DNA from: Escherichia phage vB_EcoM_G53
Reading direction: 5' to 3' (one strand)
Sequence record: MK327943.1
DNA length: 64,000 bases
In this document: positions 1 through 64,000 of the stretch, piece by piece
Layout of the letters: each line of letters begins with the position of its first letter
How positions within the stretch are numbered: position 1 is the first letter of the stretch
Position numbers and translations under genes: made by a program
The notes under the pieces: generated by a model
The model's input: the letters and a program-made list of their open reading frames with translations, nothing else
Databases searched by the model: none
What the model was told of the DNA's origin: nothing

Positions 1-2
1 AG

Positions 3-389
3 GTCAACAATCAGGAGCCCAAGGAAGGTGATTTAATATACTTCCCAATGGACAACAGTTTGTTTGAGATTAACTGGGTTGAACCATATGACCCATTCTA
101 TCAAGTAGGTAAAAATGCGATTCGTAAAATTACTGCAGGCAAGTTTATTTACTCTGGCGAAGAAATCAATCCGGTGCTTCAGAAAAATGAAGGTATCAAT
201 ATACCTGAATTTAGTGACTTGGAACTTAACCCTGTTAGAAATCTTGACGGTATCCATGACATTAATATCGATGAATATTCTGAAGTTGAGCAAATCAATT
301 CAGAGGCAAGTGAATACGTTGAGCCGTATGTAGTAGTTAACAACCGTGGTAGACAAAATTCACCGTTTGACGATGGGTTTATGAATTAA
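3..389 (+). CDS. 14: Neck protein gp14, C-terminal part (5' end upstream of window)
   Basis: Frame open from window edge to stop at 389; directly precedes gp15-gp16-gp17 in T4 order. Confidence 0.6.
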
Positions 390-438
390 TAAATAGATAA
401 GATAAAGCAAACACCGGTCGAAAGGCCGGTTAGGAGAA

Positions 439-1263
439 ATGATGTTTGGCTATTTTTACAACTCGTCGTTCAGGCGATATATCACAATGATGGGCGATTT
501 GTTTTCAAATATCCAAGTTAACCGTCAATTGTCTACAGGCAATAAATTAATTAGAGTTCCTATTACGTATGCATCTAAAGAGCACTTTATGATGAAACTT
601 AATAAATGGACCTCTATAAACTCACAAGAAGATGTGGCTAAAGTCGAAACTATTCTACCACGTATAAATCTCCAAATGGTAGATTTCGTTTATAACCCAA
701 CGTTTAAAACGAATATATTGAATAACTCTCTTTTGAGTAAATCGACTAAGGATATTGTAGACCAATACAACCCATCACCAATTAAAATGATTTTTGAACT
801 GAGCATCTTTACTCGTTATGAAGATGATATGTTCCAAATCGTTGAGCAAATTATTCCATATTTTCAGCCGCATTTTAATACGACTATGATTGAGCAATAT
901 GGGCAGGATATTCCATTTGAAAGGGATATTAAAGTCGTATGGATGGCAGCAGCAATGGATGAACAAATAGACGGTGATAATTTATCCCGTCGACGTTTAG
1001 AGTGGTCATTAACATTTGAAGTAAATGGATGGATGTATCCTCCGGTAGGCGCAGCCGAAGGCCTTATTAAAACGACTTATCTTGATTTTCATGCTAACGA
1101 ACGAGACCTTCAAACAGCCGCCAGTGTTTTTGAATCAGTTGATACAGAAATTAAACCGAGAGACGTTGAAGCACAAGATTGGAATGGTGAAGTTGAACAA
1201 ACTTATACTCATGATATTCCAATCCCGACTCCACCAACCCCTCCTGGTCCTAGAAAACAATAA
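439..1263 (+). CDS. 15: Tail sheath stabiliser / tail completion protein gp15
   Basis: 274 aa (T4 gp15 about 272); N-terminus MFGYFYNSSFRRY as in T4; synteny. Confidence 0.85.
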   Translation: MMFGYFYNSSFRRYITMMGDLFSNIQVNRQLSTGNKLIRVPITYASKEHFMMKLNKWTSINSQEDVAKVETILPRINLQMVDFVYNPTFKTNILNNSLLSKSTKDIVDQYNPSPIKMIFELSIFTRYEDDMFQIVEQIIPYFQPHFNTTMIEQYGQDIPFERDIKVVWMAAAMDEQIDGDNLSRRRLEWSLTFEVNGWMYPPVGAAEGLIKTTYLDFHANERDLQTAASVFESVDTEIKPRDVEAQDWNGEVEQTYTHDIPIPTPPTPPGPRKQ

Positions 1264-3589
<2,326 letters not shown>

Positions 3590-3616
3590 AAATAAAGCAA
3601 ATTAAGAGGAATTAAA

Positions 3617-5599
3617 ATGGCACTTCTCTCTCCGGGCGTTGAGCTCAAAGAAACTACCGTACAGAGTACTGTAGTTAATAACTCCACTGGTACTGCTGCC
3701 CTGGCTGGAAAATTCCAATGGGGACCTGCATTCCAGATTAAACAAATCACTGATGAAGTTGCATTGGTTGATATGTTTGGTACTCCTAATACGGATACAG
3801 CAGATTATTTCATGTCTGCTATGAACTTCCTTCAATATGGTAATGACCTTCGTGTTGTACGCGCAGTTGATCGTGATGCTGCTAAGAACTCATCTCCTGT
3901 AGCAGGCAATATTGAATTCACAATCTCTGCTGCTGGTAGTAACTATGCGGTCGGTGATAAAATTATCGTTAAGTATTTGACCGAAACTGTTGAAGCAGAT
4001 GGTTATGTCACTTCAGTTGATGTCGATGGTAAAATTCTTAACATTTATATCCCAACCGGTAAAATTATTGCTCGTGCAAAAGAAATTAATGAATATCCGG
4101 CATTGGGTTCTAACTGGACCGCCGAAGTTGCCAGTTCTTCTTCTGGTCTCTCTGGCGTTATTACAATTGGTTCTATCGTAACCGATTCGGGTATTCTGTT
4201 AACTGAAGTTGAAACTTCTGAAGAAGCTATTACTTCTCTAACTTTCCAAGAATCTATTAAAAAATATGGTGTCCCAGGCGTAGTTGCTCTTTATCCTGGT
4301 GAACTTGGCGACCAGCTCGAAATTGAAATCGTATCTAAAGCAGACTATGACAAAGGTGCTTCAGCCCAGTTAAAAATTTATCCTGATGGTGGTACTCGTG
4401 CATCTACTGCTAAAGCAATCTTTGGGTATGGCCCACAAACTGATGACCAATATGCAATTATCGTTCGTCGTAACGATGCTGTAGTTCAGAGCGTAGTTCT
4501 TTCTACTAAACGTGGTGAACGCGATATTTATGGTAGTAATATCTTTATTGATGATTTCTTTGCTAAAGGCGCAAGCAATTATATTTTCGCTACTGCACAA
4601 GGTTGGCCAAAAGGTTTCTCTGGCGTAATCAAACTGGGCGGCGGCTTATCATCTAATGAAACTGTTGACGCTGGTGATTTAATGGAAGCTTGGGATTTGT
4701 TTGCTGACCGTGAATCTGTTAATGCGCAGTTGTTTATTGCTGGTTCTTGTGCAGGTGAATCTTTAGAAGTTGCTTCTACAGTTCAGAAACATGTTGTAGC
4801 AATTGGTGATTCTCGCCAAGATTGTTTGGTTCTTTGCTCACCACCACGTGCAACTATAGTCGGTATTCCTGTTAATCGTGCAGTTGATAATCTGGTTGAT
4901 TGGCGTACTGCGTCAGGAACTTACACTGATAATAACTTTAATGTAAGTTCTACTTATGCTGCTATTGACGGTAACTATAAATATCAATATGACAAATATA
5001 ATGATGTGAATCGTTGGGTTCCATTAGCCGCTGATATCGCTGGTCTTTGTGCTCGCACAGACAATATTTCTCAGCCTTGGATGTCTCCAGCCGGTTATAA
5101 CCGTGGACAAATTCTTAACGTTATTAAGCTTGCAATTGAAACTCGCCAAGCGCAGCGTGATCGTTTGTACCAGGAAGCTATTAACCCTGTTACTGGTACC
5201 GGTGGTGATGGGTATGTTCTGTACGGTGATAAAACTGCCACTTCTGTTCCTTCGCCATTTGACCGTATTAACGTTCGTCGTTTGTTCAATATGGTTAAAA
5301 CGAACATTGGTTCAGCATCTAAATATCGCCTGTTTGAATTGAACAACGCATTTACCCGTTCTTCTTTCCGTACAGAGACTTCTCAATATCTACAGGGTAT
5401 TAAAGCTCTTGGTGGTGTATATAACTTTAAAGTTGTTTGTGATACCACCAATAACACCCCAGCAGTTATCGACCGTAATGAATTTGTAGCTACTTTCTAC
5501 TTACAACCTGCGAGATCGATAAATTATATTACGTTGAACTTTGTAGCAACAGCAACGGGTGCCGATTTCGACGAACTAATTGGTGCTGTAGGTGCCTAA
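3617..5599 (+). CDS. 18: Tail sheath protein gp18
   Basis: 660 aa (T4 659); synteny. Confidence 0.95.
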   Translation: MALLSPGVELKETTVQSTVVNNSTGTAALAGKFQWGPAFQIKQITDEVALVDMFGTPNTDTADYFMSAMNFLQYGNDLRVVRAVDRDAAKNSSPVAGNIEFTISAAGSNYAVGDKIIVKYLTETVEADGYVTSVDVDGKILNIYIPTGKIIARAKEINEYPALGSNWTAEVASSSSGLSGVITIGSIVTDSGILLTEVETSEEAITSLTFQESIKKYGVPGVVALYPGELGDQLEIEIVSKADYDKGASAQLKIYPDGGTRASTAKAIFGYGPQTDDQYAIIVRRNDAVVQSVVLSTKRGERDIYGSNIFIDDFFAKGASNYIFATAQGWPKGFSGVIKLGGGLSSNETVDAGDLMEAWDLFADRESVNAQLFIAGSCAGESLEVASTVQKHVVAIGDSRQDCLVLCSPPRATIVGIPVNRAVDNLVDWRTASGTYTDNNFNVSSTYAAIDGNYKYQYDKYNDVNRWVPLAADIAGLCARTDNISQPWMSPAGYNRGQILNVIKLAIETRQAQRDRLYQEAINPVTGTGGDGYVLYGDKTATSVPSPFDRINVRRLFNMVKTNIGSASKYRLFELNNAFTRSSFRTETSQYLQGIKALGGVYNFKVVCDTTNNTPAVIDRNEFVATFYLQPARSINYITLNFVATATGADFDELIGAVGA

Positions 5600-5612
5600 T
5601 AAGACGCCTGAT

Positions 5613-5639
5613 GGGCTATTTCGGTAGCCCATATAAATA
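5613..5639 (+). promoter_or_regulatory. Hairpin (gggcta-tttcgg-tagccc) followed by late promoter TATAAATA (5632-5639) upstream of gene 19
   Basis: Inverted repeat after gp18 stop; exact TATAAATA upstream of gp19. Confidence 0.5.
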
Positions 5640-5711
5640 TACTATATCGTTTAAAAATTAATTCTATGGGCATCCGGTTAATCCTAAGCCCATATTACTA
5701 CAGAGGCTAAT

Positions 5712-6203
5712 ATGTTTGTAGATGACGTAACTCGTGCCTTCGAATCTGGTGATTTCGCTCGCCCTAACCTGTTCGAAGTAGAAATCTCTTATCTTGGGCA
5801 AAACTTTAGCTTCCAGTGTCGTGCTACGGCTCTTCCTGCTGCGATTGTTGAAAAGGTTCCTGTTTCTTATATGAACCGTAAAATTAACGTGGCCGGTGAT
5901 CGTACATTCGATGATTGGACTATTACAGTAATGAACGATGATGCTCATAGCATTCGTCAGAAATTTGTTGATTGGCAAGGTATTGCAGCAGGACAAGGTA
6001 ATGAAATTACCGGTGGTAAACCTGCTGAATATAAAAAGTCTGCTATCGTTCGTCAATTTGCCCGTGATGCTAAAACGGTCACTAAAGAAGTTGAAATTGT
6101 CGGCTTGTGGCCTACTAACGTTGGCGAAGTATCTCTTGACTGGGACAGCAATAACGAGATTGAAACGTTCGAAGTAACTCTTGCTCTTGATTGGTGGGAA
6201 TAA
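5712..6203 (+). CDS. 19: Tail tube protein gp19
   Basis: 163 aa as T4 gp19; synteny. Confidence 0.9.
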   Translation: MFVDDVTRAFESGDFARPNLFEVEISYLGQNFSFQCRATALPAAIVEKVPVSYMNRKINVAGDRTFDDWTITVMNDDAHSIRQKFVDWQGIAAGQGNEITGGKPAEYKKSAIVRQFARDAKTVTKEVEIVGLWPTNVGEVSLDWDSNNEIETFEVTLALDWWE

Positions 6204-6251
6204 TCTGGTTGGGGAGAAATCCCCAGCTTCCCGTGATGACGGAGAAGTCCA

Positions 6252-6259
6252 TATAAATA
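6252..6259 (+). promoter_or_regulatory. Late promoter TATAAATA upstream of gene 20
   Basis: Exact TATAAATA 29 nt upstream of gp20 ATG. Confidence 0.5.
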
Positions 6260-6287
6260 TAACTATAATTCCCATTCGGAGAATACA

Positions 6288-7859
6288 ATGAAATTTAATA
6301 TCTTAAGTTTGTTTGCTCCATGGGCAAAAATGGACGAACGTGATTACAAAGACCAAGAAAAAGAAAATTTAGAATCTATCACCGCACCAAAATTGGACGA
6401 CGGCGCTAAAGAATACGAAGTATCTGAAAATGAAGCACAGCAAACATATAATGCTATGTTTCAGAGAATGTTCGGTAGTCAAGAACCAGGGCTCAAATCA
6501 ACCCGTGAATTAATCGATACGTATCGAAATTTGATGACGAACTATGAAGTGGATAATGCAGTCTCTGAAATAGTTTCTGATGCTATCGTATATGAAGATG
6601 ATACAGAAGTCGTTTCTATAAATTTAGACAACACAAAATTTAGTCCAAATATAAAATCAATGATGTTGGATGAATTTAACGAAGTGTTGAATCATTTATC
6701 TTTCCAACGTAAAGGTTCAGACCATTTTAGGCGTTGGTATGTAGATTCTCGAATTTTCTTCCATAAAATTATTGACCCTAAACGCCCTAAAGAAGGTATT
6801 AAAGAGCTTCGTCGTTTAGACCCACGCCAAGTTCAATATGTCCGTGAAGTTATTACAACCACTGAAGCCGGTGTTAAAATAGTCAAGGGTTATAAAGAAT
6901 ATTTCATTTATGACACATCACACGAATCTTATGCTTGTGATGGTCGCATATATGAAGCTGGCACAAAAATAAAAATCCCTAAAGCCGCGATTGTTTATGC
7001 CCATTCTGGTTTAGTTGATTGTTGTGGTAAAAATATCATTGGTTATTTGCATCGGGCTATTAAGCCGGCGAACCAATTAAAACTTCTTGAAGATGCCGTT
7101 GTAATTTATCGTATTACTCGTGCTCCAGATCGTCGTGTATGGTACGTTGATACAGGTAATATGCCTTCAAGAAAAGCAGCAGAACATATGCAACATGTTA
7201 TGAATACGATGAAAAACCGTATTGCATATGATGCTACTACAGGCAAGATTAAAAACCAGCAGCATATTATGTCGATGACCGAAGATTATTGGTTACAACG
7301 ACGTGATGGTAAAGCAGTAACAGAAGTTGATACATTACCAGGTGCAGATAATACTGGAAATATGGAAGATGTACGTTGGTTCCGTAATGCGCTTTATATG
7401 GCTTTACGTATTCCTATTACCCGTATTCCAAGTGACCAAGGTGGTATACAGTTTGATGCTGGTACTTCTATTACACGAGATGAATTGTCGTTTGGTAAAT
7501 TTATTCGTGAGCTGCAACATAAATTTGAAGAGATATTCCTAGACCCGCTTAAAACTAATTTAATTCTTAAAGGAATTATTACAGAAGATGAGTGGAATGA
7601 TGAAATAAATAATATTAAGATAAAATTTCATCGGGATAGTTATTTCTCGGAATTAAAGGATGCTGAGATTCTGGAGCGCCGCATTAATATGCTTCAGATG
7701 GCCGAACCATTTATTGGTAAATATATTTCTCACAGAACAGCTATGAAAGATATTCTTCAGATGTCTGACGAGGAAATTGAACAAGAGGCTAAGCAAATTG
7801 AAGAAGAGTCGAAAGAGGCTCGTTTCCAAGACCCCGACCAAGAACAAGAGGATTTTTAA
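6288..7859 (+). CDS. 20: Portal vertex protein gp20
   Basis: 523 aa (T4 524); synteny. Confidence 0.95.
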
Positions 7860-8095
7860 TGGACGATTTAATTCAAGCTATTAAATCAAACGACCTCGTT
7901 GCTACTCGAAAGTTTTTTGAAAGTGCAATGGCAGAAAAAACGGTTCGTTTGATTGAAGCACGCAAAGCAGAAATCGCTTCTCAATTTTTAATTGAAGGCG
8001 AAGAACCTGAAGAAGAAAAGAAAGCTAAAGCTTCGGAAGACGACGCTGATGAAGGCGATGACGACGAAGACGAAGATGATGAGGACGATGAATAA
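7859..8095 (+). CDS. 67: Prohead core protein gp67 (acidic C-terminus)
   Basis: 78 aa, poly-Asp/Glu tail; TAATG stop-start overlap with gp20; position. Confidence 0.7.
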
Positions 8096-8520
8096 TGTAT
8101 CTTATCCCTGAATCTTATGAATTGGTACTCGAAAATGTCGAAGCACTTATTCCTGAAGCACAGGGCCGAATCGATGCATTGTCTTCTGCTCTCGATATTG
8201 ACGATATAAATACTATTATCGAGAACATGCTTGAAACTGAAACGGATTTAGCTGTTGCAATGGCTTCCATTATTAATGAAGAACAGTTAAATGAGTTTAT
8301 CGTTAAACATGTTTCTTCTCGTGGTGAAGTCACCCGCACTAAAGACCGTAAAACTCGTGAACGTAACGCGTTCCAAACCACTGGTCTTTCTAAAGCAAAA
8401 CGTAGACAAATCGCTCGTAAGGTCGTTAAAGCTAAAAAAGCTAACCCTTCAGGCCAAGTTAAAGGCTTGCGTAAGCGTAAAAAGGCTCTTAAACGTCGTA
8501 AAGCATTAGGATTAAGCTAA
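8095..8520 (+). CDS. 68: Prohead core protein gp68
   Basis: 141 aa as T4 gp68; basic C-terminus; position. Confidence 0.7.
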
Positions 8521-9161
8521 TGAATAAACCCGAGTTACTTATTGAAACTTGGGGTCAACCCGGTGAGATTATTGATGGCGTTCCAATGTTGGAATCTCAT
8601 GATGGAAAAGATTCTGGCTTAAAACCAGGGCTTTATATAGAAGGTATTTTTCTTCAGGCAGAGGTTGTTAACCGAAATAAACGTTTATATCCTAAACGCG
8701 TTTTGGAAAAAGCAGTAAGTGACTATATTAAAGAACAAGTCGCAACCAAACAAGCCCTTGGAGAATTAAACCATCCACCTCGTGCAAATGTTGACCCTAT
8801 GCAAGCCGCTATCATTATTGAAGATATGTGGTGGAAAGGAAACGATGTATATGGACGTGCTAGAATTATTGAAGGCGACCATGGTCCCGGCGATAAATTA
8901 GCTGCTAATATACGAGCTGGTTGGATTCCAGGTGTTTCCTCTCGTGGTCTTGGTTCTTTAACCGACACCAATAAAGGGTACCGTATCGTGAACGAAGGAT
9001 TTAAATTAACCGTCGGCGTAGATGCCGTATGGGGACCTTCTGCTCCAGATGCTTGGGTTACTCCTAAACAAATATCAGAATCAGAAAATTCGGTGGAAAC
9101 CACCAAAAACAGTGCTGATGAAGCATTTAAAGCTCTCGCAGAGAGTTTAAAAACATTATAA
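8520..9161 (+). CDS. 21: Prohead core protease gp21
   Basis: 213 aa (T4 212); synteny. Confidence 0.9.
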   Translation: MNKPELLIETWGQPGEIIDGVPMLESHDGKDSGLKPGLYIEGIFLQAEVVNRNKRLYPKRVLEKAVSDYIKEQVATKQALGELNHPPRANVDPMQAAIIIEDMWWKGNDVYGRARIIEGDHGPGDKLAANIRAGWIPGVSSRGLGSLTDTNKGYRIVNEGFKLTVGVDAVWGPSAPDAWVTPKQISESENSVETTKNSADEAFKALAESLKTL

Positions 9162-9164
9162 ATA
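9157..9164 (+). promoter_or_regulatory. Late promoter TATAAATA upstream of gene 22
   Basis: Exact TATAAATA overlapping gp21 stop, 30 nt before gp22 ATG. Confidence 0.5.
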
Positions 9165-9194
9165 ATAATGTAATCTAAACCACAGGACACTAAA

Positions 9195-10007
9195 ATGATC
9201 AAAGAACAACTTTTGAAAGAAGCTCAGAACATCGAGACTTCAGTTGCTCTTAATAGTGTTTTCGAATCAGTAGAACTGTCTCCGGACGTTAAAGCTAATT
9301 TCAGCACTGTATTCGAAGCCACCGTTAAGCAGGAAGCAGTCAAACTGGCTGAATCTCATATCAAAGCCATCGCCGAAAAAGCCGAAGAAGAAGTTGAAAA
9401 GGCTAAAGAAGATGCTGAAGAGAAAGCTGATAAAAAATTGGCTGAACAAGCTTCTAAATTCCTAGACCATCTTGCAAAAGAATGGCTCGCAGAAAACCAA
9501 ATCGCAGTTGATAAAGGCATTAAAGCTGATTTGTTCGAATCCATGCTTGGTGGTCTGAAAGAACTGTTTGTTGAACATAACGTTGTTGTTCCAGAAGAAT
9601 CTGTAGATGTTGTAGCAGAAATGGAAGAAGAGCTGGCCGAACATAAAGAAGAAACCGCTCGTTTGTTCGAAGAAGTTACCAAACGTGATGCATATATCAA
9701 TTACGTTCAGCGTGAAACCGCTATTAATGAAAGCGTAAAAGACCTGACTGAATCTCAGAAAGAAAAAGTTATTGGCCTGGTTGAAGGTATGGATTATTCT
9801 GACGCATTTGGTACTAAGTTAACTGCTATTGTAGAAATGGTTAAAGGTTCTACTAAAGAAGAAGCCGCTATTACCGAAAGTATAAATACAGTTGACAATG
9901 ACGCTGCCGGTCTTAATTTTGTTGCCGAAGCAGTTGACACTACCACAACTCAGGTAGAACAGAATTCTAATGTAAGTTTATATGCGAAAGTCGCATCTCG
10001 TTTCTAA
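9195..10007 (+). CDS. 22: Prohead core scaffold protein gp22
   Basis: 270 aa, acidic coiled-coil-like; synteny. Confidence 0.85.
   Translation: MIKEQLLKEAQNIETSVALNSVFESVELSPDVKANFSTVFEATVKQEAVKLAESHIKAIAEKAEEEVEKAKEDAEEKADKKLAEQASKFLDHLAKEWLAENQIAVDKGIKADLFESMLGGLKELFVEHNVVVPEESVDVVAEMEEELAEHKEETARLFEEVTKRDAYINYVQRETAINESVKDLTESQKEKVIGLVEGMDYSDAFGTKLTAIVEMVKGSTKEEAAITESINTVDNDAAGLNFVAEAVDTTTTQVEQNSNVSLYAKVASRF
9881..9888 (+). promoter_or_regulatory. Candidate late promoter TATAAATA for gene 23, inside 3' end of gene 22
   Basis: Exact TATAAATA about 137 nt upstream of gp23 ATG; an 8-mer this short also occurs by chance. Confidence 0.35.
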
Positions 10008-10024
10008 TTTAAAGGTTAACACAA

Positions 10025-11593
10025 ATGACTACTATCAAAACTAAAGCTCAGCTCGTAGACAAATGGAAAGAACTGCTGGAAGGTGAAGGCCTGCCGGAAA
10101 TCGCTAATAGCAAGCAGGCTATTATCGCTAAAATCTTCGAAAACCAGGAAAAAGATTTCGAAGTATCCCCTGAATATAAAGACGAGAAAATCGCTCAGGC
10201 ATTTGGTTCTTTCTTGACCGAAGCTGAAATTGGTGGTGACCATGGTTATAATGCTCAGAACATCGCAGCAGGTCAAACCTCTGGTGCAGTAACCCAAATT
10301 GGGCCGGCAGTTATGGGTATGGTTCGTCGTGCTATTCCTAATCTGATCGCCTTTGATATTTGTGGTGTTCAGCCTATGAACAGCCCGACCGGTCAGGTAT
10401 TTGCTCTCCGTGCAGTATATGGTAAAGACCCTATCGCTGCTGGCGCTAAAGAAGCTTTCCATCCGATGTATGCCCCAGACGCGATGTTCTCTGGTCAGGG
10501 TGCTGCTAAGAAATTCCCAGCTCTGGCTGCTGACACTACTACTGTTGTAGGTGATATCTATACTCACTTCTTCCAAGAAACTGGTACTGTATATCTGCAA
10601 GCTTCTGCTATCGTAACACTTGATTCTGGTGCAACTGATGCAGCTAAATTAGATGCAGAAGTTAAGAAACAAATGGAAGCTGGTGCACTGGTAGAAATCG
10701 CTGAAGGTATGGCTACTTCTATCGCTGAACTCCAGGAAGGTTTCAACGGTTCTACCGATAACCCATGGAATGAAATGGGCTTCCGTATCGACAAACAAGT
10801 TATTGAAGCTAAATCTCGTCAGCTGAAAGCAGCTTACTCCATAGAATTGGCACAAGACCTCCGTGCAGTACACGGTATGGATGCTGATGCTGAACTGAGC
10901 GGTATTCTGGCTACAGAAATTATGCTAGAAATCAACCGTGAAGTTGTTGATTGGATTAACTACTCTGCACAGGTTGGTAAATCTGGTATGACCCTGACTC
11001 CGGGTTCTAAAGCTGGTGTATTTGACTTCCAGGACCCGATTGATATCCGTGGTGCTCGTTGGGCCGGTGAAAGCTTTAAATCTCTGTTGTTCCAGATTGA
11101 TAAAGAAGCAGTTGAAATTGCTCGTCAAACCGGTCGTGGTGAAGGTAACTTCATTATCGCTTCCCGTAACGTAGTTAACGTACTGGCTTCAGTTGATACT
11201 GGTATTTCTTACGCTGCACAGGGTCTGGCTTCTGGTTTTAATACCGACACTACTAAGTCTGTATTTGCCGGTGTACTTGGTGGTAAATACCGCGTATACA
11301 TCGACCAGTATGCTAAACAGGATTACTTCACCGTTGGTTACAAAGGCGCTAACGAAATGGATGCAGGTATTTACTATGCTCCTTACGTTGCACTTACCCC
11401 ACTGCGTGGTTCCGATCCTAAGAACTTCCAGCCGGTAATGGGCTTTAAAACTCGTTATGGTATCGGTGTTAACCCGTTTGCTGAAAGTTCCCTGCAGGCT
11501 CCAGGTGCTCGCATCCAGTCCGGTATGCCGTCTATCCTGAACAGCCTTGGTAAGAATGCTTACTTCCGCCGTGTATATGTAAAAGGCATCTAA
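10025..11593 (+). CDS. 23: Major capsid protein gp23
   Basis: 522 aa; near-identical over long stretches to T4 gp23 as recalled. Confidence 0.97.
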   Translation: MTTIKTKAQLVDKWKELLEGEGLPEIANSKQAIIAKIFENQEKDFEVSPEYKDEKIAQAFGSFLTEAEIGGDHGYNAQNIAAGQTSGAVTQIGPAVMGMVRRAIPNLIAFDICGVQPMNSPTGQVFALRAVYGKDPIAAGAKEAFHPMYAPDAMFSGQGAAKKFPALAADTTTVVGDIYTHFFQETGTVYLQASAIVTLDSGATDAAKLDAEVKKQMEAGALVEIAEGMATSIAELQEGFNGSTDNPWNEMGFRIDKQVIEAKSRQLKAAYSIELAQDLRAVHGMDADAELSGILATEIMLEINREVVDWINYSAQVGKSGMTLTPGSKAGVFDFQDPIDIRGARWAGESFKSLLFQIDKEAVEIARQTGRGEGNFIIASRNVVNVLASVDTGISYAAQGLASGFNTDTTKSVFAGVLGGKYRVYIDQYAKQDYFTVGYKGANEMDAGIYYAPYVALTPLRGSDPKNFQPVMGFKTRYGIGVNPFAESSLQAPGARIQSGMPSILNSLGKNAYFRRVYVKGI

Positions 11594-11617
11594 TCTTAAT
11601 TGATTAAATCTTATTTT

Positions 11618-11645
11618 GGGAGACTTCGGTCTCCCATTTTTGGTT
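11618..11645 (+). terminator. Intrinsic terminator: gggagac-UUCG-gtctccc hairpin plus T-tract, after gene 23
   Basis: Perfect 7-bp stem with UUCG tetraloop followed by TTTTTGGTTTT; the convergent minus ORF ends right beside it. Confidence 0.7.
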
Positions 11646-11915
11646 TTATTTCTGTGCAATTTCGATGTAAGTTTTCAAAATATTTTGCCAATTAGGCATA
11701 CCTTCTTGGACATATGCCGGAGAACCGTCTTTGTTTTTGAATGATGCAAGTTTATCAGTGGCCCAATAACCTTTAGCTCGAGCTTCAGAATCAACTTTCA
11801 TCCATACTTTGTTGAAGGCATTACCATTAACTTTTGCACCATATTTTTCTACTAACTTAACTGCTTCAGCTTCCAGAACTTTTAAAGTATCTCGTAAGAA
11901 ACGTGCTTTAGTCAT
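11646..11915 (-). CDS. Hypothetical 89-aa protein, antisense to the structural operon
   Basis: ORF with SD (aggag), its own upstream promoter motif and the shared hairpin downstream. Confidence 0.5.
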   Translation of the reverse strand: MTKARFLRDTLKVLEAEAVKLVEKYGAKVNGNAFNKVWMKVDSEARAKGYWATDKLASFKNKDGSPAYVQEGMPNWQNILKTYIEIAQK

Positions 11916-11945
11916 TTTGTTTACTCCTCTGTAGTTGATAAGTCT

Positions 11946-11974
11946 ATAGTATCACATACCAAATACGTTGTAAA
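11946..11974 (-). promoter_or_regulatory. Sigma70-type early promoter (TTTACA-N17-TACTAT) for ORF 11646-11915
   Basis: -35/-10 hexamers with 17-bp spacer about 30 nt upstream of the ATG. Confidence 0.55.
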
Positions 11975-11981
11975 CAATCTT

Positions 11982-11989
11982 TATAAATA
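11982..11989 (+). promoter_or_regulatory. Late promoter TATAAATA upstream of gene 24
   Basis: Exact TATAAATA 28 nt upstream of gp24 ATG. Confidence 0.5.
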
Positions 11990-12016
11990 ATCTATATCAC
12001 ATAAGGAAAAAATGCA

Positions 12017-13300
12017 ATGAGTAAAATCCAAAAATTATTGCGTGAATCTACAACGTCTACTAGCAACTCAATTGGTCGCCCAAATCTCGTTGCTTTGACT
12101 CGCGCTACGACTAAATTAATATATTCTGACATTGTAGCAACACAAAGAACTAATCAACCTGTTGCTGCTTTTTATGGTATCAAATATCTTAACCCGGATA
12201 ATGAATTCACATTTAAAACCGGTGCTACTTATGCTGGCGAAGTTGGATATGTAGACCGAGAAAAAATTACTGAACTCACAGAAGAATCAAAAGTCACACT
12301 AAATAAAGGTGATTTTTTCAAATATAATAATATCGTCTATAAAGTGTTAGAAGATACACCATTTGCAGATATTCAAGAAAGTGATCTAGAATTAGCTCTT
12401 CAGATTGCAGTCGTTCATTTAAAGGTACGGTTATTTTCAGATGCAGCGGTAACAAGCAAATTTGAAAGCTCTGATAGCGAAATTTCTGATGCAAGATTCC
12501 AGATTAATAAATGGCAAACTTCAGTCAAATCTCGCAAACTTAAAACTGGTCTCACGGTTGAATTAGCGCAAGATTTGGAAGCGAATGGATTTGATGCCCC
12601 TAACTTCTTAGAAGATTTGCTTGCTACTGAAATGGCTGATGAAATTAATAAAGATATTCTTCAGTCTTTAATTACTGTATCGAAACGTTATAAAGTTACT
12701 GGAATTACTGACACCGGATTTATTGACTTGAGCTATGCATCCGCTCCAGAAGCAGGTCGTTCATTATATCGAATGGTGTGTGAAATGGTATCACACATTC
12801 AAAAAGAGACAACTTATACTGCAACGTTTTGTGTAGCCTCAGCTCGTGCAGCTGCTATTCTTGCTGCTTCTGGTTGGTTAAAACATAAGCCAGAAGATGA
12901 CAAGTATCTTTCACAAAATGCTTATGGATTCTTGGCAAATGGATTACCTCTTTACTGCGATACCAACAGTCCGTTAGATTATGTTATTGTGGGTGTTGTA
13001 GAAAATATCGGCGAAAAAGAAATTGTAGGGTCCATCTTTTATGCTCCATACACTGAAGGAGTAGATTTAGATGACCCGGAACATGTCGGTGCATTTAAAG
13101 TTGTAGTTGATCCGGAAAGTTTGCAACCGTCTATCGGATTATTGGTTAGATATGCTTTATCAGCAAATCCTTACACAGTAGCAAAAGACGAAAAAGAAGC
13201 GAGAATAATTGATGGCGGGGACATGGATAAAATGGCGGGACGTTCAGATTTGTCTGTTTTATTAGGTGTTAAGCTACCAAAAATTATTGTTGATGAATAA
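12017..13300 (+). CDS. 24: Head vertex protein gp24
   Basis: 427 aa as T4 gp24; paralogous to gp23; synteny. Confidence 0.9.
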   Translation: MSKIQKLLRESTTSTSNSIGRPNLVALTRATTKLIYSDIVATQRTNQPVAAFYGIKYLNPDNEFTFKTGATYAGEVGYVDREKITELTEESKVTLNKGDFFKYNNIVYKVLEDTPFADIQESDLELALQIAVVHLKVRLFSDAAVTSKFESSDSEISDARFQINKWQTSVKSRKLKTGLTVELAQDLEANGFDAPNFLEDLLATEMADEINKDILQSLITVSKRYKVTGITDTGFIDLSYASAPEAGRSLYRMVCEMVSHIQKETTYTATFCVASARAAAILAASGWLKHKPEDDKYLSQNAYGFLANGLPLYCDTNSPLDYVIVGVVENIGEKEIVGSIFYAPYTEGVDLDDPEHVGAFKVVVDPESLQPSIGLLVRYALSANPYTVAKDEKEARIIDGGDMDKMAGRSDLSVLLGVKLPKIIVDE

Positions 13301-13306
13301 AACAAA

Positions 13307-13327
13307 GGGACCGTAAGGTCCCTTTTT
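13307..13327. terminator. Bidirectional terminator hairpin gggacc-GUAA-ggtccc plus T-tract
   Basis: Perfect stem with GNRA-type loop and TTTTT, between convergent gp24 and rnlB. Confidence 0.65.
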
Positions 13328-13329
13328 CG

Positions 13330-14328
13330 TTATGATACTAATTCAATCCATGCAGGACGCAGAACATCTTGCACCATTCGGACTAATTCTTTCTTAACAA
13401 GATTCGGATTATCAGATGATGTTAATACAATACCTTCGCGAGAAGTTTCTTCCAGAATATCTTGAACAGTCAATCCCATCACTTTGCCAAAATCTTTTGG
13501 CGTTACAGCACCAATCTTAGAAATCACATTATTAATACGATTTAATGTAACATAACAAGCTAGAACATCAAGCAAGTTTTTGTCAGTTTCGGTTAATGGA
13601 ACCTGAGTTTTAATAGGCTTATCAGACTTTTTCTTTTCACTGAATTTAGAGTTCTTGCACTTAATAGCTACACGAGTACCGTTTGGCAACCATTTAGGGA
13701 AACAAGGCTTCAGAACATAACCTTCTGCCGTATTATCGCCAATAACATTAGCATCAAATACGCAATTATTTGCTTCGACAAGGTCTTCCGATGCCGTGGC
13801 GTTATAAGCGGCTAAAACGGAATCAAGGTCATTTGGAATCATGATAAGAGAATCAAATGTTCCACGACCAAGCATTGGTGCCATTTTAAAACCGAATTCA
13901 TTACAGAAATCTTGCATTTCGTAATCGGTCAAATACGTATTATCACCACTTTCTGTATTGATAAGGATATCGAACACATAAAAATCTTTTTCACCGTAGT
14001 CAACACCTTTCTGGATTCCACCACCAGCGAATTCACCAAAGACCTGATATGATACAGCTCGAGAACTACCCATTACTTCTTGAACGTTTTTAATAGCCTT
14101 ATCATACTTCTTGAGTACAATTTCATAACCATAAAAATCTTCTGCTGGAAGAATAGGGCCTGTGCGCTTGGCGCATGTGACGTTGTCACGTTCAATTATT
14201 AACGAGAAGTTAGTCCCATGGATTTTCTCACGTGCTACCCAAACACCAGTAGTCAAACCATTAGTGTAGAGTTTTTCAATAAACTTAGAGTTGTAGTGGT
14301 TTTCAAGACTGCTGTATTTCTTAAACAT
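13330..14328 (-). CDS. rnlB: RNA ligase 2 (RnlB)
   Basis: 332 aa (T4 about 334); nucleotidyltransferase motif KIHGTN; position after gene 24. Confidence 0.85.
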
Positions 14329-14447
14329 AAATCACCATTATAAATAATAATATCAAAATAATTAGCAGAGACTCTATCTCTGACCGGATGTTTAATTTGA
14401 ATGGATAGAACCTAGATTCATTATACCATCAAAAATTGTAAAGCATA

Positions 14448-14699
14448 TTAGAACTTGATTTCTATCCAATGACCATCACGCTGGTCGTGATTAATTTTGT
14501 ACTGAAAGCCATTATCACGAAGCCATTGACCGACTTGTTCAGTTATAGTTAAATCGTTCTTTGACGGGTAGTACGTGAATTGTGTCTGGCCTTTATCAGC
14601 GGCTTTCTCTGCCATCACAGAGAAGTTAGTAATAAAATCACTCAACAAATTAGCTTTAGTGGCCAGTGCCCTTTCTCTTAATTCCTGTGCAAAACTCAT
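14448..14699 (-). CDS. Hypothetical protein (T4 24.2 position)
   Basis: 83-aa ORF, ATG start, overlaps next gene by 4 nt. Confidence 0.5.
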   Translation of the reverse strand: MSFAQELRERALATKANLLSDFITNFSVMAEKAADKGQTQFTYYPSKNDLTITEQVGQWLRDNGFQYKINHDQRDGHWIEIKF

Positions 14700-14890
14700 T
14701 TCTTCACCTTTTTGTTAATCAAACGTTTACGGTATACAACTTTTTCTTTTGCTTTAAACTTTGACCGAGCTGTCTCGGCTTTAGTCCATAGTAATCCAAC
14801 TTCTTTAGGTTGTAAACCAATTTTTTGAGCAATTTCTACGAATGAAAATCCCGCCTCATGTAATGTATAAACTTCAACTTCAGCTCTCAT
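14696..14890 (-). CDS. Small HTH-containing protein (T4 24.3 position)
   Basis: HTH-like GFSFVEIAQKIGLQPKEV; track start at 14896 is TTG, ATG at 14890 preferred. Confidence 0.45.
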   Translation of the reverse strand: MRAEVEVYTLHEAGFSFVEIAQKIGLQPKEVGLLWTKAETARSKFKAKEKVVYRKRLINKKVKK

Positions 14891-14971
14891 AATCAATCCC
14901 GTATTATTTGGTTTGTGCCATTATATACATCAATCTCAAGTTGTGTTTTGTATGCTTTAAAAACGAAGAAA

Positions 14972-14985
14972 GGGGCCGAAGCCCC
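14972..14985 (-). terminator. Terminator hairpin (ggggc-UUCG-gcccc on minus sense, then U-rich) after hoc
   Basis: Perfect 5-bp GC stem with UUCG loop, followed on the minus sense by TTTCTTCGTTTTT. Confidence 0.55.
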
Positions 14986-14991
14986 TTACGA

Positions 14992-16410
14992 TTATGGATA
15001 TGTATAGATGATACCAGTTTCCAAAGCAGTTTTATGGATGATGTATCCATTACGTGATTCTTGAACATCAACTTCCGGATAGTCTTTCATCATCTTCTGA
15101 AGAGTGTAACGATGCAGGTAGTATTTACTATCTGGATCTTCAGTTTTCCAATCTTTACCTTCTTCAGTCATTTTTTGGATTTCATCCATAACCCACCATC
15201 CGCACCAGATGTAAGCTGAAGTACGATGTGGAAGAGGATGAACATAAGGTAATTCACCTTCTGGTTCCGGAGCAACTTTATCAGTTACCTGAACTTGACC
15301 TTCTGCTGTAATAGTTTTGCTATCGTAATCAGTTGCAGTAATAGTTGCAGTAACTTCAATAGTTTGACTTCCAATAGATGAGGTATCAACGGTATATACA
15401 TTAGTTGACCCTTCTACAGGAGAAGAATCTTTCTTCCATGAATACTCGATTTGCGCTTCTTCTGGAGCATCAGTGACATTAGCGGTAAATGTAGCCGAAG
15501 CATCTTGCTGAACGTTAATAGAAGGAGGAGTCAATGTAACCCGTGGATTCATTGTCTTCTTATTAACCGTTAATGATACTTCATTCGAAGTAACTTCCTT
15601 TGCATCATAATCTGTCGCGGTTACTTGGGCTACACATTTAATTCTTTTTACTCCACTTGTAGTCGGAGTATAGCTAAATGTAGAGTTAGTTTCTCCACCA
15701 ACCTGTGAATCATCTACATACCACTGATACGTAGCAGACGCTCCAACCGGTTGAGAAGCTAAGGCAGCAGTAAATTGAACTGGGGTTCCAATTACTCCGG
15801 CTGAAGGACTATTGGGAGTTACTGCCAACGTAGTTGTCTGTGTCTTTTTATTAACAGTCAGTGACACTTCATTAGAAGTAACGCTTAGTGCGTCATAATC
15901 TGTTGCGGTTACTTGAGCCACACACTTAATTCTTTTTACCCCGCTTTCGGCAGGAGTGTAATTGAACGTAGCGTTAGTTGCTTCGCCAACAGGAGAATCG
16001 TCTACATACCATTGATAAGTAGCGTTTGCGCCTGATGGCTGCGAAGCTAAAGCGGCGGTAAATTCAATAGCTGTTCCTATTACTCCAGCGTCAGGGCTAT
16101 TAGGAGTTATAGCCAGAGTAGTTGTCTGAGTTTTATTTTTAACTGTGATAGTTGCAGTAGCTTCTGCTGTTTCAGCTTCAGCGTCTGGAACTGTATTTGC
16201 TGCAACTACTTTAATAGTCTTTTGACCGGCAGGTCCTTTTAGTACATAACTAAAAGTTGCTTCAGCTCCATCTTGTGGAACATCATCCACAGTCCAAGCA
16301 TATGTAATAGTTCCACCTTCAGCCTGACCACTAGGTGTGGCAGTAAACTGCTGGGTCTGTCCTATAACTCCAGTAGGTGTTTTAGGAGTTATATTAACTG
16401 TAAAAGCCAT
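14992..16410 (-). CDS. hoc: Highly immunogenic outer capsid protein Hoc, with four Ig-like repeats
   Basis: 472 aa, repeated beta-rich modules plus C-terminal domain; position between 24.x and inh. Confidence 0.8.
   Translation of the reverse strand: MAFTVNITPKTPTGVIGQTQQFTATPSGQAEGGTITYAWTVDDVPQDGAEATFSYVLKGPAGQKTIKVVAANTVPDAEAETAEATATITVKNKTQTTTLAITPNSPDAGVIGTAIEFTAALASQPSGANATYQWYVDDSPVGEATNATFNYTPAESGVKRIKCVAQVTATDYDALSVTSNEVSLTVNKKTQTTTLAVTPNSPSAGVIGTPVQFTAALASQPVGASATYQWYVDDSQVGGETNSTFSYTPTTSGVKRIKCVAQVTATDYDAKEVTSNEVSLTVNKKTMNPRVTLTPPSINVQQDASATFTANVTDAPEEAQIEYSWKKDSSPVEGSTNVYTVDTSSIGSQTIEVTATITATDYDSKTITAEGQVQVTDKVAPEPEGELPYVHPLPHRTSAYIWCGWWVMDEIQKMTEEGKDWKTEDPDSKYYLHRYTLQKMMKDYPEVDVQESRNGYIIHKTALETGIIYTYP
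15556..16131 (-). repeat. Tandem duplication of a 288-bp (96-codon) Ig-like domain inside hoc
   Basis: Hoc residues 94-189 and 190-285 are about 83% identical (TQTTTLA..SLTVNKK twice). Confidence 0.8.
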
Positions 16411-16419
16411 AAGCTATCC

Positions 16420-17088
16420 TTATTTTAATGTTATGAAAGAAGAATTACGAGTTTCACGAATTAGAACTGATCCATCGCGATTAATATAATAAATTAAGCT
16501 AAATAATGTTTGGTGAGCAGAAGCATGTACAAAACTAGTTGGGCGAGATTTCCAATCTGGGGTTTCGGCTATCCATTGATAAATCCACCAAGGAACAGTA
16601 ACATATCCTGGGGCTTTGCCTAATTTAATTAGTGTAGGACTAAAATTTTCAGGCAGAACAAATTTTACTTCTTTATTTACCTCTGGTTCAGGCTCTTTTT
16701 CAGATTCAACAACCTGAGTAATTGCTTCTTCGAATTTATCATGGCTGAATTCTTTTTCTTGTTCGACAACTTCTAATACTTCAACTTGTTCTGTTGGAGA
16801 ATCAAACAACAGAATAGCTTCTTCTTTAACTTCTTCGTTGGTGAAATTAACACCGTCCACATCATCTGCGGCAGTAATTAAATCAGTGATAGATAATCCA
16901 TCAGTTTCAGGTAATGGTTCATCAGCCAGTGCGTTAAGAGCTTCTTCGATATCAACAACAATATTATCGAATGATTTTGTTTTCTTAACACTAATGCCAA
17001 ATTGTTTCGCATATTCGAACAGTTTAGCTTTGGCTTCCTTTTTATCGGAAAGAGCACGTAACTCTTCAATATAGTCTTTATCGATCAT
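16420..17088 (-). CDS. inh: Inh-like protein (inhibitor of prohead protease)
   Basis: 222 aa (T4 Inh about 226); position between hoc and uvsW. Confidence 0.6.
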   Translation of the reverse strand: MIDKDYIEELRALSDKKEAKAKLFEYAKQFGISVKKTKSFDNIVVDIEEALNALADEPLPETDGLSITDLITAADDVDGVNFTNEEVKEEAILLFDSPTEQVEVLEVVEQEKEFSHDKFEEAITQVVESEKEPEPEVNKEVKFVLPENFSPTLIKLGKAPGYVTVPWWIYQWIAETPDWKSRPTSFVHASAHQTLFSLIYYINRDGSVLIRETRNSSFITLK

Positions 17089-17101
17089 AGTATTTCCTCA
17101 T

Positions 17102-17109
17102 TATAAATA
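17102..17109 (+). promoter_or_regulatory. Late promoter TATAAATA upstream of uvsW
   Basis: Exact TATAAATA 30 nt upstream of uvsW ATG in the divergent inh/uvsW spacer. Confidence 0.45.
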
Positions 17110-17138
17110 TAACTATATTTATTACATGGTAATTTGAC

Positions 17139-18653
17139 ATGACTGACATTAAAGTACATTTTCATGATTTTAGTCACGTTCGCATTGAATGCGACGAAAG
17201 TACGTTTTACGAACTTCGTGACTTTTTTAGCTTTGAAGCTGACGGGTATAAATTTAACCCGCGTTACAAATATGGGAACTGGGATGGTAGAATTCGTCTT
17301 TTAGATTACAACCGTTTGTTACCATATGGACTTGTAGGACAAATAAAAAAGTTCTGTAGCAATATGAGTTATTCTGTATGGATTGACCCTAAAATCTTTG
17401 AGACCGAAGACCTTACCAGAGAAGATTTTGACGCATGGCTTTCTAAACAAGAAATTTATTCGGGCAACTCCAAAATCGAACCACATTGGTATCAAAAAGA
17501 TGCAGTATATGAAGGACTAGTTAATCGTCGTCGAATTTTAAACCTTCCGACATCAGCAGGTAAATCACTAATCCAAGCACTTTTAGCTCGATATTATCTA
17601 GAGAACTATGAAGGTAAAATTCTCATTATCGTCCCTACAACAGCATTGACAACCCAGATGGCTAATGATTTTGTTGATTATCGCTTGTTTAGTCATTCGA
17701 TGATTAAGAAAATTGGCGGTGGTGCTGATAAAGCAGACAAATCTAAAAACGACGCTCCAATTATTGTTGGCACATGGCAAACGGTAGTTAAGCAGCCTAA
17801 AGAATGGTTCTCTCAGTTCGGTATGATGATGAACGATGAATGCCACTTAGCAACAGGCAAAAGTATTTCTTCAATCATCTCAGGATTAAATAATTGCATG
17901 TTTAAATTCGGTTTATCCGGCTCATTAAGAGACGGAAAAGCCAATGTAATGCAGTATGTAGGCATGTTCGGCGAAATCTTCCGTCCTGTTAGCACGTCTA
18001 AATTAATGGAAGATGGACAGGTAACTGAGCTTAAGATTAATAGTATTTTCCTTCGTTATCCGGACGAATTCACCGTTAAATTAAAAGGTAAAACATACCA
18101 AGAAGAAGTTAAAATTATTACCGGACTAAAACGTCGTACAAAGTGGATTGCTCAACTTTCGGTCAAATTGGCTAAGAAAGACGAGAACGCCTTTGTAATG
18201 TTTAAACACGTTACACACGGTAAAGAAATATTTGAAGCTATTAAAGAGCTTGGATACGAAAAAGTTTATTACGTATCAGGTGAAGTTGATACTGAAACAC
18301 GTAACGCGCTTAAAGTCATGGCAGAAAATGGTAAAGGCATTATTATTGTCGCATCATATGGAGTATTCTCTACTGGTATTTCAGTCAAGAATCTTCATCA
18401 TGTTATTTTTGCCCATGGTGTTAAATCAAAAATTATCGTACTTCAAACCGTAGGTCGTGTGCTTCGTAAGCACGGTTCTAAAGCTGTTGCTACAGTTTGG
18501 GATCTCATAGATGACGCAGGTGTAAAACCTAAATCATTAAATACTAAAAAGAAGTATACTCATCTTAATTACTTGTTAAAACACGGTATTGATCGTATCC
18601 AACGTTACGCTGATGAGAAATTTAACTATGTAATGAAAACAATTAATTTATAA
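17139..18653 (+). CDS. uvsW: UvsW DNA/RNA helicase (SF2)
   Basis: 504 aa; Walker A PTSAGKS and DECH box; synteny. Confidence 0.9.
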   Translation: MTDIKVHFHDFSHVRIECDESTFYELRDFFSFEADGYKFNPRYKYGNWDGRIRLLDYNRLLPYGLVGQIKKFCSNMSYSVWIDPKIFETEDLTREDFDAWLSKQEIYSGNSKIEPHWYQKDAVYEGLVNRRRILNLPTSAGKSLIQALLARYYLENYEGKILIIVPTTALTTQMANDFVDYRLFSHSMIKKIGGGADKADKSKNDAPIIVGTWQTVVKQPKEWFSQFGMMMNDECHLATGKSISSIISGLNNCMFKFGLSGSLRDGKANVMQYVGMFGEIFRPVSTSKLMEDGQVTELKINSIFLRYPDEFTVKLKGKTYQEEVKIITGLKRRTKWIAQLSVKLAKKDENAFVMFKHVTHGKEIFEAIKELGYEKVYYVSGEVDTETRNALKVMAENGKGIIIVASYGVFSTGISVKNLHHVIFAHGVKSKIIVLQTVGRVLRKHGSKAVATVWDLIDDAGVKPKSLNTKKKYTHLNYLLKHGIDRIQRYADEKFNYVMKTINL

Positions 18654-18678
18654 GGGCTTCGGCCCTTAGGAGATAAAA

Positions 18679-18912
18679 ATGGTACTTGAATTTAAACAAT
18701 TTTTATACGAAGCATCTATTGACGAATTCATGGGTAAAATTGCTAGTTGTCATACCCTAGAAGGGCTTGAAGAATTGGAAGCTTATTATAAGAAACGTAT
18801 AAAAGAAACGGAATTAAAAGATACAGATGATATTTCTGTCAGGGATGCCTTAGCAGGTAAGCGTGCCGAACTTGAAGGCGACGATGATGAGGATGTGGAA
18901 GAAGACTTCTAA
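18679..18912 (+). CDS. uvsW.1: UvsW.1 small acidic protein
   Basis: 77 aa immediately after uvsW, as in T4. Confidence 0.6.
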   Translation: MVLEFKQFLYEASIDEFMGKIASCHTLEGLEELEAYYKKRIKETELKDTDDISVRDALAGKRAELEGDDDEDVEEDF

Positions 18913-18970
18913 TTAAAAAAAGGCCCGACCTTTTTGGAAGGGCCAAAAACCATAGGCAAAAAAGGTAACA

Positions 18971-19138
18971 CTATAGTAAAAGTTGGGTTTCGTTCAATTG
19001 CTCTTCTGAACTTTCTGAAACCGGTAATTGTTGGACATAATTATAACAAGGACCAGGATGTGCTGGACCTTTGTCTGTTTCAACAACCAATGCAGAATCG
19101 ATTGGAGTTTTACAGACAACACAAATCTTATCTGACAT
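18971..19138 (-). CDS. Small Cys-rich (zinc-ribbon-like) protein, uvsY.-2 position
   Basis: 55-aa ORF MSDKICVVCK..GPCYNY, not in supplied track (below 60 aa); same strand as uvsY. Confidence 0.4.
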   Translation of the reverse strand: MSDKICVVCKTPIDSALVVETDKGPAHPGPCYNYVQQLPVSESSEEQLNETQLLL

Positions 19139-19170
19139 GATTGCCTCCTAAGTTGAAATTACATATCTAT

Positions 19171-19395
19171 TTATACAACTCTCATATGCATATCAATGCC
19201 CATATCTTTAGAATAAAAATATTCATCAAGATATCCGGCAAATTTTCCTTTAATATAAAGGACGTCTTCACCACACGGGTGGTCTGCCAGGATACGAATA
19301 TCCTGACGACGTAGACGATACTTTTCCATTAAGAATTTAATTTCAGTTTCAAATTCTTCGTCATTATTAAAGGCATCTTCAATTGAATAACGCAT
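19171..19395 (-). CDS. uvsY.-1: UvsY.-1-like small protein
   Basis: 74 aa, start overlaps uvsY stop; synteny. Confidence 0.55.
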   Translation of the reverse strand: MRYSIEDAFNNDEEFETEIKFLMEKYRLRRQDIRILADHPCGEDVLYIKGKFAGYLDEYFYSKDMGIDMHMRVV

Positions 19396-19808
19396 TATTG
19401 CCCCGCTTCAAATTCTCGCATATCCTGGATATGTTTAAGTGCAAAACTACGAGACTTAACTGCGTCAAGTGCACCACTACAGAACTCAAGTAAAATTCCC
19501 CAGTATTGTAAAGTAGTCTCTATTTTAAGCACATCTTTATCTGCAGCCAGGACAGTTTTCATTTCAGATTTCTCGTATCGGTCCATACTGAATTCATCAC
19601 CGTCACCTCGTCCCGAGTAGTAGTCTAATCTTGCTTTTAGAGCAGTTTTCTTCTGAGTCTCTATACGCAACATTTCTTTACGAATAAATGAGTGCTTACG
19701 TAGCCATTTGCTGTATAACTTAACATTATTCGCCGTCTCATATTGCAACTTTGACATATCAATAGCTAAGTCTGCGTCTAACTCTTCCTGTAAATCTTCC
19801 AGCTTCAT
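19395..19808 (-). CDS. uvsY: UvsY recombination mediator
   Basis: 137 aa as T4 UvsY; synteny. Confidence 0.85.
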   Translation of the reverse strand: MKLEDLQEELDADLAIDMSKLQYETANNVKLYSKWLRKHSFIRKEMLRIETQKKTALKARLDYYSGRGDGDEFSMDRYEKSEMKTVLAADKDVLKIETTLQYWGILLEFCSGALDAVKSRSFALKHIQDMREFEAGQ

Positions 19809-19862
19809 AATATTCTCTCATTAACTAATAATCTCCCGGCTGTATCGGAAGGACCTAAAACC

Positions 19863-19889
19863 ATTATACATAGGTCGCCTTGAAGCATT
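19863..19889 (-). promoter_or_regulatory. Middle (MotA-dependent) promoter for uvsY: MotA box aaTGCTTcA plus -10 TATAAT
   Basis: MotA-box match 12 nt upstream of TATAAT on the minus sense, about 55 nt before uvsY ATG. Confidence 0.5.
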
Positions 19890-20286
19890 ACACTCTATTG
19901 CTTGACGCTAACTGAAGTTTAATTTGTTCAATATCGTCAGGGTTGTCTACGACCGAAAATCTAATCTCTACTATAACCGTATAGTCATCATATACTGGCG
20001 TTACACTTACAGAAAGTTTGTCGATGCGTGGCTCATAGTTACGAACAGCTGCCTGGATATTACGCTCAATCGTATCGGCTGTAAGTGGTGTCATGTTCTC
20101 GAAAAGTTCGTCGACCAAATCGCATCCAAATTCAGGGTCGAAGGGGCGTGAGCCTTTTCTAGTTGTCACTATGCCAAGAAGACTATTTTTAATAGAACGA
20201 AGTCCTACAGAACGAGCAACGTCCTTGTTCCAATCCATACGCATTTCTGGGTCGATATCTGAATAAAGTTTATTGATATTAGACAT
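19888..20286 (-). CDS. 25: Baseplate wedge protein gp25
   Basis: 132 aa as T4 gp25; TAATG overlap with gp26. Confidence 0.85.
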   Translation of the reverse strand: MSNINKLYSDIDPEMRMDWNKDVARSVGLRSIKNSLLGIVTTRKGSRPFDPEFGCDLVDELFENMTPLTADTIERNIQAAVRNYEPRIDKLSVSVTPVYDDYTVIVEIRFSVVDNPDDIEQIKLQLASSNRV

Positions 20287-20912
20287 TATAATAACTCAAA
20301 GAATTCTTTGAGGCCTCGTATTGTGTGAACGTGTGACGCCCCACATTTGGGACATTTAATAGGGGTTGCCAGATAAATTGATGGCGACACCAAAAGATTT
20401 TTAATATTGATCATGTCATCTTCTGTTATAAGGCCGTAAAGGTCGTTTATTTCTGCTTCAGTTAAATCTTCAACAGGGATGGACTCTCCATTGACAAAAA
20501 CGGCCTCAATACATGAAGCAATCATTAATGCGATATTTTTATCGTCAAATAATTTAGGTTGACGGAACTTAATTTTAATACCACTAAACGAATACCAGGG
20601 ATCGGCCTGTTCATCTAATTGAGTGTGCAATAAATTCATATAGACTTGAAATGAATGCCCACAGGAACAATTCCAGGTGTGTTCTTGATTCACTTCACCT
20701 AACGAATGTGCCCACAGATTTACCAACAATAGCTCGGCTTCTTGTTTAGTCAAGTTTTTAGCGTTAGAGCAATTAGTGATAATATTGTTCACTGCTGATT
20801 CAATAGTACCGGTAGCCCGTGCACCTATGAGTCCTAAATATTCTTTTAAAGTAAAGGCTCTACAATTCACTTCTTTATCGCCTAAACGTACGGTAAACGT
20901 ATATTTGTACAT
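20286..20912 (-). CDS. 26: Baseplate hub protein gp26
   Basis: 208 aa as T4 gp26; synteny. Confidence 0.8.
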   Translation of the reverse strand: MYKYTFTVRLGDKEVNCRAFTLKEYLGLIGARATGTIESAVNNIITNCSNAKNLTKQEAELLLVNLWAHSLGEVNQEHTWNCSCGHSFQVYMNLLHTQLDEQADPWYSFSGIKIKFRQPKLFDDKNIALMIASCIEAVFVNGESIPVEDLTEAEINDLYGLITEDDMINIKNLLVSPSIYLATPIKCPKCGASHVHTIRGLKEFFELL

Positions 20913-20930
20913 GTTAACTCCTTTATTGTG

Positions 20931-20942
20931 TATTTATAAATA
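20931..20942. promoter_or_regulatory. Overlapping divergent late promoters (TATTTATAAATA): gene 26 leftward, gene 51 rightward
   Basis: TATAAATA on plus at 20935-20942 and on minus at 20931-20938, between divergent gp26 and gp51. Confidence 0.45.
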
Positions 20943-20959
20943 ATAGAAAAGGAGTAATT

Positions 20960-21712
20960 ATGGCTAATATAATTCGTTGTAAATTACCGGATGGTGTTCA
21001 TCGTTTCAAGCCGTTCACCGTAGCGGATTATAGAGACTTTTTACTAGTTAGAAATGATATCGAACATCGTTCGCCACAAGAACAAAAAGAAATAATTGCT
21101 GATCTGATTGATGATTATTTTGGCGAGTACCCTAAAACATGGCAACCATTTATATTCCTGCAAGTTTTTGCAGGCTCTATAGGCAAAACAAAAGTTCCCG
21201 TTATTTTCACTTGCCCTAAATGCTCTAAAGAAAAAACTGCACCATTTGAGATATATCAAAAAGAACTAGTCGAACCTGAACTTGATGTTGCTGGTATAAA
21301 AATACGTTTTTCTTTCCCTGAAAAGTTTTATGACAACAAAGCATTAATGATAAGTGAAAACATAAAAGAAATATATTATAATGACGAATGGTACCCATGG
21401 AATGATTTGACTGAAGAGAACCAAATCCAAGTAATAGAAGCAATAGACATTGACTCGCTCGAGAAGGTTATTGCTTCTATGAATCCTATTAATTTGACCC
21501 TTAGATTAGGATGTTGTGAACGACATGTTAAAACATATACTGATATCTTAGAGGTTTTTAAATTGTTAGTTAACCCTGATGAGATTTTTACATTCTATCA
21601 GATAAACCATTCACTGGTAAAGAGTCAATACACATTGGATTCTATTATGCAAATGATTCCTGTTGAACGTGGTATTGCTTTAACATTAGTAGAAAAGGAC
21701 CATAAAAAATGA
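20960..21712 (+). CDS. 51: Baseplate hub assembly catalyst gp51
   Basis: 250 aa (T4 249); synteny. Confidence 0.8.
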
Positions 21713-22881
21713 AAGTATTCCAACGTCCAGGATATCCTAACTTAAGCGTTAAATTATACCAAGATTATTCGGCTTGGCAAGAAAATAGATACGTTGAACT
21801 CGCAGCAACAATAACAACTTTAACCATGCGAGATTCGCTATATGGAAGAAATGAAGGGATTCTTCAATTTTATGACACTAAAAACATTCACACTAAAATG
21901 GACGGTAGACAGATAGTTCAAATCTCTGTTTCAAATTCAAACACGCCTCTCCAAGTTAGAACTCGAATTTATGGATGTAGACATTATTCTGTGTCTGTGG
22001 ACTCAAAAGGTGACAATATTATTGCAATTGAGCTTGGAACAATACATTCTATAGAGAACCTTAAATTTGGGCGACCATTCTTCCCGGACGCAGGCGAATC
22101 TATACGTGAAATGTTAGGTGTCATATACAAAGACCGTGCGTTAATTACTCCGCCAATAAACACTATTAATGCTTATGTTCCTGATATCCCTTGGACAAGC
22201 ACATTTGATGATTATTTGGCATATGTCAGAGAATTAGGACTTGCTACAGCGAGTGATAAGTTCGTATTCGTATGGCAAGATATTTTAGGCGTAAACATGA
22301 TTGACTACGATACTCTTATTGGTCAGGAAGGCATTAAGATGATTGTAGGTGAGCCAAATACTGTAGGTCAGTATATTCAAGAGCTTGAGTATCCATTAGT
22401 ATGGGATTTCACCTGGATGACTAAAGCTAACCAATTTACAAGAGACCCTATTAAAAACGCCACGATATTCGCTCATTCATTTTTAGATACATCTATTCCG
22501 GTTATTGTTACAGGCGATGGCGATAATGCTATTGTTGTGTCAAGATCCGGTGGATATTCCGAAATGACCTATCGTAATGGATTTGAAGAAGCAAGTCGTC
22601 TTCAGACAATGGCTCAATATGACGGATATGCTAAATGCACTACTACAGGTAATTTTAACATAACGCCTGCTACTAAAATTATATTTGTTGACCAAAAGAA
22701 CCAATTCAAATCCGAATTTTACGTAGATGAAGTTATTCATGAGTTATCAAATAACAACTCACAAACTCATCTATACATGTTTACCAACTCAATGGTGTTA
22801 GAACCTGTTAACCCAGTTAAGGTTAAAAATGAACTTAAATCTGATTCTACCTCTAAAGAAAATAATTCTACCACAGTCTAA
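21709..22881 (+). CDS. 27: Baseplate hub protein gp27
   Basis: 390 aa (T4 391); synteny. Confidence 0.85.
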
Positions 22882-23362
22882 TAAAAAGGTAATGATTCCT
22901 AAATTAGGGCTCAAACATTATAATCTTTTAAAGGACGTTAAAGGTCCTGATGAAAACATGAAAATCTTAGCTGATTCTATTTGTAAAAATATGAGTCCTG
23001 CAGATTTTGATTTTGCATGTCTACATATATTGGAATTTAATAACAAACTTAAGTCTGAAGTTGAAAAAGATGGATTCACTTATAAACTAGATGACGTCTA
23101 TGTATGCCAACGAACAGAATTCCAATTCCAAGGTAATACTTTTTATTTTAGACCCCCAGGCAAATTTGAACAATTCGCTACAATCAGTGAAATGCTATCA
23201 AATTGCTTAATAAAAGTTAATGACGAAGAGAAAGAAATTTCTTTCCTTGAGATGCCTGCTTTTGTAATCAAATGGGCAGAAGACCTTTCGACAACTATTG
23301 CTATTCCAGGCCCTAATGGTCCTATTAAGGGTATAGCAGAAATTATTGGATTGCTTGAATGA
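22829..23362 (+). CDS. 28: Baseplate hub distal subunit gp28
   Basis: 177 aa as T4 gp28; overlaps gp27 end. Confidence 0.75.
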
Positions 23363-25131
23363 AACCTGAAGAAATGAAATCCATGCGTAGAAATAAGGTC
23401 ATTGCCGATAATAAACCACAAAAAGTAGCTGCAACAGCAGCTACCGATTCATTAGAAGCATTGAATAACATTTCATCAAAACTAGACGATGTCCAAGCCG
23501 CGTCTGAACTCACATCACAAAGTGTAGAAGATAAAGGCAATGGAATTATTGAATCAATTGGAGACTTAAAGAATTCGACAGATAATACTGCTGAAGGCAC
23601 AGAGCTTATCGCAGAAGTTATTGAAAAACAAACTGAAGTCACTAAAAGTATAAACGAAGTTTCTAGTGCAATAAGCTCTAAGTTAGACCGATTAGCTACA
23701 TTATTAGAGCAAAAATTACAAACATCTACCGCTATTCAAAATACAGGAGGCACCTCTCTTGAAGTAATTGAGAACGCGATACCTGTTAAAGTGGTTGAGA
23801 ATGAAACTTCTGATGAGTTGTTTAAAGCATTCCCTACACCTGAAAAGATTGATAATAAGCCAGACGAAGATTTCTTCCCAGCCACGGTTCAAGAAAGTGC
23901 TAATTCTACTTCCGATTCTAAAGGCGGAATTAGCTTTAAATTGAGCGATAAAATTGCAATGCTCACCAAAACAGTTCAAACCGGGTTTAATAAATCAATA
24001 TCAATTTCAGACAGAATTGCTGGAATGCTTTTCAAATACACTATAACGGCTGCTATTGAAGCAGCAAAAATGGCCGCACTTATTCTTGGTATTGTTATCG
24101 GTATTGATTTATTGATAGTCCATTTCAAATATTGGACAGACAAGTTCACTTCTGCCTGGGATTTATTTGACGAAAACTTTACTAAATTCTCCGATGAAGC
24201 TAAAGAGTGGGGTAAATTCTTAAGTGATATATTCACTTCTATTGACTCGATAAAACAATTGTGGGAAGCTGGAGACTGGGGCGGTTTAACCGTTGCTATT
24301 GTCAAAGGTGTAGGAACAGCATTAATGAACTTAGGTGAACTAATTCAATTAGGAATGGCTAAACTCTCTGCGTCTATATTGCGTGCTATAGGTTTTGGCG
24401 ATACCGCGGACGAAATAGAAGGACGTGCTTTAGAAGGATTCCAAGAAACTACTGGGAACAAATTAAAGAAAGAAGACCAAGAGAAAGTCGCTAAATATCA
24501 AATGAAACGTGACGATGGGGAATTAGGAACCGTTTCTAAAGGTCTTGATATGTTACAACGCGGCAAAACATTCGTTACTAACTGGGTTCGTGGTAATGAC
24601 AATAAAGAAGAGTTTAGTACAAGCGATGAGCGTGCTGCGGAATCAGCAAAATTAAAAGAGTTGCCTGAAGAGGAGCGTAAAGAGGCGTATATAAAAGCTA
24701 ATGAAACTCGTGCGGCACTGGTTAGATTTGAGGATTATATCGATAAAATCGATATGACTAATCCGGAAAATGCTAAAAACGTCGAGAAGTCTTATGCTGA
24801 TTTAAGTAAACTTATTAAAGACCCTGAACTTAATAAAACTCCTGTTGTTAAAAAGGAAATAGATGCTAGATTTGAAAAGCTAAATAATAAAATGGCTGAA
24901 GCCAAAAATGCCCAGACAACAGTTAAGCCTGAATCTTCGTCTAAATCTCCAGAAGCAAAACAAGTTCAGTCAATAGAGAAAGGACGTGCTTCTGAATCTA
25001 AACAACAGCAACCGGTAGCGGCGATTAGTAACACAAATAATGTCGTCAAAAAGAATACCGTAGTCCAGAATATGACCCCTGTAACAAGTACAACGGCTCC
25101 TGGAATTTTCCATGCCACCGGTGTTAATTAA
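23359..25131 (+). CDS. 29: Baseplate hub / tail length determinator gp29
   Basis: 590 aa as T4 gp29; synteny. Confidence 0.85.
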   Translation: MKPEEMKSMRRNKVIADNKPQKVAATAATDSLEALNNISSKLDDVQAASELTSQSVEDKGNGIIESIGDLKNSTDNTAEGTELIAEVIEKQTEVTKSINEVSSAISSKLDRLATLLEQKLQTSTAIQNTGGTSLEVIENAIPVKVVENETSDELFKAFPTPEKIDNKPDEDFFPATVQESANSTSDSKGGISFKLSDKIAMLTKTVQTGFNKSISISDRIAGMLFKYTITAAIEAAKMAALILGIVIGIDLLIVHFKYWTDKFTSAWDLFDENFTKFSDEAKEWGKFLSDIFTSIDSIKQLWEAGDWGGLTVAIVKGVGTALMNLGELIQLGMAKLSASILRAIGFGDTADEIEGRALEGFQETTGNKLKKEDQEKVAKYQMKRDDGELGTVSKGLDMLQRGKTFVTNWVRGNDNKEEFSTSDERAAESAKLKELPEEERKEAYIKANETRAALVRFEDYIDKIDMTNPENAKNVEKSYADLSKLIKDPELNKTPVVKKEIDARFEKLNNKMAEAKNAQTTVKPESSSKSPEAKQVQSIEKGRASESKQQQPVAAISNTNNVVKKNTVVQNMTPVTSTTAPGIFHATGVN

Positions 25132-25139
25132 GGATTATT

Positions 25140-26249
25140 ATGATTAGTGTAAAAGAAATAGTAGTAGATGCAAAGGATTTAAATAAAGCAATCCCAGTCT
25201 CAGAAAGTGCCGGGCAAAGCACTAAAACAGAAACAACTACTAAAACTTATGTTGCTCAATTTCCTACAGGAAGAGCAGCCGGAAATGACTCCACAGGAGA
25301 CTTCCAGGTAACAGACCTTTATAAGAATGGATTATTATTTACCGCGTACAATATGTCTGCACGCGATTCAGGATCCCTCAGGAATTTACGTCCGGCGTAT
25401 GCCGGGACTTCATCTAATGGTATCATATCAGATTTAACTGATAATGTGAAAGATGCAGTGACTAAATTCTCAAATGGATTGCTTCCTGCCGGAGCTAATA
25501 AGTCTACTATAAACAAAACTCCTGTTGCTAATATACTTTTGCCACGTTCCAAATCCGACGTTGATACAACTTCGCATCGTTTTAATGATGTCGGTGATAG
25601 CCTTATTACTAAAGGTGGAGGTACTGCTACGGGTGTTTTAAGTAACATTGCTTCTACCGCAGTTTTTGGTGCATTAGATTCTATTACTCAAGGGCTTATG
25701 GCTGATAATAACGAGCAGATTTATACGACTTCTCGTAGTATGTATGGTGGTGCTGAGAACCGTACTAAAGTCTTTACATGGGATTTAACTCCACGTTCAA
25801 CTGAAGACCTTATGGCTATTATAAACATTTACCAGTATTTTAACTATTTCTCATACGGTGAGACCGGTAAATCACAGTACGCCCAAGAGATTAAAAGTTA
25901 TTTAGACGAGTGGTACCGTTCAACGTTTATTGAGCCTATGACACCAGACGATGCAGTAAAAAATAAGACATTGTTTGAAAAGATTACTGCGTCATTAACA
26001 AATGTATTAGTTGTAAGCAACCCTACAATTTGGATGGTTAAAAACTTTGGTTATACATCTAAATTTGATGGATTAACTGACGTATTTGGCCCATGTCAAA
26101 TTCAAAGCGTACGTTTTGATAAAACTCCAAATGGACAATTTAATGGTCTTGCTGTTGCTCCTAACTTACCATCAACATTTACGTTAGAGATAACAATGCG
26201 AGAAATTATTACATTAAACCGTTCTTCACTTTATGCGGGGACTTTCTAA
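25140..26249 (+). CDS. 48: Baseplate-tail tube junction protein gp48
   Basis: 369 aa (T4 364); synteny. Confidence 0.85.
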   Translation: MISVKEIVVDAKDLNKAIPVSESAGQSTKTETTTKTYVAQFPTGRAAGNDSTGDFQVTDLYKNGLLFTAYNMSARDSGSLRNLRPAYAGTSSNGIISDLTDNVKDAVTKFSNGLLPAGANKSTINKTPVANILLPRSKSDVDTTSHRFNDVGDSLITKGGGTATGVLSNIASTAVFGALDSITQGLMADNNEQIYTTSRSMYGGAENRTKVFTWDLTPRSTEDLMAIINIYQYFNYFSYGETGKSQYAQEIKSYLDEWYRSTFIEPMTPDDAVKNKTLFEKITASLTNVLVVSNPTIWMVKNFGYTSKFDGLTDVFGPCQIQSVRFDKTPNGQFNGLAVAPNLPSTFTLEITMREIITLNRSSLYAGTF

Positions 26250-27211
26250 TGTACTCTTTAGAAGAATTTAATAACCAAGCTATAAATGCAGATTTCCAAC
26301 GAAACAATATGTTTAGTTGTGTATTTGCTACTACACCATCAACCAAATCATCTTCACTAATTTCGTCAATTGGTAGTTTTGCTTATAATAACTTAGGGTT
26401 GGATTCAGATTGGCTAGGATTGTCTCAAGGTGATATCAATCAGGGCGTAACAACCCTGATTACAGCAGGAACACAGAAATTAATTCGAAAATCAGGTATA
26501 AGTAAATATCTGATTGGAGCAATGAGTCAACGTACGGTACAAAGCTTGTTAGGTGAGTTCACAGTAGGAGCTTATCTGATAGACTTCTTCAATATGGCAT
26601 ATAATAATACAGGTTTAATGATTTATTCTGTAAAAATGCCTGAGAACCGATTATCGTATGAAACGGATTTCAACTATAACTCCCCGAACATCCGAATTAC
26701 CGGTCGTGAAATGGACCCGTTAGTAATAAGCTTTAGAATGGATTCTGAAGCATCTAACTTTAGAGCAATGCAAGACTGGGTAAACTCAGTCCAAGACCCT
26801 GTAACAGGTCTTCGTGCTTTACCACAAGACGTCGAAGCAGATATTCAGGTTAATTTACATGCACGAAATGGTTTACCACATACCGCTGTCATGTTCACTG
26901 GATGTATTCCTGTTAGTGTCTCTTCTCCTGAGTTAACGTATGATGGTGATAATCAGATAACAGTTTTTGACGTAACATTTGCTTATCGCGTTATGCAATC
27001 AGGTGCTGTAAATAGACAGGCTGCTTTAGAATGGCTGGAATCAGGACTTATTAGTAGTGTTTCAGGAATGTTTGGAAATAATCAGAATGATTCTGGACTA
27101 GGAAGTGCAGTATCAAGACTTTCTAGATTAGGTGGGACTGCTGGTGGTGTGTCTAATATAAACACATTGACAGGTGTTGTGAATTCTGCGTCAAGAGTTT
27201 TAGGACTATAA
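26249..27211 (+). CDS. 54: Baseplate-tail tube initiator gp54
   Basis: 320 aa as T4 gp54; synteny. Confidence 0.85.
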   Translation: MYSLEEFNNQAINADFQRNNMFSCVFATTPSTKSSSLISSIGSFAYNNLGLDSDWLGLSQGDINQGVTTLITAGTQKLIRKSGISKYLIGAMSQRTVQSLLGEFTVGAYLIDFFNMAYNNTGLMIYSVKMPENRLSYETDFNYNSPNIRITGREMDPLVISFRMDSEASNFRAMQDWVNSVQDPVTGLRALPQDVEADIQVNLHARNGLPHTAVMFTGCIPVSVSSPELTYDGDNQITVFDVTFAYRVMQSGAVNRQAALEWLESGLISSVSGMFGNNQNDSGLGSAVSRLSRLGGTAGGVSNINTLTGVVNSASRVLGL

Positions 27212-27234
27212 GAAAAAGGGAGACGTTGTCTCCC
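27212..27234 (-). terminator. Terminator hairpin gggagac-n3-gtctccc with strong U-tract on the minus sense
   Basis: Perfect 7-bp stem; minus sense followed by TTTTTTCTT; lies between gp54 stop and convergent small ORF. Confidence 0.6.
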
Positions 27235-27243
27235 TTTAGGGGT

Positions 27244-27537
27244 TTATTTACGGAATGAAAGGAATGCTGGTGCTCTGAATGGAGTATCATCTTTAGAGTA
27301 TTTAACTAATACGACCATTGGTACCTCTGTTTCTAAATGACCTGTCACTACACCGACAAAAATTTGATCAGTGTGCTCAGGGTCACGAAAGTTTTTAAGA
27401 GGTTCCATAGCAATATGGAATGCACCTGGGAATACTCGATTCAATTCATCAATCACAGCTTCGTTAAAAACATCATCCGCTGGGATAGCATCTTCAACTA
27501 CTAGTTCTTGGCCATTAAAGCGAAGCATAGATTTCAT
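27244..27537 (-). CDS. Hypothetical 97-aa early protein (alt-proximal)
   Basis: ATG with SD gagga just downstream of a promoter motif; track extension to 27609 runs through that promoter. Confidence 0.5.
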   Translation of the reverse strand: MKSMLRFNGQELVVEDAIPADDVFNEAVIDELNRVFPGAFHIAMEPLKNFRDPEHTDQIFVGVVTGHLETEVPMVVLVKYSKDDTPFRAPAFLSFRK

Positions 27538-27566
27538 AACGTTTTCCTCATGTTGTTGATGGGATG

Positions 27567-27595
27567 ATAGTATCACACATCCATGTGTTTGTAAA
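27567..27595 (-). promoter_or_regulatory. Early promoter TTTACA-N17-TACTAT
   Basis: Hexamers with 17-bp spacer directly after alt stop; same cassette as other early promoters here. Confidence 0.5.
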
Positions 27596-29683
27596 CTATC
27601 CTTGGACAAATTTAAACGGAACTGATTCTAAATCCATTAAAGATGCTAACAATTTCAAACCTTTAGGTGCACTAGTTTTTTCTACAAATGAGGCAAAAGA
27701 TACCGGCTCATCTGATTCGATTTCACCTGTCATAGCAACTACCTCGCCTGTTTCCATGAGAACATCACCATCATAAATGACAGCTTCATCTAACTGGTCT
27801 GAGGACATGACTTCAGCTTGAATAAATTTAAGGTTGGATTCTAAACCTGCACCAGTATCAGATGACGCATCTGTAATTTTATTTATCTGCAAGAGAATGC
27901 CTCTAGGCAAAATAATTTCTTGCTCATTAGGGTGATTACTCAACTGTCCTGGATAAATCACGTTAACTTTATGGGCGCCATCAATAGCCCATCCAACGTT
28001 AACACGGATTTGTTCTGGTGCATGCATAGCTGTTCTTACTTGACTCGGAGAAATAGTAACACCTTCGTCATTATTGTCAATGTTAAGCTCTTTGCGAACT
28101 TCTTCAGGAGCAAGTCCAAGGGCAACGTTCTCTTTAAACCCACCGAAAATAATAGGAGCTAGTGAAGTGGAAACATAGTTTCTGAAGTAGAATACCTTAT
28201 TTTTAACCATTGCTTCGTAAATAGGCATTCTGATAGACTGAGCTCTATATAACGTTAGTCCTTCAGGTAAACGGTCTCCATTTAAAAACGCCGAATCAAG
28301 ACCATCAATAGCGCGTTTAACTTCATCTTCATCTGCAACATCGTAAAAATCTGGTTTATAACGACCTAACAACATATTATTGATATCGGTATACGCAGAA
28401 GAGGCATATTCACGAATAGCTCGTTTTTCAGCAACAGAGTATTGTTTAGGGTCCCGATTCATTGTTATATTAAAGGTGCCTCTAGCCGATTCTCGTGCAT
28501 AAGTATACATCACATTAGACAAGAACGCTGATTTACGTTGTTTCCAAGTTCTTTCAGATACTTCAGCTAAAACGTCGTCAGGCAGTTGGAAATTATCACG
28601 TCTAAAATCTTCAAACCATTCGTCTTTAATAGAGTCTGCAATTTCATTTGCAGCTTCAACAAAAGCAGCTAATGCTTTAACAGATGTTGTTTTTTCAGTT
28701 TTAATTTTCTTAGCAAACTTTTCTAAAGATGGCTTAATAACACTACCATAAGAAACTTCATCAGCAAATTTAAAGGATTCATCAATACGATTATAAATCT
28801 TATTTTCGATATCAGCAACTAAAGTGCCTTTTGCTGTGGACGATGCTTGGGCTAGTACGATTTCATATGCTTCAGGAAGTAATTCGGCTGTAGCTGGGCC
28901 ACTAACTTCTTTAGCAGAATTTTCGTATTTCTGGAATAACTCACCTTCTTGTCGGTCAGCTTCTAAAGATTGACTTGCTGCAATAGCACGACGAGAAATT
29001 TTAGTACGAGCAATAACAGGCTTATCTTTACGTTTTTCTTCTACAGCAGCAATAGAACCAGCGATAGCCGTTTCTTTGGTGACCTTTTCGCCAGTCTTTT
29101 TACTCACATAAACTTCGCCAACATCAGAATCTACTTTCGTGTACAACTCTGTGTTAATGTTAGGGATGCCTTTAATATCTTCAATGTTAGCATTTTTACG
29201 AACCATCATCACATAGGTGTGTTTACCTGTGAATTGATACATTGCCGTCAATACTTTAAAACGACCACCGGTTTTAGTAGAAACTAAACGAGCAAGAAGA
29301 GTTTGAAGTTGTTGTCCACGTCCTTTCAATTTCTTGGTAGGGAATCGGAACAGAACTGCATCCATACGAAGAGCTTTAACCTGTTCATATACTGTATTGA
29401 AAATGGTGTTGATTGCATCAATAGGAGCAGGACCAAGGCCATTTTTCAATTCAGCGAGATTACCCTTTTCAGACAGACTCATAATAACAACATGGGCGTA
29501 TTTGTCGCCAAGTTTAACTTGTTTTACAGCGTCGCCTTCGGAAAGGTAAGAGAATAAACGAACTACGATGTTTGTATCGATATCACCAATTTTCCAGACT
29601 TGTGGAACTTTAGCTTTAGGGTTCAAATTGACGACAGGAAGACTGCCTTCAGATTCAAACACTTCATTTAATTGTTCAGACAT
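27596..29683 (-). CDS. alt: Alt ADP-ribosyltransferase
   Basis: 695 aa (T4 Alt 682); position between gene 54 and gene 30. Confidence 0.75.
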   Translation of the reverse strand: MSEQLNEVFESEGSLPVVNLNPKAKVPQVWKIGDIDTNIVVRLFSYLSEGDAVKQVKLGDKYAHVVIMSLSEKGNLAELKNGLGPAPIDAINTIFNTVYEQVKALRMDAVLFRFPTKKLKGRGQQLQTLLARLVSTKTGGRFKVLTAMYQFTGKHTYVMMVRKNANIEDIKGIPNINTELYTKVDSDVGEVYVSKKTGEKVTKETAIAGSIAAVEEKRKDKPVIARTKISRRAIAASQSLEADRQEGELFQKYENSAKEVSGPATAELLPEAYEIVLAQASSTAKGTLVADIENKIYNRIDESFKFADEVSYGSVIKPSLEKFAKKIKTEKTTSVKALAAFVEAANEIADSIKDEWFEDFRRDNFQLPDDVLAEVSERTWKQRKSAFLSNVMYTYARESARGTFNITMNRDPKQYSVAEKRAIREYASSAYTDINNMLLGRYKPDFYDVADEDEVKRAIDGLDSAFLNGDRLPEGLTLYRAQSIRMPIYEAMVKNKVFYFRNYVSTSLAPIIFGGFKENVALGLAPEEVRKELNIDNNDEGVTISPSQVRTAMHAPEQIRVNVGWAIDGAHKVNVIYPGQLSNHPNEQEIILPRGILLQINKITDASSDTGAGLESNLKFIQAEVMSSDQLDEAVIYDGDVLMETGEVVAMTGEIESDEPVSFASFVEKTSAPKGLKLLASLMDLESVPFKFVQG

Positions 29684-29717
29684 AGTGTTTTCCTTTTAGT
29701 AATAATTTATATTTATG

Positions 29718-29739
29718 CCAAAAAGAGCCCGAAGGCTCT
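29718..29739 (-). terminator. Terminator hairpin (agagcc-UUCG-ggctct on minus sense) plus U-tract
   Basis: Perfect stem overlapping stop of upstream ORF, followed on minus sense by TTTTT. Confidence 0.5.
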
Positions 29740-29927
29740 TAATCCACAATCGGGAGCAAAGTACGATAAACTTCAAAATTAGGGCCTTTTTCGTACTTAT
29801 CAAAATTGTCCATAAAAATACGATAGGAATCGTTATTAGGAAAATCTAATATAATCTGAGAGCAAGAGGTGGAAACATCTCCACCATCCTTCTTAGCTAC
29901 AATAACTGTTTCTAAATAAGCTTTCAT
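29739..29927 (-). CDS. Hypothetical small protein downstream of gene 30
   Basis: 62 aa from ATG overlapping gp30 stop (TAATG); track start at 29948 is GTG. Confidence 0.4.
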   Translation of the reverse strand: MKAYLETVIVAKKDGGDVSTSCSQIILDFPNNDSYRIFMDNFDKYEKGPNFEVYRTLLPIVD

Positions 29928-31420
29928 TATAAACCTGTCTGGGACCACGGTCCAAATACGTCTTCAAACGAATCCGCTTCTGTTTTATCAAAACGGAACC
30001 CTTTAATAATTGGAAGGAAAATACCTACAGTACCTTCACGGCCTTTAGAATGAACCCATCCATTACATTCACAATCAGCGATACGTCCAATCAATTTACC
30101 TTCACGAGCTTCGGTCATTAATCGTTCACGGTCCAAATCATGACGCTCATCTAAAGGAATAAGAACCTTTACACCATCAACTGTTTTATGAGTTGTATCT
30201 TTAAACCCTGAACCACAATCGGTTGTAATACGACGACAACGTGATACGAGTTCGACACCACCTAATTTGTTAGGGTCTTTAGAGTGCTCATAGTATCCTA
30301 CAACTTCTAAAGCGATATCAATAACTTCTTTAAATTTAATTAGGTTCTTAGAGCGTTTGTTTTCCCAGTATGAATCACGGTTTTTAAGGATAATACCTTC
30401 AAGACCTTGGTCAACATATTTTTTATAAACCACTTTAGCTTCGTCAAGATTACGAACTAACTGATTTTCAATTGGCTCAATTCGCTTAAAGCCTTCAGCC
30501 ATATTTTCAAGAGCAGCAAAACGAACATCGTATTTCTGACCTTTAATTTTGCCATCAGAATAGACTTCATCTAAAGGAACATAGTCCCAGGCTTGAAGAA
30601 CCATACCTTCCGCTTCTTTAGGAGAAATAGTCCCTTGAAGAGATTTATTTGCTAAACCATTTGAAGTGCTACGGTCTGCAACTTGTACTTCTTCGGATTC
30701 TTCATTATCACCAAATAAGAACGACAGGTCATTTCCTGAGCTCACAGCCTTTTTAATATCAAATGAATGATAAACTAATTCACCGTCGATTAAAACCCCA
30801 TTAGGGTGTCTTTCACGAGCTTCTTTAGTCATTTCCATTAGTTCATCCGCTAATAGAGTAAGACCATGATATTCGTTGCCGGCACGAGAAAAGAATTGAA
30901 CACCATCATCGCGAACTTCAGCGAAACAACGAGCACCATCTGCTTTTAATTGGGCAAATGCGGGCCATTTAATATTTTTAGTAATCAATTTCTCGTCATA
31001 TGCAGATGCTAACATCTGTGGTTGCAATTGAATAAGTCCAGGCCACACCTTATTCGCGATAGACACTGAAGCACCTACTTCAAGGTCGCGCATCATTACA
31101 CGACGAAGGACTTCTACATCATCAGGTTTACCATCAGCGATATAACCCATGAGCTCTTTAATTGCAGCATTACCAGTGAGTTTACGAGTGGCTAATGTGA
31201 ACTCAATAAAATCCAACATGTCATCTAATTCAAGAAGACCATACGCTTGAGACCTTTCACCTGGTCCTGGCCATTTCTTAATATAATACTGGATACCACG
31301 TGCATATGTTAAACGATACACACGTTCAAGTAATTTGTTGTCCTTATTTTTCTTAAGGATTTCCTGTTTTGTTTTAGTAGAACCGATCGCAGCTATTTGG
31401 TTTAAAATATCTAAAATCAT
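29927..31420 (-). CDS. 30: ATP-dependent DNA ligase gp30
   Basis: 497 aa (T4 487); adenylation motif KADGAR; synteny. Confidence 0.9.
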   Translation of the reverse strand: MILDILNQIAAIGSTKTKQEILKKNKDNKLLERVYRLTYARGIQYYIKKWPGPGERSQAYGLLELDDMLDFIEFTLATRKLTGNAAIKELMGYIADGKPDDVEVLRRVMMRDLEVGASVSIANKVWPGLIQLQPQMLASAYDEKLITKNIKWPAFAQLKADGARCFAEVRDDGVQFFSRAGNEYHGLTLLADELMEMTKEARERHPNGVLIDGELVYHSFDIKKAVSSGNDLSFLFGDNEESEEVQVADRSTSNGLANKSLQGTISPKEAEGMVLQAWDYVPLDEVYSDGKIKGQKYDVRFAALENMAEGFKRIEPIENQLVRNLDEAKVVYKKYVDQGLEGIILKNRDSYWENKRSKNLIKFKEVIDIALEVVGYYEHSKDPNKLGGVELVSRCRRITTDCGSGFKDTTHKTVDGVKVLIPLDERHDLDRERLMTEAREGKLIGRIADCECNGWVHSKGREGTVGIFLPIIKGFRFDKTEADSFEDVFGPWSQTGL

Positions 31421-31686
31421 TTGATGTCCTCGATTTTGGTTACGGTTCTATTATAAGCCACTTCATCTAGAAGCGATTTCAACGTTTTCTGATAAGTTGT
31501 AATCCATTTACCGAGTCCTTCAACATAGTATTCTGAAATGTAGATGAACCCTTGTTCAACACACTCTTTAAATATTTCTGCGTCTTTTACTGAACGAAAC
31601 GATGGCCAGTCTCGAAAGAACATGTTAACGTGACCGTAGTCACGTGTGGTATTTTTGCCATCTGTAATATCATGAACTACAAACAT
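31417..31686 (-). CDS. Hypothetical protein (30.1 position)
   Basis: 89-aa ORF, ATG start overlapping gene 30 start region. Confidence 0.45.
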   Translation of the reverse strand: MFVVHDITDGKNTTRDYGHVNMFFRDWPSFRSVKDAEIFKECVEQGFIYISEYYVEGLGKWITTYQKTLKSLLDEVAYNRTVTKIEDIK

Positions 31687-31695
31687 AATTAACCC

Positions 31696-32520
31696 TTAAC
31701 AATTTATAGACCAAGTCCATTTAGACGAATCTAAAGGAAAGTTTTGAATCGTCCACCACGGCTGCATATCGGTTGGTCCTGGAGTTCGCCAGGTATATGG
31801 AGTGCGTGTTGTCGAGGGGCCACCAATTTGATTAGGCCATGCGCCTGGACTTGTTGCACCAGATTCTTTAAGCAAATCCGCCAATCGTTTTAAAAGGTCT
31901 TCACGATCTGAATCTGAATTATGCTCAGGTGGAACCAAACGAGATTCAATATCATCCCACGTGTGTACACGTTGTGCAGTACGAGGAATGGCATCACGTT
32001 CACCACGAGCCAACCAATAAATCGGTACATTAAGAATTTCTGCCGCATGGTCACAATGATGAGCTAAATCGTCAACGTAACAAATTACGTTATATTTTGT
32101 TTTAGCTAGTTCGAATAATTGTTCCTTTGAAGAATCATGACCACACATCATTACTTCAGAGAAAGCGCCTGGGAACAAAGCATTCAAATTAAATTGTCTA
32201 TTCAATCGAGCATCAATTGAATCACCTAGCGCCGTCACGGCTACAAAATTATAGTCTTCTTTTAGTTTATTGATAACTCGAAGAGCATCCGAATAAGGCG
32301 CTAAGTAACGAATAAAATCAGAGCTATTATATTTTTCTATTAATTGTTTACCAAGGTTATCGTCGGTATTGAACAGTTTACCAGGAGAAATAAATTTTTC
32401 GTCCTGAATCATTTTTAAAATATGTTCTAATGGAAGGTTATATTTTTGGGCAAAATAAGGAAGTCCAGATTGCCAGCTTAAACATACACCATCAATATCA
32501 GTCAAAATAGTAGGCTTCAT
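31696..32520 (-). CDS. HAD-like hydrolase-fold protein (30.2 position)
   Basis: 274 aa; N-terminal DIDGV (HAD motif I-like); Pro/Trp-rich GC-rich C-terminal tail. Confidence 0.5.
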   Translation of the reverse strand: MKPTILTDIDGVCLSWQSGLPYFAQKYNLPLEHILKMIQDEKFISPGKLFNTDDNLGKQLIEKYNSSDFIRYLAPYSDALRVINKLKEDYNFVAVTALGDSIDARLNRQFNLNALFPGAFSEVMMCGHDSSKEQLFELAKTKYNVICYVDDLAHHCDHAAEILNVPIYWLARGERDAIPRTAQRVHTWDDIESRLVPPEHNSDSDREDLLKRLADLLKESGATSPGAWPNQIGGPSTTRTPYTWRTPGPTDMQPWWTIQNFPLDSSKWTWSINC

Positions 32521-32984
32521 AAAGAGTCTCTTAATAGGTTTAACACGTCAATAAATTCATCTTCAGTTAGTATTGTATCATCTTTTGTTAGGTGGCTGGC
32601 CATGCTGTGCTTCAAAATTTTTCCTTTAGAGGCTTGTAAGGCATCACGAAACCCCTTGTTTTGGATCGCGGCTTCAAAATATGCATTTGTGTATAATTCT
32701 TTCCACGCTTCAGAGTATCTTGAAAATGGAACTCCTAACCAGAAGAGAGTCCCACGGTCCTGAGCTCTTGCATAAGACCTTCCAGCTTGCTGTGCAGCCA
32801 ATCCAGACAACCCAAATATACGTCTTTGTTGTTCAACATTTTTCACCTTACATCCTTGGAGAAATCCTTCAAGACCTCCGAATTGAATACCATCCATAAC
32901 AAAAGGCCATTGAGCAAAGTTACTTAATGCACATGACGGCCATTTGAAATTACTTCTTATTTCTAATTCAGACATCTTTAACAC
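32517..32984 (-). CDS. YbiA/NADAR-like (DUF1768) protein (30.3 position)
   Basis: LSNFAQWPFVMDG matches E. coli YbiA FSNFAAWPIKVDG from memory; track start is GTG, in-frame ATG at 32975. Confidence 0.55.
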   Translation of the reverse strand: MLKMSELEIRSNFKWPSCALSNFAQWPFVMDGIQFGGLEGFLQGCKVKNVEQQRRIFGLSGLAAQQAGRSYARAQDRGTLFWLGVPFSRYSEAWKELYTNAYFEAAIQNKGFRDALQASKGKILKHSMASHLTKDDTILTEDEFIDVLNLLRDSL

Positions 32985-33186
32985 TTATAATTTCAACATC
33001 AGCCCAATGTCCGTATCCAGGCATACGGTCTTCGATAGATAAATTTCTGTCATTTTTAGGCATTTTAATTGACGTAACGTATGGTTCTAAACGGTTTTCC
33101 GCGTAATATGGAAAAACGTCAGTTACACGATAAGTAACTTCAATCATTTCCGTACCAAACAATTTCTGGATTAATTTATTCAACAT
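32968..33186 (-). CDS. Hypothetical protein
   Basis: 72-aa ORF, ATG start, overlaps neighbours. Confidence 0.4.
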   Translation of the reverse strand: MLNKLIQKLFGTEMIEVTYRVTDVFPYYAENRLEPYVTSIKMPKNDRNLSIEDRMPGYGHWADVEIISVKDV

Positions 33187-33373
33187 GTTTCAACCCTTTA
33201 ATAGGAGATAACTCTTTACCCATACGTATGTCAGAAGTCCCATCAACCCATTGAACAGCATACGCTTCATTGATAATTCCAGCGGCAGTTTTAAATTCTT
33301 TGAGAACTTTAAAAATCATCCCAGGGATTCCAACACCTTTTAATTGGACTGTTTGTGCTATTAAAAATTTCAT
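33176..33373 (-). CDS. Hypothetical protein
   Basis: 65-aa ORF, ATG start. Confidence 0.4.
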   Translation of the reverse strand: MKFLIAQTVQLKGVGIPGMIFKVLKEFKTAAGIINEAYAVQWVDGTSDIRMGKELSPIKGLKHVE

Positions 33374-33397
33374 ATTTTTCCACTTACTAAAGAAATC

Positions 33398-33427
33398 ATT
33401 ATACTCTAATCCGTCCTTGGATGTACA
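33398..33427 (-). promoter_or_regulatory. Weak early-promoter-like element (TGTACA-N18-TATAAT)
   Basis: Perfect -10 TATAAT; poor -35; upstream of ORF 33176-33373. Confidence 0.3.
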
Positions 33428-34042
33428 CTACTTAATGAAATTAATTTCTACCGGATGAACAACAGGTTGAGCAGTGATATATTGAGTAATTGCTTTCATG
33501 ACTAGAGCTTCAGAACCAGGATTTTTCTCAACGAATTCACGTGCTAGGTTATGAGCTTCGAGTTCACTCAATAAACCGGAACGCTGGCATCCACGGTCTT
33601 GAGTACCCTGTTCAGATAAAAGGACTACTACATATTTTTCATCGTCGTAGGGCTTAGCCAGTTGAGCAAATGTTCCTTTACTTCCAAAAGGAGAGTTATG
33701 TCGCCACATCACGCCGTGAGGAGTTTCAACCTTCGTATATTCGTGCGGTCCATTTTTCTTAGTTTCTTGATGTGGAACTTCATAGACCTTAGGGTTAGGA
33801 CATTCAATAAAATGCTCATCTAAATCGGTCGAGAATATTAAAGTAAAACAATTACTGAATTTACCAACACCGGCCTGATAAATTTTACCTTCAGAAGTTC
33901 TAATTTCACAAACTGAGCCGGCATCAGTAACTTCTAAAACTTCAAAAGGCTCAATAAGGTCATATGAGAACATGTTTTTAAGGCGTGGAGTAATATCCCC
34001 ATTTTTAAAATTCATTTTATAAAAAGTATTAACTTTAAACAT
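33428..34042 (-). CDS. Hypothetical 204-aa protein
   Basis: ATG with SD gagga; track start at 34072 is TTG and reads through an upstream hairpin. Confidence 0.5.
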   Translation of the reverse strand: MFKVNTFYKMNFKNGDITPRLKNMFSYDLIEPFEVLEVTDAGSVCEIRTSEGKIYQAGVGKFSNCFTLIFSTDLDEHFIECPNPKVYEVPHQETKKNGPHEYTKVETPHGVMWRHNSPFGSKGTFAQLAKPYDDEKYVVVLLSEQGTQDRGCQRSGLLSELEAHNLAREFVEKNPGSEALVMKAITQYITAQPVVHPVEINFIK

Positions 34043-34054
34043 AATTTCCTCAGT

Positions 34055-34070
34055 GGGAGCCGAAGCTCCC
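34055..34070 (-). promoter_or_regulatory. UUCG-loop RNA hairpin (gggagc-UUCG-gctccc) without U-tract, 12 nt upstream of the SD
   Basis: Perfect 6-bp stem between two ORFs; no terminator U-tract. Confidence 0.4.
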
Positions 34071-34077
34071 AATTAAT

Positions 34078-34443
34078 TTAGATATCAAATTCGTTAAGAA
34101 CTACATCAAAGATTGCTTCGAGATGTTCAGGTTTAGCTCGGTTACTCAGGATATGACGAATCCAAGTTTTAACCAGAAGTTTACGATTAACACCATTCCA
34201 GCAAGGATGAGTACCTAAATCACGCTGACGGAAATCATCATCTAATGCAATTTTAAAATTTGAACCTTCCATCGTGATTGAAACCGTGATACCATTTTCA
34301 AATCGCATATAAACGTAATTAGGAGTCATGCACTGTTCGATTTCACAAACTGTACCGTTTTCGTGTTTCCATAAGCAAATAACTTCAGAAGAACCAGCAA
34401 TACCGTTAGAAACATATTTACGTTCGAAGTTGGTGTAGTTCAT
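34078..34443 (-). CDS. Hypothetical protein
   Basis: 121-aa ORF with promoter motif and SD upstream. Confidence 0.5.
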   Translation of the reverse strand: MNYTNFERKYVSNGIAGSSEVICLWKHENGTVCEIEQCMTPNYVYMRFENGITVSITMEGSNFKIALDDDFRQRDLGTHPCWNGVNRKLLVKTWIRHILSNRAKPEHLEAIFDVVLNEFDI

Positions 34444-34484
34444 TTTATTCTCCAGATGTTTAAGTTGTTTGTTGGTACAGGTCT

Positions 34485-34513
34485 ATAATAACATAACCTG
34501 TACCAAAGTAAAC
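34485..34513 (-). promoter_or_regulatory. Early promoter GTTTAC-N17-TATTAT within inverted repeat ggtacaggt/acctgtacc
   Basis: Hexamers with 17-bp spacer; 9-bp inverted repeat flanks the -10. Confidence 0.5.
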
Positions 34514-34517
34514 TGTT

Positions 34518-34886
34518 TTATGCAACTTTAATCCAATTGTCTAAGTTTAAAACACCTTTGGCTTTCATTTTTTCTATCAGGTTATCTGCTGTAATGCGTC
34601 CATTTTGATACCATGTAACATCTTCAGAGTAACCAGTTTCTTCGTCAACATATGTTTCTGAACGAATTTTACCGGTAATAATAGTTTTTAATTCATATGT
34701 GTCACCTGTGAAAAAGTTTGCTAACACAATTTTCCAAGAGAAATCATCTGAAGGACCTTCAGGGGTCATACAACCTACGAACTCAAATTGCTCTTTGTAT
34801 AACATCCACTGGAATTCTTTAATTTCGATAGCTTTATAACCATCGTGGTCTTTACATTTGATGTATGAGTTCAGATTGATTTTCAT
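34518..34886 (-). CDS. Hypothetical protein
   Basis: 122-aa ORF with promoter motif and SD upstream. Confidence 0.5.
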   Translation of the reverse strand: MKINLNSYIKCKDHDGYKAIEIKEFQWMLYKEQFEFVGCMTPEGPSDDFSWKIVLANFFTGDTYELKTIITGKIRSETYVDEETGYSEDVTWYQNGRITADNLIEKMKAKGVLNLDNWIKVA

Positions 34887-34928
34887 TTTGTTCTCCAGGT
34901 TGTTTTATTGATTAGATGGTACAAGTCT

Positions 34929-34957
34929 ATAGTAACACATCCTACAGGAGAGTAAAC
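34929..34957 (-). promoter_or_regulatory. Early promoter GTTTAC-N17-TACTAT
   Basis: Hexamers with 17-bp spacer upstream of ORF 34518-34886. Confidence 0.5.
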
Positions 34958-34993
34958 ATCTTTTTAAACTTTTTCTGCCCTAAACGCACAAAA

Positions 34994-35011
34994 GGGAGAC
35001 CGAAGTCTCCC
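34994..35011 (-). terminator. Terminator: gggagac-UUCG-gtctccc hairpin plus U-tract (minus sense)
   Basis: Same 18-nt hairpin as after genes 23, 32 and 35; minus sense followed by TTTTGTG. Confidence 0.65.
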
Positions 35012-35016
35012 TAAAA

Positions 35017-35196
35017 TTATGCAACAACCTTTCCAAAACGAGAAGCATCATCTCGAAGAACTGCACGTGCTCTGCGCATGATCTTCTCAACTGTTTGATT
35101 AATACGAGAGTTCGACCCACGCTTGTATCCAGCGCGTTTAGAGGTACCATCAACTTTCTTTTCAACTGCTTTCTTTGCTTTAGCTTGTTTTGCCAT
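35017..35196 (-). CDS. Small basic protein (59 aa), function unknown
   Basis: ATG..TAA ORF MAKQAKAKKAVEKK.. (Lys/Arg-rich), below the track's size cut-off; terminator just downstream. Confidence 0.45.
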   Translation of the reverse strand: MAKQAKAKKAVEKKVDGTSKRAGYKRGSNSRINQTVEKIMRRARAVLRDDASRFGKVVA

Positions 35197-35352
35197 TATA
35201 AATTCTCTTTAAATGAAAATGCAGGACTTATTGACATTGCCTGCGCAAGCCCTCAAGGGGAACATAGGTTTTGGATATTTAACGACAGGATAACCATAAA
35301 CCCGTCATCATACCAACCACGACTTAGACAGATAACCTTTTTCTGACGCGTG

Positions 35353-35381
35353 ATAGTACAAAATACATTCAAGAGGTACAC
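35353..35381 (-). promoter_or_regulatory. Promoter-like element GTGTAC-N17-TACTAT inside the rIII-downstream spacer
   Basis: Resembles the recurrent early promoter cassette; would give a leader of about 150 nt to ORF 35017-35196. Confidence 0.35.
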
Positions 35382-35491
35382 CGTAAAACTGCCGGGGCCT
35401 TAAAACTATAATGATTCGCAAATCATTAATCAGACAGTTCGACGGCTCCTCGATTTTCTAGCCGCACTTAAGGTAGCGAATCACCTAAAAC

Positions 35492-35740
35492 TTATTTAAG
35501 GGTAATAACAAAATGACGTACTGCTTTACGAGCTGCAGAAGCCAAAGGCTTAGCATATTTCAGTTCATCTTTTGCTTCCAGTTCAGAGGCCAAAGCTGCC
35601 TGTACCGGGTTCAGATGTTTGAAATAATGCAGGATTTCCAGTGCTTCGGCTTCAACATCAATCGACGCGCCGTAGTTTTCGTGACCGTTATTCCATGCGT
35701 TTCGTTGCAGTTCAAGAGCGTGTTGTAATTGTTTAATCAT
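35492..35740 (-). CDS. rIII: rIII lysis-inhibition accessory protein
   Basis: 82 aa, same length as T4 rIII; position between gene 31 and the 30.x cluster. Confidence 0.8.
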   Translation of the reverse strand: MIKQLQHALELQRNAWNNGHENYGASIDVEAEALEILHYFKHLNPVQAALASELEAKDELKYAKPLASAARKAVRHFVITLK

Positions 35741-35864
35741 TTTAAATTCTCAATTCGAGATAATATTTAGTAGCCACGTTCGTCTGAATTTCACCTTCTT
35801 TCGACAAGTCTCTCAGTTGTAGGCTACCGCTTAGAAGAGTGTTCTCTTCATATAGTTATTTATA

Positions 35865-36197
35865 TCACTTATAAAGACACGGAATAGCTTTATAGTGGCA
35901 TGTTACGAATTTCTGTTTAATTTCTTTAGGTTGTTTAAGTCCCAAAGCCACAAATGGATGTGGAACATTTCGAATTTGTCCAACTGGTAGTGGAGTCAAA
36001 TCACCGACTTCAACAAAACCTTCAGGAACATCAGGACCTACAGAATGAACTACACATAGTTCAGGAACTTCACCTTGAACACGTTTACCAATCACAAGTC
36101 CTGATTCGGTAACTTCTTCATCACCTGCTTGAGCGGGTTCAGAAACCAGAATGACATATTCACCAACAGCACGAATTGGGAGTTGTACTTCAGACAT
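35865..36197 (-). CDS. 31: Co-chaperonin gp31 (GroES analogue)
   Basis: 110 aa, near-identical to T4 gp31 as recalled. Confidence 0.9.
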
Positions 36198-36227
36198 CTT
36201 ATTTCCTTGTTGTTTGACGATAGATTA

Positions 36228-36254
36228 ATAATACCATACTATTCGTAAAGCATA
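36228..36254 (-). promoter_or_regulatory. Middle promoter for gene 31: MotA box taTGCTTtA plus -10 TATTAT
   Basis: MotA-box match 12 nt upstream of a -10 element, about 35 nt before gp31 ATG. Confidence 0.45.
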
Positions 36255-36563
36255 TTACATAAGAAGCAAACGTTCTACCGGAGTACCATCAACCGAAATT
36301 ACTTTATCAAGGCGGAAAGAACGCCACTGACCTAACTTGGTATCGAATGCTCGAACTGATTCACGAGGTTCAGAACGAACTTCTGATGCCGGATTGTTAT
36401 TTTCATATTTGACTTCAAGTTCATCGCGAGAAGCAAACATAGCGCGTACCTCACCGTTAGCCTTTTCAAATACAACACAATGAACGCCTACAGACAGAAT
36501 AGTTTTAATACGTTCACGAAGAACCATAGTTTCTTGTTCAGTTAAAATCATATTATTCACCAC
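36255..36563 (-). CDS. Hypothetical protein (31.1 position)
   Basis: 102-aa ORF from GTG; in-frame ATG at 36551 follows cd stop by 1 nt. Confidence 0.5.
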   Translation of the reverse strand: MVNNMILTEQETMVLRERIKTILSVGVHCVVFEKANGEVRAMFASRDELEVKYENNNPASEVRSEPRESVRAFDTKLGQWRSFRLDKVISVDGTPVERLLLM

Positions 36564-37134
36564 AAAAGTTTCGGATTTGTTCCCAATTCAGAGAACGAAG
36601 ATTATTACGAGAGTACTGAATTACTTCAATACCGGCTTGTTTTAGAATGTCTGCCCAATTTTCAGGAGATCGGTCGTATAATTCTGCATATACAACCTTT
36701 TTAATACCTGACTGTGTAATAGCTTTAGTGCAATCAGGACACGGAGAAAGCGTCGTATATAACGTAGCACCTTCAATAGAATTACCTTTACGAGCTGCAA
36801 ATAAAATTGCATTCAGTTCAGCATGGATTTCATTATTAGCAGACCATGCACTATGAGCGGCCCGATGTTCTTTAGCCAAAACAAAATTATCCACCCGTCC
36901 AAATGCTGTAGTGCCTTCTTTATGCCCAGCAACGATGACCGGGCTTGGTTTATTCTTCAACCAACCGTTTTCGGATGCATGTTCGCAACAGTTTGTACCA
37001 CCTGAAGGAGAGCCATTATAACCTGTAGAAATAATGCGTCCATCTTTTTCAATGACGGCACCAACTTTCCATGAACAACATTTTGATTCTTGAGAAATCA
37101 AATAAGCAATTTGAAGATATGTGCTAGCTTTCAT
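36553..37134 (-). CDS. cd: dCMP deaminase
   Basis: 193 aa as T4 Cd; zinc motifs HAELNAI and PCPDC. Confidence 0.9.
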   Translation of the reverse strand: MKASTYLQIAYLISQESKCCSWKVGAVIEKDGRIISTGYNGSPSGGTNCCEHASENGWLKNKPSPVIVAGHKEGTTAFGRVDNFVLAKEHRAAHSAWSANNEIHAELNAILFAARKGNSIEGATLYTTLSPCPDCTKAITQSGIKKVVYAELYDRSPENWADILKQAGIEVIQYSRNNLRSLNWEQIRNFCGE

Positions 37135-38181
37135 TATTGAACCTTATTAATATAAGTTAACAGCTCTTTAGTTTGTTCCCAACTGATGCACGCATCGGTA
37201 ACGGAAACGCCATAGGACATATTATCAGAAATTTTTTGATTTCCTTCATGTAGGAATGATTCTATCATAATTCCTTTGACCAAATCATTAGCTGCTAAAT
37301 TTTTACCAATACCAATTTGATTGCTATAATGCCCATCAGCGTTTGCATGGCTACAGTCAACCATTACATAATGATTCAGACCTACTGCACTTGCTTTGTT
37401 AGAAGCTTCTTGAATATCAGAAGAATGATAGTTGACCTACTGCACTTGCTTTGTTAGAAGCTTCTTGAATATCAGAAGAATGATAGTTCGGGCCGTTGGT
37501 CCCGCCACGCAATACGATATGCGTATTCTGATTACCTTCAGCTTCAACAATGCCTACAGTACCATCGACGTCCATACCCATATACCGATGAGGCCAGGCG
37601 GCACTATACATCGCGTCTGTAGCTACTTTAATAGAACCATTGGTTGCGTTCTTGAAGCCTACGCACATCGGTAGACCTGAAGCAATTTCACGATGTGTCT
37701 GACTTTCAGTCGTACGGGCGCCAATAGCAACCCATGAGAAAATACCAGAAAGATACTTAATCGTGAATGGGTCTAATACTTCAGTTGCTAATGGAAGTCC
37801 CATACGTAGAAGTTTACGACACAATGTTCGTGCAACTATAAGACCGTGGTTCATATCAAAACTTCCGTCAAGATATGGATCATTTACAAGACCTTTCCAA
37901 CCTACGGTAGTTCGAGGCTTTTCAAAATAAACGCGCATCACTAACAGAACATTAGGAAGACGAGTTTGAAGTTCAGCCAGACGTTTGCCGTATTCAACAG
38001 CAGCAATAGGGTCATGAATTGAACAAGGACCTACAACAATAAGTTTGCGTGGGTCTTCACCGTTCATAATCGAATTAACTTGTTCGCGATGAGAAGCCAC
38101 TTGTGATGCGTAAGCTTCCGACAAAGGAATAATCTCAGCCAGTTCTTTTGGAGAAATAAGTTTTCTGACGACAGGTAACAT
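37134..38181 (-). pseudogene. DAHP synthase (AroG/AroF-type 3-deoxy-7-phosphoheptulonate synthase), frameshifted by a 55-bp tandem duplication
   Basis: Track ORFs 37417-38181 and 37134-37364 both resemble E. coli AroG (GPCSIHDP, VMRVYFEKPRTTVGWKG, GARTTESQ, DCSHAN); they fuse in frame if one repeat copy is removed. Confidence 0.8.
37379..37488. repeat. Perfect 55-bp direct tandem duplication (2 copies)
   Basis: 37379-37433 equals 37434-37488 base for base; flanking bases differ; 55 is not a multiple of 3. Confidence 0.9.
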
Positions 38182-38301
38182 AACAATCCTTAGGAGATAT
38201 AAACAGATTCTGATTCAACAATACCTTTAACCGGATTAGACAGGCTAAGTTGGTAGTGCTCAGATTTATGACCATTCTCGATAGTAATGAGATAGCTCTC
38301 A

Positions 38302-38538
38302 TTATAGTGTTCCATATACTCGAGTTGCTTCAACAAGACCATCACTGCCTAATTTAAGATTAGTAATTTGGTCACCATCTTTAGGATTAACGATTATGAG
38401 AAAAGAACGTGGAGATTCTTGAATAACTCGTAATGTTGCATCTTGGAAACGTTCAGACACTTTATTGATGAGTGCTTGAGCAAATTCTTTTACTTTAATC
38501 TGAAATTCGTGTACTGTAATTGGGTTTTCACTTAACAT
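38302..38538 (-). CDS. Hypothetical protein
   Basis: 78-aa ORF with promoter motif and SD upstream. Confidence 0.45.
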   Translation of the reverse strand: MLSENPITVHEFQIKVKEFAQALINKVSERFQDATLRVIQESPRSFLIIVNPKDGDQITNLKLGSDGLVEATRVYGTL

Positions 38539-38566
38539 TTCTATTTCCTCATTTGTTGGTAGAGTT

Positions 38567-38595
38567 ATAGTATCACAACTCCACCATGTTGTAAA
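38567..38595 (-). promoter_or_regulatory. Early promoter TTTACA-N17-TACTAT
   Basis: Hexamers with 17-bp spacer upstream of ORF 38302-38538. Confidence 0.5.
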
Positions 38596-38598
38596 CCA

Positions 38599-38874
38599 TT
38601 AAATTGCTTTGCATTCAATTTTTTGTGTACCGAAATTGATATCACATTGGATAACTAAATCGCCGTCAAGATCAAATACCACTATGACGTGTGCAGACCC
38701 AGGGAGAAGAGTAATAGCAATAGAATCTACTTGGTCTGGGAGCAAAGCGTTAAGTACATGAGTTACTTGAGCATGAACTCTGAGTTCGGCCGCATTATCA
38801 AGCACTTCAAACATATTATTAGCAATAATCTGGCTGAAGACTACCTTTACAATTTCAGAATAAGTTGGGAACAT
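38599..38874 (-). CDS. Hypothetical protein
   Basis: 91-aa ORF, ATG start. Confidence 0.45.
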   Translation of the reverse strand: MFPTYSEIVKVVFSQIIANNMFEVLDNAAELRVHAQVTHVLNALLPDQVDSIAITLLPGSAHVIVVFDLDGDLVIQCDINFGTQKIECKAI

Positions 38875-38881
38875 AATTACC

Positions 38882-39106
38882 TCAGTGCACAGTATTTACT
38901 TTAACTCGAACAACAAATCGCTCGGTTGGTTCACCTACAGGAACAAACTCTACATGATATTCACCTTTGTAACGAGTATTCAGATCATTACGAATTCCTG
39001 CGAGTTTGTTGATTAATGTAGGACTCATATTAAGTCCCACTAGTTTACGAAGCATTTTGTATGCTTCATCTTCGATTTCATGATGTTTATCGTACATAGT
39101 TTTCAT
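38882..39106 (-). CDS. Hypothetical protein
   Basis: 74-aa ORF, ATG start. Confidence 0.45.
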   Translation of the reverse strand: MKTMYDKHHEIEDEAYKMLRKLVGLNMSPTLINKLAGIRNDLNTRYKGEYHVEFVPVGEPTERFVVRVKVNTVH

Positions 39107-39278
39107 TTAACCATTCAATTGCCTGGTCGACGTTATCAAATATACCGCCGTCCAAACGTTCTTCATGCTCATAGTCCAGCACATCAATACCGAACTGTCC
39201 ATTTACTAAAGGCCAGGCTACAAACAAATATTCTTTATGATGTTCGATGGCCTCAATCACTTCATATAATCGTTTCAT
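39087..39278 (-). CDS. Hypothetical protein
   Basis: 63-aa ORF, start adjacent to pseT stop. Confidence 0.4.
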   Translation of the reverse strand: MKRLYEVIEAIEHHKEYLFVAWPLVNGQFGIDVLDYEHEERLDGGIFDNVDQAIEWLNENYVR

Positions 39279-40365
<1,087 letters not shown>

Positions 40366-40366
<1 letters not shown>

Positions 40367-40665
40367 TATTTGATTCCTAAGAAAGCTTCAAGAATACGAA
40401 TGTTGAGTTCGCGCCGGTCTTTATTAATTTCAGCAACGTTTTTATTAATTGACGTACTTCTAACGTTTGAAGAAATAAATTTAATCATATGACTTTTGAG
40501 TTGTTGCAAATCCAACCCTTTTTCTTTAGCAGCTTTACGAAGAGCTTTACCTGCTTCATCTAGTGCCTTTGCTGCATCTTTGTCATAATCTACAAGTGTC
40601 ATTCCACGGCAGATATCAATATACTCATCAGACCGTTTGATGTAATTCTCTAGTAATGTTTTCAT
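40366..40665 (-). CDS. Hypothetical protein
   Basis: 99-aa ORF with promoter motif upstream. Confidence 0.45.
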
Positions 40666-40693
40666 TTAGATTTCCTCAATTATCCATAGGAGC

Positions 40694-40722
40694 ATTATAC
40701 TCTGCTCCCGAGAGTTTGTAAA
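40694..40722 (-). promoter_or_regulatory. Early promoter TTTACA-N17-TATAAT
   Basis: Consensus hexamers, 17-bp spacer, upstream of ORF 40366-40665. Confidence 0.55.
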
Positions 40723-40947
40723 CTATTTTACTAAAGATTCAATATACTCATGAAGAGCTTTAGTCGCTACTGCCCACTTATTCTGATATTCATTTTTCAG
40801 ATTAGCACGAGACTGAACTAACAAGCGGTCATTAGTCGGAGGCAAAGATTCTAATCGTTGAATCTGGCGTCCATAAATCATAGCCGCCATTTCAGATTCA
40901 TAGATAAGCCCTTTAATGTATTCATGCTGTTCTTTAGTCATTGGCAT
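40723..40947 (-). CDS. Hypothetical protein
   Basis: 74-aa ORF, ATG start. Confidence 0.4.
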   Translation of the reverse strand: MPMTKEQHEYIKGLIYESEMAAMIYGRQIQRLESLPPTNDRLLVQSRANLKNEYQNKWAVATKALHEYIESLVK

Positions 40948-41228
40948 TTTTCCTCTTTTAAACCACTACGATAATAACATAACATAGTCTTCTGGTCATG
41001 TATATATCTTTTTACGTCGTTTAACCAGATACGAAATTCTTGAGAGTCTTCAAATGGCATTCCAACCCACGGATTACCATCAATAACCTTTACTTGCCAT
41101 TTCTGGTTGTATTCGGAAATAGGCGTAGGCCATGAAGGATGTAAAGTTTCTTTAGGGCTTACTGGCACATCCTGAGTACATCCAACTAGGAGACCAATAG
41201 ATAATACAGCCACAGTTAATTTAATCAT
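40938..41228 (-). CDS. Outer-membrane lipoprotein, o-spanin candidate (T4 pseT.2 equivalent)
   Basis: Signal peptide with lipobox LLVGC; ATGA overlap with upstream membrane-anchored coiled-coil ORF. Confidence 0.5.
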   Translation of the reverse strand: MIKLTVAVLSIGLLVGCTQDVPVSPKETLHPSWPTPISEYNQKWQVKVIDGNPWVGMPFEDSQEFRIWLNDVKRYIHDQKTMLCYYRSGLKEEKCQ

Positions 41229-41581
41229 TCTGAGAGCTTCCTGAGGTCTTCTGCAAAGGAATCGAAGGACCTGTTGATTTGTTTTTCGACCAATCCTGGC
41301 TTACTTGCCACCACGTTCTTCTTCTTCGAATCCTTACGGAGCTTTTCATTTTCAGCCTTAAGTTGGTCAACTAAAACACGGTTCTTATAAGTCATTTCTT
41401 CGATTGACTGATATTGAATCTTGAAGTCGTCTAATACTTTAGCATTGTTTTTAGCAGTCTCTTTAACAGAAGCCAATTCAGTATTCAGCGAATCGACTTT
41501 ATGGTTCAGAAATGCTATTGTTACAGTAGCAACAACTGCAAAAGCTGCCACTACAATATATGATGCATTTACTTTAAGCAT
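41225..41581 (-). CDS. Membrane-anchored coiled-coil protein, i-spanin candidate (T4 pseT.3 equivalent)
   Basis: N-terminal hydrophobic helix then charged coiled-coil-like region; paired with the lipoprotein. Confidence 0.5.
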   Translation of the reverse strand: MLKVNASYIVVAAFAVVATVTIAFLNHKVDSLNTELASVKETAKNNAKVLDDFKIQYQSIEEMTYKNRVLVDQLKAENEKLRKDSKKKNVVASKPGLVEKQINRSFDSFAEDLRKLSE

Positions 41582-42069
41582 GTTTGAATAATCTCAATGA
41601 TTTCGTCTCGGGATAATCCATTGATAAGAACTGTTTTAGGCCCGTCAGTTTGGATTTTGTATGATTCAAACAATACACACAACTCTTCTGCTGTATGATA
41701 TGGGCTTGAGATTCCGAGACGGTTGAATTTGTCGGTAAGAGGGTCGCAAATAATATAGAATTTGATACCTGCGATATGTACGTTTGGTTGACTAATATTA
41801 ATGAACACATTAGCGTCATATTTAGTCAAATTGTTTTGAAGAAATTCTACCATAGAATTAACTGCTTCTGGCATCGCTTCGCGTTTCTCTTCAGCGTATC
41901 GGGTTGAATACTCTTTTTGTTTTACTTTCTTTTTAAGATTTTTGGCCAGTGTAACACGTAGGTCAGTAAGATAACCAACTGGACGTCCTTTCTTAAAGAC
42001 CCGGATTCCGTCAGTTGTGTCTCCAAAAGCGTTTACGACCATATCGTTAGTAATCAATTGCATATTCAT
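41569..42069 (-). CDS. alc: Alc-like protein (position of T4 alc)
   Basis: 166 aa from ATG with SD aggag (T4 Alc 167); track start at 42111 lies inside the promoter. Confidence 0.5.
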   Translation of the reverse strand: MNMQLITNDMVVNAFGDTTDGIRVFKKGRPVGYLTDLRVTLAKNLKKKVKQKEYSTRYAEEKREAMPEAVNSMVEFLQNNLTKYDANVFINISQPNVHIAGIKFYIICDPLTDKFNRLGISSPYHTAEELCVLFESYKIQTDGPKTVLINGLSRDEIIEIIQTCLK

Positions 42070-42098
42070 AATTTTCTCCTCGTGTTGTTGATAAACCC

Positions 42099-42127
42099 AT
42101 AGTATCACCATCCTTGGTGTTTGTAAA
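42099..42127 (-). promoter_or_regulatory. Early promoter TTTACA-N17-TACTAT
   Basis: Hexamers with 17-bp spacer between rnlA stop and alc start. Confidence 0.5.
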
Positions 42128-42130
42128 CCG

Positions 42131-43264
<1,134 letters not shown>

Positions 43265-43282
43265 TCAGTTAGTTTTTTTTAA

Positions 43283-43311
43283 ATTGTACCACAATCCTTG
43301 TGGTATGTAAA
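43283..43311 (-). promoter_or_regulatory. Early promoter TTTACA-N17-TACAAT
   Basis: Hexamers with 17-bp spacer upstream of rnlA. Confidence 0.5.
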
Positions 43312-43722
43312 CTACTTTTTCTTATGTTGGATATTCCAAGGCGGGTTGAACTTTTTGATAAAAAGTGGTTCTTCAAGGTCCATTGTTGCGATGGTCATTG
43401 AACCAAGTTCGTTGGTGACTGAAAGGTCAAAACATTGGCGGGCCCAGAATTCAACCTTTTTGCCTTGCATTAAGGCATCCAAAATCATAAGTGATTTTCT
43501 TGAATCTGAAGTCTGGTCTTTTCGATTTATGGCTGTTCGATAATAGTTAATGCGTTTCTTTAAATTCTTGGTTTTACCAATATACACGAGTTCGTCATCT
43601 ATAGCAATAGCATATATGACATTTTTCTTATTAGGGACATCAACTGTTTTAATTGTTGCATCTTCTAATAGCTCCAATTCTGTATATTTAATAAAGGAAT
43701 ATTCGGCGGCGATATCTTTCAT
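43312..43722 (-). CDS. denA: Endonuclease II (DenA)
   Basis: 136 aa, near-identical to T4 DenA as recalled. Confidence 0.85.
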   Translation of the reverse strand: MKDIAAEYSFIKYTELELLEDATIKTVDVPNKKNVIYAIAIDDELVYIGKTKNLKKRINYYRTAINRKDQTSDSRKSLMILDALMQGKKVEFWARQCFDLSVTNELGSMTIATMDLEEPLFIKKFNPPWNIQHKKK

Positions 43723-43730
43723 AATAAAGT

Positions 43731-43744
43731 GGGACCGAAGTCCC
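43731..43744 (-). promoter_or_regulatory. UUCG-loop hairpin (gggac-UUCG-gtccc) 9 nt upstream of denA ATG
   Basis: Perfect stem between nrdB stop and denA start; no U-tract; denA has no clear SD. Confidence 0.4.
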
Positions 43745-43748
43745 GTCC

Positions 43749-44927
43749 TTAGAAATATTTTTTGTATGAATTGATTACATTTTGGTCTACATCATTATCA
43801 ATTTGTGCGACAAGATAAGAACTGATTTCAACTTCCTGAGGAGCTGCTTGAACTAAATCAGAGTTCAGATATTCACGAATCCAAGGATACGGATGCTTGG
43901 TCGGAGCATCCGTAATTGGACATGGCAAACCACACTGTTTCATACGAGACACGGTCAAGTAATCAACAAAAGCACACATACTCTGCGTATTGATACCTGG
44001 ACATGTACCATCTTTAAAGAGGTGTGCAGCCCATTCCTTCTCTTGACTATTTACTTCCATAAAAATGTCAACTGCTTCTTGTTCACATTCTTTAGCAATT
44101 TGAACCCACTCATCACCGTCAGTACCAGATTGAAGTTGACGGATAATGTACTGAGTACCCTTGAGATGGAGTTGTTCGTCACGAGCAATGAACTTCATAA
44201 TCTTTGCATTGCCTTCCATAATTTCCATATTTTTATGGAAGTTAAAGGTACATGCAAATGATACGTAAAAACGAATAGCTTCCAAGGCGTTAATTACATG
44301 AAGGCAAAGATAAAGAGATTTCATTAGCTCACGCTTCCAATATGTCTCATGCTCAATAGCATCTTCAATAACGTCTTCGTCTGCATTAATTTCTTTTTGG
44401 TATTCGATATCGGCTTTAGCGTTTTCCCAATAACGAGTTTTAACCAGAACATCATCGTAATATTTACCTATTGATTCAGCTCGTTTCATGATTGCTTCGT
44501 CTAATACAATCTCATCAAATACTTTGGATGGATCGGTATAAAGATTTCGCATAATATGAGTGTACGAACGAGAGTGAATAGTTTCACTGAATGTCCATGT
44601 TGCAACCCACGTATCTAATGAAGGGTCGGAAATCAGTGCCATAAGTACCGCAGATGGGGCCCTGCCTTGGATAGAATCTAATAATGATTGATACTTAAGA
44701 TTGTTTGTAAAGATGTCCTGTTGGAACTGAGGAAGCTTATTGAACTGCGCAGAGTCCAACATCAAGTTTACCTCTTCTGGGCGCCAGAAAAATGACAATT
44801 GCTTTTCAATAAGTTCTTCAAAAACTTTATGTCGCTGAATATCATAACGTGCGAGGCCAAGACCAGAACCAAAGAACATTGGTTCATTCAAAACATCGAC
44901 TTGTTGTGTGTTAAAAACTGTACTCAT
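43749..44927 (-). CDS. nrdB: Ribonucleotide reductase small subunit NrdB (intron-less)
   Basis: 392 aa contiguous ORF; synteny. Confidence 0.9.
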   Translation of the reverse strand: MSTVFNTQQVDVLNEPMFFGSGLGLARYDIQRHKVFEELIEKQLSFFWRPEEVNLMLDSAQFNKLPQFQQDIFTNNLKYQSLLDSIQGRAPSAVLMALISDPSLDTWVATWTFSETIHSRSYTHIMRNLYTDPSKVFDEIVLDEAIMKRAESIGKYYDDVLVKTRYWENAKADIEYQKEINADEDVIEDAIEHETYWKRELMKSLYLCLHVINALEAIRFYVSFACTFNFHKNMEIMEGNAKIMKFIARDEQLHLKGTQYIIRQLQSGTDGDEWVQIAKECEQEAVDIFMEVNSQEKEWAAHLFKDGTCPGINTQSMCAFVDYLTVSRMKQCGLPCPITDAPTKHPYPWIREYLNSDLVQAAPQEVEISSYLVAQIDNDVDQNVINSYKKYF

Positions 44928-44982
44928 TATATTTTCTCACTTAGTTATTAACTCATCCATGAGTAAATTATAATCAAAAGTC

Positions 44983-47238
44983 TTAAAGCTTACAAGCAGA
45001 ACAATCTTCAGCTTTAGGTGTTTCTAATTCATAGTCATCTGTACCTGACCCATCACGAGTGTTATGATAGTAGAGGTTTTTTCCGCCAAAGTACCAGAAG
45101 TAAAGCAGATCGTCAAGCATTACCGACATTGGCACTTTACCTTTCTCAAATACTGCAGGGTCATAGTAAGTATTAGCAGAAGCAGATTGGCACACCCATT
45201 TCAACATGATAGCAACTTGGGTCAAATAAGGTTTATTACCTTTCTTAGCAAGTTTCCACGCGTAGTCGTAAAGACTCATGTTATGTTCTATATTAGGAAC
45301 AACCTGTCGGAAGTTGCCTTCTTTAGATTCTTTAATACTTACTGGACCGCGTGGGGGCTCAATCCCGTTTGTAGAGTTCGATACTTGACTGCTTGACTCA
45401 CAAGGCATGAGTGCAGACAACGTTGAGTTACGAATTCCATGTTCTTTGAGTTCAGCTCGAAGTTCTTCCCAATCACATACGTAGTTCGGGGCTGCGATTT
45501 GGTCAATCTTTTTATTGTACCAGTCGATAGGTAATTCGCCTCTAGACCATTTAGTGTCTGAATAATACTCGCAACATCCTTTTTCTTTGGCGAGTTTGAT
45601 TGAAGCTTTGATAAGGCCATATTGCAATCTCTCAAACAATTCATGAGTCAAATCGTTAGCGTCTTCATATGAAGCGAAGTTAGAAGCTAACCATGCAGCA
45701 TAGTTCGTAACACCAACACCAAGATTACGACGCTTTTTGGCTTTTAAAGCTTCTGGAACCGGATAATCTTGATAGTCTAACAGGTTATCAAGTGCACGTA
45801 CTTGTACTTCAGCAAGTTCATTAATTTTATCTTGGTCTTGCCAATCAAATTTATCTAACACGAATGCAGATAACGTGCATAAACCAATTTCAGCATCAGG
45901 ACCATTCACATCATTAGTTGGAATAGCGATTTCACAACATAAGTTACTCTGACGAATTGGAGCTTTTTCACGAATAAACGGAGTGTAGTTATTCGTGTTA
46001 TCAACAAACTGTGGATAAATTCGAGCAGTACCAGAGCGTTCAGTCATGAACAATTCAAAGAGTTCTAGTGCTTTGATTCTTTTCTTTCTGATTGTTGGGT
46101 CTTTTTCAGCTTTCTCATAAAGCTCACGGAATTTATCTTGATCTTCAAAGAACGAGTAGTATAGTTCGCCTGACATTTCGTGAGGGCTAAATAAAGTAAT
46201 ATAATCATTTTTACCAAGGCGTTCCATCATAAGGTCATTAATCTGAATTCCGTAGTCCATATGTCGAATACGGTTTTCATCCACGCCTTTGTTATTTTTC
46301 AGAACTAATAGGTTCTCTACTTCTAAGTGCCACATCGGATAATACGCTGTAGCAGCACCACCACGAATACCACCTTGAGAACAAGATTTTACTGCAGTTT
46401 GGAAATGTTTCCAGAATGGAATAACACCCGTATGTCGAACTTCACCCATACCGATCTTAGAACCTTCTGCACGAAGCATACCAACGTTGATACCAATACC
46501 AGCTCGTTTAGAAATATATTCAATAATTGATGCTGAAGTTTTGTTAATAGATTTTAACGAATCACCGGCTTCAATAACTACACAACTAGAGAATTGGCGA
46601 GTTGGAGTACGAGCACCTGCCATAATTGGGGTTGGCAATGAAACTTGATGAGTAGAAACGGCATCATAAAAACGAATAATATGTTTCAAACGGTCATGAG
46701 TTTCGTTTTGGTGTAAGGCCATGCCAATAGCCATGATAGCAAACTGGGGAGTTTCATAAATCTTCCCAGTTGTTTTATCTTTAACTAGATATTTTTCTTT
46801 AAGCTGCATAGCACCAGCATAAGTCAGGTCAAAGTCTCGTTCATGTTTAATCTGTGAATCGAGATAAATGATTTCTTCTGCTGAATATTGAGACAACAGC
46901 TCAGGGTCATATTTGCCTTCATTAACACAATAAGAAATATGGTCGATAAAAGCAGGCGGTTCAAACTGCCCATATACATCTTTACGAAGTGCAAACATTA
47001 GCCCTTTGGCGGCGACATACTGATAATCAGGTTCTTCGACAGAAATCGAGTTAGCTGCAACTTTAATACAAATCTTCTGGATATCTTTGGTGCTCATCCC
47101 GTCGACAAGATGGGTCTTAATTTCTTCGTACAATTCATATGGGTCAATTTGTGTTCCTTCACATTGCCAGGTCAGAACTTGGATAATTTTCTGTGCATCA
47201 AAATTTTGGGATACGCCACTGCTCTTAGTTACTTGCAT
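44983..47238 (-). CDS. nrdA: Ribonucleotide reductase large subunit NrdA
   Basis: 751 aa (T4 754); synteny. Confidence 0.95.
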   Translation of the reverse strand: MQVTKSSGVSQNFDAQKIIQVLTWQCEGTQIDPYELYEEIKTHLVDGMSTKDIQKICIKVAANSISVEEPDYQYVAAKGLMFALRKDVYGQFEPPAFIDHISYCVNEGKYDPELLSQYSAEEIIYLDSQIKHERDFDLTYAGAMQLKEKYLVKDKTTGKIYETPQFAIMAIGMALHQNETHDRLKHIIRFYDAVSTHQVSLPTPIMAGARTPTRQFSSCVVIEAGDSLKSINKTSASIIEYISKRAGIGINVGMLRAEGSKIGMGEVRHTGVIPFWKHFQTAVKSCSQGGIRGGAATAYYPMWHLEVENLLVLKNNKGVDENRIRHMDYGIQINDLMMERLGKNDYITLFSPHEMSGELYYSFFEDQDKFRELYEKAEKDPTIRKKRIKALELFELFMTERSGTARIYPQFVDNTNNYTPFIREKAPIRQSNLCCEIAIPTNDVNGPDAEIGLCTLSAFVLDKFDWQDQDKINELAEVQVRALDNLLDYQDYPVPEALKAKKRRNLGVGVTNYAAWLASNFASYEDANDLTHELFERLQYGLIKASIKLAKEKGCCEYYSDTKWSRGELPIDWYNKKIDQIAAPNYVCDWEELRAELKEHGIRNSTLSALMPCESSSQVSNSTNGIEPPRGPVSIKESKEGNFRQVVPNIEHNMSLYDYAWKLAKKGNKPYLTQVAIMLKWVCQSASANTYYDPAVFEKGKVPMSVMLDDLLYFWYFGGKNLYYHNTRDGSGTDDYELETPKAEDCSACKL

Positions 47239-47534
47239 ATGTCCTCTATATTAAATTCGTCTTTAAAAAGTTTATTAACCACTAGAGCTATTATATCACC
47301 ATGACAGGCTTTTGGTTTACATGTGCATCCCAGACGCATACCACGTAAAGGTTCTAGATGAGCTTTTGTGATTTCTCCACACTTAATTCTCTTAATAAAA
47401 TCCTTTTTGAAAAGCTCAATAGCTTCTTCTCGGGAAGAGGCATCCTTGCCTACATAATTTCCCCAGAATGTGCCACGATGAATATTAACATCAAAATCGG
47501 ATTTATATTTATTCACAACGCGGCACATTTTCAT
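47229..47534 (-). CDS. Hypothetical protein (nrdA.1 position)
   Basis: 101-aa ORF, ATG start. Confidence 0.45.
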   Translation of the reverse strand: MKMCRVVNKYKSDFDVNIHRGTFWGNYVGKDASSREEAIELFKKDFIKRIKCGEITKAHLEPLRGMRLGCTCKPKACHGDIIALVVNKLFKDEFNIEDICK

Positions 47535-47788
47535 TACATGTCCTCTGCAATAATTTCTTCGTATTCTTTAGGAGTCAAGACCGTGATATTAAAATAAACC
47601 AACGGTTCTTTTTCTATACCGAATCCACCACAGAATTCACGATATTCATAAATTCGTTCATGTGAATAACAAATGAATCGTTCACCTTTAACTGTGATTT
47701 CACTATTTGGTGAAGGGATATCCAGTTCACTTGGATTTTTCATTTCAAAAATTGTGGTGCCATATGAATTAATAAAACGTAAAATCAT
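47534..47788 (-). CDS. Hypothetical protein
   Basis: 84 aa from ATG one nt after td stop; track version (to 47956) starts at GTG inside td. Confidence 0.4.
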   Translation of the reverse strand: MILRFINSYGTTIFEMKNPSELDIPSPNSEITVKGERFICYSHERIYEYREFCGGFGIEKEPLVYFNITVLTPKEYEEIIAEDM

Positions 47789-47789
47789 T

Positions 47790-48650
47790 TTATACCGCCA
47801 TTTTAGCTTTGATAGCTGGATGAGATTCGTAATTTTTAAGAACGAAATCAGAATGTGCCATCGTTCCAGTAACCCAGTCCATTTGGATTTTTGTAGGCCA
47901 ATTCTCAAAATTACTAGGCCAATTAATTTCAAGAGAACATAACTCTTTAGGTTCACGACGAAGAACTTCTTTGCATTGTTCTATATGATTGCTGTAGATA
48001 TGCGTGTTGCCGCCTGAGAACACTAAATCACCTGGGATAAGGTTACACATCTTCGCTACAATATGCGTCAAGGCAGCGTACGAGGCAATGTTGAACGGCA
48101 GGCCCAAGAAAACATCTACACTGCGTTGATACCATTGTAAATCAAGATGCCCATTACGCACATTAAATTGATAGAACATATGACAAGGAGGAAGAGCCAT
48201 TTGGTCAATTTCGGCTGGGTTCCATGCAGAAACTATTTGACGACGATCATTAGGAAGAGCTTTAATACGGTCGATAGTTTTGTCCAATTGGTCTACACCA
48301 CCAAAATCACGCCATTGCTTACCATAAATAGGACCAAGTTCGCCGCTATGATACCCAAGGTCTTTTGCCTGATTTTCATAGTTGTCGTCCCAAATAGTTT
48401 TACCTTGAATAAGACTACCATGAGTACGAATACGCAAATCATTAACATTGGTAGAACCAGACATGAACCACAGTAACTCGGCAATACAAGCTTTCCACGC
48501 TAATTTCTTAGTTGTTACCGCAGGGAATCCTTTAGTCAGATCCCAACGTAATTTAGTTCCGAACAGGGCAATTGTTCCTGTGCCTGTACGGTCGTCTGTT
48601 TCGTAGCCATTTTCTAGGATATCATTAATCAGGTATTGGTATTGTTTCAT
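47790..48650 (-). CDS. td: Thymidylate synthase Td (intron-less)
   Basis: 286 aa contiguous ORF, same length as spliced T4 Td. Confidence 0.95.
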   Translation of the reverse strand: MKQYQYLINDILENGYETDDRTGTGTIALFGTKLRWDLTKGFPAVTTKKLAWKACIAELLWFMSGSTNVNDLRIRTHGSLIQGKTIWDDNYENQAKDLGYHSGELGPIYGKQWRDFGGVDQLDKTIDRIKALPNDRRQIVSAWNPAEIDQMALPPCHMFYQFNVRNGHLDLQWYQRSVDVFLGLPFNIASYAALTHIVAKMCNLIPGDLVFSGGNTHIYSNHIEQCKEVLRREPKELCSLEINWPSNFENWPTKIQMDWVTGTMAHSDFVLKNYESHPAIKAKMAV

Positions 48651-49234
48651 TTATAAACGCTCTCAGTAATTTCGGTGAGTTCATCGATTCTGTAGTAATG
48701 AGATTCTACCATAGAACGTTGAAGCATAATATCTTGGACGAAATCTTTATCAAGTTGAACATCGGAATTAACACGACATTTCTTAATGATTTTAGTCATC
48801 ACGATTTCATCGGCATAAGGCAGTGCTTGTTTTAATAAAGCAGGACCGCCGATAACAGATACATTAACATGTTCAGTAGAAAGTTTAAACGGTACATCAG
48901 TTGCAGGGCTAAACAGGTTAATTTCACCACCTGTTACCAAGGTAATAAATTCAGATTGGGTGATATAGAACCGTGCAAGTTCATCAGTTTTAGTCCTAGG
49001 CAGTTTTCTGGCCATATCAGTGACAACCACATGAGTACGATCTGGGAGTAGACGAGGTAATGATGCAAAAGTCTTAGCACCCATAACCATTACAGTGTTT
49101 TTAGTGCGAGCAACAAAGTTACTCATATCTTGTTTGATATGCTTCCATGGAAGTCCATCACCTAATCCAAAAGCATATTCCAGTTTATCATCAACTGTTT
49201 TAGATGGTGCGCATGCGAATACTAATTTAAGCAT
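48647..49234 (-). CDS. frd: Dihydrofolate reductase Frd
   Basis: 195 aa (T4 193); synteny. Confidence 0.85.
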   Translation of the reverse strand: MLKLVFACAPSKTVDDKLEYAFGLGDGLPWKHIKQDMSNFVARTKNTVMVMGAKTFASLPRLLPDRTHVVVTDMARKLPRTKTDELARFYITQSEFITLVTGGEINLFSPATDVPFKLSTEHVNVSVIGGPALLKQALPYADEIVMTKIIKKCRVNSDVQLDKDFVQDIMLQRSMVESHYYRIDELTEITESVYK

Positions 49235-49475
49235 TTTTAAGTCCTTTAATAACTTTTTGGATTTGTGATTTAGACGAAACTAGTTCTGTCTGAATTTCCA
49301 AACCATCGGTTTGGTCAAATGTTGTAACACAAACACGGGGTTTTGTTGTGTATCGCCCAGACAAATCAAATGCGTCACCAATGAATTCGGCTAAATCCGG
49401 ATGGTCTAAATTAACTGAAGTATAAACTTCATATCCTACATCAGTGCCTTGAGAGTATTCAACAACAACATTCAT
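49227..49475 (-). CDS. Hypothetical protein
   Basis: 82-aa ORF, ATG start. Confidence 0.4.
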   Translation of the reverse strand: MNVVVEYSQGTDVGYEVYTSVNLDHPDLAEFIGDAFDLSGRYTTKPRVCVTTFDQTDGLEIQTELVSSKSQIQKVIKGLKNA

Positions 49476-49477
49476 AA

Positions 49478-49726
49478 TTATTTCCTCAGATTTTTCTTAA
49501 CAACTTTCCAATCAGCTTTAAACGATTCAACATCAGAGTGGTGAATCCAGAATCCTGCACTTTCACCATCTTCGTAGAGTGGACATCCATCACATTCTTC
49601 GTTCCAACCAATTTCACGTAAAGCTTCTTCAGCTTGTTCAAGGAGTTCAGCGTCTTTACCGACGATGTTGAAGTACCATTTACCTCTAACTTCAGAATCT
49701 TTGATGCTCTGTCGTTGCAATCTCAT
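49478..49726 (-). CDS. Hypothetical protein
   Basis: 82 aa from ATG with SD aaggag; track start at 49789 is GTG inside the promoter. Confidence 0.4.
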   Translation of the reverse strand: MRLQRQSIKDSEVRGKWYFNIVGKDAELLEQAEEALREIGWNEECDGCPLYEDGESAGFWIHHSDVESFKADWKVVKKNLRK

Positions 49727-49759
49727 TTTATTCTCCTTCACTTTTGATTTGATAGGGCT

Positions 49760-49788
49760 ACTATAACATAACCCTATCTGATTGTACA
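49760..49788 (-). promoter_or_regulatory. Early-promoter-like element TGTACA-N17-TATAGT
   Basis: Hexamers with 17-bp spacer, about 35 nt upstream of ATG at 49726. Confidence 0.4.
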
Positions 49789-50181
49789 CTACTTTTTAAA
49801 AGTTTTTTGCAAAAGTTCGATGATTTCGTCGACGTTGGTTTCATCTACGATACAATGTATTTTTGTTACACCTAAAGTTATACCTTCGTTAGTAGGTTGA
49901 GGCTTTACTAAATCTACCTCAGTAAAGTATTTGAACTCGTCAGGATAAATCTCAAAATAAGTTTCAATTTCACCACCGCCAGAACATACAGTACCATCTT
50001 CCATAGTTACACTTACTACGTTTGACGTATCGCTATCATAATCAGGTTCCATTCCGTTTACAACAAAACTAGGCCCGTGGAGTTCAATCAATTTTAACAT
50101 CTTAGCGTTATTGTGTGGTGCTTCTTGAACAAAGTCATCTTTAAATAAAGGGTTAATGATATAAGATTTTCCGATTTCCAT
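49789..50181 (-). CDS. Hypothetical protein
   Basis: 130-aa ORF with promoter motif and SD upstream. Confidence 0.45.
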   Translation of the reverse strand: MEIGKSYIINPLFKDDFVQEAPHNNAKMLKLIELHGPSFVVNGMEPDYDSDTSNVVSVTMEDGTVCSGGGEIETYFEIYPDEFKYFTEVDLVKPQPTNEGITLGVTKIHCIVDETNVDEIIELLQKTFKK

Positions 50182-50210
50182 TTTGATTTCCTCATGTTGT
50201 TGATAGGTCT

Positions 50211-50239
50211 ATACTAACACATCCAGGGAAGAAGTAAAC
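50211..50239 (-). promoter_or_regulatory. Early promoter GTTTAC-N17-TAGTAT
   Basis: Hexamers with 17-bp spacer upstream of ORF 49789-50181. Confidence 0.45.
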
Positions 50240-50270
50240 AACTTTTTCGGCAATTTACAGATACTCAAAA

Positions 50271-50288
50271 GGGAGACCGAAGTCTCCC
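50271..50288 (-). terminator. Gene 32 terminator: gggagac-UUCG-gtctccc plus U-tract
   Basis: Perfect hairpin about 7 nt past gp32 stop, then TTTTGAG on minus sense. Confidence 0.65.
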
Positions 50289-50294
50289 AATTTA

Positions 50295-51197
50295 TTATAA
50301 ACCAGCTAACAGGTCATCGAGGTCGCCATCATCAGAGGATGAGGTAGAGCTCATGAAGTCATCTTCAGTTTTTGCAGAACTAAAGGCTTCCATGTCTTTA
50401 TCAAAATCGTCAAGGTCAGAAGCAACTTTATCTGCAACAGAAGCTGCTGCGGCTGCTGCACCACCAAGAGCGGCAGTACCAAGAACCTTAGCGAAAGATT
50501 CATTTAATTTTTCAAAGGATTTGAACTGGTCTTTAGCCGTCAAAGTAGTAAGGTCTACCATCTGGTCATATAGTTCTTTCTGGAATGCTTCATCATTAAT
50601 ACGAGGAATTTCAGATTGACCCAAGAATTTAGATTCGTCATAGTTGCTAAAACCGGAAACCTGCTTAGCTTTCAGAACGAAGTTGGCACCTTCAAACGGA
50701 CAAGTAACATCAACTGGAGTTTCACCCATTTCGGTATCAACAGCAATCATTGCATTGATTTTGTCCCAAATCTTTTTACCGAAACGATATTTAAATACTT
50801 TACCTTCGTTATCTGGAGCTTGAGGGTCTTTAACAACCAGAATATTAGCCCAATAAGAAGTTTTACGTTTCAGTTGAGAATATTCATTTTTGTTGGTATT
50901 GTACAGGTCATTTTTACTAATGTACTGACATACAGGACAAGAGTCGTAATCGCCGTGTGTAGAAGAGCAATTTTCAATATACCATTTACCATTTTTCTTG
51001 AAACCGTGGTTAACAAGAATTGCAAATGGTAGTGCATCATCAGTTTTTGCTGGCAAGAAACGAATTACCGCTTGACCATTACCTGATGCATCTAGCTTCA
51101 GCTTCCATTCGCCTTTATCTTCTGAAGAGAAACCTTTGTTACCGTTCAGTTTAGCCATTTGAGCAGCGAGGTCAGCAGTAGATTTACGTTTAAACAT
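50295..51197 (-). CDS. 32: Single-stranded DNA-binding protein gp32
   Basis: 300 aa (T4 301); acidic Ser/Asp-rich C-terminus; synteny. Confidence 0.95.
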
Positions 51198-51290
51198 TAT
51201 ATTTACCTTTATTTAGATTATTTAATTTATTTACAGTTGGTTGCTACGACACTTATACCTCGTAGCTGGTATGATTTATTTATAAAGTAA
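51198..51290 (-). promoter_or_regulatory. Gene 32 leader: AU-rich operator, stem (gctacg/cgtagc) and late promoter TATAAATA
   Basis: AU-rich run with UAAAU-like repeats before the AUG; 6-bp stem at 51243-51266; TATAAATA on minus at 51277-51284. Confidence 0.45.
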
Positions 51291-51313
51291 TTTTAACACA
51301 CAAGAAATAAAGC

Positions 51314-51967
51314 TTAATACTTACATGATTTGATTGTTTCTATGAACAATTTCTTAGCAGCATTTCCATCGATTTGAAGTATTTTTCGATATGCCTTTAA
51401 TTTGGTAGAATAATTTTGCCAGACTAAGTTATCGGTGAGTTCGTCGTGCTTATCTATAATATTCAAAAATGAGTCCAACAATAAGAAAGTTTCAAATGAA
51501 ATTATATTGCTTTGTAGCAATTTAAATATGTAGCTCGACTGAACGTTGTTATTATAATCAAATATCTCTTGAAGCGCACTAACTTCAACTTTCTTACTGA
51601 AATAGTAGATGTTACGTACGTCTTCAGCAAACGTCTCCTTGGCTTGTTTGAGACGTCCAATATATTCCCTATAGAAAACTAATGCATCAGCGTCTGATAT
51701 CTCACCAATCCATGCGTCTTGGTTAGCAACTAAGTTGCTTATGAATATCAAGGTGAGTTCCTTCAATTTATATTTCTCTGCTAGTTTTTCAAAGAAATAT
51801 TTATCTCGGCGTTTTTGATACGCATTATCCGAAACACGCATGCACCAGTTATATTTGATTACATCATACCGACCACCAAAGTGGTTTTTGCACATCAAGT
51901 ATAGTTTATATACTGATTTACCGTTAATATAACGTTCTCCGTCAGGAGGCATGCGTATTTTAATCAT
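51314..51967 (-). CDS. 59: Helicase loader gp59
   Basis: 217 aa, near-identical to T4 gp59 as recalled. Confidence 0.9.
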   Translation of the reverse strand: MIKIRMPPDGERYINGKSVYKLYLMCKNHFGGRYDVIKYNWCMRVSDNAYQKRRDKYFFEKLAEKYKLKELTLIFISNLVANQDAWIGEISDADALVFYREYIGRLKQAKETFAEDVRNIYYFSKKVEVSALQEIFDYNNNVQSSYIFKLLQSNIISFETFLLLDSFLNIIDKHDELTDNLVWQNYSTKLKAYRKILQIDGNAAKKLFIETIKSCKY

Positions 51968-52302
51968 AATAAGAAATCTAACGTATTAGTTTTTTCACCA
52001 CGAGCAACTGATGGGCGAAGCATGTTTTCGTCAATTGCTTCGCTTGTAATTTTTTCAACAATTCCTGTAGGAATAAATTTAGCAAATTGTGTTTCTGGAA
52101 TAGAATTTTCTTCCAAGAAAGCAGTTGTTGCTTCTAAATAAGACATACCAAATTGTTCAACCATGGATTCGATAATGAATCCGTTTTCTTGTCGGTCAAG
52201 CAATTTAGCGATATCATCTTTATCGTGTTTTACTGCTAATTCTTGTTCAGATAAACCGGCCTCATCAACCGGTTTAATATCACTTAGTGAAAACTGTGTC
52301 AT
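51964..52302 (-). CDS. 33: Late transcription co-activator gp33
   Basis: 112 aa as T4 gp33; high similarity. Confidence 0.85.
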   Translation of the reverse strand: MTQFSLSDIKPVDEAGLSEQELAVKHDKDDIAKLLDRQENGFIIESMVEQFGMSYLEATTAFLEENSIPETQFAKFIPTGIVEKITSEAIDENMLRPSVARGEKTNTLDFLL

Positions 52303-52567
52303 AAAGCTCGACTACCTCTTCGTTTTCAGCTTCAAATTGGTCACGAGCGTCTTTATGATAAAGAGCTAACAAACGATTAAACATTTTTCCATCGACACCA
52401 AGCTCTTCTTTAGCACGAGTACGAATGTCTTTAATCAGTTCATTATAACCAGAAATTTTAAGTTTGTTATCGGAAGCTTCCTTGACTAGTTTAGCCAGTT
52501 CTTCACCATGCACATCTTGATTAAATTCAACTGCTTCTTTCTTAGCCATGTTTACCTCAGAATTCAT
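52280..52567 (-). CDS. dsbA: DsbA (dsDNA-binding protein A)
   Basis: 95-aa ORF between gene 33 and rnh, as in T4. Confidence 0.6.
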   Translation of the reverse strand: MNSEVNMAKKEAVEFNQDVHGEELAKLVKEASDNKLKISGYNELIKDIRTRAKEELGVDGKMFNRLLALYHKDARDQFEAENEEVVELYDTVFTK

Positions 52568-53474
52568 TAATTACACTTGTTAATTTAGAAAGACCAGATT
52601 TTACAAAGTATGAATAAATCTTGCCTTTAGGTTGTTGTTTATATGAGTTATAATACTCTATAATGGTTGAAGCAATATTATCAGGGATATAATCAAAATC
52701 AATGAGAACCAAATTTTCTTGATACCGTTTATATTCTTCAGCACTTAATAATACTTCAGCTTGAGAACGGTCATTGGCAATTGCTTCAATAATCGATGTT
52801 TTCATACTCGGAGTTCGTTCACCATCAACTCTGGTAAACCAGAAGTCGCCACGAACTCGAACAGATGCAACACCATCCTTACGATCACCTTTAAGAATTT
52901 TAGTCATGCAATCAATTTCAGCAGAACCATTCTTAATTTTAACCCATTTTTTCTGTGGTGGCGACCACTGTTTAACGTTAGGATATTTGTGTAATTGTGT
53001 AAAGTCACCATCTGATGCAACAATACATACTTTATGTCCAGCTAATGACAAATATTTAGTTAATACACCAATATGGTCATCCGCTTCATACTTGTCAATA
53101 TCCATTACAATGTATGGCATGTATTTCTTAATCTCATCAACAACTTGATGGAGCGCAGTAAAATATCCTTCCCAATCCCACTTTGAAGCTTCACGATCGG
53201 TTTTACGATTTTTCTTGTAATAATACGCAAAGTCACGACGCCAATAACCTGAAGTAGCATTATCCATACACAATACAAATTTTGTATAGCCTTGCTTACG
53301 GAACATCACTACGTTTTTACGAATTGAATTCAAGATTACATGTCGAACCATTGGAACAGTAATTTTATCACCGTCTTCAAAGTTGTTTAATGCGGCTGCC
53401 AACGCAATGTTACTAAAGTCGGCAAGTGCAATACCTTCTTTGTAATCTTCATCCAACATCATTTCTAAATCCAT
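52557..53474 (-). CDS. rnh: RNase H (5'-3' exonuclease, FEN-like)
   Basis: 305 aa as T4 RNase H; synteny. Confidence 0.9.
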   Translation of the reverse strand: MDLEMMLDEDYKEGIALADFSNIALAAALNNFEDGDKITVPMVRHVILNSIRKNVVMFRKQGYTKFVLCMDNATSGYWRRDFAYYYKKNRKTDREASKWDWEGYFTALHQVVDEIKKYMPYIVMDIDKYEADDHIGVLTKYLSLAGHKVCIVASDGDFTQLHKYPNVKQWSPPQKKWVKIKNGSAEIDCMTKILKGDRKDGVASVRVRGDFWFTRVDGERTPSMKTSIIEAIANDRSQAEVLLSAEEYKRYQENLVLIDFDYIPDNIASTIIEYYNSYKQQPKGKIYSYFVKSGLSKLTSVINEF

Positions 53475-53506
53475 ATGAACCTCTTGTTCAGTTAGTCAAC
53501 TTGTCT

Positions 53507-53536
53507 ATAGTAACACACTCATTTGAAAGCGTAAAC
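53507..53536 (-). promoter_or_regulatory. Early promoter GTTTAC-N18-TACTAT for rnh
   Basis: Hexamers about 33 nt upstream of rnh ATG. Confidence 0.45.
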
Positions 53537-53539
53537 TGG

Positions 53540-53547
53540 TATAAATA
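53540..53547 (+). promoter_or_regulatory. Late promoter TATAAATA upstream of gene 34
   Basis: Exact TATAAATA 31 nt upstream of gp34 ATG. Confidence 0.5.
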
Positions 53548-53577
53548 AGTATTATTGAAACAATAAAGGAAAAACGA

Positions 53578-56500
53578 ATGGCCGACATCAAACGTAAGTT
53601 CAGAGCCGAAGACGGTCTGGACGCCGGTGGCGACAAGATTGTTAACGTAGCATTAGCCGACCGTACAGTAGGTACTGATGGCGTAAACGTTGACTTCCTG
53701 GTACAAGAAAACACCGTTCAAGTATATGATTCTACGCGTGGATATAACAAAGGATTTGTTGTTCTTTATGACAACCGTTTATATCAAGCAATAAATGATA
53801 TTGTGTCTCCTTCCGGGGCATTTAACCTTTTACAATGGCGTGCAGTTCGTACTGATGCACAATGGATAACTGTCGCTTCTGGGACTTATCAACTTTCTTC
53901 AGGTGAATCGATTTCGGTTAACACTGGTGCTGGCAATGATATGGTTTTCACGTTGCCAAATGCGCCGGTTGATGGTGATACTGTTGTTTTGGCTGATATT
54001 GGTGGAAGAACCGGGACAGTTAAAGTACAGATTAACGCGTCTGTGCAGAGTATTTTAAACTTTAGAGGTGAACAAGTTCGTACAGTTTTAATGACGCGTC
54101 CGCGTTCACAACTATTGTTTGTGTTTAGTAATCGTTTGTGGCAGATGTATATTACCGATTATGGTAAAGAATCAATCACTGTTACACCTGCGTCACCATA
54201 TCAAGCACAAGCAAATGATTTTATCGTTCGTCGTTTTACTAGTGCAGCACCAATCAACATTACACTTCCACGTAATGCTAATAATGGTGATATAATCCAC
54301 ATAGTTGATTTAGATAAATTAAACCCACTGTATCATACAATTGTTAAAACATTTGATGATACAACGTCTATTGGTGAAGTCGGGACTCATATTGCCGAAG
54401 GCAGAAATGACTCTGACGCGTTTTTTGTTTTTGATGCTGCAAGTAGTTTATGGCGTATATGGGAAGGCGACCAGAAATCGCGTCTTCGTATTATCCGTGC
54501 GGATTCAAATATTCGTCCAAATGAAGAAGTTCTTATTTTTGGCACAAATAACGCTACAGCCGGAACTATTAATCTTACGCTGCCTACAGGAATTTTGAGT
54601 GGTGACACTGTTAAAATTTCAATGAACTACATGCGTAAAGGCCAAACAGTAAAAATTAAAGCTGCCGAAGGTGATACAATTGCTTCTTCTGTTGCATTGC
54701 TTCAGTTCCCTAAACGTTCTGAATATCCACCTGATGCTCAATGGGTCTCTGTTACTGAACTAGAATTCAATGGCACTACTTCATATGTTCCTGTATTAGA
54801 ATTAGCGTATATCGAAGACACTGTTGCTGGTACAAGTTATTGGGTTGTTCAACAAAACGTCCCAACTGTAGAACGTGTCGATGCTGGAACTGATACAACT
54901 AGAGCTCGTGTAGGTGTTATTGCTCTTGCTACTCAAGCGCAAGCAAATGTTGATTTAGAGAATACTCCAGCTAAAGAATTGGCTATTACTCCCGAAACGT
55001 TGGCAAATCGTACAGCAACTGAAGCTCGACGTGGTATCGCTAAAATTGCTACAACAGCACAAGTTAACCAGAATTCCACAGCATCATTTTTGGACGATAC
55101 TATTGTTACGCCTAAAAAACTAAATGAGCGTACAGCAACTGAAACTCGTCGCGGTCTTGCTGAAATTGCTACTCAGGCCGAAACCGATGCTGGTCTTGAT
55201 GACACAACGATTATTACACCTAAGAAATTGCAGGCACGTCAGGGCTCTGAAACACTATCTGGCATAGTTAAATATGTATCAACTACTTCTGCTACTCCTG
55301 CTGAAACTCGTGGGGCCGCAGGCACTAACGTTTATAATAAAACCGTAAATAATTTAACTATTTCTCCTAAAGCCCTTGACCAATATAAAGCAACTTATGC
55401 TCAACAAGGTGCAGTAATTTTAGCTGTTGATAGTGAAGTAATTGCTGGACAATCTCAAGCAGGTTATTCTCACGCTGTAGTAACTCCTGAAACACTACAT
55501 AAGAAAACTTCTACTGATGGACGTATTGGTTTAATTGAAATTGCTACGCAAGCAGAAACTAATGCTGGGACTGATTATACACGTGCAGTAACGCCTAAGA
55601 CGTTAAATGATAGGAGAGCGACGGAAGGATTATCCGGCATAGCCGAACTTGCTACGCAAGTTGAATTTGATACTGGAACTGACGATACTCGTATCTCAAC
55701 TCCACTGAAAATTAAAACTCATTTTGATTCTTCTGACCGTACCAGTGTTAATTCTGATTCTGGACTTATTGAAGAAGGAACCTTGTGGAACCATTATACT
55801 CTTGATATTTCTAAAGCAAATGAAACACAACGTGGTACACTTCGCGTAGCGACTCAGGCAGAATCTAATGCAGGAACTTTAGATGATGTTCTTATTACTC
55901 CTAAAAAGCTTTTAGGGACTAAGTCCACTGAAACGTCTGAAGGCGTAATTAAGGTTGCTACTCAGGCTGAAACTATAACAGGAACTTCTGCTAATACTGC
56001 TGTATCTCCTAAGAATTTAAAATGGATTGTCCAGAATGAACCAACATGGGCTGCTACTACAGCAATTCGTGGATTTGTTAAAACTTCATCTGGTTCAATT
56101 ACATTCGTTGGTAATGATACAGTTGGTTCAACACAACCTTTAGAATCATATGAAAAAAATAGCTATGCTATATCTCCATATGAATTAAACCGTGTATTAG
56201 CAAATTATTTGCCATTGAAAGCTAAAGCCGTAGATAGTAATTTATTAGATGGACTAGATTCATCTCAGTTCATTCGTAGGGACATTGCACAGACGGTTAA
56301 TGGTTCACTAACCTTAACCCAACAAACGAATCTGAGTGCCCCTCTTGTATCATCTAGTACTGCTACGTTTGGTGGTTCAGTTTCGGCAAATAGTACATTA
56401 ACTATTTCTAACTCTGGAACAGCTACTCGTCTGATTTTTGAAAAAGGACCTCAAACTGGAACTAACCAAGCACAGACGATGACTATCAGAGTTTGGGGAA

Positions 56501-57453
56501 ATGAATTTGGCGATGGTTCAGATACAACACGTTCTACTGTATTTGAAGTTGGCGATGAAACATCTAATCACTTTTATTCTCAACGTAATAAAGCCGGGAA
56601 TATAACGTTTAGTATCAATGGTACTGTGATGCCAATAAATGTTAACGCTTCAGGCACGTTAAATGCGAATGGCGTTGCAACATTTGGTCGTTCAGTTACA
56701 GCCAATGGCGAATTCATTAGCAAGTCTGCAAATGCTTTCAGAGCAATTAGTGGTGATTACGGATTCTTTATTCGCAATGATGGCGGCAGCACATATTTTA
56801 TGCTTACTGCATCTGGTGATCAGACCGGTGGATTTAATGGATTACGTCCATTATCAATTAATAATCAATCCGGTCAAGTTACGATTGGTGAAAGCTTAAT
56901 CATTGCCAAAGATGTTACTATAAATTCAGGCGGTTTAACTGTTAACTCGAGAATTCGTTCTCAGGGTAGTAAAACATCTGATTTATATACCCGTGCACCA
57001 ACATCTGATACCGTAGGATTCTGGTCAATCGATATTAACGATTCAGCCACTTATAACCAGTTCCCAGGTTATTTTAAAATGGTTGAAAAAACTAATGAAG
57101 TGACTGGGCTTCCATACTTAGAACGTGGCGAAGAAGTTAAATCTCCTGGTACATTGACTCAGTTTGGTAACACACTTGATTCACTTTACCAAGATTGGAT
57201 TACTTATCCAACAACTCCAGAAGCACGTACAACCCGTTGGACTCGTACATGGCAGAAAACTAAAAATTCTTGGTCAAGTTTTGTTCAAGTATTTGATGGG
57301 GGTAACCCTCCTCAGCCATCTGATATTGGTGCTTTACCTTCTGATAATGCAACAATCGGAAACTTGACAATAAGGGATTTCTTAAGGATTGGTAACGTCC
57401 GCATTATTCCAGACCCTGTGAATAAATCTGTTAAATTCGAGTGGATTGAATAA
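53578..57453 (+). CDS. 34: Long tail fibre proximal subunit gp34
   Basis: 1291 aa (T4 1289); internal repeated ATQAE-type motifs; synteny. Confidence 0.95.
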   Translation: MADIKRKFRAEDGLDAGGDKIVNVALADRTVGTDGVNVDFLVQENTVQVYDSTRGYNKGFVVLYDNRLYQAINDIVSPSGAFNLLQWRAVRTDAQWITVASGTYQLSSGESISVNTGAGNDMVFTLPNAPVDGDTVVLADIGGRTGTVKVQINASVQSILNFRGEQVRTVLMTRPRSQLLFVFSNRLWQMYITDYGKESITVTPASPYQAQANDFIVRRFTSAAPINITLPRNANNGDIIHIVDLDKLNPLYHTIVKTFDDTTSIGEVGTHIAEGRNDSDAFFVFDAASSLWRIWEGDQKSRLRIIRADSNIRPNEEVLIFGTNNATAGTINLTLPTGILSGDTVKISMNYMRKGQTVKIKAAEGDTIASSVALLQFPKRSEYPPDAQWVSVTELEFNGTTSYVPVLELAYIEDTVAGTSYWVVQQNVPTVERVDAGTDTTRARVGVIALATQAQANVDLENTPAKELAITPETLANRTATEARRGIAKIATTAQVNQNSTASFLDDTIVTPKKLNERTATETRRGLAEIATQAETDAGLDDTTIITPKKLQARQGSETLSGIVKYVSTTSATPAETRGAAGTNVYNKTVNNLTISPKALDQYKATYAQQGAVILAVDSEVIAGQSQAGYSHAVVTPETLHKKTSTDGRIGLIEIATQAETNAGTDYTRAVTPKTLNDRRATEGLSGIAELATQVEFDTGTDDTRISTPLKIKTHFDSSDRTSVNSDSGLIEEGTLWNHYTLDISKANETQRGTLRVATQAESNAGTLDDVLITPKKLLGTKSTETSEGVIKVATQAETITGTSANTAVSPKNLKWIVQNEPTWAATTAIRGFVKTSSGSITFVGNDTVGSTQPLESYEKNSYAISPYELNRVLANYLPLKAKAVDSNLLDGLDSSQFIRRDIAQTVNGSLTLTQQTNLSAPLVSSSTATFGGSVSANSTLTISNSGTATRLIFEKGPQTGTNQAQTMTIRVWGNEFGDGSDTTRSTVFEVGDETSNHFYSQRNKAGNITFSINGTVMPINVNASGTLNANGVATFGRSVTANGEFISKSANAFRAISGDYGFFIRNDGGSTYFMLTASGDQTGGFNGLRPLSINNQSGQVTIGESLIIAKDVTINSGGLTVNSRIRSQGSKTSDLYTRAPTSDTVGFWSIDINDSATYNQFPGYFKMVEKTNEVTGLPYLERGEEVKSPGTLTQFGNTLDSLYQDWITYPTTPEARTTRWTRTWQKTKNSWSSFVQVFDGGNPPQPSDIGALPSDNATIGNLTIRDFLRIGNVRIIPDPVNKSVKFEWIE

Positions 57454-57461
57454 GAGGTATT

Positions 57462-58589
57462 ATGGAAAAATTTATGGCTAAGTTTGGACAAGGATACGTC
57501 CAAACGCCATTTTTATCGGAAAGCAATTCAGTACGATTTAAATTAAGCATAGCGGGCTCTTGTCCGCTATCAACATCTCCTGCTTATATTAAGTTTCAAG
57601 ATAATCCACTTGGGTCCCAGGTTTTTTCCGTTGGATTAAACGTTCGTGTAATAAATCCTACAACAGGTGCAGTAGTTGAATCTAAGACATATAATTTCTC
57701 TACTGAAAACGACGCCACGTCAAGTGCATTTGTTACTTTCATGGACACATATGCTTCAAATTTTATATTTGCTCTTGTTACTAACGCTAAAACAAACTTT
57801 CCACCTGAAGTTCTTGCATGGTTTACTAAAGCTGGGAGTTCTGCTATTCCATTAGCTCAACAAGTTTTAAATATAGTGGACATTTCTTATTCAGCATTTT
57901 ATATTTCTGGTAAGAATGCTATAGCACTAGAACATATTAAGTATAGTAATAAGAAAACTTCATCCGACTATAGTACACCACTTGATGTTGTGTACGACAC
58001 TATCGATGATATTGGTGCTACCGGCTTCCCTAGTCGTACGTATGAATCGTCAGACACATTTTTATCTGCTGTTGGAGGTACTAATAATGAAATTAAAAGG
58101 ATGCCTACAACATCCCTTATTACACCTCTCGCTGGGTATAAATTGAAGCCTGGAGATTTCCTTTATATGAAATTCCAACTAATGGCCAATGCTGATTTGT
58201 TAGCACAAGGGACGGCACGACTTTCTATTCGTTTCTTTAAATCTCCTTCTACTTCACCTATTTCATTTAAGGATATAAACTTTGATGGGGGCGCAGGTGA
58301 ATGGAAGATATATGAAGACTACATAGAAATTCCTGCTGGTGCTGACGGGTTCACGATTTATTGTTATCGTACAGCTCCAGTCGGGCAAGGTGGATTAAGA
58401 AACGTTATATTCACTGAAGTATCATGTAATGGAAGCGTTTCAAAACCTGCTGAGTTTGGTATAAACGGTATTCGTGTAAATTATGTTTCAGAATCTTTAA
58501 GTGCTCCAGACATAATGACATTACCTACTCAATCTTCAACTGATACTGGTAAGGTATTTGGACAAGAATTTAAAGAAGCATCAGAATAA
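57462..58589 (+). CDS. 35: Long tail fibre hinge protein gp35
   Basis: 375 aa (T4 372); synteny. Confidence 0.85.
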   Translation: MEKFMAKFGQGYVQTPFLSESNSVRFKLSIAGSCPLSTSPAYIKFQDNPLGSQVFSVGLNVRVINPTTGAVVESKTYNFSTENDATSSAFVTFMDTYASNFIFALVTNAKTNFPPEVLAWFTKAGSSAIPLAQQVLNIVDISYSAFYISGKNAIALEHIKYSNKKTSSDYSTPLDVVYDTIDDIGATGFPSRTYESSDTFLSAVGGTNNEIKRMPTTSLITPLAGYKLKPGDFLYMKFQLMANADLLAQGTARLSIRFFKSPSTSPISFKDINFDGGAGEWKIYEDYIEIPAGADGFTIYCYRTAPVGQGGLRNVIFTEVSCNGSVSKPAEFGINGIRVNYVSESLSAPDIMTLPTQSSTDTGKVFGQEFKEASE

Positions 58590-58594
58590 ATTTA

Positions 58595-58618
58595 GGGAGA
58601 CTTCGGTCTCCCATTTTT
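58595..58618 (+). terminator. Terminator: gggagac-UUCG-gtctccc plus T-tract after gene 35
   Basis: Same 18-nt hairpin as after gene 23, followed by ATTTTTG. Confidence 0.65.
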
Positions 58619-58619
58619 G

Positions 58620-58627
58620 TATAAATA
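58620..58627 (+). promoter_or_regulatory. Late promoter TATAAATA upstream of gene 36
   Basis: Exact TATAAATA 25 nt upstream of gp36 ATG. Confidence 0.5.
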
Positions 58628-58651
58628 TGGTATACATATAAGGAGACAACT

Positions 58652-59317
58652 ATGGCCGATTTAAAAGCTGGTAGTACAACTGGCGGTGCTGTTATATGGC
58701 ATCAAGGTAATTTCCCTTTAATGCCAGCAGGTGATGACGTCCTGTATAAAACGTTTAAACTCTATTCAGAATATAATAAACCACAAGCTGCTGATAACGA
58801 TTTCGTTTCTAAAGCTAATGGTGGTACTTATGCATCAAAGGTAACATTTAACGGTGGCGTTCAAGTTCCGTATGCTGTAAACAACACAAACCCATGCGGT
58901 GTTTATCCAGGTAACGGTGATAATGCTACTTTTGCTGTAGCAAATATCGATATTGTTTCGTGGAATGGTATTGGTTTTAAATCATCACAAGGTTCAGCAG
59001 CTCGAACTGTTGTAATTAATGCACGCAATGGTGATATTAGTACAAAAGGCGTTGTATCTGCTTCAGGACAAGTAAGAAGCGATATGACTGCTCCGGTTGC
59101 AGCAAATGATCTCACAAGAAAAGATTATGTTGATGGACGAATAAATATTGTTACGGATAACGCAAATTCCCGTGTATTGCGTAAAGGCGATACCATGACT
59201 GGTACTTTAACAGCACCAAACTTTTTCTCACAGAATCCGGCGTCTGAGGCTAATCATGTTCCTCGTTTCGACCAGATTGTAATTAAAGATTCTGTTCAAG
59301 ATTTCGGCTATTATTAA
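58652..59317 (+). CDS. 36: Long tail fibre distal small subunit gp36
   Basis: 221 aa as T4 gp36; synteny. Confidence 0.85.
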
Positions 59318-59325
59318 GAGGACTT

Positions 59326-62300
59326 ATGGCTACATTAAAACAGATACAATTTAAAAGAAGCAAAGTGGCAGGAGTTAATCCTACTGCAGCACAATTAGCC
59401 GAAGGCGAATTAGCGATAAACTTAAAAGACCGAACTCTTTTTACTAAAGATGACCTCGGTAATATTATTAGCCTAGGCTTTGCTAAGGGCGGGCAAGTTG
59501 ACGGCAACGTTACTATTAACGGACTTTTGAGATTAAATGGCGATTATGTACAAACAGGCGGAATGACTGTAAACGGACCTATTGGTTCTACTGATGGCGT
59601 AACTGCAAAAGTTTTCAGATCTACACAGGGTTCATTTTATACAAGAGCAACAAACGATACTGCAAATGCCCATCTTTGGTTTGAAAATACAAATGGCTCA
59701 GAACGTGGTGTTTTATATTCAAAACCGCAGTCTGAAAATGAAGGCGTAATTACAATGCGTGTTCGTCAAGGAACCGCTGCGGGAGCTCAAAATTCAGAAT
59801 TTCATTTCATTTCTACCGATGGCGGTATCTTCCAGGCACGCAAATTAACTGCTTTAACTTCTATTAGTACACCAACTATTAGTGTTAATTTAATTAATCA
59901 TGATTCTAAATCATTTGGACAATACGATTCGCAGTCATTAGTTCAATATGTTTATCCTGGAACCGGTGAAACAAACGGAATCAATTACCTTCGTAAAGTT
60001 CGAGCTAAATCAGGCGGAACCATTTACCATGAAATCGCTTCTTCGCAAACCGGAAAAAGTGATGAAATTTCTTGGTGGACTGGAAATACAGCCGTTAATA
60101 AACAAATGGGTCTTCGTAATGATGGGTCTTTAGTATTACGACGCTCGCTCGCAATTGGTACAATTACAACAGATGAAAACATTAATAACTACGGCTCCGC
60201 TGGAGCAATGGGCGAATGTTATATAGTTATCGGTGATGCATCAACAGGTTTATCATACAAAAAAACTGGAGTATATGATTTAGTTGCTAGTGGTCTTTCT
60301 TTAGCATCTATTACTCCTGATAGTTTCCGTAGTACCCGTAAAGCGATTTTTGGGCGCTCAGAAGACCAAGGTACAACATGGATTATGCCTGGAACGAACG
60401 CTGCATTTTTATCGGTTCAAACACAGGCTGATGAAAACACTGCTGGAGACGGTCAAACCCATATTGGATATAATTCTGGCGGAAAAATGAACCACTATTT
60501 CCGTGGTAAAGGCAAAACTAATATTAATACTCAGGAAGGTATGGAAGTTAATCCGGGTATTTTGAAATTGGTAACTGGCTCTAATAATGTAATGTTTTAT
60601 GCTGATGGCGGTATTACATCTGTTAAGCAGCTTTCAATATATAATGGCATATATTTAGCAGCTAATAATTCTACTGCTGGGCTAACATTCGCTCCAACTA
60701 CTACAATTGATGGCACTAAGCAAATTTTGTGGGAAGGCGGTACTCGTGCTGGTCAGAATAAAAGCTATGTAACTGTTAAAGCATGGGGTAATTCATTTAA
60801 CGCATCCGGCGATCGTAATCGTGAAACTGTATTTGAAGTTAGTGACGGGCAAGGATATTATTTTTATTCACAGCGTGTGGCTCCAAGTGGCTCTGAAACT
60901 ACTGGGCCTGTTGTAACCCAGTTCAATGGACAAGTTAATGCTAGAGGAAGTATTATTACTGACGGAAGTCTTAGAGTTAACGGATTAAGTACATTATCCG
61001 GACAAGTTACTATGGATAACGGGCTTGTTTTATCCGGCGGTGGTTCTATTACCGGTCAAGTTAAAATCGGTAATACCGCAGATGCTTTCCGTATTTACAA
61101 TGCTGAATATGGAGCTATTTTCCGTCGTTCTGAAGCGTCTTTGCATATTATACCTACACTTAAAGATGCAGGTGAAAGTGGTGGTATTTCTAACCTTCGC
61201 CCATTGAGTGTTTCTCTTAACAACGGTATGGTTCAAATGCGCCATTCTGTTACGTTAGGTGATGATGGTGCTGGCGGTAATATGGTGACCGTTGATAATG
61301 ATAATAAACTTGTTGTTATAACTAGTCATAGTCGCATTTCTCCTAATTACCGTATGCAATTAGGACAATCGGCATATATCGACGCTGAATGTACTGATAC
61401 TGCACGACCTGCTGGAGCCGGTTCTTTTGCTTCACAAAATAATGAAAACGTTCGTGCTCCGTTCTATATGAATATTGATAGAACAGATACAAGCACTTAT
61501 GTTCCTATTGTGAAACAAAGATACGTTCAAAATAATAGTTGTTATTCTATTGGTACTTTAATTAATGGTGGTAACTTTAGAGTTCATTATCACGAAGGTG
61601 GTGACGGCGTTTCTACTGGTGCTATTATAAAGGATCTTGGATGGGAATTTAATAAAAACGGTGATTTTTATTCTCCTGGTAAATTAGGCGCTGGTAATGT
61701 TCGTATTGGTACTGATGGTAATATCACCGGTGGTTCTGGCAACTTTGCTAACTTGAATACCACAATAAATAACCTTAAGACGGATATTGTCTCAAGTTAT
61801 CCTATTGGTGCTCCGATTCCTTGGCCTACTGATACACCTCCTGAAGGTTATGCCATAATGGAAGGTCAAACATTTGATGCTGGCTTGTATCCTAAGTTAG
61901 CTGCGGTGTATCCTTCCGGCGCTCTGCCTGATATGCGCGGTCAAACTATCAAGGGTAAACCATCTGGGCGTGCTGTATTAAGTACAGAAGCAGATGGTGT
62001 TAAGTCACATAGCCATAGTGCAAGTGCATCAAGCACAGATTTGGGTACTAAAAACACATCAAGTTTTGATTATGGTAGCAAAACGACTTCAAGCTTTGAT
62101 TATGGTACTAAGACCAGTAATACCACTGGTAACCATAACCATACAGTGAGTGGTAATACTAGTTCCGCAGGAGCTCACCAACACGCGCGTTCAGGTCCTC
62201 AGGTCACTGCTGCATGGGCAGACGATTTGTTTAGAGACGGGGTTACTACGATAGGTGCAAACTCATATGCTAAAATTAACTCAGGTATCACTGGTTCGAC

Positions 62301-62553
62301 TTTAGCAACTAAGGTCGGTAAAACATCAAATGACGGTGCCCACACCCATAGTTGGTCAGGAACTACTAGCTCTACGGGTAACCATGCTCATACGGTAGGT
62401 ATTGGTGCTCATACCCATTCGGTAGGTATTGGTGCTCATTCTCATACTGTTGCAATTGGTTCCCATGGACATACAATAACTGTAAATGCCACAGGAAATA
62501 CAGAAAACACAGTTAAAAACGTTGCTTTTAACTATATCGTTCGTTTAGCATAA
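59326..62553 (+). CDS. 37: Long tail fibre distal subunit gp37 (receptor-binding tip with His-rich repeats)
   Basis: 1075 aa (T4 1026); C-terminal HxH repeats ([33 protein letters not shown]). Confidence 0.9.
62395..62448 (+). repeat. Near-tandem 27-bp repeat encoding [18 protein letters not shown] in the gp37 tip
   Basis: Two adjacent 27-nt units share the first 19 nt; a third degenerate unit follows. Confidence 0.7.
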
Positions 62554-62586
62554 GGAGAAGGGGCTTCGGTCCCTTTTTATAATATG
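62553..62586 (+). promoter_or_regulatory. Gene 38 translation-initiation hairpin (split SD: aggag .. hairpin .. AUG)
   Basis: SD-like aggag about 27 nt before gp38 AUG, separated by a UUCG-loop hairpin and U-tract; no SD at canonical spacing. Confidence 0.4.
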
Positions 62587-63135
62587 AAACTCTATCACTA
62601 TTATTTTGACACTAAAGAATTTTACAAAGAAGAAAATTATAAACCATTAAAAGGCGTAGGATTTCCGGCTCATTCGACACCAAAAAAACCTTTAGACCCT
62701 AAAGAAGGCTATGCTGTTATATTTGACGAACGCGAGCAAGAATGGGTATATGTTGAAGACCATCGAGGAAAAACAGTATGGACTTATGATAAGCAAAAAA
62801 TTGTTATTGACACTCCAGGTGCTCTTCAAAATGTTACTACAGAAGAACCTGGCGAATTTGACATTTGGACTGACGACGGGTGGAAGGAAGATGAAGCGTA
62901 TAAGCGGGTAGTTCAACGTGATAAGAAAATTCATGAACTCTATAAATTATTCAGTGTTTTAAGTTCTCTTATTGATGCAGAGGTTGCTAATAGAGAAGAA
63001 AAACGAAAATTTAAAGAGCTCAAAAAATTCTTTGCCCTTTTAGAAAAACATGAACATCTTGGCGGCGAATTCCCTAAATTCCCTGACCTTGAAAGCAAAT
63101 CACTTGTTAAACGAATTATAAATATCTTTAAGTAA
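62584..63135 (+). CDS. 38: Tail fibre assembly chaperone gp38 (T4-type)
   Basis: 183 aa, same length and close sequence to T4 gp38 as recalled. Confidence 0.85.
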   Translation: MKLYHYYFDTKEFYKEENYKPLKGVGFPAHSTPKKPLDPKEGYAVIFDEREQEWVYVEDHRGKTVWTYDKQKIVIDTPGALQNVTTEEPGEFDIWTDDGWKEDEAYKRVVQRDKKIHELYKLFSVLSSLIDAEVANREEKRKFKELKKFFALLEKHEHLGGEFPKFPDLESKSLVKRIINIFK

Positions 63136-63144
63136 GGAGGTATT

Positions 63145-63804
63145 ATGGCAACACCAAAAGTGTCATTTTCGCCTAGTGATATTCTATTTGGGTTGCTAGA
63201 TCGTATTTTCAAAGATAACGCTACTGGAAAGGTTTTAATGTCCCGAGTAGCGGTAATTATTCTTTTGTTCCTAATGGCACTAATATGGTACAAAGGAAGT
63301 ATTTTGCTGGATTATTATGTAAGATCTAAGTATGATACTTATACTGAAATAATCCAAAAAGAACGAGCTTTACGTTTTGAATCTGCGGCTCTAGAACAAC
63401 TGCAAATAGTTCATATCTCATCTGGTGCAGATTTTAGTGCTGTGTATTCTTTCAGACCTAAAAACTTAAATTATTTCGTCGACCTTATAGCTTATGAAGG
63501 CAAACTGCCTAGCACAATTTCTGAAAAGTCCCTTGGCGGATTTCCAGTGGACAAAACGGCCAATGAATATATAATTCATTTAAGTGGCCGTCATTTCTCG
63601 TCTAAATCAGAATTTGCATTTTTGCCTACAAAATCTAAGACTGCCGAACTTTCTTATATGTATAGTTGTCCATACTTTAATTTGGATAACATCTATGCTG
63701 GAACTGTGACGATGTATTGGTATAAGGGGAATAATATACTTGAGGAAGATCGCTTAGCGGCTATATGCAACCAAGCGGTCCGAATACTAGGAAGGGCTAA
63801 ATAA
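63145..63804 (+). CDS. t: Holin T
   Basis: 219 aa (T4 218); N-terminal TMD then periplasmic domain; high similarity to T4 T. Confidence 0.9.
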   Translation: MATPKVSFSPSDILFGLLDRIFKDNATGKVLMSRVAVIILLFLMALIWYKGSILLDYYVRSKYDTYTEIIQKERALRFESAALEQLQIVHISSGADFSAVYSFRPKNLNYFVDLIAYEGKLPSTISEKSLGGFPVDKTANEYIIHLSGRHFSSKSEFAFLPTKSKTAELSYMYSCPYFNLDNIYAGTVTMYWYKGNNILEEDRLAAICNQAVRILGRAK

Positions 63805-64000
63805 TTAGTTGTTAGAATACATCGCTAAATGACGATAAATATTTTCAAAACCTTCATTGAATTCACTAATCAGTGTTTTCTTTTCTTCGGCAGTTAAATT
63901 TGTAATTAGTTTTCTGAACGAATTCTGATTTAGCTGCCGACCATCTTTTTTAATTCCAATCTCATTCAAGAATCCGATGAAACTTGCTCGGTCTTCAACA
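63805..64000 (-). CDS. asiA: Anti-sigma70 protein AsiA, C-terminal part (gene continues beyond window)
   Basis: Minus-strand frame ends ..FLNEIGIKKDGRQLNQNSFRKL..NEGFENIYRHLAMYSNN, matching T4 AsiA as recalled. Confidence 0.75.
   Translation of the reverse strand, partial: VEDRASFIGFLNEIGIKKDGRQLNQNSFRKLITNLTAEEKKTLISEFNEGFENIYRHLAMYSNN

What the first reader, a model, noticed from the sequence alone, without database searches (positions are those of the whole stretch)
11618..11974. Early-promoter-driven antisense ORF between the capsid genes 23 and 24
An 89-aa ORF lies antisense to the late structural operon, with a sigma70-type promoter (11946-11974), an SD, and the gene 23 terminator hairpin immediately after its stop. 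In T4 this interval holds the homing endonuclease segD as I recall, so it looks like a cargo slot carrying different content here. The protein has no motif I recognise.
Basis: partly seen in the sequence, partly recalled or inferred. Interest (0 to 1): 0.45.

Follow-up and report, generated by a model that had tools for sequence, protein, structure and literature searches.

The report
Early accessory gene between capsid genes
A real, conserved 89-amino-acid gene of unknown function sits backwards between the two main capsid genes of this T4-like phage, with its own early promoter, in the same swappable slot where phage T4 carries the selfish nuclease gene segD; it is an ordinary kind of phage accessory cassette whose protein has not been characterised.

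Summary
The window is Escherichia phage ChristianSchoenbein (Bas46, Mosigvirus). The minus-strand ORF 11646-11915 (89 aa) is annotated there as a hypothetical protein (RB69ORF188c family, phrog_6003).

It is a real coding gene:
- Syntenic homologues at 31-38% identity lie between genes 23 and 24 in Dhakavirus and Gaprivervirus.
- dN/dS is 0.12-0.25.
- AlphaFold gives a confident model (pLDDT 89-92).
- Distant homologues occur in unrelated phages.

Its promoter (GTTTACA-17-TACTAT, 11975-11946) is well supported:
- It matches the published T-even early-promoter consensus exactly.
- It belongs to a motif family with 8 sites against 0.4 expected, 7 of them on the minus strand.
- Relatives keep the hexamers and the spacing while the spacer sequence diverges.

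The 23-24 gap is a true variable slot. It is empty in T2 and most other genera, holds this ORF here, holds ORF plus segD in LF82-1-type phages, and holds segD alone in T4. T4 keeps the same promoter, and its segD is transcribed early.

The protein is basic (pI about 9.6), with two helices, a beta-hairpin and a third helix. It has no sequence or fold relatives of known function. Most likely it is a dispensable early accessory factor that binds a host macromolecule. That function is inferred, not shown. The cassette is a known kind, and interest is modest.

The parts
11646..11915 (-). Protein-coding gene, 89 aa (bas46_0011; RB69ORF188c / phrog_6003 family). The product is a small basic protein predicted as helix-helix-beta hairpin-helix.
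   Evidence: ORF list. Annotated CDS in the 100%-identical record MZ501056. phrog_6003 match at E 2e-45. Homologues in 240 phage records. dN/dS 0.12-0.25. AF2 pLDDT 88.7.
11924..11927 (-). Shine-Dalgarno GGAG, 8 nt upstream of the ATG.
   Evidence: Read from the sequence. GGAG is kept at the same distance in all Tevenvirinae orthologues.
11939..11940 (-). Predicted transcription start, about 7 nt after the -10 hexamer. Inferred only.
   Evidence: Inference from promoter geometry. Not measured.
11946..11975 (-). T-even early (sigma-70) promoter: G-TTTACA (-35), 17-nt spacer with TG at 11954-11953, TACTAT (-10).
   Evidence: Scanner hit with 9 of 12 matches plus TG. Exact match to TTTACW-N17-TAYWAT, with 8 sites against 0.41 expected and 7 on the minus strand. 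Hexamers and 17-nt spacing are conserved with divergent spacers in VR7, JS98, L013, L014, L016, L017 and upstream of T4 segD.
11982..11989 (+). Late promoter TATAAATA of gene 24, back-to-back with the early promoter. On the minus strand it doubles as the A/T-rich stretch upstream of the -35.
   Evidence: Read from the sequence. The same TATAAATA precedes gene 24 in the empty slots of T2 and Klebsiella phage UTI-K1. The identity of TATAAATA as the T4 late promoter rests on established knowledge.
11617..11649 (+). Gene 23 intrinsic terminator. The hairpin GGGAGAC-TTCG-GTCTCCC is followed by ATTTTTGGTTTTA, and this T-tract overlaps the ORF's stop codon. On the minus strand it forms a stable 3' hairpin without a U-tract.
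   Evidence: Terminator scan. Fold energies are -16.8 kcal/mol (+) and -13.5 kcal/mol (-), with z-scores of -3.5 and -4.3. It is annotated as a terminator in PhAPEC2.
10025..11593 (+). Gene 23 (major capsid protein), the left boundary of the slot. Context only.
12017..13300 (+). Gene 24 (capsid vertex protein), the right boundary of the slot. Context only.

Best explanation
This is a self-contained early transcription unit: promoter, leader with SD, an 89-codon gene and a hairpin. It is inserted backwards between the gene 23 terminator and the gene 24 late promoter. It is a moron-like or PeSL-type accessory cassette of T-even phages.

Proposed sequence of events:
1. Host sigma-70 RNA polymerase starts at the GTTTACA-17-TACTAT promoter in the first minutes of infection.
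2. It transcribes the gene away from gene 24 and towards the 3' end of gene 23.
3. The message is translated from a good SD.
4. The message ends at, or is stabilised by, the shared hairpin.

The product is a soluble, cysteine-free, basic protein (pI about 9.6) predicted to fold as two long helices, a beta-hairpin and a C-terminal helix. The most likely mode of action is stoichiometric binding to a host, or host-defence, macromolecule early in infection, as a host-takeover or counter-defence accessory factor. The gene is dispensable for basic growth.

The slot is a recombination hotspot. Conserved flanks (promoter and leader on one side, hairpin on the other) allow the cargo to be exchanged, and the homing endonuclease gene segD rides in the same unit in some phages.

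What is shown: the anatomy, coding conservation, promoter family membership and conservation, slot variability, and lack of known relatives.

What is inferred: early timing in this phage, the termination mode, and the whole biochemical function.

Approximate sub-confidences:
- Real expressed early accessory gene: 0.9.
- Acts by binding a host or defence macromolecule: 0.45.
For: Coding:
- Syntenic antisense homologues lie between genes 23 and 24 in VR7 and JS98 at 31-38% aa identity and the same length.
- dN/dS is 0.13 (JS98 vs LF82-1), 0.12-0.25 (vs P0015) and 0.16 (window vs P0006). In most other pairs synonymous sites are saturated while the protein stays alignable.
- AF2 gives confident models with the same topology for the window protein (pLDDT 88.7) and for a distant member (pLDDT 92.5).

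Promoter:
- It is an exact match to the published PST/T4 early-promoter consensus TTTACW-N17-TAYWAT (PMC4122927).
- There are 8 sites in the window against 0.41 expected, 7 of them on the minus strand. Most are followed, after a leader that is similar in several of them, by an SD and the ATG of an ORF.
- Hexamers and the 17-nt spacing are kept while spacers diverge in 7 other lineages, including upstream of T4 segD.
- T4 segD, which sits behind the homologous promoter, is classed as early RNA and its protein is detected by mass spectrometry (PMC9697503 supplement).

Autonomous accessory cassette:
- The slot is an 83-nt empty gap, with only the terminator and TATAAATA and no antisense promoter, in T2, RB32, Jiaodavirus and others.
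- Homologues occur in non-syntenic contexts: a Vequintavirinae phage (ABPH49, and probably the L006 contig), a siphovirus-like contig related to Serratia phages next to a J-like tail-tip gene, and another T-even-like small-gene array. In the metagenomic contigs (L006, L007, L015) I read a promoter-like element upstream. In L006, L007 and ABPH49 I read a GC-rich hairpin just after the stop.

Dispensability:
- The gene is frameshifted or split in the RB69 reference, in mogra and in 310Ecol104PP.

Cargo exchange:
- LF82-1 has a Mosigvirus backbone (95-98% identical to the window on both sides). It carries a Dhakavirus-type allele plus a SegD orthologue between the SD and the terminator.

Protein properties:
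- pI 9.5-9.9 in 11 of 12 members, no Cys, hydrophilic.
Against: - No transcript, protein or phenotype data exist for this gene in any phage that I could find.
- The function rests on analogy with other small early T-even proteins. Nothing in sequence or structure points to a specific partner.
  - Pfam gives only sub-threshold noise.
  - PADLOC and NCBIfam give nothing.
  - The PDB profile search gives nothing significant.
  - Foldseek against PDB gives nothing below E 0.39.
  - BFVD returns only a family member.
- The consistently basic charge fits nucleic-acid binding at least as well as protein binding.
- The hairpin lacks a U-tract on the ORF's strand, so termination is uncertain.
- The 'early' class in the T4 dataset is lenient (215 genes), and I did not confirm that the RNA-seq was strand-specific.
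Confidence: 0.55

Rival explanations
1. The protein is a small nucleic-acid-binding factor. It would bind DNA or RNA and act on host nucleoid or transcripts, or on phage gene expression, rather than bind a protein target.
For: - Net charge is +4 to +7 and pI is 9.5-9.9 in 11 of 12 family members.
- The protein is small, helical and expressed early.
- Other T4 early proteins such as MotB bind DNA non-specifically (PMC7827196, abstract listed).
Against: - The H-H-beta-beta-H topology is not that of the common small DNA binders.
- One member (P0021) is nearly neutral, with pI 8.0.
Confidence: 0.2
2. The unit matters at the RNA or transcription level and the peptide is incidental. Early antisense transcription across the 23-24 junction would insulate or repress leaky capsid-gene expression.
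For: - The transcript converges on the 3' end of gene 23.
- It lacks a canonical terminator on its own strand, so read-through antisense RNA to gene 23 is plausible.
- The promoter is retained in T4 even though the cargo differs.
Against: - There is strong purifying selection on the amino-acid sequence.
- The fold is confidently predicted and conserved.
- The same protein is found in unrelated phages, away from any capsid gene.
- Most T4-like phages do without any antisense unit here.
- There is no Rfam match.
Confidence: 0.05
3. The gene is functionally tied to the homing endonuclease SegD, as a helper, an immunity factor or a carrier of its target site, and is a remnant of a segD cassette.
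For: - In LF82-1, AV109, F2 and relatives the ORF is followed 3 nt later by a SegD orthologue (57% identity to T4 SegD, E 3e-86). The two appear to form one operon.
- T4 has segD behind the same promoter.
Against: - About 240 phage records carry the ORF, and most have no segD next to it.
- T4 has segD without the ORF.
- Homologues in Vequintavirinae and in the siphovirus-like contig have no nuclease neighbour.
- The simplest reading is that segD invaded an existing unit.
Confidence: 0.05
4. It is a minor capsid or assembly accessory protein, as its position between genes 23 and 24 might suggest.
For: Its location is inside the head-gene cluster.
Against: - It has the opposite orientation to the late operon.
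- It has an early-type rather than a late (TATAAATA) promoter.
- The PhAPEC2 annotation flags gp22, gp23 and gp24 as structural virion proteins but not this ORF.
- Homologues in other phages lie in small-gene arrays, not head modules.
- The slot is empty in most relatives with the same capsid.
Confidence: 0.03
5. It is a chance ORF or a dead remnant with no function.
For: - It is broken in a few genomes: the RB69 reference, mogra and 310Ecol104PP.
- No function is known.
Against: - It is intact over its full length in about 238 of 240 records.
- dN/dS is well below 1.
- The promoter and SD are conserved.
- The fold is confidently predicted.
Confidence: 0.02

Closest known systems
PeSL (promoter-early stem-loop) bounded accessory ORFs of T4-type phages (Arbiol et al. 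2010, PMC2839356; Comeau et al. 2014, PMC4122927)
   Same: - A strong sigma-70-type early promoter and a stable stem-loop bracket a small gene of unknown function.
- The promoter matches the published PST/T4 PeSL consensus TTTACW-N17-TAYWAT exactly.
- Both the promoter type (8 copies) and the hairpin sequence (4 copies) are repeated in the genome.
- Cargo differs between close relatives, with junctions at these elements.
- The papers note that the few PeSLs inside virion modules are almost always next to genes of unknown function.
   Different: - Here the promoter and stem-loop are at opposite ends of the gene rather than fused into one composite intergenic motif.
- The stem-loop is primarily the gene 23 terminator.
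- A spacer stem-loop, seen in several other promoters of this window, is weak here (-2.7 kcal/mol) and absent in orthologues.
- Mini-circle formation was not testable.
T4 segD locus (free-standing GIY-YIG homing endonuclease between genes 23 and 24)
   Same: - It occupies the same slot, with the same antisense orientation.
- It has a homologous upstream promoter and leader (ATTTACA-17-TATTAT, GGAG) and a homologous downstream hairpin.
- In LF82-1-type phages both genes share the unit.
   Different: - The 89-aa protein has no GIY-YIG motif and no similarity to SegD. tblastn finds no T4 hit and Pfam finds nothing.
- It is a different cargo, not a nuclease.
Morons of lambdoid and other phages (autonomous promoter-gene-terminator units inserted between genes of an operon)
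   Same: - It is a self-contained unit inserted between two adjacent genes of the late head operon.
- It is absent from close relatives.
- It is transcribed independently of its neighbours.
   Different: - Classical morons are expressed from prophages and benefit the lysogen.
- This one is in a strictly lytic phage and is expected to act early in infection.
phrog_6003 / RB69ORF188c-JS98 orf173-VR7ORF190c hypothetical proteins
   Same: Full-length match (E 2e-45, positions 1-89 of the protein to 1-90 of the 90-position profile). The PhAPEC2 annotation names RB69ORF188c as its relative.
   Different: Nothing differs. The window protein is a member of this family. The family has no assigned function.

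Membership tests
phrog_6003 (RB69ORF188c family) | Full-length significant match to the family profile | tested here: met
   E 2.1e-45, 153.6 bits, residues 1-89 on profile positions 1-90 of 90.
phrog_6003 (RB69ORF188c family) | Conserved core residues shared by all members | tested here: met
   K3, F6, G31, N32, N35 and Q70 are invariant. L14, L21, N30 and A45 are near-invariant. Positions 51 and 76 are always aromatic, across 12-15 members including distant ones.
T-even early (sigma-70) promoter | Sequence TTTACW-N17-TAYWAT (PST/T4 consensus, PMC4122927) | tested here: met
   GTTTACA-17-TACTAT at 11975-11946. It is one of 8 exact sites against 0.41 expected.
T-even early (sigma-70) promoter | Orientation and position upstream of a gene on the early-transcribed strand, with a leader and SD | tested here: met
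   Seven of 8 sites are on the minus strand. Most of these, including this one, are followed by an SD and an ATG about 30-40 nt after the -10.
T-even early (sigma-70) promoter | Transcription initiation by unmodified host RNA polymerase within the first minutes of infection | not testable with these tools
   There is only indirect evidence. T4 segD, behind the homologous promoter, is classed as early RNA (PMC9697503 supplement).
PeSL cassette | Composite of an early promoter and a stem-loop, repeated in the genome | tested here: inconclusive
   Both components are present and each is repeated. However, they flank the ORF instead of forming one composite motif, and the spacer stem-loop is weak.
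PeSL cassette | Association with indels or replacements between close relatives, with junctions at the elements | tested here: met
   The slot occurs empty, with the ORF, with ORF plus segD, and with segD alone. The LF82-1 swap junctions lie at the SD and within about 70 nt past the segD stop. T4 and L016 flanks align up to the cargo on both sides.
PeSL cassette | Formation of excised mini-circles | not testable with these tools
   This requires PCR or sequencing of phage DNA (PMC2839356).
GIY-YIG homing endonuclease (SegD-like) | GIY-YIG catalytic domain, or similarity to SegD | tested here: not met
   There is no Pfam hit above threshold. No T4 record appears among the tblastn hits. At 89 aa against 223 aa, it is not a member.
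Known anti-phage defence components (PADLOC-DB) | Profile match to a described family | tested here: not met
   PADLOC gives no hit for the window protein and only noise for relatives. PADLOC covers defence systems, not phage counter-defence proteins, for which I had no dedicated library.
Moron | Own promoter and terminator, inserted between adjacent genes, absent from close relatives | tested here: met
   Anatomy. Empty slot in T2, RB32 and others. Function in a lysogen is not applicable.

The most novel reading that the evidence does not exclude
The 89-aa protein is the founding member of a new-fold family of small basic phage proteins. The family has spread among T-even phages, a Vequintavirinae phage and a siphovirus-like phage of enterobacteria on promoter-equipped cassettes. 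It neutralises a specific host defence or hijacks a specific host factor early in infection. The fast divergence of its alleles (about 33% identity between genera whose flanking capsid genes are about 80-85% identical at the DNA level) would then reflect an arms race.
Probability: 0.25. Interest if true: 0.55.

Novelty: new member of a known kind. Interest (0 to 1): 0.3.

Why it matters
- It adds a well-delimited example of how T-even phages keep swappable early accessory genes even inside the conserved head-gene block. The promoter and hairpin flanks persist while the cargo changes: nothing, this ORF, ORF plus segD, or segD alone.
- It gives T4 segD a plausible promoter. A 2010 review said none could be found, yet later omics data show early expression.
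- The protein is a clean candidate for functional screens. It is small, soluble, confidently modelled, without known relatives, present in BASEL-collection phages and naturally knocked out in some isolates.
- If it proves to be a counter-defence or takeover factor, it would be a new family. Otherwise it is one more uncharacterised accessory gene.

Tried and rejected
- **Pfam DUF4859.** The hit (E 0.003, below the cut-off) is matched by only 2 of 14 members, so I treated it as noise.
- **Giant Big_2/LRR and filamin-repeat proteins.** The exhaustive HMM search returned two such proteins (P0022, P0024) with 9-11 weak stretches each. I judged these to be repeat-summed false positives. P0020 is an assembly chimera carrying a family fragment.
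- **Structure searches.**
  - Foldseek against PDB gave nothing better than E 0.39.
  - BFVD returned only a family member.
  - The afdb50 library was not available.
- **Profile searches.** The PDB sequence profile, PADLOC and NCBIfam gave nothing.
- **Rfam** on the slot gave nothing near the gathering scores.
- **Literature.** Searches for RB69ORF188c, locus tags and protein accessions returned zero papers. No Mosigvirus time-resolved transcriptome was found. The Sokolov et al. 2018 SegD paper is not in the library.
- **Spacer stem-loop as a PeSL hallmark.** It is convincing for other promoters of the window but not for this one or its orthologues.
- **Independent acquisition of Mosig-type alleles.** I tested whether they are closer to non-T4 homologues than to Dhaka-type alleles. 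The identities are too similar to decide, so I make no claim.
Full report
**Identity of the window and the feature**

A 601-nt query spanning the finding (window 11500-12100) is 100% identical to Escherichia phage ChristianSchoenbein (Bas46, Mosigvirus phapec2, MZ501056). The local gene order is that of T4: portal, prohead core proteins, protease, scaffold, gene 23, the ORF, gene 24, rnlB, 24.2, 24.3, hoc. The ORF at 11646-11915 (minus strand, 89 aa) is annotated there as hypothetical protein bas46_0011. The PhAPEC2 record describes it as 'similar to RB69ORF188c'.

**Check of the observation**

- The sigma-70-type site is TTTACA-17-TACTAT, with a TG two bases before the -10 hexamer, at 11974-11946.
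- GGAG lies 8 nt before the ATG.
- The hairpin GGGAGAC-TTCG-GTCTCCC (11618-11635) starts 11 nt beyond the stop codon. Its + strand T-run overlaps the stop.

The generic promoter scan is not significant in this AT-rich DNA (2 found, 2.5 expected), so I tested a specific model. Comeau et al. give TTTACW-N17-TAYWAT as the early-promoter consensus of PST/T4 (PMC4122927).

- This pattern occurs 8 times in the 64-kb window against 0.41 expected, and 0 of 100 shuffles reached 8.
- Seven of the 8 sites are on the minus strand, and all seven are preceded by G.
- Most of the minus-strand sites, including this one, are followed by an SD and the ATG of an ORF about 30-40 nt after the -10. Several share a similar leader (..atcaac..GAGGA..).

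The site at 11946-11975 is therefore a typical member of this genome's early-promoter family.

One correction concerns the hairpin. Its U-tract is on the gene 23 strand only. On the ORF's strand the stem (-13.5 kcal/mol, z = -4.3) is followed by AAAAUAAGAUUU.

**Is it a gene?**

Yes.

- tblastn finds the protein in 240 phage records. About 120 are at 80% identity or more (Mosigvirus) and about 120 at 30-38%.
- In VR7 (Gaprivervirus) and JS98 (Dhakavirus) the homologue lies in the same place and the same antisense orientation between genes 23 and 24.
- Lengths are 84-93 aa. The invariant residues are K3, F6, G31, N32, N35 and Q70.
- Where synonymous sites are not saturated, dN/dS is 0.13 (JS98 vs LF82-1), 0.25 and 0.12 (JS98 and LF82-1 vs P0015) and 0.16 (window vs P0006). 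In most other pairs dS is saturated while the proteins still align.
- AlphaFold2 on 14 sequences gives pLDDT 88.7: helix 3-25, helix 31-48, strands 56-60 and 66-70, helix 76-88.
- A second model, of a distant member, has the same topology at pLDDT 92.5.

**Promoter conservation**

I aligned the upstream regions of eight Tevenvirinae lineages.

- All keep (T)ATTTATAAA, then GTTTACA (GGTGTACA in one lineage, ATTTACA in T4), then exactly 17 nt of unrelated sequence.
- All then have TACTAT, TATTAT or CATAAT, followed by a leader and GGAG.

Conserved hexamers and spacing with a free spacer is the footprint expected of a functional promoter.

The TATTTATA just upstream is the reverse complement of TATAAATA (11982-11989, + strand). 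That is the gene 24 late promoter, which also precedes gene 24 in empty slots. The early and late promoters are therefore back-to-back.

**The slot**

I used a 1200-nt query made of the last 600 nt of gene 23 joined to the first 600 nt of gene 24. It matched 1495 phage records, and the span of each joined match gives the gap size.

| Gap size | Cargo | Examples |
|---|---|---|
| about 83 nt | none | T2, RB32, wV7 and most Tequatrovirus; similar in Jiaodavirus, Karamvirus-like, EcS1 and an Acinetobacter phage |
| 423 nt | this ORF | Mosigvirus; about the same in a Dhaka/Gapr-type phage |
| 811 nt | segD alone | T4-like phages with segD (SHFML-11, BCH953P2; T4 itself) |
| about 1090 nt | ORF plus segD | AV109 |

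- The empty T2 and UTI-K1 gaps contain only the terminator hairpin, its T-tract and TATAAATA. They have no antisense -35 or -10. The antisense promoter therefore belongs to the insert.
- In T4, segD lies in the same orientation. It is preceded by ATTTACA-17-TATTAT and GGAG.
- The metagenomic locus L016 carries the ORF. Its flanks align to T4 up to 16 nt before the ORF's ATG (7 nt before segD's) on one side, and from the stop codon on the other.
- A 2010 review states that no segD-specific promoter could be identified and that transcript levels might be vanishingly low (PMC2988022).
- In contrast, the 2022 time-resolved omics study lists segD as 'early-RNA_middle-Protein', with SegD intensities rising from the first post-infection time points (PMC9697503 supplement files 4-6).
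- That early class is broad (215 genes), and I did not confirm that the RNA-seq was strand-specific. Still, it shows that the homologous unit is expressed.

**Cargo exchange caught in the act**

- Phage LF82-1 is 94.6% and 97.6% identical to the window on the two sides of the slot.
- Between the SD and a point within about 70 nt past the next stop codon it carries something else.
- That cargo is a Dhakavirus-type allele of the ORF (82% nt identity to JS98). It is followed 3 nt later by a 219-aa SegD orthologue (57% identity to T4 SegD, E 3e-86).
- The promoter and leader of LF82-1 are identical to those of the window up to the SD.
- This fits recombination in the conserved flanks, possibly driven by the endonuclease.

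**Distribution outside the slot**

- Two searches of very large protein collections find only about 20 clusters.
- An exhaustive HMM search of 1.84 billion representatives finds 9 hits.
- True distant members are P0021 and P0023.
  - P0021 is 61% identical to a protein of the Vequintavirinae phage ABPH49. It sits in an array of small genes.
  - P0023 is on a siphovirus-like contig related to Serratia phages, just after a J-like tail-tip gene.
- P0014 is a Dhaka-type allele inside a different T-even-like array of small genes. The next gene in that array has its own GTTTACA-17-TACTAT promoter.
- In L006, L007 and L015 I read a promoter-like element upstream of the homologue. In L006, L007 and ABPH49 a GC-rich hairpin follows the stop.

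The gene therefore travels as an autonomous unit and is not tied to capsid genes.

**What the protein is**

- No library assigns a function.
  - Pfam gives only a sub-threshold DUF4859 hit, seen in 2 of 14 members.
  - PADLOC and NCBIfam give nothing.
  - The PDB profile search gives nothing significant.
- No library assigns a fold.
  - Foldseek against PDB gives nothing.
  - BFVD returns only a family member.
- Hits of the profile to giant Big_2 and filamin-repeat proteins are repeat-summed artefacts.
- The family is hydrophilic, cysteine-free and basic, with pI 9.5-9.9 in 11 of 12 members. I saw no hydrophobic segment suggestive of a signal peptide or membrane span, but I ran no dedicated predictor.
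- The gene is interrupted by frameshifts in the RB69 reference (annotated as two tiny ORFs, 188c and 189c), in mogra and in 310Ecol104PP. It is therefore dispensable, at least in the laboratory. The RB69 case could also be old sequencing error.

**Most likely mechanism**

Shown:
- It is an autonomous early-type transcription unit.
- It is inserted between the gene 23 terminator and the gene 24 late promoter.
- It encodes a conserved small basic protein, in a slot whose cargo is exchanged through conserved flanks.

Inferred:
- Host RNA polymerase transcribes it in the first minutes of infection.
- The protein acts by binding a host or defence macromolecule, as a host-takeover or counter-defence accessory function. 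This is the common role of small non-essential early T-even proteins (established knowledge, not tested here).

My estimates are about 0.9 that it is an expressed early accessory gene, about 0.45 that it binds a host or defence macromolecule, and about 0.2 that it is primarily a nucleic-acid binder. An RNA-level role, a SegD-linked role, a capsid role and a chance ORF are each unlikely, for the reasons listed under rivals.

**Comparison with known systems**

- The closest described framework is the PeSL concept of Arbiol, Comeau and Krisch. It describes early promoters and stem-loops that bracket ORFans, are repeated in the genome and mediate modular shuffling. The few inside virion modules lie next to genes of unknown function (PMC2839356; PMC4122927).
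- The promoter consensus, the repetition of both elements and the junction positions fit that concept.
- The composite architecture and the spacer stem-loop are not clearly met, and mini-circles could not be tested.
- The unit is also moron-like in anatomy.
- It is not a homing endonuclease.
- It is a member of phrog_6003.

**Verdict**

The thing itself is a known kind of element: an annotated hypothetical gene in more than 200 genomes, carried on a PeSL- or moron-type early cassette. Its protein family is uncharacterised and has no recognisable fold relatives. Interest is modest (0.3).

The useful by-products are a clear description of the 23-24 slot states, a candidate promoter for T4 segD, and a tractable candidate for functional screening.

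Noticed in passing
L005 (T4 NC_000866) 6234-6300, minus strand: T4 segD is preceded by ATTTACA-17-TATTAT plus GGAG. This is homologous to the promoter and leader of the ORF in other genera. A 2010 review (PMC2988022) says no segD promoter could be found, while 2022 omics data class segD as early RNA with the protein detected. The alignment with LF82-1 SegD also suggests the real T4 start may be the second ATG (M4).
   Followed up: partly
L009 (Escherichia phage LF82-1, PV648359) 2494-3500: This is a mosaic. The backbone is Mosigvirus, 95-98% identical to the window. The slot, however, holds a Dhakavirus-type ORF allele plus a SegD orthologue, and the terminator and last gene 23 codons resemble VR7. 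This looks like cassette replacement, possibly homing with co-conversion.
   Followed up: partly
window 11618-11635, 58590-58619, 50271-50290, 34994-35011: The terminator hairpin sequence GGGAGAC-TTCG-GTCTCCC recurs at three other places in the window (18-30 nt matches). This explains the second megablast 'place' seen in most related genomes.
   Followed up: partly
window 27567-27595, 38567-38595, 42099-42127, 43283-43311 (minus strand): Other members of the early-promoter family carry a short stem-loop inside the 17-nt spacer (-3.7 to -8.3 kcal/mol). This is one of the PeSL architectures described for RB49/phi1. Each precedes a minus-strand ORF.
   Followed up: partly
L011 (RB69 AY303349) 873-1113; L018 (mogra) 301-569: The gene is split by frameshifts in the RB69 reference (annotated as ORF188c of 41 aa and ORF189c of 29 aa) and in phage mogra (38 + 51 aa). 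310Ecol104PP is also truncated. These are either natural knock-outs or, for RB69, old sequencing errors.
   Followed up: partly
L003, L004, L013, L014: Gene 24 is tandemly duplicated (24a and 24b) in JS98, VR7 and two metagenomic relatives. The window and T4 have a single copy.
   Followed up: no
P0006 (JGI name); H65 PQ341120 EAWsc9: Family members carry apparent misannotations in public sources: 'NADPH-dependent curcumin reductase CurA' and 'glycosyl hydrolase family 25'.
   Followed up: no
window 11992-12132 (minus strand) and 11616-11744, 11809-11934 (+ strand): Short ORFs of 41-46 aa overlap the gene 24 start or lie antisense to the 89-aa gene. Nothing supports them: they are not annotated in the related records I inspected, and I did not search them for homologues.
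   Followed up: no
window 14788-14816 (minus strand): An exact early-promoter consensus site lies inside the 24.3-like ORF, upstream of the 24.2-like ORF. [quoted passage not shown]
   Followed up: no

Follow-up and report, generated by a model that had tools for sequence, protein, structure and literature searches.

The extra length of the Hoc protein of Escherichia phage vB_EcoM_G53 is an in-frame tandem copy of a 288-bp domain-2 module. It is very probable that this Mosigvirus-type hoc gene carries an old tandem of two module types, termed alpha and beta, and that the tandem is one state of a copy-number polymorphism of zero to four modules that is reshuffled by recombination. The analysis covered a stretch of 64,000 nucleotides of the phage genome (record MK327943.1), referred to below as the window.

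Hoc is a capsid protein of phage T4 that is used for antigen display, and it has been implicated in the adherence of phages to mucus. In the window, the hoc coding sequence is listed as an open reading frame (ORF) on the minus strand at 14992..16410 and comprises 472 codons plus the stop codon. The product is the head outer capsid decoration protein; it consists of four Ig-like/PKD domains followed by a C-terminal domain that binds the capsid. The first-pass annotation, made from the sequence, had named this ORF Hoc, and the assignment holds, as T4 Hoc is matched among the PDB sequences (5vf3_Z and others, E 3.3e-219, phmmer) and the gene occupies the position of hoc in T4. It had also given the protein as 472 aa compared with 376 aa in T4, a surplus of 96 residues, and both lengths were verified (the T4 gene is 1131 bp long). 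The best-matching PDB stretch aligns residues 189-472 of the query with residues 93-376 of T4 Hoc, with the second of the two modules and everything after it collinear with T4 Hoc from its domain 2 onwards. The gene lies between inh (16420-17088) and 24.3, near rnlB (13330-14328) and uvsW (from 17139), with 24.2 also present, in the gene order of T4; the placement matches the annotations of T4, RB69, RB18, MM02 and teqskov. A terminator-like GC hairpin (AAGGGGCTTCGGCCCCTT followed by a T run) was located by a consensus scan on the minus strand at 14970..14987, 5 nt past the hoc stop codon, and terminators are annotated at the equivalent position in phages WFK and MM02.

Several Pfam families were matched in the protein: PKD (43.1 bits against a cut-off of 23.5), Ig_2 (30.7 bits), PKD_4 (30.0 bits) and PKD_3, with I-set/Ig_3 matches at residues 289-373. 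Structure prediction (AF2, 31 homologues) yielded four beta-sandwich modules over residues 1-380 with a pLDDT of about 90, and the C-terminal domain was modelled poorly, with a pLDDT below 60. A Foldseek comparison with the PDB returned multi-Ig chains as its top matches (Dscam, ICAM-5, Sidekick and an ice-binding adhesin, E 1e-13); the Hoc of RB49 was not among these PDB matches, and the result supports the fold class only. All five domains are encoded on the minus strand. Domain 1, the N-terminal and distal Ig-like domain (residues 1-93, 16132..16410), is a predicted beta-sandwich with a pLDDT of about 85-93 and is 86.7% identical in nucleotide sequence to its T4 counterpart. It is followed by unit A, the alpha-type domain-2 module delimited by repeat search and alignment (residues 94-189, 15844..16131), and by unit B, the beta-type module and counterpart of T4 domain 2 (residues 190-285, 15556..15843). 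Domain 3 (residues 286-381, 15268..15555; pLDDT about 90) is the third Ig-like type and corresponds to T4 domain 3, and its nucleotide sequence is 98% identical to that of teqskov and RB18. The capsid-binding domain (residues 382-472, 14995..15267) corresponds by homology to residues 286-376 of T4 Hoc. Among the 31 homologues it hardly varies, including the run EPEGELPYVHPLPHR..WCGWWVMD, and the C-terminal sequence is identical to that of RB69 Hoc.

Units A and B are adjacent, equal in length and in frame, and each resembles the other more closely than it does any further domain of the protein. Tandem Repeats Finder reports a period of 288 bp with 2.1 copies at 15553-16143 (score 681), and a repeat search of the window DNA places the copies at 15553-15840 and 15841-16128 with 76% identity. 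In the register of the protein, the module boundaries of the first-pass annotation (residues 94-189 and 190-285; 15556-16131) match exactly. Its proposal of a head-to-tail, in-frame duplication with a 288-bp unit agrees with these results. The two modules share 80 of 96 residues (83.3%), in line with the 83% previously noted, and alignment of the two 288-bp units gives 218 identical nucleotides (75.7%). This is far beyond chance: in 10,000 codon shuffles, the number of identical nucleotides was 85.8 ± 7.5 and never exceeded 118. The flanking Ig-like domains are much more distant, as had been claimed: domains 1 and 3 share only 26-40 of 96 residues with A or B, and the in-register nucleotide identity of A and B to domain 3 is about 32-33%.

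The first-pass annotation had described the duplication as recent, and this part of its account does not stand. By the Nei-Gojobori method, A and B differ with dN 0.121, dS 1.43 and omega 0.08. The differences fall on codon positions 1, 2 and 3 in the numbers 14, 10 and 46, third-position identity is 52%, and the longest run identical between the units is 14 nt. For comparison, the dS between the window and T4 is 0.30-0.42 for hoc domains 1, 3 and 4, 1.3 for inh and 2.0 for rnlB, and is saturated for uvsW. The A-B value is thus 3-5 times that of the other hoc domains, and the divergence of the units is similar to that seen when the flanking genes of Mosigvirus and Tequatrovirus are compared (dS 1.3-2.0). 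The duplication is not recent, because synonymous sites are nearly saturated, each unit has orthologues at the same position in other phages, and the 472-aa form is common. The alpha/beta duplication is therefore old, and both copies are under strong purifying selection. Since the DNA is saturated at synonymous sites, the 83% amino acid identity is misleading as to age, and such identity between tandem domains does not imply a recent event. Near-identical neighbouring modules were not found in any multi-module gene examined. The identity of modules within a gene was 56-85% at the amino acid level in 30 two-module clusters and 74-84% at the nucleotide level in slur03 and CHD94UKE2.

Same-position modules of other phages are closer to each unit than its own neighbour is. 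Unit A differs from the first modules of moskry, teqskov and UGKSEcP1 by dS 0.14, 0.26 and 0.55. For unit B, the values are 0.03 and 0.17 to the second modules of moskry and teqskov, and 0.24 and 0.14 to the single modules of T4 and MM02. All comparisons between alpha and beta modules lie at dS 0.74-1.43. Unit B is 92% identical in nucleotide sequence to the T4 module and 96% to the single module of MM02, and unit A falls in a group with the first modules of moskry, teqskov, UGKSEcP1 and slur03 and the greater part of the RB18 single module. The same division was obtained when 170 modules from 120 Hoc clusters were clustered. The clade of unit A contained 8 first modules of three-copy genes, 29 first modules of two-copy genes and 46 single modules, and that of unit B contained 8 second modules of three-copy genes, 25 second modules of two-copy genes and 33 single modules. 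A dS matrix of the DNA recovers the same two clades.

Homology searching returned 892 Hoc relatives. Comparison of Hoc lengths, which the first-pass annotation had put forward as a check, revealed classes of 376, 472 and about 568 aa; among the best 120 clusters, 79 were of 376 aa, 29 of 472 aa, one of 468 aa and nine of 567-570 aa. The three lengths therefore correspond to one, two and three 96-residue modules. The full range is wider. A single module is present in the 376-aa Hoc of T4, RB18 and MM02, two in the 472-aa Hoc of the window, moskry, teqskov and CHD94UKE2, three in the 568-aa Hoc of UGKSEcP1, and four in the 664-aa Hoc of slur03 (LN881728.1; fetched locus 631-2625), the largest array found here. 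At the other extreme, the 164-aa Hoc of WFK has no module as a result of an in-frame deletion that joins domain 1 to the capsid-binding domain. This gene lies at MK373775.1 106894-107388 (fetched locus 3395-3889). The deletion takes out all middle modules together with domain 3, and its junction, at a Pro-Glu common to both sides, brings '...ATNTVPE' of domain 1 directly before 'GELPYVHP...' of the capsid-binding domain.

In GenBank, the 472-aa form is widespread, with hundreds of records. A blastn search with unit A gave 890 matching places, distributed over 616 phage records; of 60 records sampled evenly, 21 had two such places. Extra modules would thus be present in roughly 35-45% of about 616 T-even phage records, a rough prevalence drawn from blastn place counts and a score-sorted list of protein clusters. 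A scan of IMG/VR with the Hoc protein returned 21 loci, mostly of distant Hocs, and the module history given here is drawn from the GenBank phage records rather than from these loci.

Traces of exchange between the two module types were sought by scoring, in single modules, the 70 nucleotide sites that distinguish A from B. The single module of RB18 is of alpha type over its 5′ three quarters and of beta type over its 3′ quarter. The switch lies near nt 215-225, beside the 14-nt identical run at 192-205. Such a chimera is the product that would be expected of an unequal-crossover deletion from an alpha-beta tandem, and it favours a history in which the tandem is old and at least some single-module genes are derived. 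The T4 module is of beta type with a seven-site alpha patch encoding 'DALSV', which looks like the footprint of gene conversion. Protein blocks at positions 21, 45-54 and 80-83 occur in all alpha/beta combinations in both single- and multi-module genes. The history of the modules is reticulate, since chimeric and mosaic modules occur, and this mosaicism blurs any tree of duplication order built from the few DNA sequences compared.

The hoc gene as a whole also appears to have moved between phages. A sliding comparison with teqskov delimits an island of high identity shared with Tequatrovirus at approximately 14900..16620 (a region without strand), extending from the 3′ end of inh through all of hoc to just beyond the hoc terminator. 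Identity is 0.82-1.00 inside the island and 0.2-0.8 outside it in inh, 24.3 and 24.2. The hoc domains are 86-98% identical to those of the Tequatrovirus phages T4, teqskov, RB18 and UGKSEcP1, compared with 68-79% for inh, 24.3, rnlB and uvsW; 24.2 has no match in these phages, or one of just 41 nt. Overall, hoc amounts to an island of 90-100% identity, and its flanks (inh, 24.3, 24.2, rnlB and uvsW) are 50-79% identical. Another part of the window points to Mosigvirus, as the 24 kb at 20000-44000 are 99.1% identical to the Mosigvirus phage vB_EcoM_WFK. In the Mosigvirus relatives moskry, MM02 and WFK, which carry two, one and no modules, the flanks are mostly 95-100% identical to those of the window. 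This pattern of identities implies that a hoc cassette was exchanged across the Mosigvirus/Tequatrovirus boundary. WFK is itself among the closest genome relatives of the window.

The proposed mechanism combines these processes. The window belongs to a Mosigvirus-type T-even phage whose hoc has the architecture domain 1, alpha, beta, domain 3 and capsid-binding domain, the alpha-beta pair being one state of a zero-to-four-module polymorphism spread across Tequatrovirus and Mosigvirus. Traces of three processes are visible: unequal crossover between modules, through which units are gained or lost, gene conversion between them, which produces the alpha/beta mosaics, and the swapping of whole hoc cassettes between co-infecting phages, even across genera. 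A broader version of this scheme is possible, although it is put forward tentatively: the domain-2 modules would form a recombination-driven array of zero to four units that is repeatedly expanded, contracted and swapped between genera, is selected for fibre length or adhesin valency, and persists in these hyper-recombinogenic phages only through the synonymous divergence of neighbouring modules. The identical runs between neighbouring modules are at most 14-36 nt long.

Four other explanations of the two modules were weighed against the old tandem. A recent in-frame 288-bp duplication in this phage or its immediate ancestors would account for head-to-tail, in-frame, equal-length units that are the most alike of any pair of Hoc domains. 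This is very improbable in view of the dS of 1.43, the 75.7% nucleotide identity and the 14-nt limit on identical runs, and the units are nearer to same-position orthologues in many phages of two genera, with the 472-aa form in hundreds of records. A recent, private duplication was rejected on the grounds of synonymous divergence and positional orthology. The probability that the repeat was expanded by an assembly or sequencing artefact is negligible; what can be said for it is just the general fact that tandem repeats can mis-assemble. With differences at 70 of 288 positions, the units cannot be confused by an assembler. Many genomes sequenced independently of one another share this architecture (moskry with 97% identity), the frame is unbroken, and purifying selection acts on A as well as on B. 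The artefact was rejected on the sequence differences, the independent genomes and the intact frame. Capture of a foreign Ig-like domain, whether from a different gene or from a distantly related Hoc (such as a middle module of RB69 type), has precedents of a kind in hybrid Hocs such as P0092, and RB69 Hoc likewise has two middle modules. It is nonetheless highly unlikely, since A and B share 80 of 96 residues and are both nearer to the first RB69 middle module than to the second; for these two reasons they are considered co-orthologues of one module type, and capture was rejected for the hoc gene of the window.

The remaining alternative has a better claim, yet it too is considered unlikely. 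It proposes an out-of-register fusion of two diverged alleles, in which an RB18-like gene contributed domain 1 and alpha and a T4/MM02-like gene contributed beta, domain 3 and the C-terminus, the alpha/beta divergence being older than the joining event. Single-module genes with an alpha core or a beta core are numerous (46 and 33 clusters), and hoc demonstrably moves between genera. Domain 1 of the window is nearer to RB18 (89.6%) than to MM02 (83.1%), B is nearest to MM02 and T4, and alpha and beta are as far apart as the flanking genes are between the genera. Single-module genes could accordingly be ancestral, with the tandem arising by unequal recombination of diverged alleles. However, the RB18 chimera, alpha at its 5′ end and beta at its 3′ end, is more readily explained by deletion from an existing tandem than as an ancestral alpha allele, the beta module of T4 contains an alpha patch, and domains 3 and 4 show no comparably deep dimorphism. 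The joining would be old in any case, as the alpha-beta tandems of other phages differ from that of the window by dS up to about 0.5. The old tandem, reshuffled by recombination, is the preferred reading.

Comparison with known Hoc proteins places this architecture in context. T4 Hoc (376 aa; PDB 5vf3 chain Z and 8t1x) has the same position between inh and 24.3, and its domain 2 is the counterpart of unit B. The Hoc of the window differs in having the additional alpha-type unit A between domain 1 and the T4-like module. The 472-aa Hoc proteins of moskry, vB_Eco_F31, vB_EQ1, teqskov and others have the same five-domain layout, with alpha followed by beta. They are 94-97% identical to the window in nucleotide sequence over the whole gene and differ by point differences only, concentrated in domain 1. 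In GenBank they are named 'PKD domain protein' or 'Hoc-like head decoration', and the record of moskry already has a repeat_region annotated inside hoc. The 472-aa architecture is known from public genomes, and variation in the number of Ig domains in Hoc has been published; because it is annotated in hundreds of public genomes and such variation is published, the feature is not new. No description of the alpha/beta two-module form, the cross-genus exchange of hoc or the zero-to-four-module series was found in the literature searched. By-products of modest value are the series of module numbers in close relatives and the cross-genus hoc island.

RB69, the reference Mosigvirus, has a Hoc of 471 aa (NP_861884; fetched locus 9613-11028) with domain 1, two middle modules, domain 3 and the C-terminal domain. 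In the Ig-like part, identity to the Hoc of the window is only about 40-55%, and its middle modules share only 38 of 96 residues, unlike the pair in the window. A and B match the first RB69 module at 49 and 52 of 96 residues and the second at 38 and 36. The alpha/beta pair of the window is taken to be a younger duplication of one module type because both units resemble the first RB69 module, and the RB69 pair reflects an older or separate domain-2 duplication (or acquisition). The 567-aa protein P0092, a metagenomic cluster of 24 sequences, is a hybrid Hoc. T4-type domain 1 and alpha are followed in it by RB69-type middle modules, RB69-type domain 3 and the common C-terminal domain, an order that appears to show recombination between two deeply diverged Hoc types. 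More distant homologues are the Hoc proteins of PNJ-9 (without domain 3), of the Serratia phage Muldoon (10 Ig-like domains) and of PG7 (one). The principle in common with these is a conserved capsid-binding domain joined to a variable string of Ig-like domains (PMC10385173, PMC11853027). The case described here differs in that it concerns the copy number, from zero to four, of one specific module among very close relatives.

T4 Hoc is a monomeric fibre of 180 Å at the centre of each gp23* hexamer, composed of three Ig-like domains plus a domain that binds the capsid, and its homologues contain strings of 1-10 Ig-like domains (PMC10385173). The Hoc of the window would likewise occupy gp23* hexamer centres as a monomer, judging by its conserved C-terminal domain. 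The displayed protein is altered by one additional Ig-like domain, as the first-pass annotation had anticipated, with display itself deduced from the same C-terminal domain. The fibre would be longer by about one Ig domain, increasing from roughly 180 Å to about 225 Å. If so, the reach and valency of capsid adhesion would change, as would antigenicity. Fibre length, valency and the antigenic surface all depend on how many Ig-like domains are displayed. Domain 2 of PNJ-9 Hoc has been reported to bind fucosylated MUC2 through S183/L184/T185 (PMC11853027). In the window, S-L-T occurs at residues 183-185 in unit A and 279-281 in unit B. By analogy with PNJ-9, whose hoc is a divergent homologue with 65% nucleotide identity to that of T4 (PMC11853027), this tripeptide match suggests that a second copy of a putative mucin-binding module may be displayed. 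The hoc genes of close relatives with zero to four modules form a natural allelic series for relating fibre length to mucosal adherence.

The surroundings of hoc differ from those of T4 in one respect. In T4, the homing endonuclease gene segE lies between inh and uvsW (fetched T4 locus 6058-6675); it is absent from the window, where the gap between the two genes is only 50 nt (17089-17138). RB69, WFK, MM02, teqskov and RB18 are likewise without segE at this site. The core of the T4 late promoter, TATAAATA, occurs in 18 copies in the whole window compared with 7.0 ± 2.6 expected. An exact copy was sought on the minus strand directly upstream of hoc and inh, and none was present; one copy lies on the plus strand at 17102-17109, just 5′ of uvsW. 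Within Hoc, domain 1 is the fastest-evolving domain. Compared with moskry it shows dN 0.067, dS 0.10 and dN/dS 0.66, and dN is 0 for domain 3, domain 4 and unit B. This pattern points either to diversifying selection or to a patch introduced by recombination at the tip of the fibre.

Follow-up and report, generated by a model that had tools for sequence, protein, structure and literature searches.

The 64,000-nucleotide stretch of Escherichia phage vB_EcoM_G53 DNA considered here (MK327943.1; hereafter the window) carries a small minus-strand open reading frame not far from a gene for an ADP-ribosyltransferase. An initial annotation had described the frame as YbiA/NADAR-like, which raises the question of which ADP-ribose mark its product would remove, and against what. 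With high confidence, we read it as the intact adfN gene of an RB69-like phage, coding for a stand-alone ADP-ribosylglycohydrolase of the NADAR fold that counters the DarTG1 defence. It is a gene already described, as AdfN or gp30.3, and an ordinary one for a T-even phage.

Source phage and gene order

A megablast search with positions 31400..33400 returned matches in 665 phage records, the best being the RB69-like phages KAW3E185, mogra, APCEc01 and JK36 (99.0-99.4% identity). Since these closest matches are RB69-like and mogra is classified in the Tevenvirinae as a Mosigvirus, the window can be assigned to a T-even phage of the RB69 genus (Mosigvirus).

The genes of the block from alt to 30.3 all lie on the minus strand, in the order alt, alt.1, ligase (gene 30), 30.1, 30.2, adfN (30.3) and 30.4, the same order being found in T4, RB69 and mogra. 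The Alt ADP-ribosyltransferase occupies 27596..29683 (-) and matches PF03496 (E = 6.5e-28), the ATP-dependent DNA ligase occupies 29927..31420 (-) and matches PF01068 (E = 1.9e-26), and both are syntenic with their T4 and RB69 counterparts; gene 30.1 corresponds to DUF3045, and the homologues of genes 30.2 and 30.4 extend over 31696..32520 (-) and 32968..33186 (-), respectively. The arrangement agrees with what had first been reported, namely a frame two genes away from DNA ligase with Alt on the far side of the ligase. A scan for promoters and terminators across 29500..36500 gave 24 hits against 20.6 expected in shuffled sequence, i.e., no excess.

Two other features of this region deserve mention. 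A minus-strand ORF of 204-214 aa at 33428..34072 (phrog_17531) occupies the place of T4/RB69 gene 30.6; it was detected in a single locus (L005) among 80 related viral loci, and looks like a replacement peculiar to this lineage within the hypervariable stretch 30.4-30.7. Farther on, a perfect 55-bp tandem duplication (37379..37488) lies inside a DAHP synthase (aroG-like) gene at 37134..38181 on the minus strand, which adjoins a dCMP deaminase gene. The synthase is one 330-aa CDS in mogra, and here the duplication shifts the frame to give ORFs of 254 and 76 aa; either the gene became a pseudogene recently, or the duplication is an artefact of assembly.

The adfN coding sequence and its family

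The frame as originally delimited, 32517..32984 on the minus strand, counts 155 codons and opens at a GTG at 32984, three codons upstream of an ATG at 32975 which is the annotated start of gene 30.3 in both T4 and RB69. In a three-way DNA alignment of the window with T4 and RB69, T4 has GCA where the window has the upstream GTG, and keeps both the ATG and its overlap with the stop codon of 30.4 (GATGTCTGA). Because the GTG is not conserved while the ATG and the overlap are, we place adfN at 32517..32975 (-), a full-length allele of 152 codons followed by a TGA stop, whose product has 152 aa. The frame first proposed is therefore real, its start having been set 9 nt too far upstream.

Within gene 30.3, T4 also annotates an internal out-of-frame ORF, 30.3' (75 aa). 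In the window the equivalent frame (the second minus-strand frame of 32517..32975) is interrupted by an in-frame stop at codon 35; 30.3' is hence not conserved, which counts against its being a real gene.

The 152-aa product is 96% identical to T4 gp30.3 (NP_049816) over its entire length and 97% identical to RB69 gp30.3 (NP_861905) over residues 1-137, the portion that RB69 retains, and by this identity and its genomic position the gene is the orthologue of adfN (T4 gene 30.3). The six substitutions separating it from T4 (R11K, P89E, V120I, I125M, G128H, and A139D, from T4 to the window) are conservative or surface-type, and none falls on a family-invariant position, invariance being judged on an alignment of 60 homologues with identities down to ~35% from which the T4 row was left out. 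AdfN matches the Pfam family PF08010 (Phage_30_3) over the whole model (1-138 of 138), scoring 232 bits where the cut-off is 36 (E = 2.2e-69), and PHROG 652 (E = 1.9e-52), which is annotated as function unknown. No family was returned by an NCBIfam search with the adfN ORF, and PADLOC matched neither this ORF nor 30.2 to any of its defence-system models.

Homologues were found by tblastn in 1,510 phage records, ~730 of them at ≥80% identity in T-even phages of Escherichia, Shigella and Yersinia, and ~780 at <60% identity in T4-like phages of Klebsiella, Aeromonas, Acinetobacter and Vibrio. Among the matches listed from these 1,510 phage genomes, nearly all carry the GenBank label 'hypothetical protein'; the value for annotation is that the gene can be named adfN.

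Relationship to YbiA and the NADAR enzymes

The resemblance noticed at the outset concerned an N-terminal block, LSNFAQWPFVMDG (residues 17-29 in ATG numbering, 32889..32927 (-)), and a YbiA motif, FSNFAAWPIKVDG. The motif is found exactly at residues 29-41 in YbiA of E. coli K-12 (NC_000913), the phage block aligns to it, and A16, L17, S18, N19, F20, and F25 are invariant in the 60 family members. A pairwise BLASTP comparison of AdfN and YbiA gave E = 8e-6 with 33% identity over 57 residues, and hhalign matched the 61-sequence family profile to YbiA with a probability of 93% (E = 2.9e-7, 91 columns). The same profile ranked YbiA (2b3w) first among 177,635 PDB sequences (E = 0.0088); a single-sequence phmmer search of the PDB returned only a chance match (E = 2.4), which indicates that the family profile is needed to reach YbiA in that database. 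Taken at the level of sequence, the similarity between AdfN and YbiA goes beyond chance.

The Pfam NADAR model PF08719 did not match AdfN even at E ≤ 10, PF08010 being the only Pfam family retrieved; a distant family member (P0064) has precomputed matches to both models. As the phage clade has a Pfam model of its own, the silence of PF08719 does not speak against membership in the NADAR superfamily, although it means that the link rests on profile-profile, fold and pairwise evidence rather than on the curated NADAR HMM.

The residues expected of an active enzyme are in place. E36 (codon 32868..32870 (-)) and K43 (codon 32847..32849 (-)), the catalytic glutamate and lysine, are invariant in the 60 homologues, align to YbiA E48 and K55, and form the conserved E-x6-K that follows the first beta-hairpin in NADARs. 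H123 (codon 32607..32609 (-)), the histidine of the phage subfamily, is equally invariant, belongs to the last predicted strand (120-123), and stands opposite YbiA E125 in the hhalign register. According to the published rule for this strand, Glu marks YbiA-type, Asp DarG1/BC4488-type and His phage gp30.3-type enzymes (Schuller et al., 2023, PMC11543638; Cihlova et al., 2024, PMC11125620), and the His variant of phage NADARs was already remarked on by Schuller et al. (PMC11543638). The C-terminal helix, residues 138-152 (EDEFIDVLNLLRDSL; 32520..32564 (-); predicted helix 138-151), is missing in RB69. In T4 AdfN, the E36A variant has no in vitro activity and restores RB69 on DarTG1 hosts only in part, K43A gives partial rescue only, and truncation at the C-terminal point of RB69 lowers activity and rescue (Johannesman et al., 2025, PMC11825919).

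Taken together, the sequence and profile comparisons, the predicted fold and the catalytic residues support AdfN as NADAR/YbiA-like, as the initial annotation had it. The present analysis establishes the gene as a full-length orthologue in conserved synteny, with the NADAR fold and its catalytic residues. Its position relative to the two better-known branches is nonetheless distinct. E. coli YbiA (2b3w) and the Phytophthora NADAR (8bau), both of the YbiA family (PF08719), share ~20% identity with AdfN; YbiA has Glu125 where AdfN has His, and is encoded by a chromosomal housekeeping or SOS-operon gene that gives no protection against DarT1 (PMC11125620). DarG1-type (BC4488-family) NADARs such as that of Geobacter lovleyi (8bat) have an N-terminal extension absent from AdfN and an Asp as last-strand catalytic residue instead of His. 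Moreover, DarG1 pairs with a DarT toxin gene, whereas adfN is an orphan whose neighbours are 30.4 and 30.2, with no DarT1 toxin gene among them, and hence does not qualify as a DarTG1 antitoxin; nor can T4 AdfN substitute for DarG1 in uninfected cells. In the published tree, phage AdfN lies nearest to the DarG1-type antitoxin NADARs and not to YbiA (PMC11825919).

Activity of AdfN orthologues against DarTG1

NADARs were characterized as the antitoxins of DarTG1 systems, hydrolysing guanine-linked ADP-ribose on DNA (Schuller et al., 2023, PMC11543638). Working with purified gp30.3 NADAR from an E. coli phage, named as T4, Cihlova et al. (2024, PMC11125620) observed in vitro hydrolysis of guanine-ADP-ribose and not of thymine-ADP-ribose; gp30.3 did not rescue E. 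coli from DarT1. The T4 gene 30.3 was subsequently renamed adfN, for anti-DarT factor NADAR, by Johannesman et al. (Nat Commun 2025, PMC11825919), who reported that T4 or T2 deleted for adfN do not form plaques on DarTG1 hosts, that ectopic adfN rescues RB69 on DarTG1, that the purified protein strips ADP-ribose from DNA while its E36A variant does not, and that DarTG2 is not affected by AdfN. Transposon sequencing likewise found that T4 can do without 30.3/adfN on K-12 but not on DarTG1 hosts (bioRxiv 10.1101/2025.11.20.689424).

The role against ADP-ribosylating host defences that had been surmised for the frame has thus been demonstrated by experiment with the T4 orthologue, which is 96% identical (PMC11825919, PMC11125620). 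Both experiments proposed along with it are also in print: the in vitro hydrolysis of ADP-ribosylated DNA was carried out with T4 gp30.3 in two independent studies (PMC11825919, PMC11125620), and T4 and T2 lacking the gene were plated on DarTG hosts (PMC11825919). Enzymatic activity and anti-DarTG1 phenotype belong to these orthologues, and we infer both for the window allele from its 96% identity.

On this model, the DarT1 toxin of a DarTG1 host would attach ADP-ribose to guanine in the phage DNA and block its replication; AdfN would hydrolyse the guanine-ADP-ribose bond through E36, K43 and H123, the last of these being phage-specific, and removal of the ADP-ribose would restore replicable phage DNA. 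The published principle is that an 'orphan' antitoxin homologue carried by a lytic phage enzymatically undoes a DNA-ADP-ribosylating defence. T4 AdfN does not, however, neutralise DarT1 in uninfected E. coli, rescues non-T-even phages weakly, and is fully active only in T-even infection, for which its authors postulate a further phage factor (PMC11825919). This partial effect outside T-even infection implies that the mechanism as stated is incomplete.

Gene 30.2 as a possible partner

Gene 30.2 offers itself as the postulated T-even factor, in which case 30.3 and 30.2 would make up a two-gene anti-DarTG1 module. Its first codon shares bases with the stop of adfN (ATGA), which couples 30.2 translationally to adfN, and the two genes are adjacent in every close relative with sequence on that side. 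Adjacency extends to only 8 of 66 distant loci, and the fact that most distant loci lack 30.2 nearby runs counter to such a module, as does the T4 transposon screen, in which adfN alone was named conditionally essential on DarTG1 (bioRxiv 10.1101/2025.11.20.689424). We consider this partnership improbable.

As to what gp30.2 itself may be, HAD-like motifs (DIDGV, VTALG, K, and VDD) are found within its N-terminal ~200 aa, where D8, D10, G11, T96, K132, and D151 are invariant in eight homologues, while the C-terminal ~70 aa form a Pro/Trp/Thr-rich tail that is wholly different among T-even lineages and absent in distant homologues. The match to Pfam HAD_2 fell below threshold (E = 0.014), the best PDB match was a 5'(3')-deoxyribonucleotidase (2jao, E = 0.12), a profile of eight gp30.2 sequences found nothing in the PDB, and a single-sequence AlphaFold model reached a pLDDT of 37. 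The motifs hint tentatively at a HAD-type protein.

The neighbourhood of Alt

The initial annotation had pointed to the ADP-ribosyltransferase Alt and the candidate eraser as lying in one neighbourhood. Iyer et al. (2022, PMC9503650) likewise noted that T4-like NADAR genes are grouped with those of ADP-ribosyltransferases in the early region, and the proximity could mean that AdfN reverses the ADP-ribosylation carried out by Alt, ModA or ModB, for instance off-target or time-limited marks. The alt gene is indeed ~3 kb away on the same strand and in the same early-gene block, and early co-expression with ADP-ribosyltransferases was what Iyer et al. had remarked.

We surveyed 80 viral contigs with an AdfN homologue, 14 close (≥84% identity) and 66 distant (37-48%). 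The alt-30-30.1-30.2-30.3 block is kept in 13 of the 14 close relatives, the remaining contig ending before the block, so that alt synteny holds in all 13 close loci whose sequence extends far enough. Among the 66 distant loci, Alt is detectable within 8 kb in 3, a lower bound since tblastn may miss very divergent transferases, ligase and 30.2 are present in 8, and most have no T4 neighbour at all. When all ORFs within 5 kb of the 66 distant homologues were clustered, no real neighbour family exceeded 8 loci, and such clusters as were larger consisted of antisense ORFs that overlap the adfN homologue itself. A conserved operon partner of adfN and a conserved linkage to Alt were both rejected on these counts, and adfN behaves as a stand-alone cassette, matching the published term 'orphan'.

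The substrates also differ. [quoted passage not shown] Together with the scarcity of detectable Alt in the distant loci, this makes it very unlikely that AdfN erases the marks of the phage's own transferases. The shared neighbourhood that had been described stands, the functional pair finds no support, and the proximity of adfN to Alt is better seen as T-even synteny, a pairing of function being unlikely.

An improbable YbiA-type activity

Kinship with YbiA, the closest PDB relative by sequence and annotated as an N-glycosidase, suggests another substrate, namely that AdfN clears reactive intermediates of the riboflavin pathway or soluble ADP-ribose derivatives and takes no part in DNA repair. 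Iyer et al. (2022, PMC9503650) did prefer low-molecular-weight ADPr derivatives as substrates of phage NADARs. The phage family, however, has His (H123) where YbiA-type enzymes have Glu, the tree cited above groups AdfN away from YbiA (PMC11825919), and DNA de-ADP-ribosylation together with a DarTG1-specific phenotype was directly shown for the orthologue; a housekeeping N-glycosidase is accordingly a most improbable description of this protein.

The window allele compared with RB69

Adopting AdfN as an anti-DarTG1 enzyme, we may ask whether this copy is intact, as RB69 is DarTG1-sensitive because a single inserted T shortens its AdfN by 15 residues, and a full-length adfN goes with resistance in the remaining Tevenvirinae that were tested, Bas46 and Bas47 (relatives of RB69) among them (PMC11825919). 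The extra T in RB69 30.3 ends the protein after residue 137, with loss of the final 15 residues. It is absent from the window in the three-way DNA alignment, where the frame stays open through EDEFIDVLNLLRDSL to give 152 aa. A protein of the same length is encoded in 13 of 13 close viral loci checked, and an identical one occurs in other phage isolates, e.g., FL18 (100% identity). That the gene might be a decayed, non-functional remnant in this Mosigvirus lineage is suggested by membership in the genus of RB69, whose copy is truncated and inactive, but it is hardly credible for a frame that lacks the +T insertion and is open for its full 152 aa, retains every invariant residue, and recurs as the same protein in other isolates.

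The window phage and RB69 thus share a genus and differ in that RB69 has a natural loss-of-function adfN, whereas the window allele is full-length. T4, a Tequatrovirus and not a Mosigvirus like the window phage, agrees with the latter in AdfN length, in gene order, in the overlap of the adfN start with 30.4 and of its stop with 30.2, and in having E36, K43, H123 and the C-terminal helix. By homology to T4 at 96% identity, the window allele is probably a functional adfN, and an intact allele leads us to predict that, unlike RB69, the window phage is resistant to DarTG1.

Natural truncation may also have occurred elsewhere. In PinkRuby (PP925839) and Elenatom (PP925844) the tblastn match to AdfN ends at residue 144 of 152, and these phages may carry truncated adfN alleles like that of RB69. 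Locus L010 shows the same partial match, yet translates to the full 152 aa, and the apparent cut in PinkRuby and Elenatom may therefore just reflect C-terminal divergence.

Follow-up and report, generated by a model that had tools for sequence, protein, structure and literature searches.

Genes and regulatory elements of the 30.x interval

The DNA analysed here is a stretch of 64,000 nucleotides (the window) from Escherichia phage vB_EcoM_G53 (MK327943.1). The phage is a Mosigvirus, an RB69-like T-even coliphage, and the window has 99.8% identity to phages FL18 and WFK. Between 33 and 35 kb, genes 30.8 and 30.7, an orphan ORF and gene 30.5 lie on the minus strand (Table 1). In this cluster, three promoter-leader cassettes occur in 1.6 kb, beside the variable 30.8 alleles and ORF204. 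Outside the cluster, cassettes also precede the conserved genes rnh, rnlA, alc and cd.2. A first-pass annotation of this DNA had placed the cassettes in front of small accessory ORFs; this is true of some of them, and the restriction to such ORFs is corrected here because rnh, rnlA and alc are among the downstream genes.

Table 1. Features of the 30.x interval and the other predicted early-promoter cassettes of the window (promoter assignments are predictions)
Feature	Position	Strand	Details
Intrinsic terminator after gene 30.9	34990..35011	-	GGGAGAC-UUCG-GUCUCCC, then UUUU; ~20 nt upstream of P30.8 UP region
Early promoter P30.8	34922..34971	-	-35 GTTTAC 34952-34957; 16-bp spacer; TGn; -10 TACTAT 34929-34934
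30.8 leader	34887..34921	-	~36 nt, predicted start to ATG; SD within GGAGAACAAAA
Gene 30.8	34518..34886	-	122 aa; Pfam PF06019, E 7e-44; variable allele between two cassettes
Early promoter P30.7	34478..34527	-	-35 GTTTAC 34508-34513; -10 TATTAT 34485-34490; 37.9 bits; ortholog RB69 Pe:131670
30.7 leader	34444..34477	-	~35 nt, predicted start to ATG; RegB-type SD GGAGAATAAAA
Gene 30.7	34078..34443	-	121 aa; Pfam PF06919, E 1e-51
Intercistronic RNA hairpin	34055..34070	-	GGGAGC-UUCG-GCUCCC; directly 5' of next ORF's SD/ATG; no U-run
ORF204 (orphan)	33428..34042	-	With downstream promoter, takes the place of T4/RB69 gene 30.6
Third early promoter of interval, before gene 30.5	33391..33442	-	-35 GTGTAC; 18-bp spacer; -10 TATAAT 33398-33403
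Gene 30.5	33176..33373	-	65 aa; 64% identity to T4 gp30.5, E 7e-29
Early promoter before rnh	53500..53550	-	ATG 53474; ortholog RB69 Pe:149309
Early promoter before frd.2	50204..50253	-	ATG 50181; ortholog RB69 Pe:146013; UUCG terminator 50271-50288 upstream
Early promoter before frd.1	49753..49803	-	ATG 49726; 36.8 bits; ortholog RB69 Pe:145300; RegB-type SD
Early promoter before rnlA	43276..43326	-	ATG 43255; 8-bp spacer stem; ortholog RB69 Pe:139277
Early promoter before alc	42092..42142	-	ATG 42069; 5-bp spacer stem CACCA/TGGTG; ortholog RB69 Pe:138093
Early promoter	40687..40737	-	ATG 40665; 6-bp inverted repeat GGAGCA/TGCTCC around -10; ortholog RB69 Pe:136687
Early promoter before cd.2	38560..38610	-	ATG 38538; 10-bp stem around -10, z -3.8; orthologs RB69 Pe:134561, T4 Pe133295
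Early promoter before alt.-3	27560..27610	-	ATG 27537; spacer inverted repeat ACACAT/ATGTGT; ortholog RB69 Pe:125323
Early-promoter match within gene 24.3 coding sequence	14781..14831	-	Ortholog RB69 Pe:112451
Early promoter before small ORF	11939..11989	-	ATG 11915; ortholog RB69 Pe:109605

The terminator that follows gene 30.9 folds with -14.1 kcal/mol (z -4.4) and carries a terminator annotation in phage WFK. Its 18-mer with the UUCG loop is present in four identical copies in the window, compared to none expected. P30.8, with a predicted start near 34922 and a weight-matrix score of 28.7 bits, is the ortholog of RB69 Pe:132117, and a T4 homolog exists. Around gene 30.8, homology to other T-even loci stops near 34870 and restarts at 34512. 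A tandem duplication giving rise to 30.7 and 30.8, which would explain their similar cassettes, is unsupported (BLASTP E 0.2).

The first-pass annotation had noticed a 9-bp inverted repeat around one of the -10 elements. This repeat is found at P30.7, where GGTACAGGT (34496-34504) and ACCTGTACC (34474-34482) bracket the -10. The sequence from 34474 to 34504 folds as RNA with -17.9 kcal/mol (z -4.0) and reaches z -6.0 with DNA parameters; its 3' arm extends 4 nt past the 50-nt promoter model. The arms are kept in T4 and in 14 of 15 related loci, with variation in the loop and leader, and the most distant of the related loci (L021) has a different inverted repeat at this promoter.

Downstream of gene 30.7, the intercistronic hairpin at 34055..34070 folds with -13.1 kcal/mol (z -2.9). 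Among six T-even variants, pairing is complete (100% of cells), three of the six pairs show compensatory changes, and none of 500 shuffles reaches the score; the loop alternates between UUCG and GAAA. This hairpin is both a conserved linker and a point where mosaic segments join. The adjoining ORF204 matched no Pfam family and is found in about 113 Mosigvirus records. The promoter at 33391-33442 scores 29.9 bits with the weight matrix and 10/12 in a generic sigma-70 scan. RB69 has no promoter at this locus, and the core is nearly identical to that of RB69 Pe:8387, which lies at a different locus; the extra promoter arrived with the ORF204 module.

The promoter motif in the window

All ten of the minus-strand sites listed in the first-pass annotation are present at the positions assigned to them, and the motif is indeed commoner than in shuffled sequence. 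On the two strands of the window, TTTAC-N16-18-TANTAT has 11 matches, compared to 1.27 on average for 100 dinucleotide-shuffled sequences, none of which reaches 11. Ten of these matches are on the minus strand; the sole plus-strand match, at 59440, is probably due to chance. With a two-block weight matrix trained on 18 published RB69 early promoters outside the region homologous to the window, 13 distinct sites were found at a cut-off of >=12 bits (a shuffle gave 0.55 on average). Every one of them is on the early-gene strand and none on the plus strand, which is the coding strand for late genes. Three members (49753-49803, 33391-33442 and 14781-14831) are new relative to the earlier list. The coordinate 33398, at which the annotated interval began, is the end of the -10 element of the 33391-33442 promoter. 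A repeat search of the window independently recovered the cassettes as families D4, D7, D8 and D10.

The -35 element is GTTTAC at 11 of the 13 sites and GTGTAC at the remaining two (49753-49803 and 33391-33442), and the -10 element is TAnnAT or TATAGT throughout. Spacers are most often 17 bp (nine sites), with three of 16 bp and one of 18 bp, and TGn precedes the -10 at ten sites. The UP region, taken as the 21 nt 5' of the -35, averages 77% AT compared to 62% for the window, and AAAAAG runs are frequent in it. At eight sites the stop codon of the upstream gene is no more than 4 nt from the -35. An SD-ATG follows 12 of the 13 sites, with a leader of 18-36 nt from predicted start to ATG; the match inside gene 24.3 (14781..14831) has no SD-ATG within 80 nt. 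The near-identical leader attributed to several cassettes could be recognized as CAACAACATGAGGA, which recurs without change at 27545 and 50189 and with a single mismatch at 42077. It had also been suggested that some of the longest ORFs run through their own promoters, and this is the case for three of 12 (starts 49789, 42111 and 27609), in which the longest frame passes through its own -10.

Some of the leaders carry a predicted target for RNA processing. The RegB/S1 cleavage consensus in T4 early mRNAs is GG*AGRAYARAA (Durand 2006, summarised in PMC3014915). The window contains four matches, compared to 0.26 expected, and three of the four are cassette SDs: as in T4 RegB sites, the SDs of 30.8, 30.7 and frd.1 match at 11 of 11 positions, and GGAGAACAAAA in the 30.8 leader is exactly the strong-site consensus GGAGRAYARAA. 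The presence of this consensus in the three leaders predicts rapid inactivation of the corresponding early mRNAs, presumably by RegB cleavage. The RB69-type RegB is reported to have diverged (PMC3014915).

Relationship to the early promoters of RB69 and T4

Early promoters of RB69 were predicted by Nolan et al. 2006 (Virol J 3:30; PMC1524935, Additional file 3), and 12 of the 13 window sites map to RB69 Pe sites (the ten originally listed, plus 14788 and 49753). The orthologs share spacing, including the "1 bp del" spacers. The two phages differ in that the window has the extra promoter before 30.5 and lacks, at the threshold used, a weak call of the Pe:136969 type. The 51-nt RB69 model of Nolan et al. 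ends at +1 and does not describe leaders and stems, which are part of the cassette as described here. By contrast with the window sites, the nrdA.2/nrdA gap of RB69 holds a GCTTCA-N12-TATAAT site typical of MotA-dependent middle promoters.

The T4 early promoters are reportedly "uber" promoters built from UP, -35, TGn and -10 elements, a description said to come from Wilkens and Ruger and from Miller in 2003. Homologs of the window promoters precede 30.7, 30.8 and cd.2 in T4, and the T4 GenBank record names the one before cd.2 Pe133295; the homology includes the GGTACAGG/CCTGTACC repeat. The anatomy of the window sites agrees with the description of T4 early promoters in Hinton 2010 (PMC2988021), with the -35 GTTTAC, TGn, the -10 TAnnAT and an A-rich UP element in common. 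The window differs from T4 in its leaders, in a C-rich sequence immediately 5' of the start, and in a -10 for which TACTAT is commoner than TATAAT. In addition, activity has been measured for the T4 early promoters, whereas those of the window are predicted from sequence and orthology.

On this anatomy and orthology, the 13 sites are predicted early promoters. It is hardly credible that the motif is instead a chance pattern or belongs to another promoter class, either MotA-dependent middle or late. The lone plus-strand match at 59440 does look like a product of chance, but no shuffle reached the 11 matches of the window and the weight-matrix sites are all on one strand. A middle promoter would be expected to have the MotA box (a/t)(a/t)(a/t)TGCTTtA at -30, but TGCTT at -30 is missing from all 13 sites, as is the late TATAAATA core. 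The chance and other-class explanations are already refuted by the enrichment, the one-sided strand distribution and the -35 sequence.

Stem-loops associated with the cassettes

A stem-loop is found in eight of the 13 cassettes. In six (those ending at 49803, 43326, 42142, 40737, 38610 and 34527), the stem is embedded in the spacer or flanks the -10, and the other two (ending at 34971 and 50253) have a UUCG terminator upstream; no convincing stem could be seen in the remaining five. Individual cassette folds have z-scores from -3.8 to -5.4, the latter for the frd.1 promoter (49753..49803), in which a 10-bp inverted repeat, GATAGGGTTA/TAGCCCTATC, lies on either side of the -10. Hairpins are enriched in the cassettes as a group. 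The 13 window and 18 RB69 sites have a mean z of -1.41, with 42% below -1.64 compared to 9% of controls (p 1.6e-4), and the corresponding values for 57 minus-strand RB69 sites are 47% and 12% (p 3.4e-7).

Among the cassette stems, a U-run is limited to the two UUCG hairpins; those embedded in promoters lack one and are therefore not canonical intrinsic terminators. C(UUCG)G intercistronic hairpins were reportedly described in T4 by Tuerk et al. in 1988, and both the four GGGAGAC-UUCG-GUCUCCC copies and the GGGAGC-UUCG-GCUCCC hairpin after 30.7 resemble them. Unlike the cassettes proper, the UUCG hairpins of the window are separate elements, beside two promoters and in one promoterless linker.

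The evolutionary behavior of the embedded stems is less simple than their enrichment. In the nine-member family of repeats that flank the -10, formal covariation is not significant: although pairing extends to 93% of cells, the score is equalled by 83 of 500 shuffles, and compensatory change amounts to effectively a single event. The stems of this family are conserved mostly by descent, and with so little covariation, part of the hairpin enrichment comes from paralogous families that share ancestry. A search of IMG/VR with free arms for compensatory variants of P30.7 found none; the arms are identical in every T-even ortholog, so that conservation is demonstrated here and not covariation. Counting G.T versus A.C mismatches in the near-perfect inverted repeats of 31 cassettes, as a measure of RNA- versus DNA-level stems, yielded eight events and no signal, and the window as a whole had no match in Rfam at gathering thresholds. 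Within the window, no convincing pairing between promoter spacer and SD was found, only a weak 5-bp TCTCC/GGAGA candidate at P30.8; clear pairing of this kind is limited to RB69 paralogs and locus L021.

These results bear on the possibility, which we consider unlikely, that the inverted repeats are not functional RNA elements and either act at the DNA level (in cruciforms or promoter melting) or are neutral products of templated mutation and shared paralog ancestry. The weak covariation of the largest family, the few paralogous families that account for many stems, and the absence of U-runs all fit such an explanation, as does the position of the stems around the -10 and discriminator, where DNA sequence affects open-complex formation. 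However, the enrichment survives the collapse of families, with roughly 14 distinct stem types by our estimate, against 12% of controls. Variants mostly retain pairing via G.U-compatible changes, and the P30.7 arms are fixed while the loop and leader diverge. Three RB69 cassettes pair the spacer with the SD, with a compensatory change from G-C to A-T between Pe:7443 and Pe:61376, and a PeSL (promoter-early stem-loop) stem of RB49 lowered expression of downstream lacZ (PMC2839356).

A more speculative proposal, and in our judgment an improbable one, is that the embedded hairpins are RNA switches that report the promoter from which a transcript originated, with each small ORF expressed essentially from its own promoter. 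The 5' arm would lie upstream of the local start and the 3' arm at the start, or on the SD in some RB69 paralogs. Read-through RNA could then fold and be attenuated, processed or translationally masked, and locally started RNA would stay open. A hairpin mechanism of this kind is known for the T4 late genes e, soc and 49. If the proposal is true, that mechanism would be extended to the whole early-promoter set.

Recombination and the comparison with PeSLs

The likeness of the motif to the PeSL cassettes of T4-type phages, suggested in the first-pass annotation, is supported by the consensus, the anatomy, the enrichment of stems and some of the mosaic junctions. The T-even PeSL consensus is TTTACW-N17-TAYWAT (Comeau et al. 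2014, PMC4122927), and that of the window equals it. PeSLs, as described by Arbiol et al. 2010 (PMC2839356) and Comeau 2014, and window cassettes alike combine an early promoter with an AT-rich part that holds the upstream stop and with an SD and ATG, and to these is added a stem-loop, present in eight of the 13 window cassettes. They also share AGNA-loop-TCNT stems, the PeSL subclasses with stems between -35 and -10, overlapping the -10 or upstream, and, in some cases, ORF indels and allele swaps between cassettes. Unlike the PeSLs of RB49, the window has no poly-G/poly-C stems. It also departs from the PeSL description in that only about half of its cassettes have stems, several precede the conserved rnh, rnlA and alc rather than orphan ORFs, and most of the indels seen with the window are not at cassettes. 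The preference of PeSLs for hyperplastic regions beside variable or orphan ORFs is matched by the 30.x cluster but not by the cassettes before rnh, rnlA, alc and cd.2. The lambdoid morons of Hendrix and colleagues are similar in consisting of a small accessory gene with its own promoter and terminator. Unlike the cassettes, morons have no flanking repeated conserved cassette, and their movement is not ascribed to homology of regulatory elements (PMC2839356).

Whether cassettes mark the ends of indels or replacements in related genomes depends on the case: they do so for ORF245c, L011 and 30.8, and five of seven RB69 indels and all WFK indels lie elsewhere. RB69ORF245c is flanked by two copies of the leader ATCAACAAATGAG(A)GGAAA..AAAATG, and the window lacks the ORF exactly at the repeat, in the leader of the 50204..50253 promoter. 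This ORF is present in 10 of 181 phage records, and in the rest homology stops at the leader. Comparison of locus L011 with L008 gives 44% identity upstream of the P30.7 -35, 100% from promoter to ATG and 97% in 30.7; L011 is a recombinant with its crossover at P30.7. The divergent 30.8 alleles are likewise bounded by the P30.8 and P30.7 cassettes. The five RB69 indels that lie elsewhere are at ordinary SD/ATG or stop/start junctions with repeats of 9-14 bp. A role for cassettes in driving recent indels relative to WFK, the closest relative, was considered and rejected, as the types of indel point elsewhere: an intron/homing-endonuclease gene, replacement by a second homing-endonuclease gene, a hoc-region difference and a tandem duplication. 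BLAST segment ends tend to halt at conserved islands, and the apparent coincidence with cassettes is therefore inflated.

The cassettes might be early promoters only and not special mobile modules, with the similarity beyond -35 and -10 reflecting shared selection for polymerase binding and translation, and with any conserved intergenic linker able to recombine. We regard this as possible, if somewhat doubtful. It would account well for the five RB69 junctions, which lie at SD/ATG or TAATG overlaps and have short direct repeats unrelated to promoters, and for the WFK indels, which are driven by homing endonucleases. The hairpin-SD linker at 34036-34070, which is promoterless, is also a recurrent junction, and the extra consensus regions of T4 early promoters are thought to optimise polymerase contacts (Hinton 2010, PMC2988021). 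However, near-identical non-consensus spacers occur at unrelated loci (33391-33442 and RB69 Pe:8387; families A to D), and a 42-nt stretch spanning the -10 and leader has its match in another genus at a locus that does not correspond. Cassettes are, moreover, the exact sites of the ORF245c indel and the L011 crossover, and mini-circles joined between PeSLs have been shown experimentally in RB49 and phi1 (PMC2839356).

Model and implications

The repeated motif is very probably the immediate-early promoter set of a T-even (Mosigvirus) phage, doubling as recombination patches of the PeSL type. Each cassette would be a very strong sigma-70 promoter, with an AT-rich UP element, a GTTTAC or GTGTAC -35, a 16-18 bp spacer usually ending in TGn and a TAnnAT -10, and would be recognized by host RNA polymerase immediately upon entry of the phage DNA. 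If T4 is a guide, the cassettes may be favoured further by the injected Alt ADP-ribosyltransferase. The promoter fills nearly the whole intergenic gap, with the stop codon of the upstream gene abutting the -35. The predicted start of transcription is about 7 nt past the -10, and the C/A-rich leader of 18-36 nt would bring a strong Shine-Dalgarno sequence to the ATG. Because the embedded hairpins are largely upstream of their own start, they should be present only in read-through RNA, where they most likely attenuate, process or stabilise the transcript and thereby insulate adjacent units. Recurring often and in one orientation, the same 50-100 nt could therefore provide homology patches for recombination, which would swap, delete or insert the intervening ORFs, as in the published PeSL model.

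Both T-even early promoters and their role as recombination linkers are already in print, and for this reason the finding is correct but ordinary. Caution is needed in extending it to gene content in general: differences involving the window are mostly at ordinary translation-initiation junctions or arise via homing-endonuclease genes, not at promoter cassettes. The main use of the finding is in annotation of the phage. With the 13 cassettes located, the true start codon can be assigned for at least three ORFs in which the longest frame runs through its own promoter, and the cassettes define the early transcription units in this Mosigvirus. They also explain the mosaic nature of the 30.x region, with its divergent 30.8 alleles and the replacement of 30.6 by ORF204, and they add another T-even genus to the published PeSL picture.

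Predicted early promoters of the T-even type

Escherichia phages FL18 and WFK share 99.8% identity with the interval 33398-35011, which also matches several hundred T-even phages. WFK is assigned to Straboviridae, Tevenvirinae, Mosigvirus, the genus of RB69. The minus strand, which carries the early genes, covers a region of the T4 map (rnh-dsbA-33-59-32-frd-td-nrdA-nrdB-denA-rnlA-alc-pseT-cd-31-rIII-30.x-30-alt), and the plus strand carries late genes.

The first-pass annotation had listed ten minus-strand sites with a common promoter-leader architecture, and all ten are found in the window. The motif is far above its shuffled frequency: TTTAC-N16-18-TANTAT occurs 11 times versus 1.27 expected, none of 100 shuffles reaches 11, and 10 of the 11 matches are on the minus strand. 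A two-block weight matrix was trained on 18 RB69 early promoters (Nolan 2006) outside the window-homologous region, thereby avoiding circularity. At 12 bits or more it returns 13 sites, every one on the minus strand, versus 0.55 per dinucleotide shuffle. Three of these are additions (49753-49803, 33391-33442 and 14781-14831), the first two with GTGTAC as their -35; position 33398, where the interval starts, is the final -10 base of the 33391-33442 promoter. A repeat search independently returns the cassettes (early promoter, leader and SD/ATG, often with a hairpin) as families D4, D7, D8 and D10.

The 58 early promoters predicted in RB69 (PMC1524935, Additional file 3) were placed on the RB69 sequence by their coordinates, and 12 of the 13 window sites proved orthologous to Pe:109605, 112451, 125323, 131670, 132117, 134561, 136687, 138093, 139277, 145300, 146013 and 149309. 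The spacing between sites agrees, as do the "1 bp del" spacers at both 30.x promoters. T4 has homologous promoters before 30.7, 30.8 and cd.2, the last recorded in the T4 GenBank entry as early promoter Pe133295. The promoters are thus already catalogued in RB69 (Nolan 2006) and T4, and the feature is a known one.

T4 early promoters have been described as "uber UP/-35/TGn/-10" (PMC2988021), and the window sites share this anatomy: GTTTAC is the -35 at 11 of 13 sites, TGn is present at 10 of 13, and the upstream AT content is 77% versus 62% for the whole window. The sequence features that define a T4-type early promoter were tested and are present; a MotA box was found at none of the 13 sites. 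Leaders are 18-36 nt long, and the common leader reported earlier, CAACAACATGAGGA, is perfectly matched at two sites and differs by one base at a third. At 8 of 13 sites the stop codon of the upstream gene lies within 4 nt of the -35, so that the cassette occupies the entire intergenic gap (54-74 nt). Judged from sequence and orthology, the sites are best interpreted as putative sigma-70 immediate-early promoters, each combined with a leader and an SD and in many cases with a hairpin.

The initial comparison with promoter-early stem-loop (PeSL) cassettes of T4-like phages (Arbiol 2010, PMC2839356; Comeau 2014, PMC4122927) is supported by a promoter consensus, layout and junctions like those of PeSLs; the hyperplastic-region setting is found in part. 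The proposal that longest ORFs run through their own -10 is correct, but for three of 12 cases (starts 49789, 42111 and 27609). Small accessory ORFs do follow some cassettes, as proposed, but rnh, rnlA and alc also lie downstream.

Features of the interval 33398-35011 and of the rest of the window
Feature	Position	Strand	Remarks
End of 30.9, then putative terminator	34994-35011 (hairpin)	minus	First in interval; copy of GGGAGACTTCGGTCTCCC
P30.8, then gene 30.8	34971 (cassette); 34518-34886 (gene)	minus	gp30.8, 122 aa; Pfam PF06019
P30.7, then gene 30.7	34527 (cassette); 34078-34443 (gene)	minus	gp30.7, 121 aa; Pfam PF06919; 9-bp stem brackets -10
Hairpin, then orphan ORF204	34055-34070 (hairpin); 33428-34042 (ORF)	minus	After 30.7; 204 aa
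Promoter ahead of gene 30.5	33391-33442	minus	Last in interval
Cassette 49803	49753-49803	minus	10-bp stem brackets -10
Cassette 38610	38610	minus	10-bp stem around -10
Cassette 40737	40737	minus	6-bp stem around -10
Cassette 43326	43326	minus	8-bp stem in spacer
Cassette 42142	42142	minus	5-bp stem in spacer
GGGAGACTTCGGTCTCCC hairpin after gene 32	50271-50288	minus	
GGGAGACTTCGGTCTCCC hairpin	11618-11635	plus	
GGGAGACTTCGGTCTCCC hairpin	58595-58612	plus	
DAHP synthase gene, AroF/G-type	37134-38181	minus	PF00793; E 7e-83 to PDB 6agm, Tyr-sensitive enzyme
Insertion with DAHP synthase gene	37137-38287 (flanks)		1150 bp; cd.2/cd gap
Perfect tandem duplication	37379-37433; 37434-37488		55 bp
Cysteine-rich ORF	47240-47547	minus	About 100 aa; between GAGGACATNT repeats
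Insertion with small ORF	49238-49478	minus	240 bp relative to RB69; frd.1/frd gap
Tandem repeat, hoc region	15553-16128	plus coordinates	288 nt; 76% identity
Absent segment	19149-19179		About 100 bp; between uvsY.-1 and uvsY.-2

ORF204 matches no Pfam family and occurs in some 113 records of Mosigvirus. ORF204 and the promoter downstream of it take the place of gene 30.6 of T4 and RB69, reaching from two codons past the ATG to the 30.5 ATG. The neighboring products gp30.7 and gp30.8 have E..CMTP in common (residues 34-41 and 35-42, respectively); a BLASTP comparison reaches only E 0.2, and the two may be remote paralogs.

Stem-loops within the cassettes

Segments from the -35 to +12 were folded with DNA parameters. 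The 13 window and 18 RB69 sites have a mean z of -1.41, with 42% below -1.64 versus 9% of random windows (Mann-Whitney p 1.6e-4); for 57 minus-strand RB69 sites the values are 47% versus 12% (p 3.4e-7). An embedded stem is clear in six window cassettes (see table), among them P30.7, where the inverted repeat noticed earlier around the -10 is present. Cassettes 34971 and 50253 lie 20-40 nt downstream of an identical putative terminator, GGGAGAC-UUCG-GUCUCCC-UUUU. Overall, 8 of 13 cassettes have a stem of the PeSL kind, and the stem positions agree with the subclasses that Arbiol et al. (2010) distinguish among PeSLs. T-even PeSLs have AGNA-loop-TCNT stems and the promoter consensus TTTACW-N17-TAYWAT (Comeau et al. 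2014, PMC4122927); the AGGA...TCCT cores of the window fit the former, and the latter is the window motif.

The evidence for selection on stem pairing is mixed. Loop and leader vary, whereas T4 and 14 of 15 related loci keep the P30.7 arms, with a single G.U-compatible change in L015; at the remaining and most distant locus, L021, another inverted repeat takes their place. Between T4 and the window, the stem of the cd.2 promoter has changed only in G.U-compatible ways, and RB69 paralogs show some compensatory changes. In the largest stem family, the covariation count is not significant (93% of cells paired, 83 of 500 shuffles reaching the score), and the hairpin enrichment comes partly from paralogous families with common ancestry. 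The embedded stems might be RNA switches that sense the promoter of origin and insulate each ORF from read-through, but this is improbable. At RB69 Pe:7443, Pe:20537 and Pe:61376 (loci L004 and L005), and in L021 upstream of 30.7, the promoter spacer pairs with the SD of its gene over 9-11 bp, with a compensatory G-C to A-T change between Pe:7443 and Pe:61376. Such pairing would mask the SD in read-through transcripts only; the window holds no clear example of it.

RNA hairpins and leader sequences

C(UUCG)G hairpins are a classical T4 element type. After 30.7, the hairpin that has no promoter covaries clearly (pairing in 100% of cells, compensatory changes in 3 of 6 pairs, and a score reached by 0 of 500 shuffles), and its loop switches between UUCG and GAAA among variants; this suggests an RNA-level element of the C(UUCG)G type. 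The 18-nt hairpin GGGAGACTTCGGTCTCCC occurs in four identical copies (0 expected), all oriented to give a UUCG loop in the transcript. In the three cases where the flank was inspected (both minus-strand copies and the copy at 11618), a T-run follows.

The consensus for strong RegB/S1 sites is GGAGRAYARAA (PMC3014915). It has four matches in the window versus 0.26 expected, and the SDs of the 30.8, 30.7 and frd.1 cassettes match at 11 of 11 positions, from which rapid functional inactivation of these early mRNAs is predicted.

Other insertions and variable slots

It is unusual for a T-even phage to carry the entry enzyme of the shikimate pathway, DAHP synthase. The gene lies within an insertion that RB69 lacks, with the 13-bp direct repeat ATAATGARAGCTA at both flanks, duplicating the cd start. 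The gene is an artefact of the assembly or else a pseudogene of very recent origin, because the tandem duplication frameshifts it into 254 aa and 76 aa, and removing one copy restores a 330-aa ORF that agrees with the intact WFK gene at 328 positions of the 331 aligned (the stop counted with the 330 residues).

The cysteine-rich ORF, which at a guess is nrdA.1-like, occupies an intergenic slot that has three different occupants: RB69 (143185-143284) has a middle-promoter-like GCTTCA-N12-TATAAT and a terminator hairpin there, and WFK a homing-endonuclease gene. The junctions of the frd.1/frd insertion fall inside the SD-ATG spacer, so that the new ORF uses the old SD of frd and frd gets a new one. 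The hoc-region segment with the tandem repeat differs from RB69 and is absent in WFK. The segment missing between uvsY.-1 and uvsY.-2 is kept in RB69 (116786-116888) and WFK; it contains a 29-codon ORF between GATGGGGT(T)A(T)AAATA repeats, adjoining the late-promoter-like TATAAATA.

Recombination at the cassettes

In RB69, the leader ATCAACAAATGAG(A)GGAAA..AAAATG stands on either side of RB69ORF245c; the window lacks this ORF, and a single leader joins the promoter to frd.2. Only 10 of 181 phage records have RB69ORF245c, and in the rest homology ends at the leader. Between the window and 15 related loci, homology breaks recur at 34512/34513 (the P30.7 -35), about 34870 (just within 30.8), 34036 (the ATG that the hairpin linker precedes) and 33373 (the 30.5 ATG, behind the third promoter of the interval). 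Locus L011 is a clean recombinant at P30.7: its identity to L008 is 44% upstream of the -35, 100% from promoter to ATG and 97% in 30.7, and in the upstream part it shares 91% identity with L017. RB69 has no promoter at this locus to match the one before 30.5, yet Pe:8387, at another RB69 locus, has nearly the same core. A 42-nt stretch of -10 and leader additionally matches Dhakavirus genomes, where it lies upstream of cef.

Junctions such as those of RB69ORF245c and L011 fall on cassettes, but most indels do not. Direct repeats of 9-14 bp at stop/start or SD-ATG junctions of the ordinary kind mark five of the seven indels relative to RB69. The differences from WFK, the nearest relative, also lie elsewhere: an intron or homing-endonuclease gene, a second homing-endonuclease gene as a replacement, the hoc region and a tandem duplication. 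This distribution argues that the cassettes are one recombination-linker class among several. Because they are repeated in a single orientation, they probably also serve as homology patches for modular exchange, a reading that carries the PeSL concept of Arbiol (2010) and Comeau (2014) over to promoters catalogued earlier in RB69 and T4. In an unrelated group of ten IMG/VR viral contigs, a closely similar cassette, TTGTTTACTTTTCAAACCAGTGTGTTATTATAATAGTATAAGGTTTGAA..AAGGAAACATACCATG, recurs many times, its -10 lying between the arms of an 8-bp inverted repeat (TTCAAACC/GGTTTGAA), and a PeSL-like architecture thus seems to reach beyond the T4-like phages.
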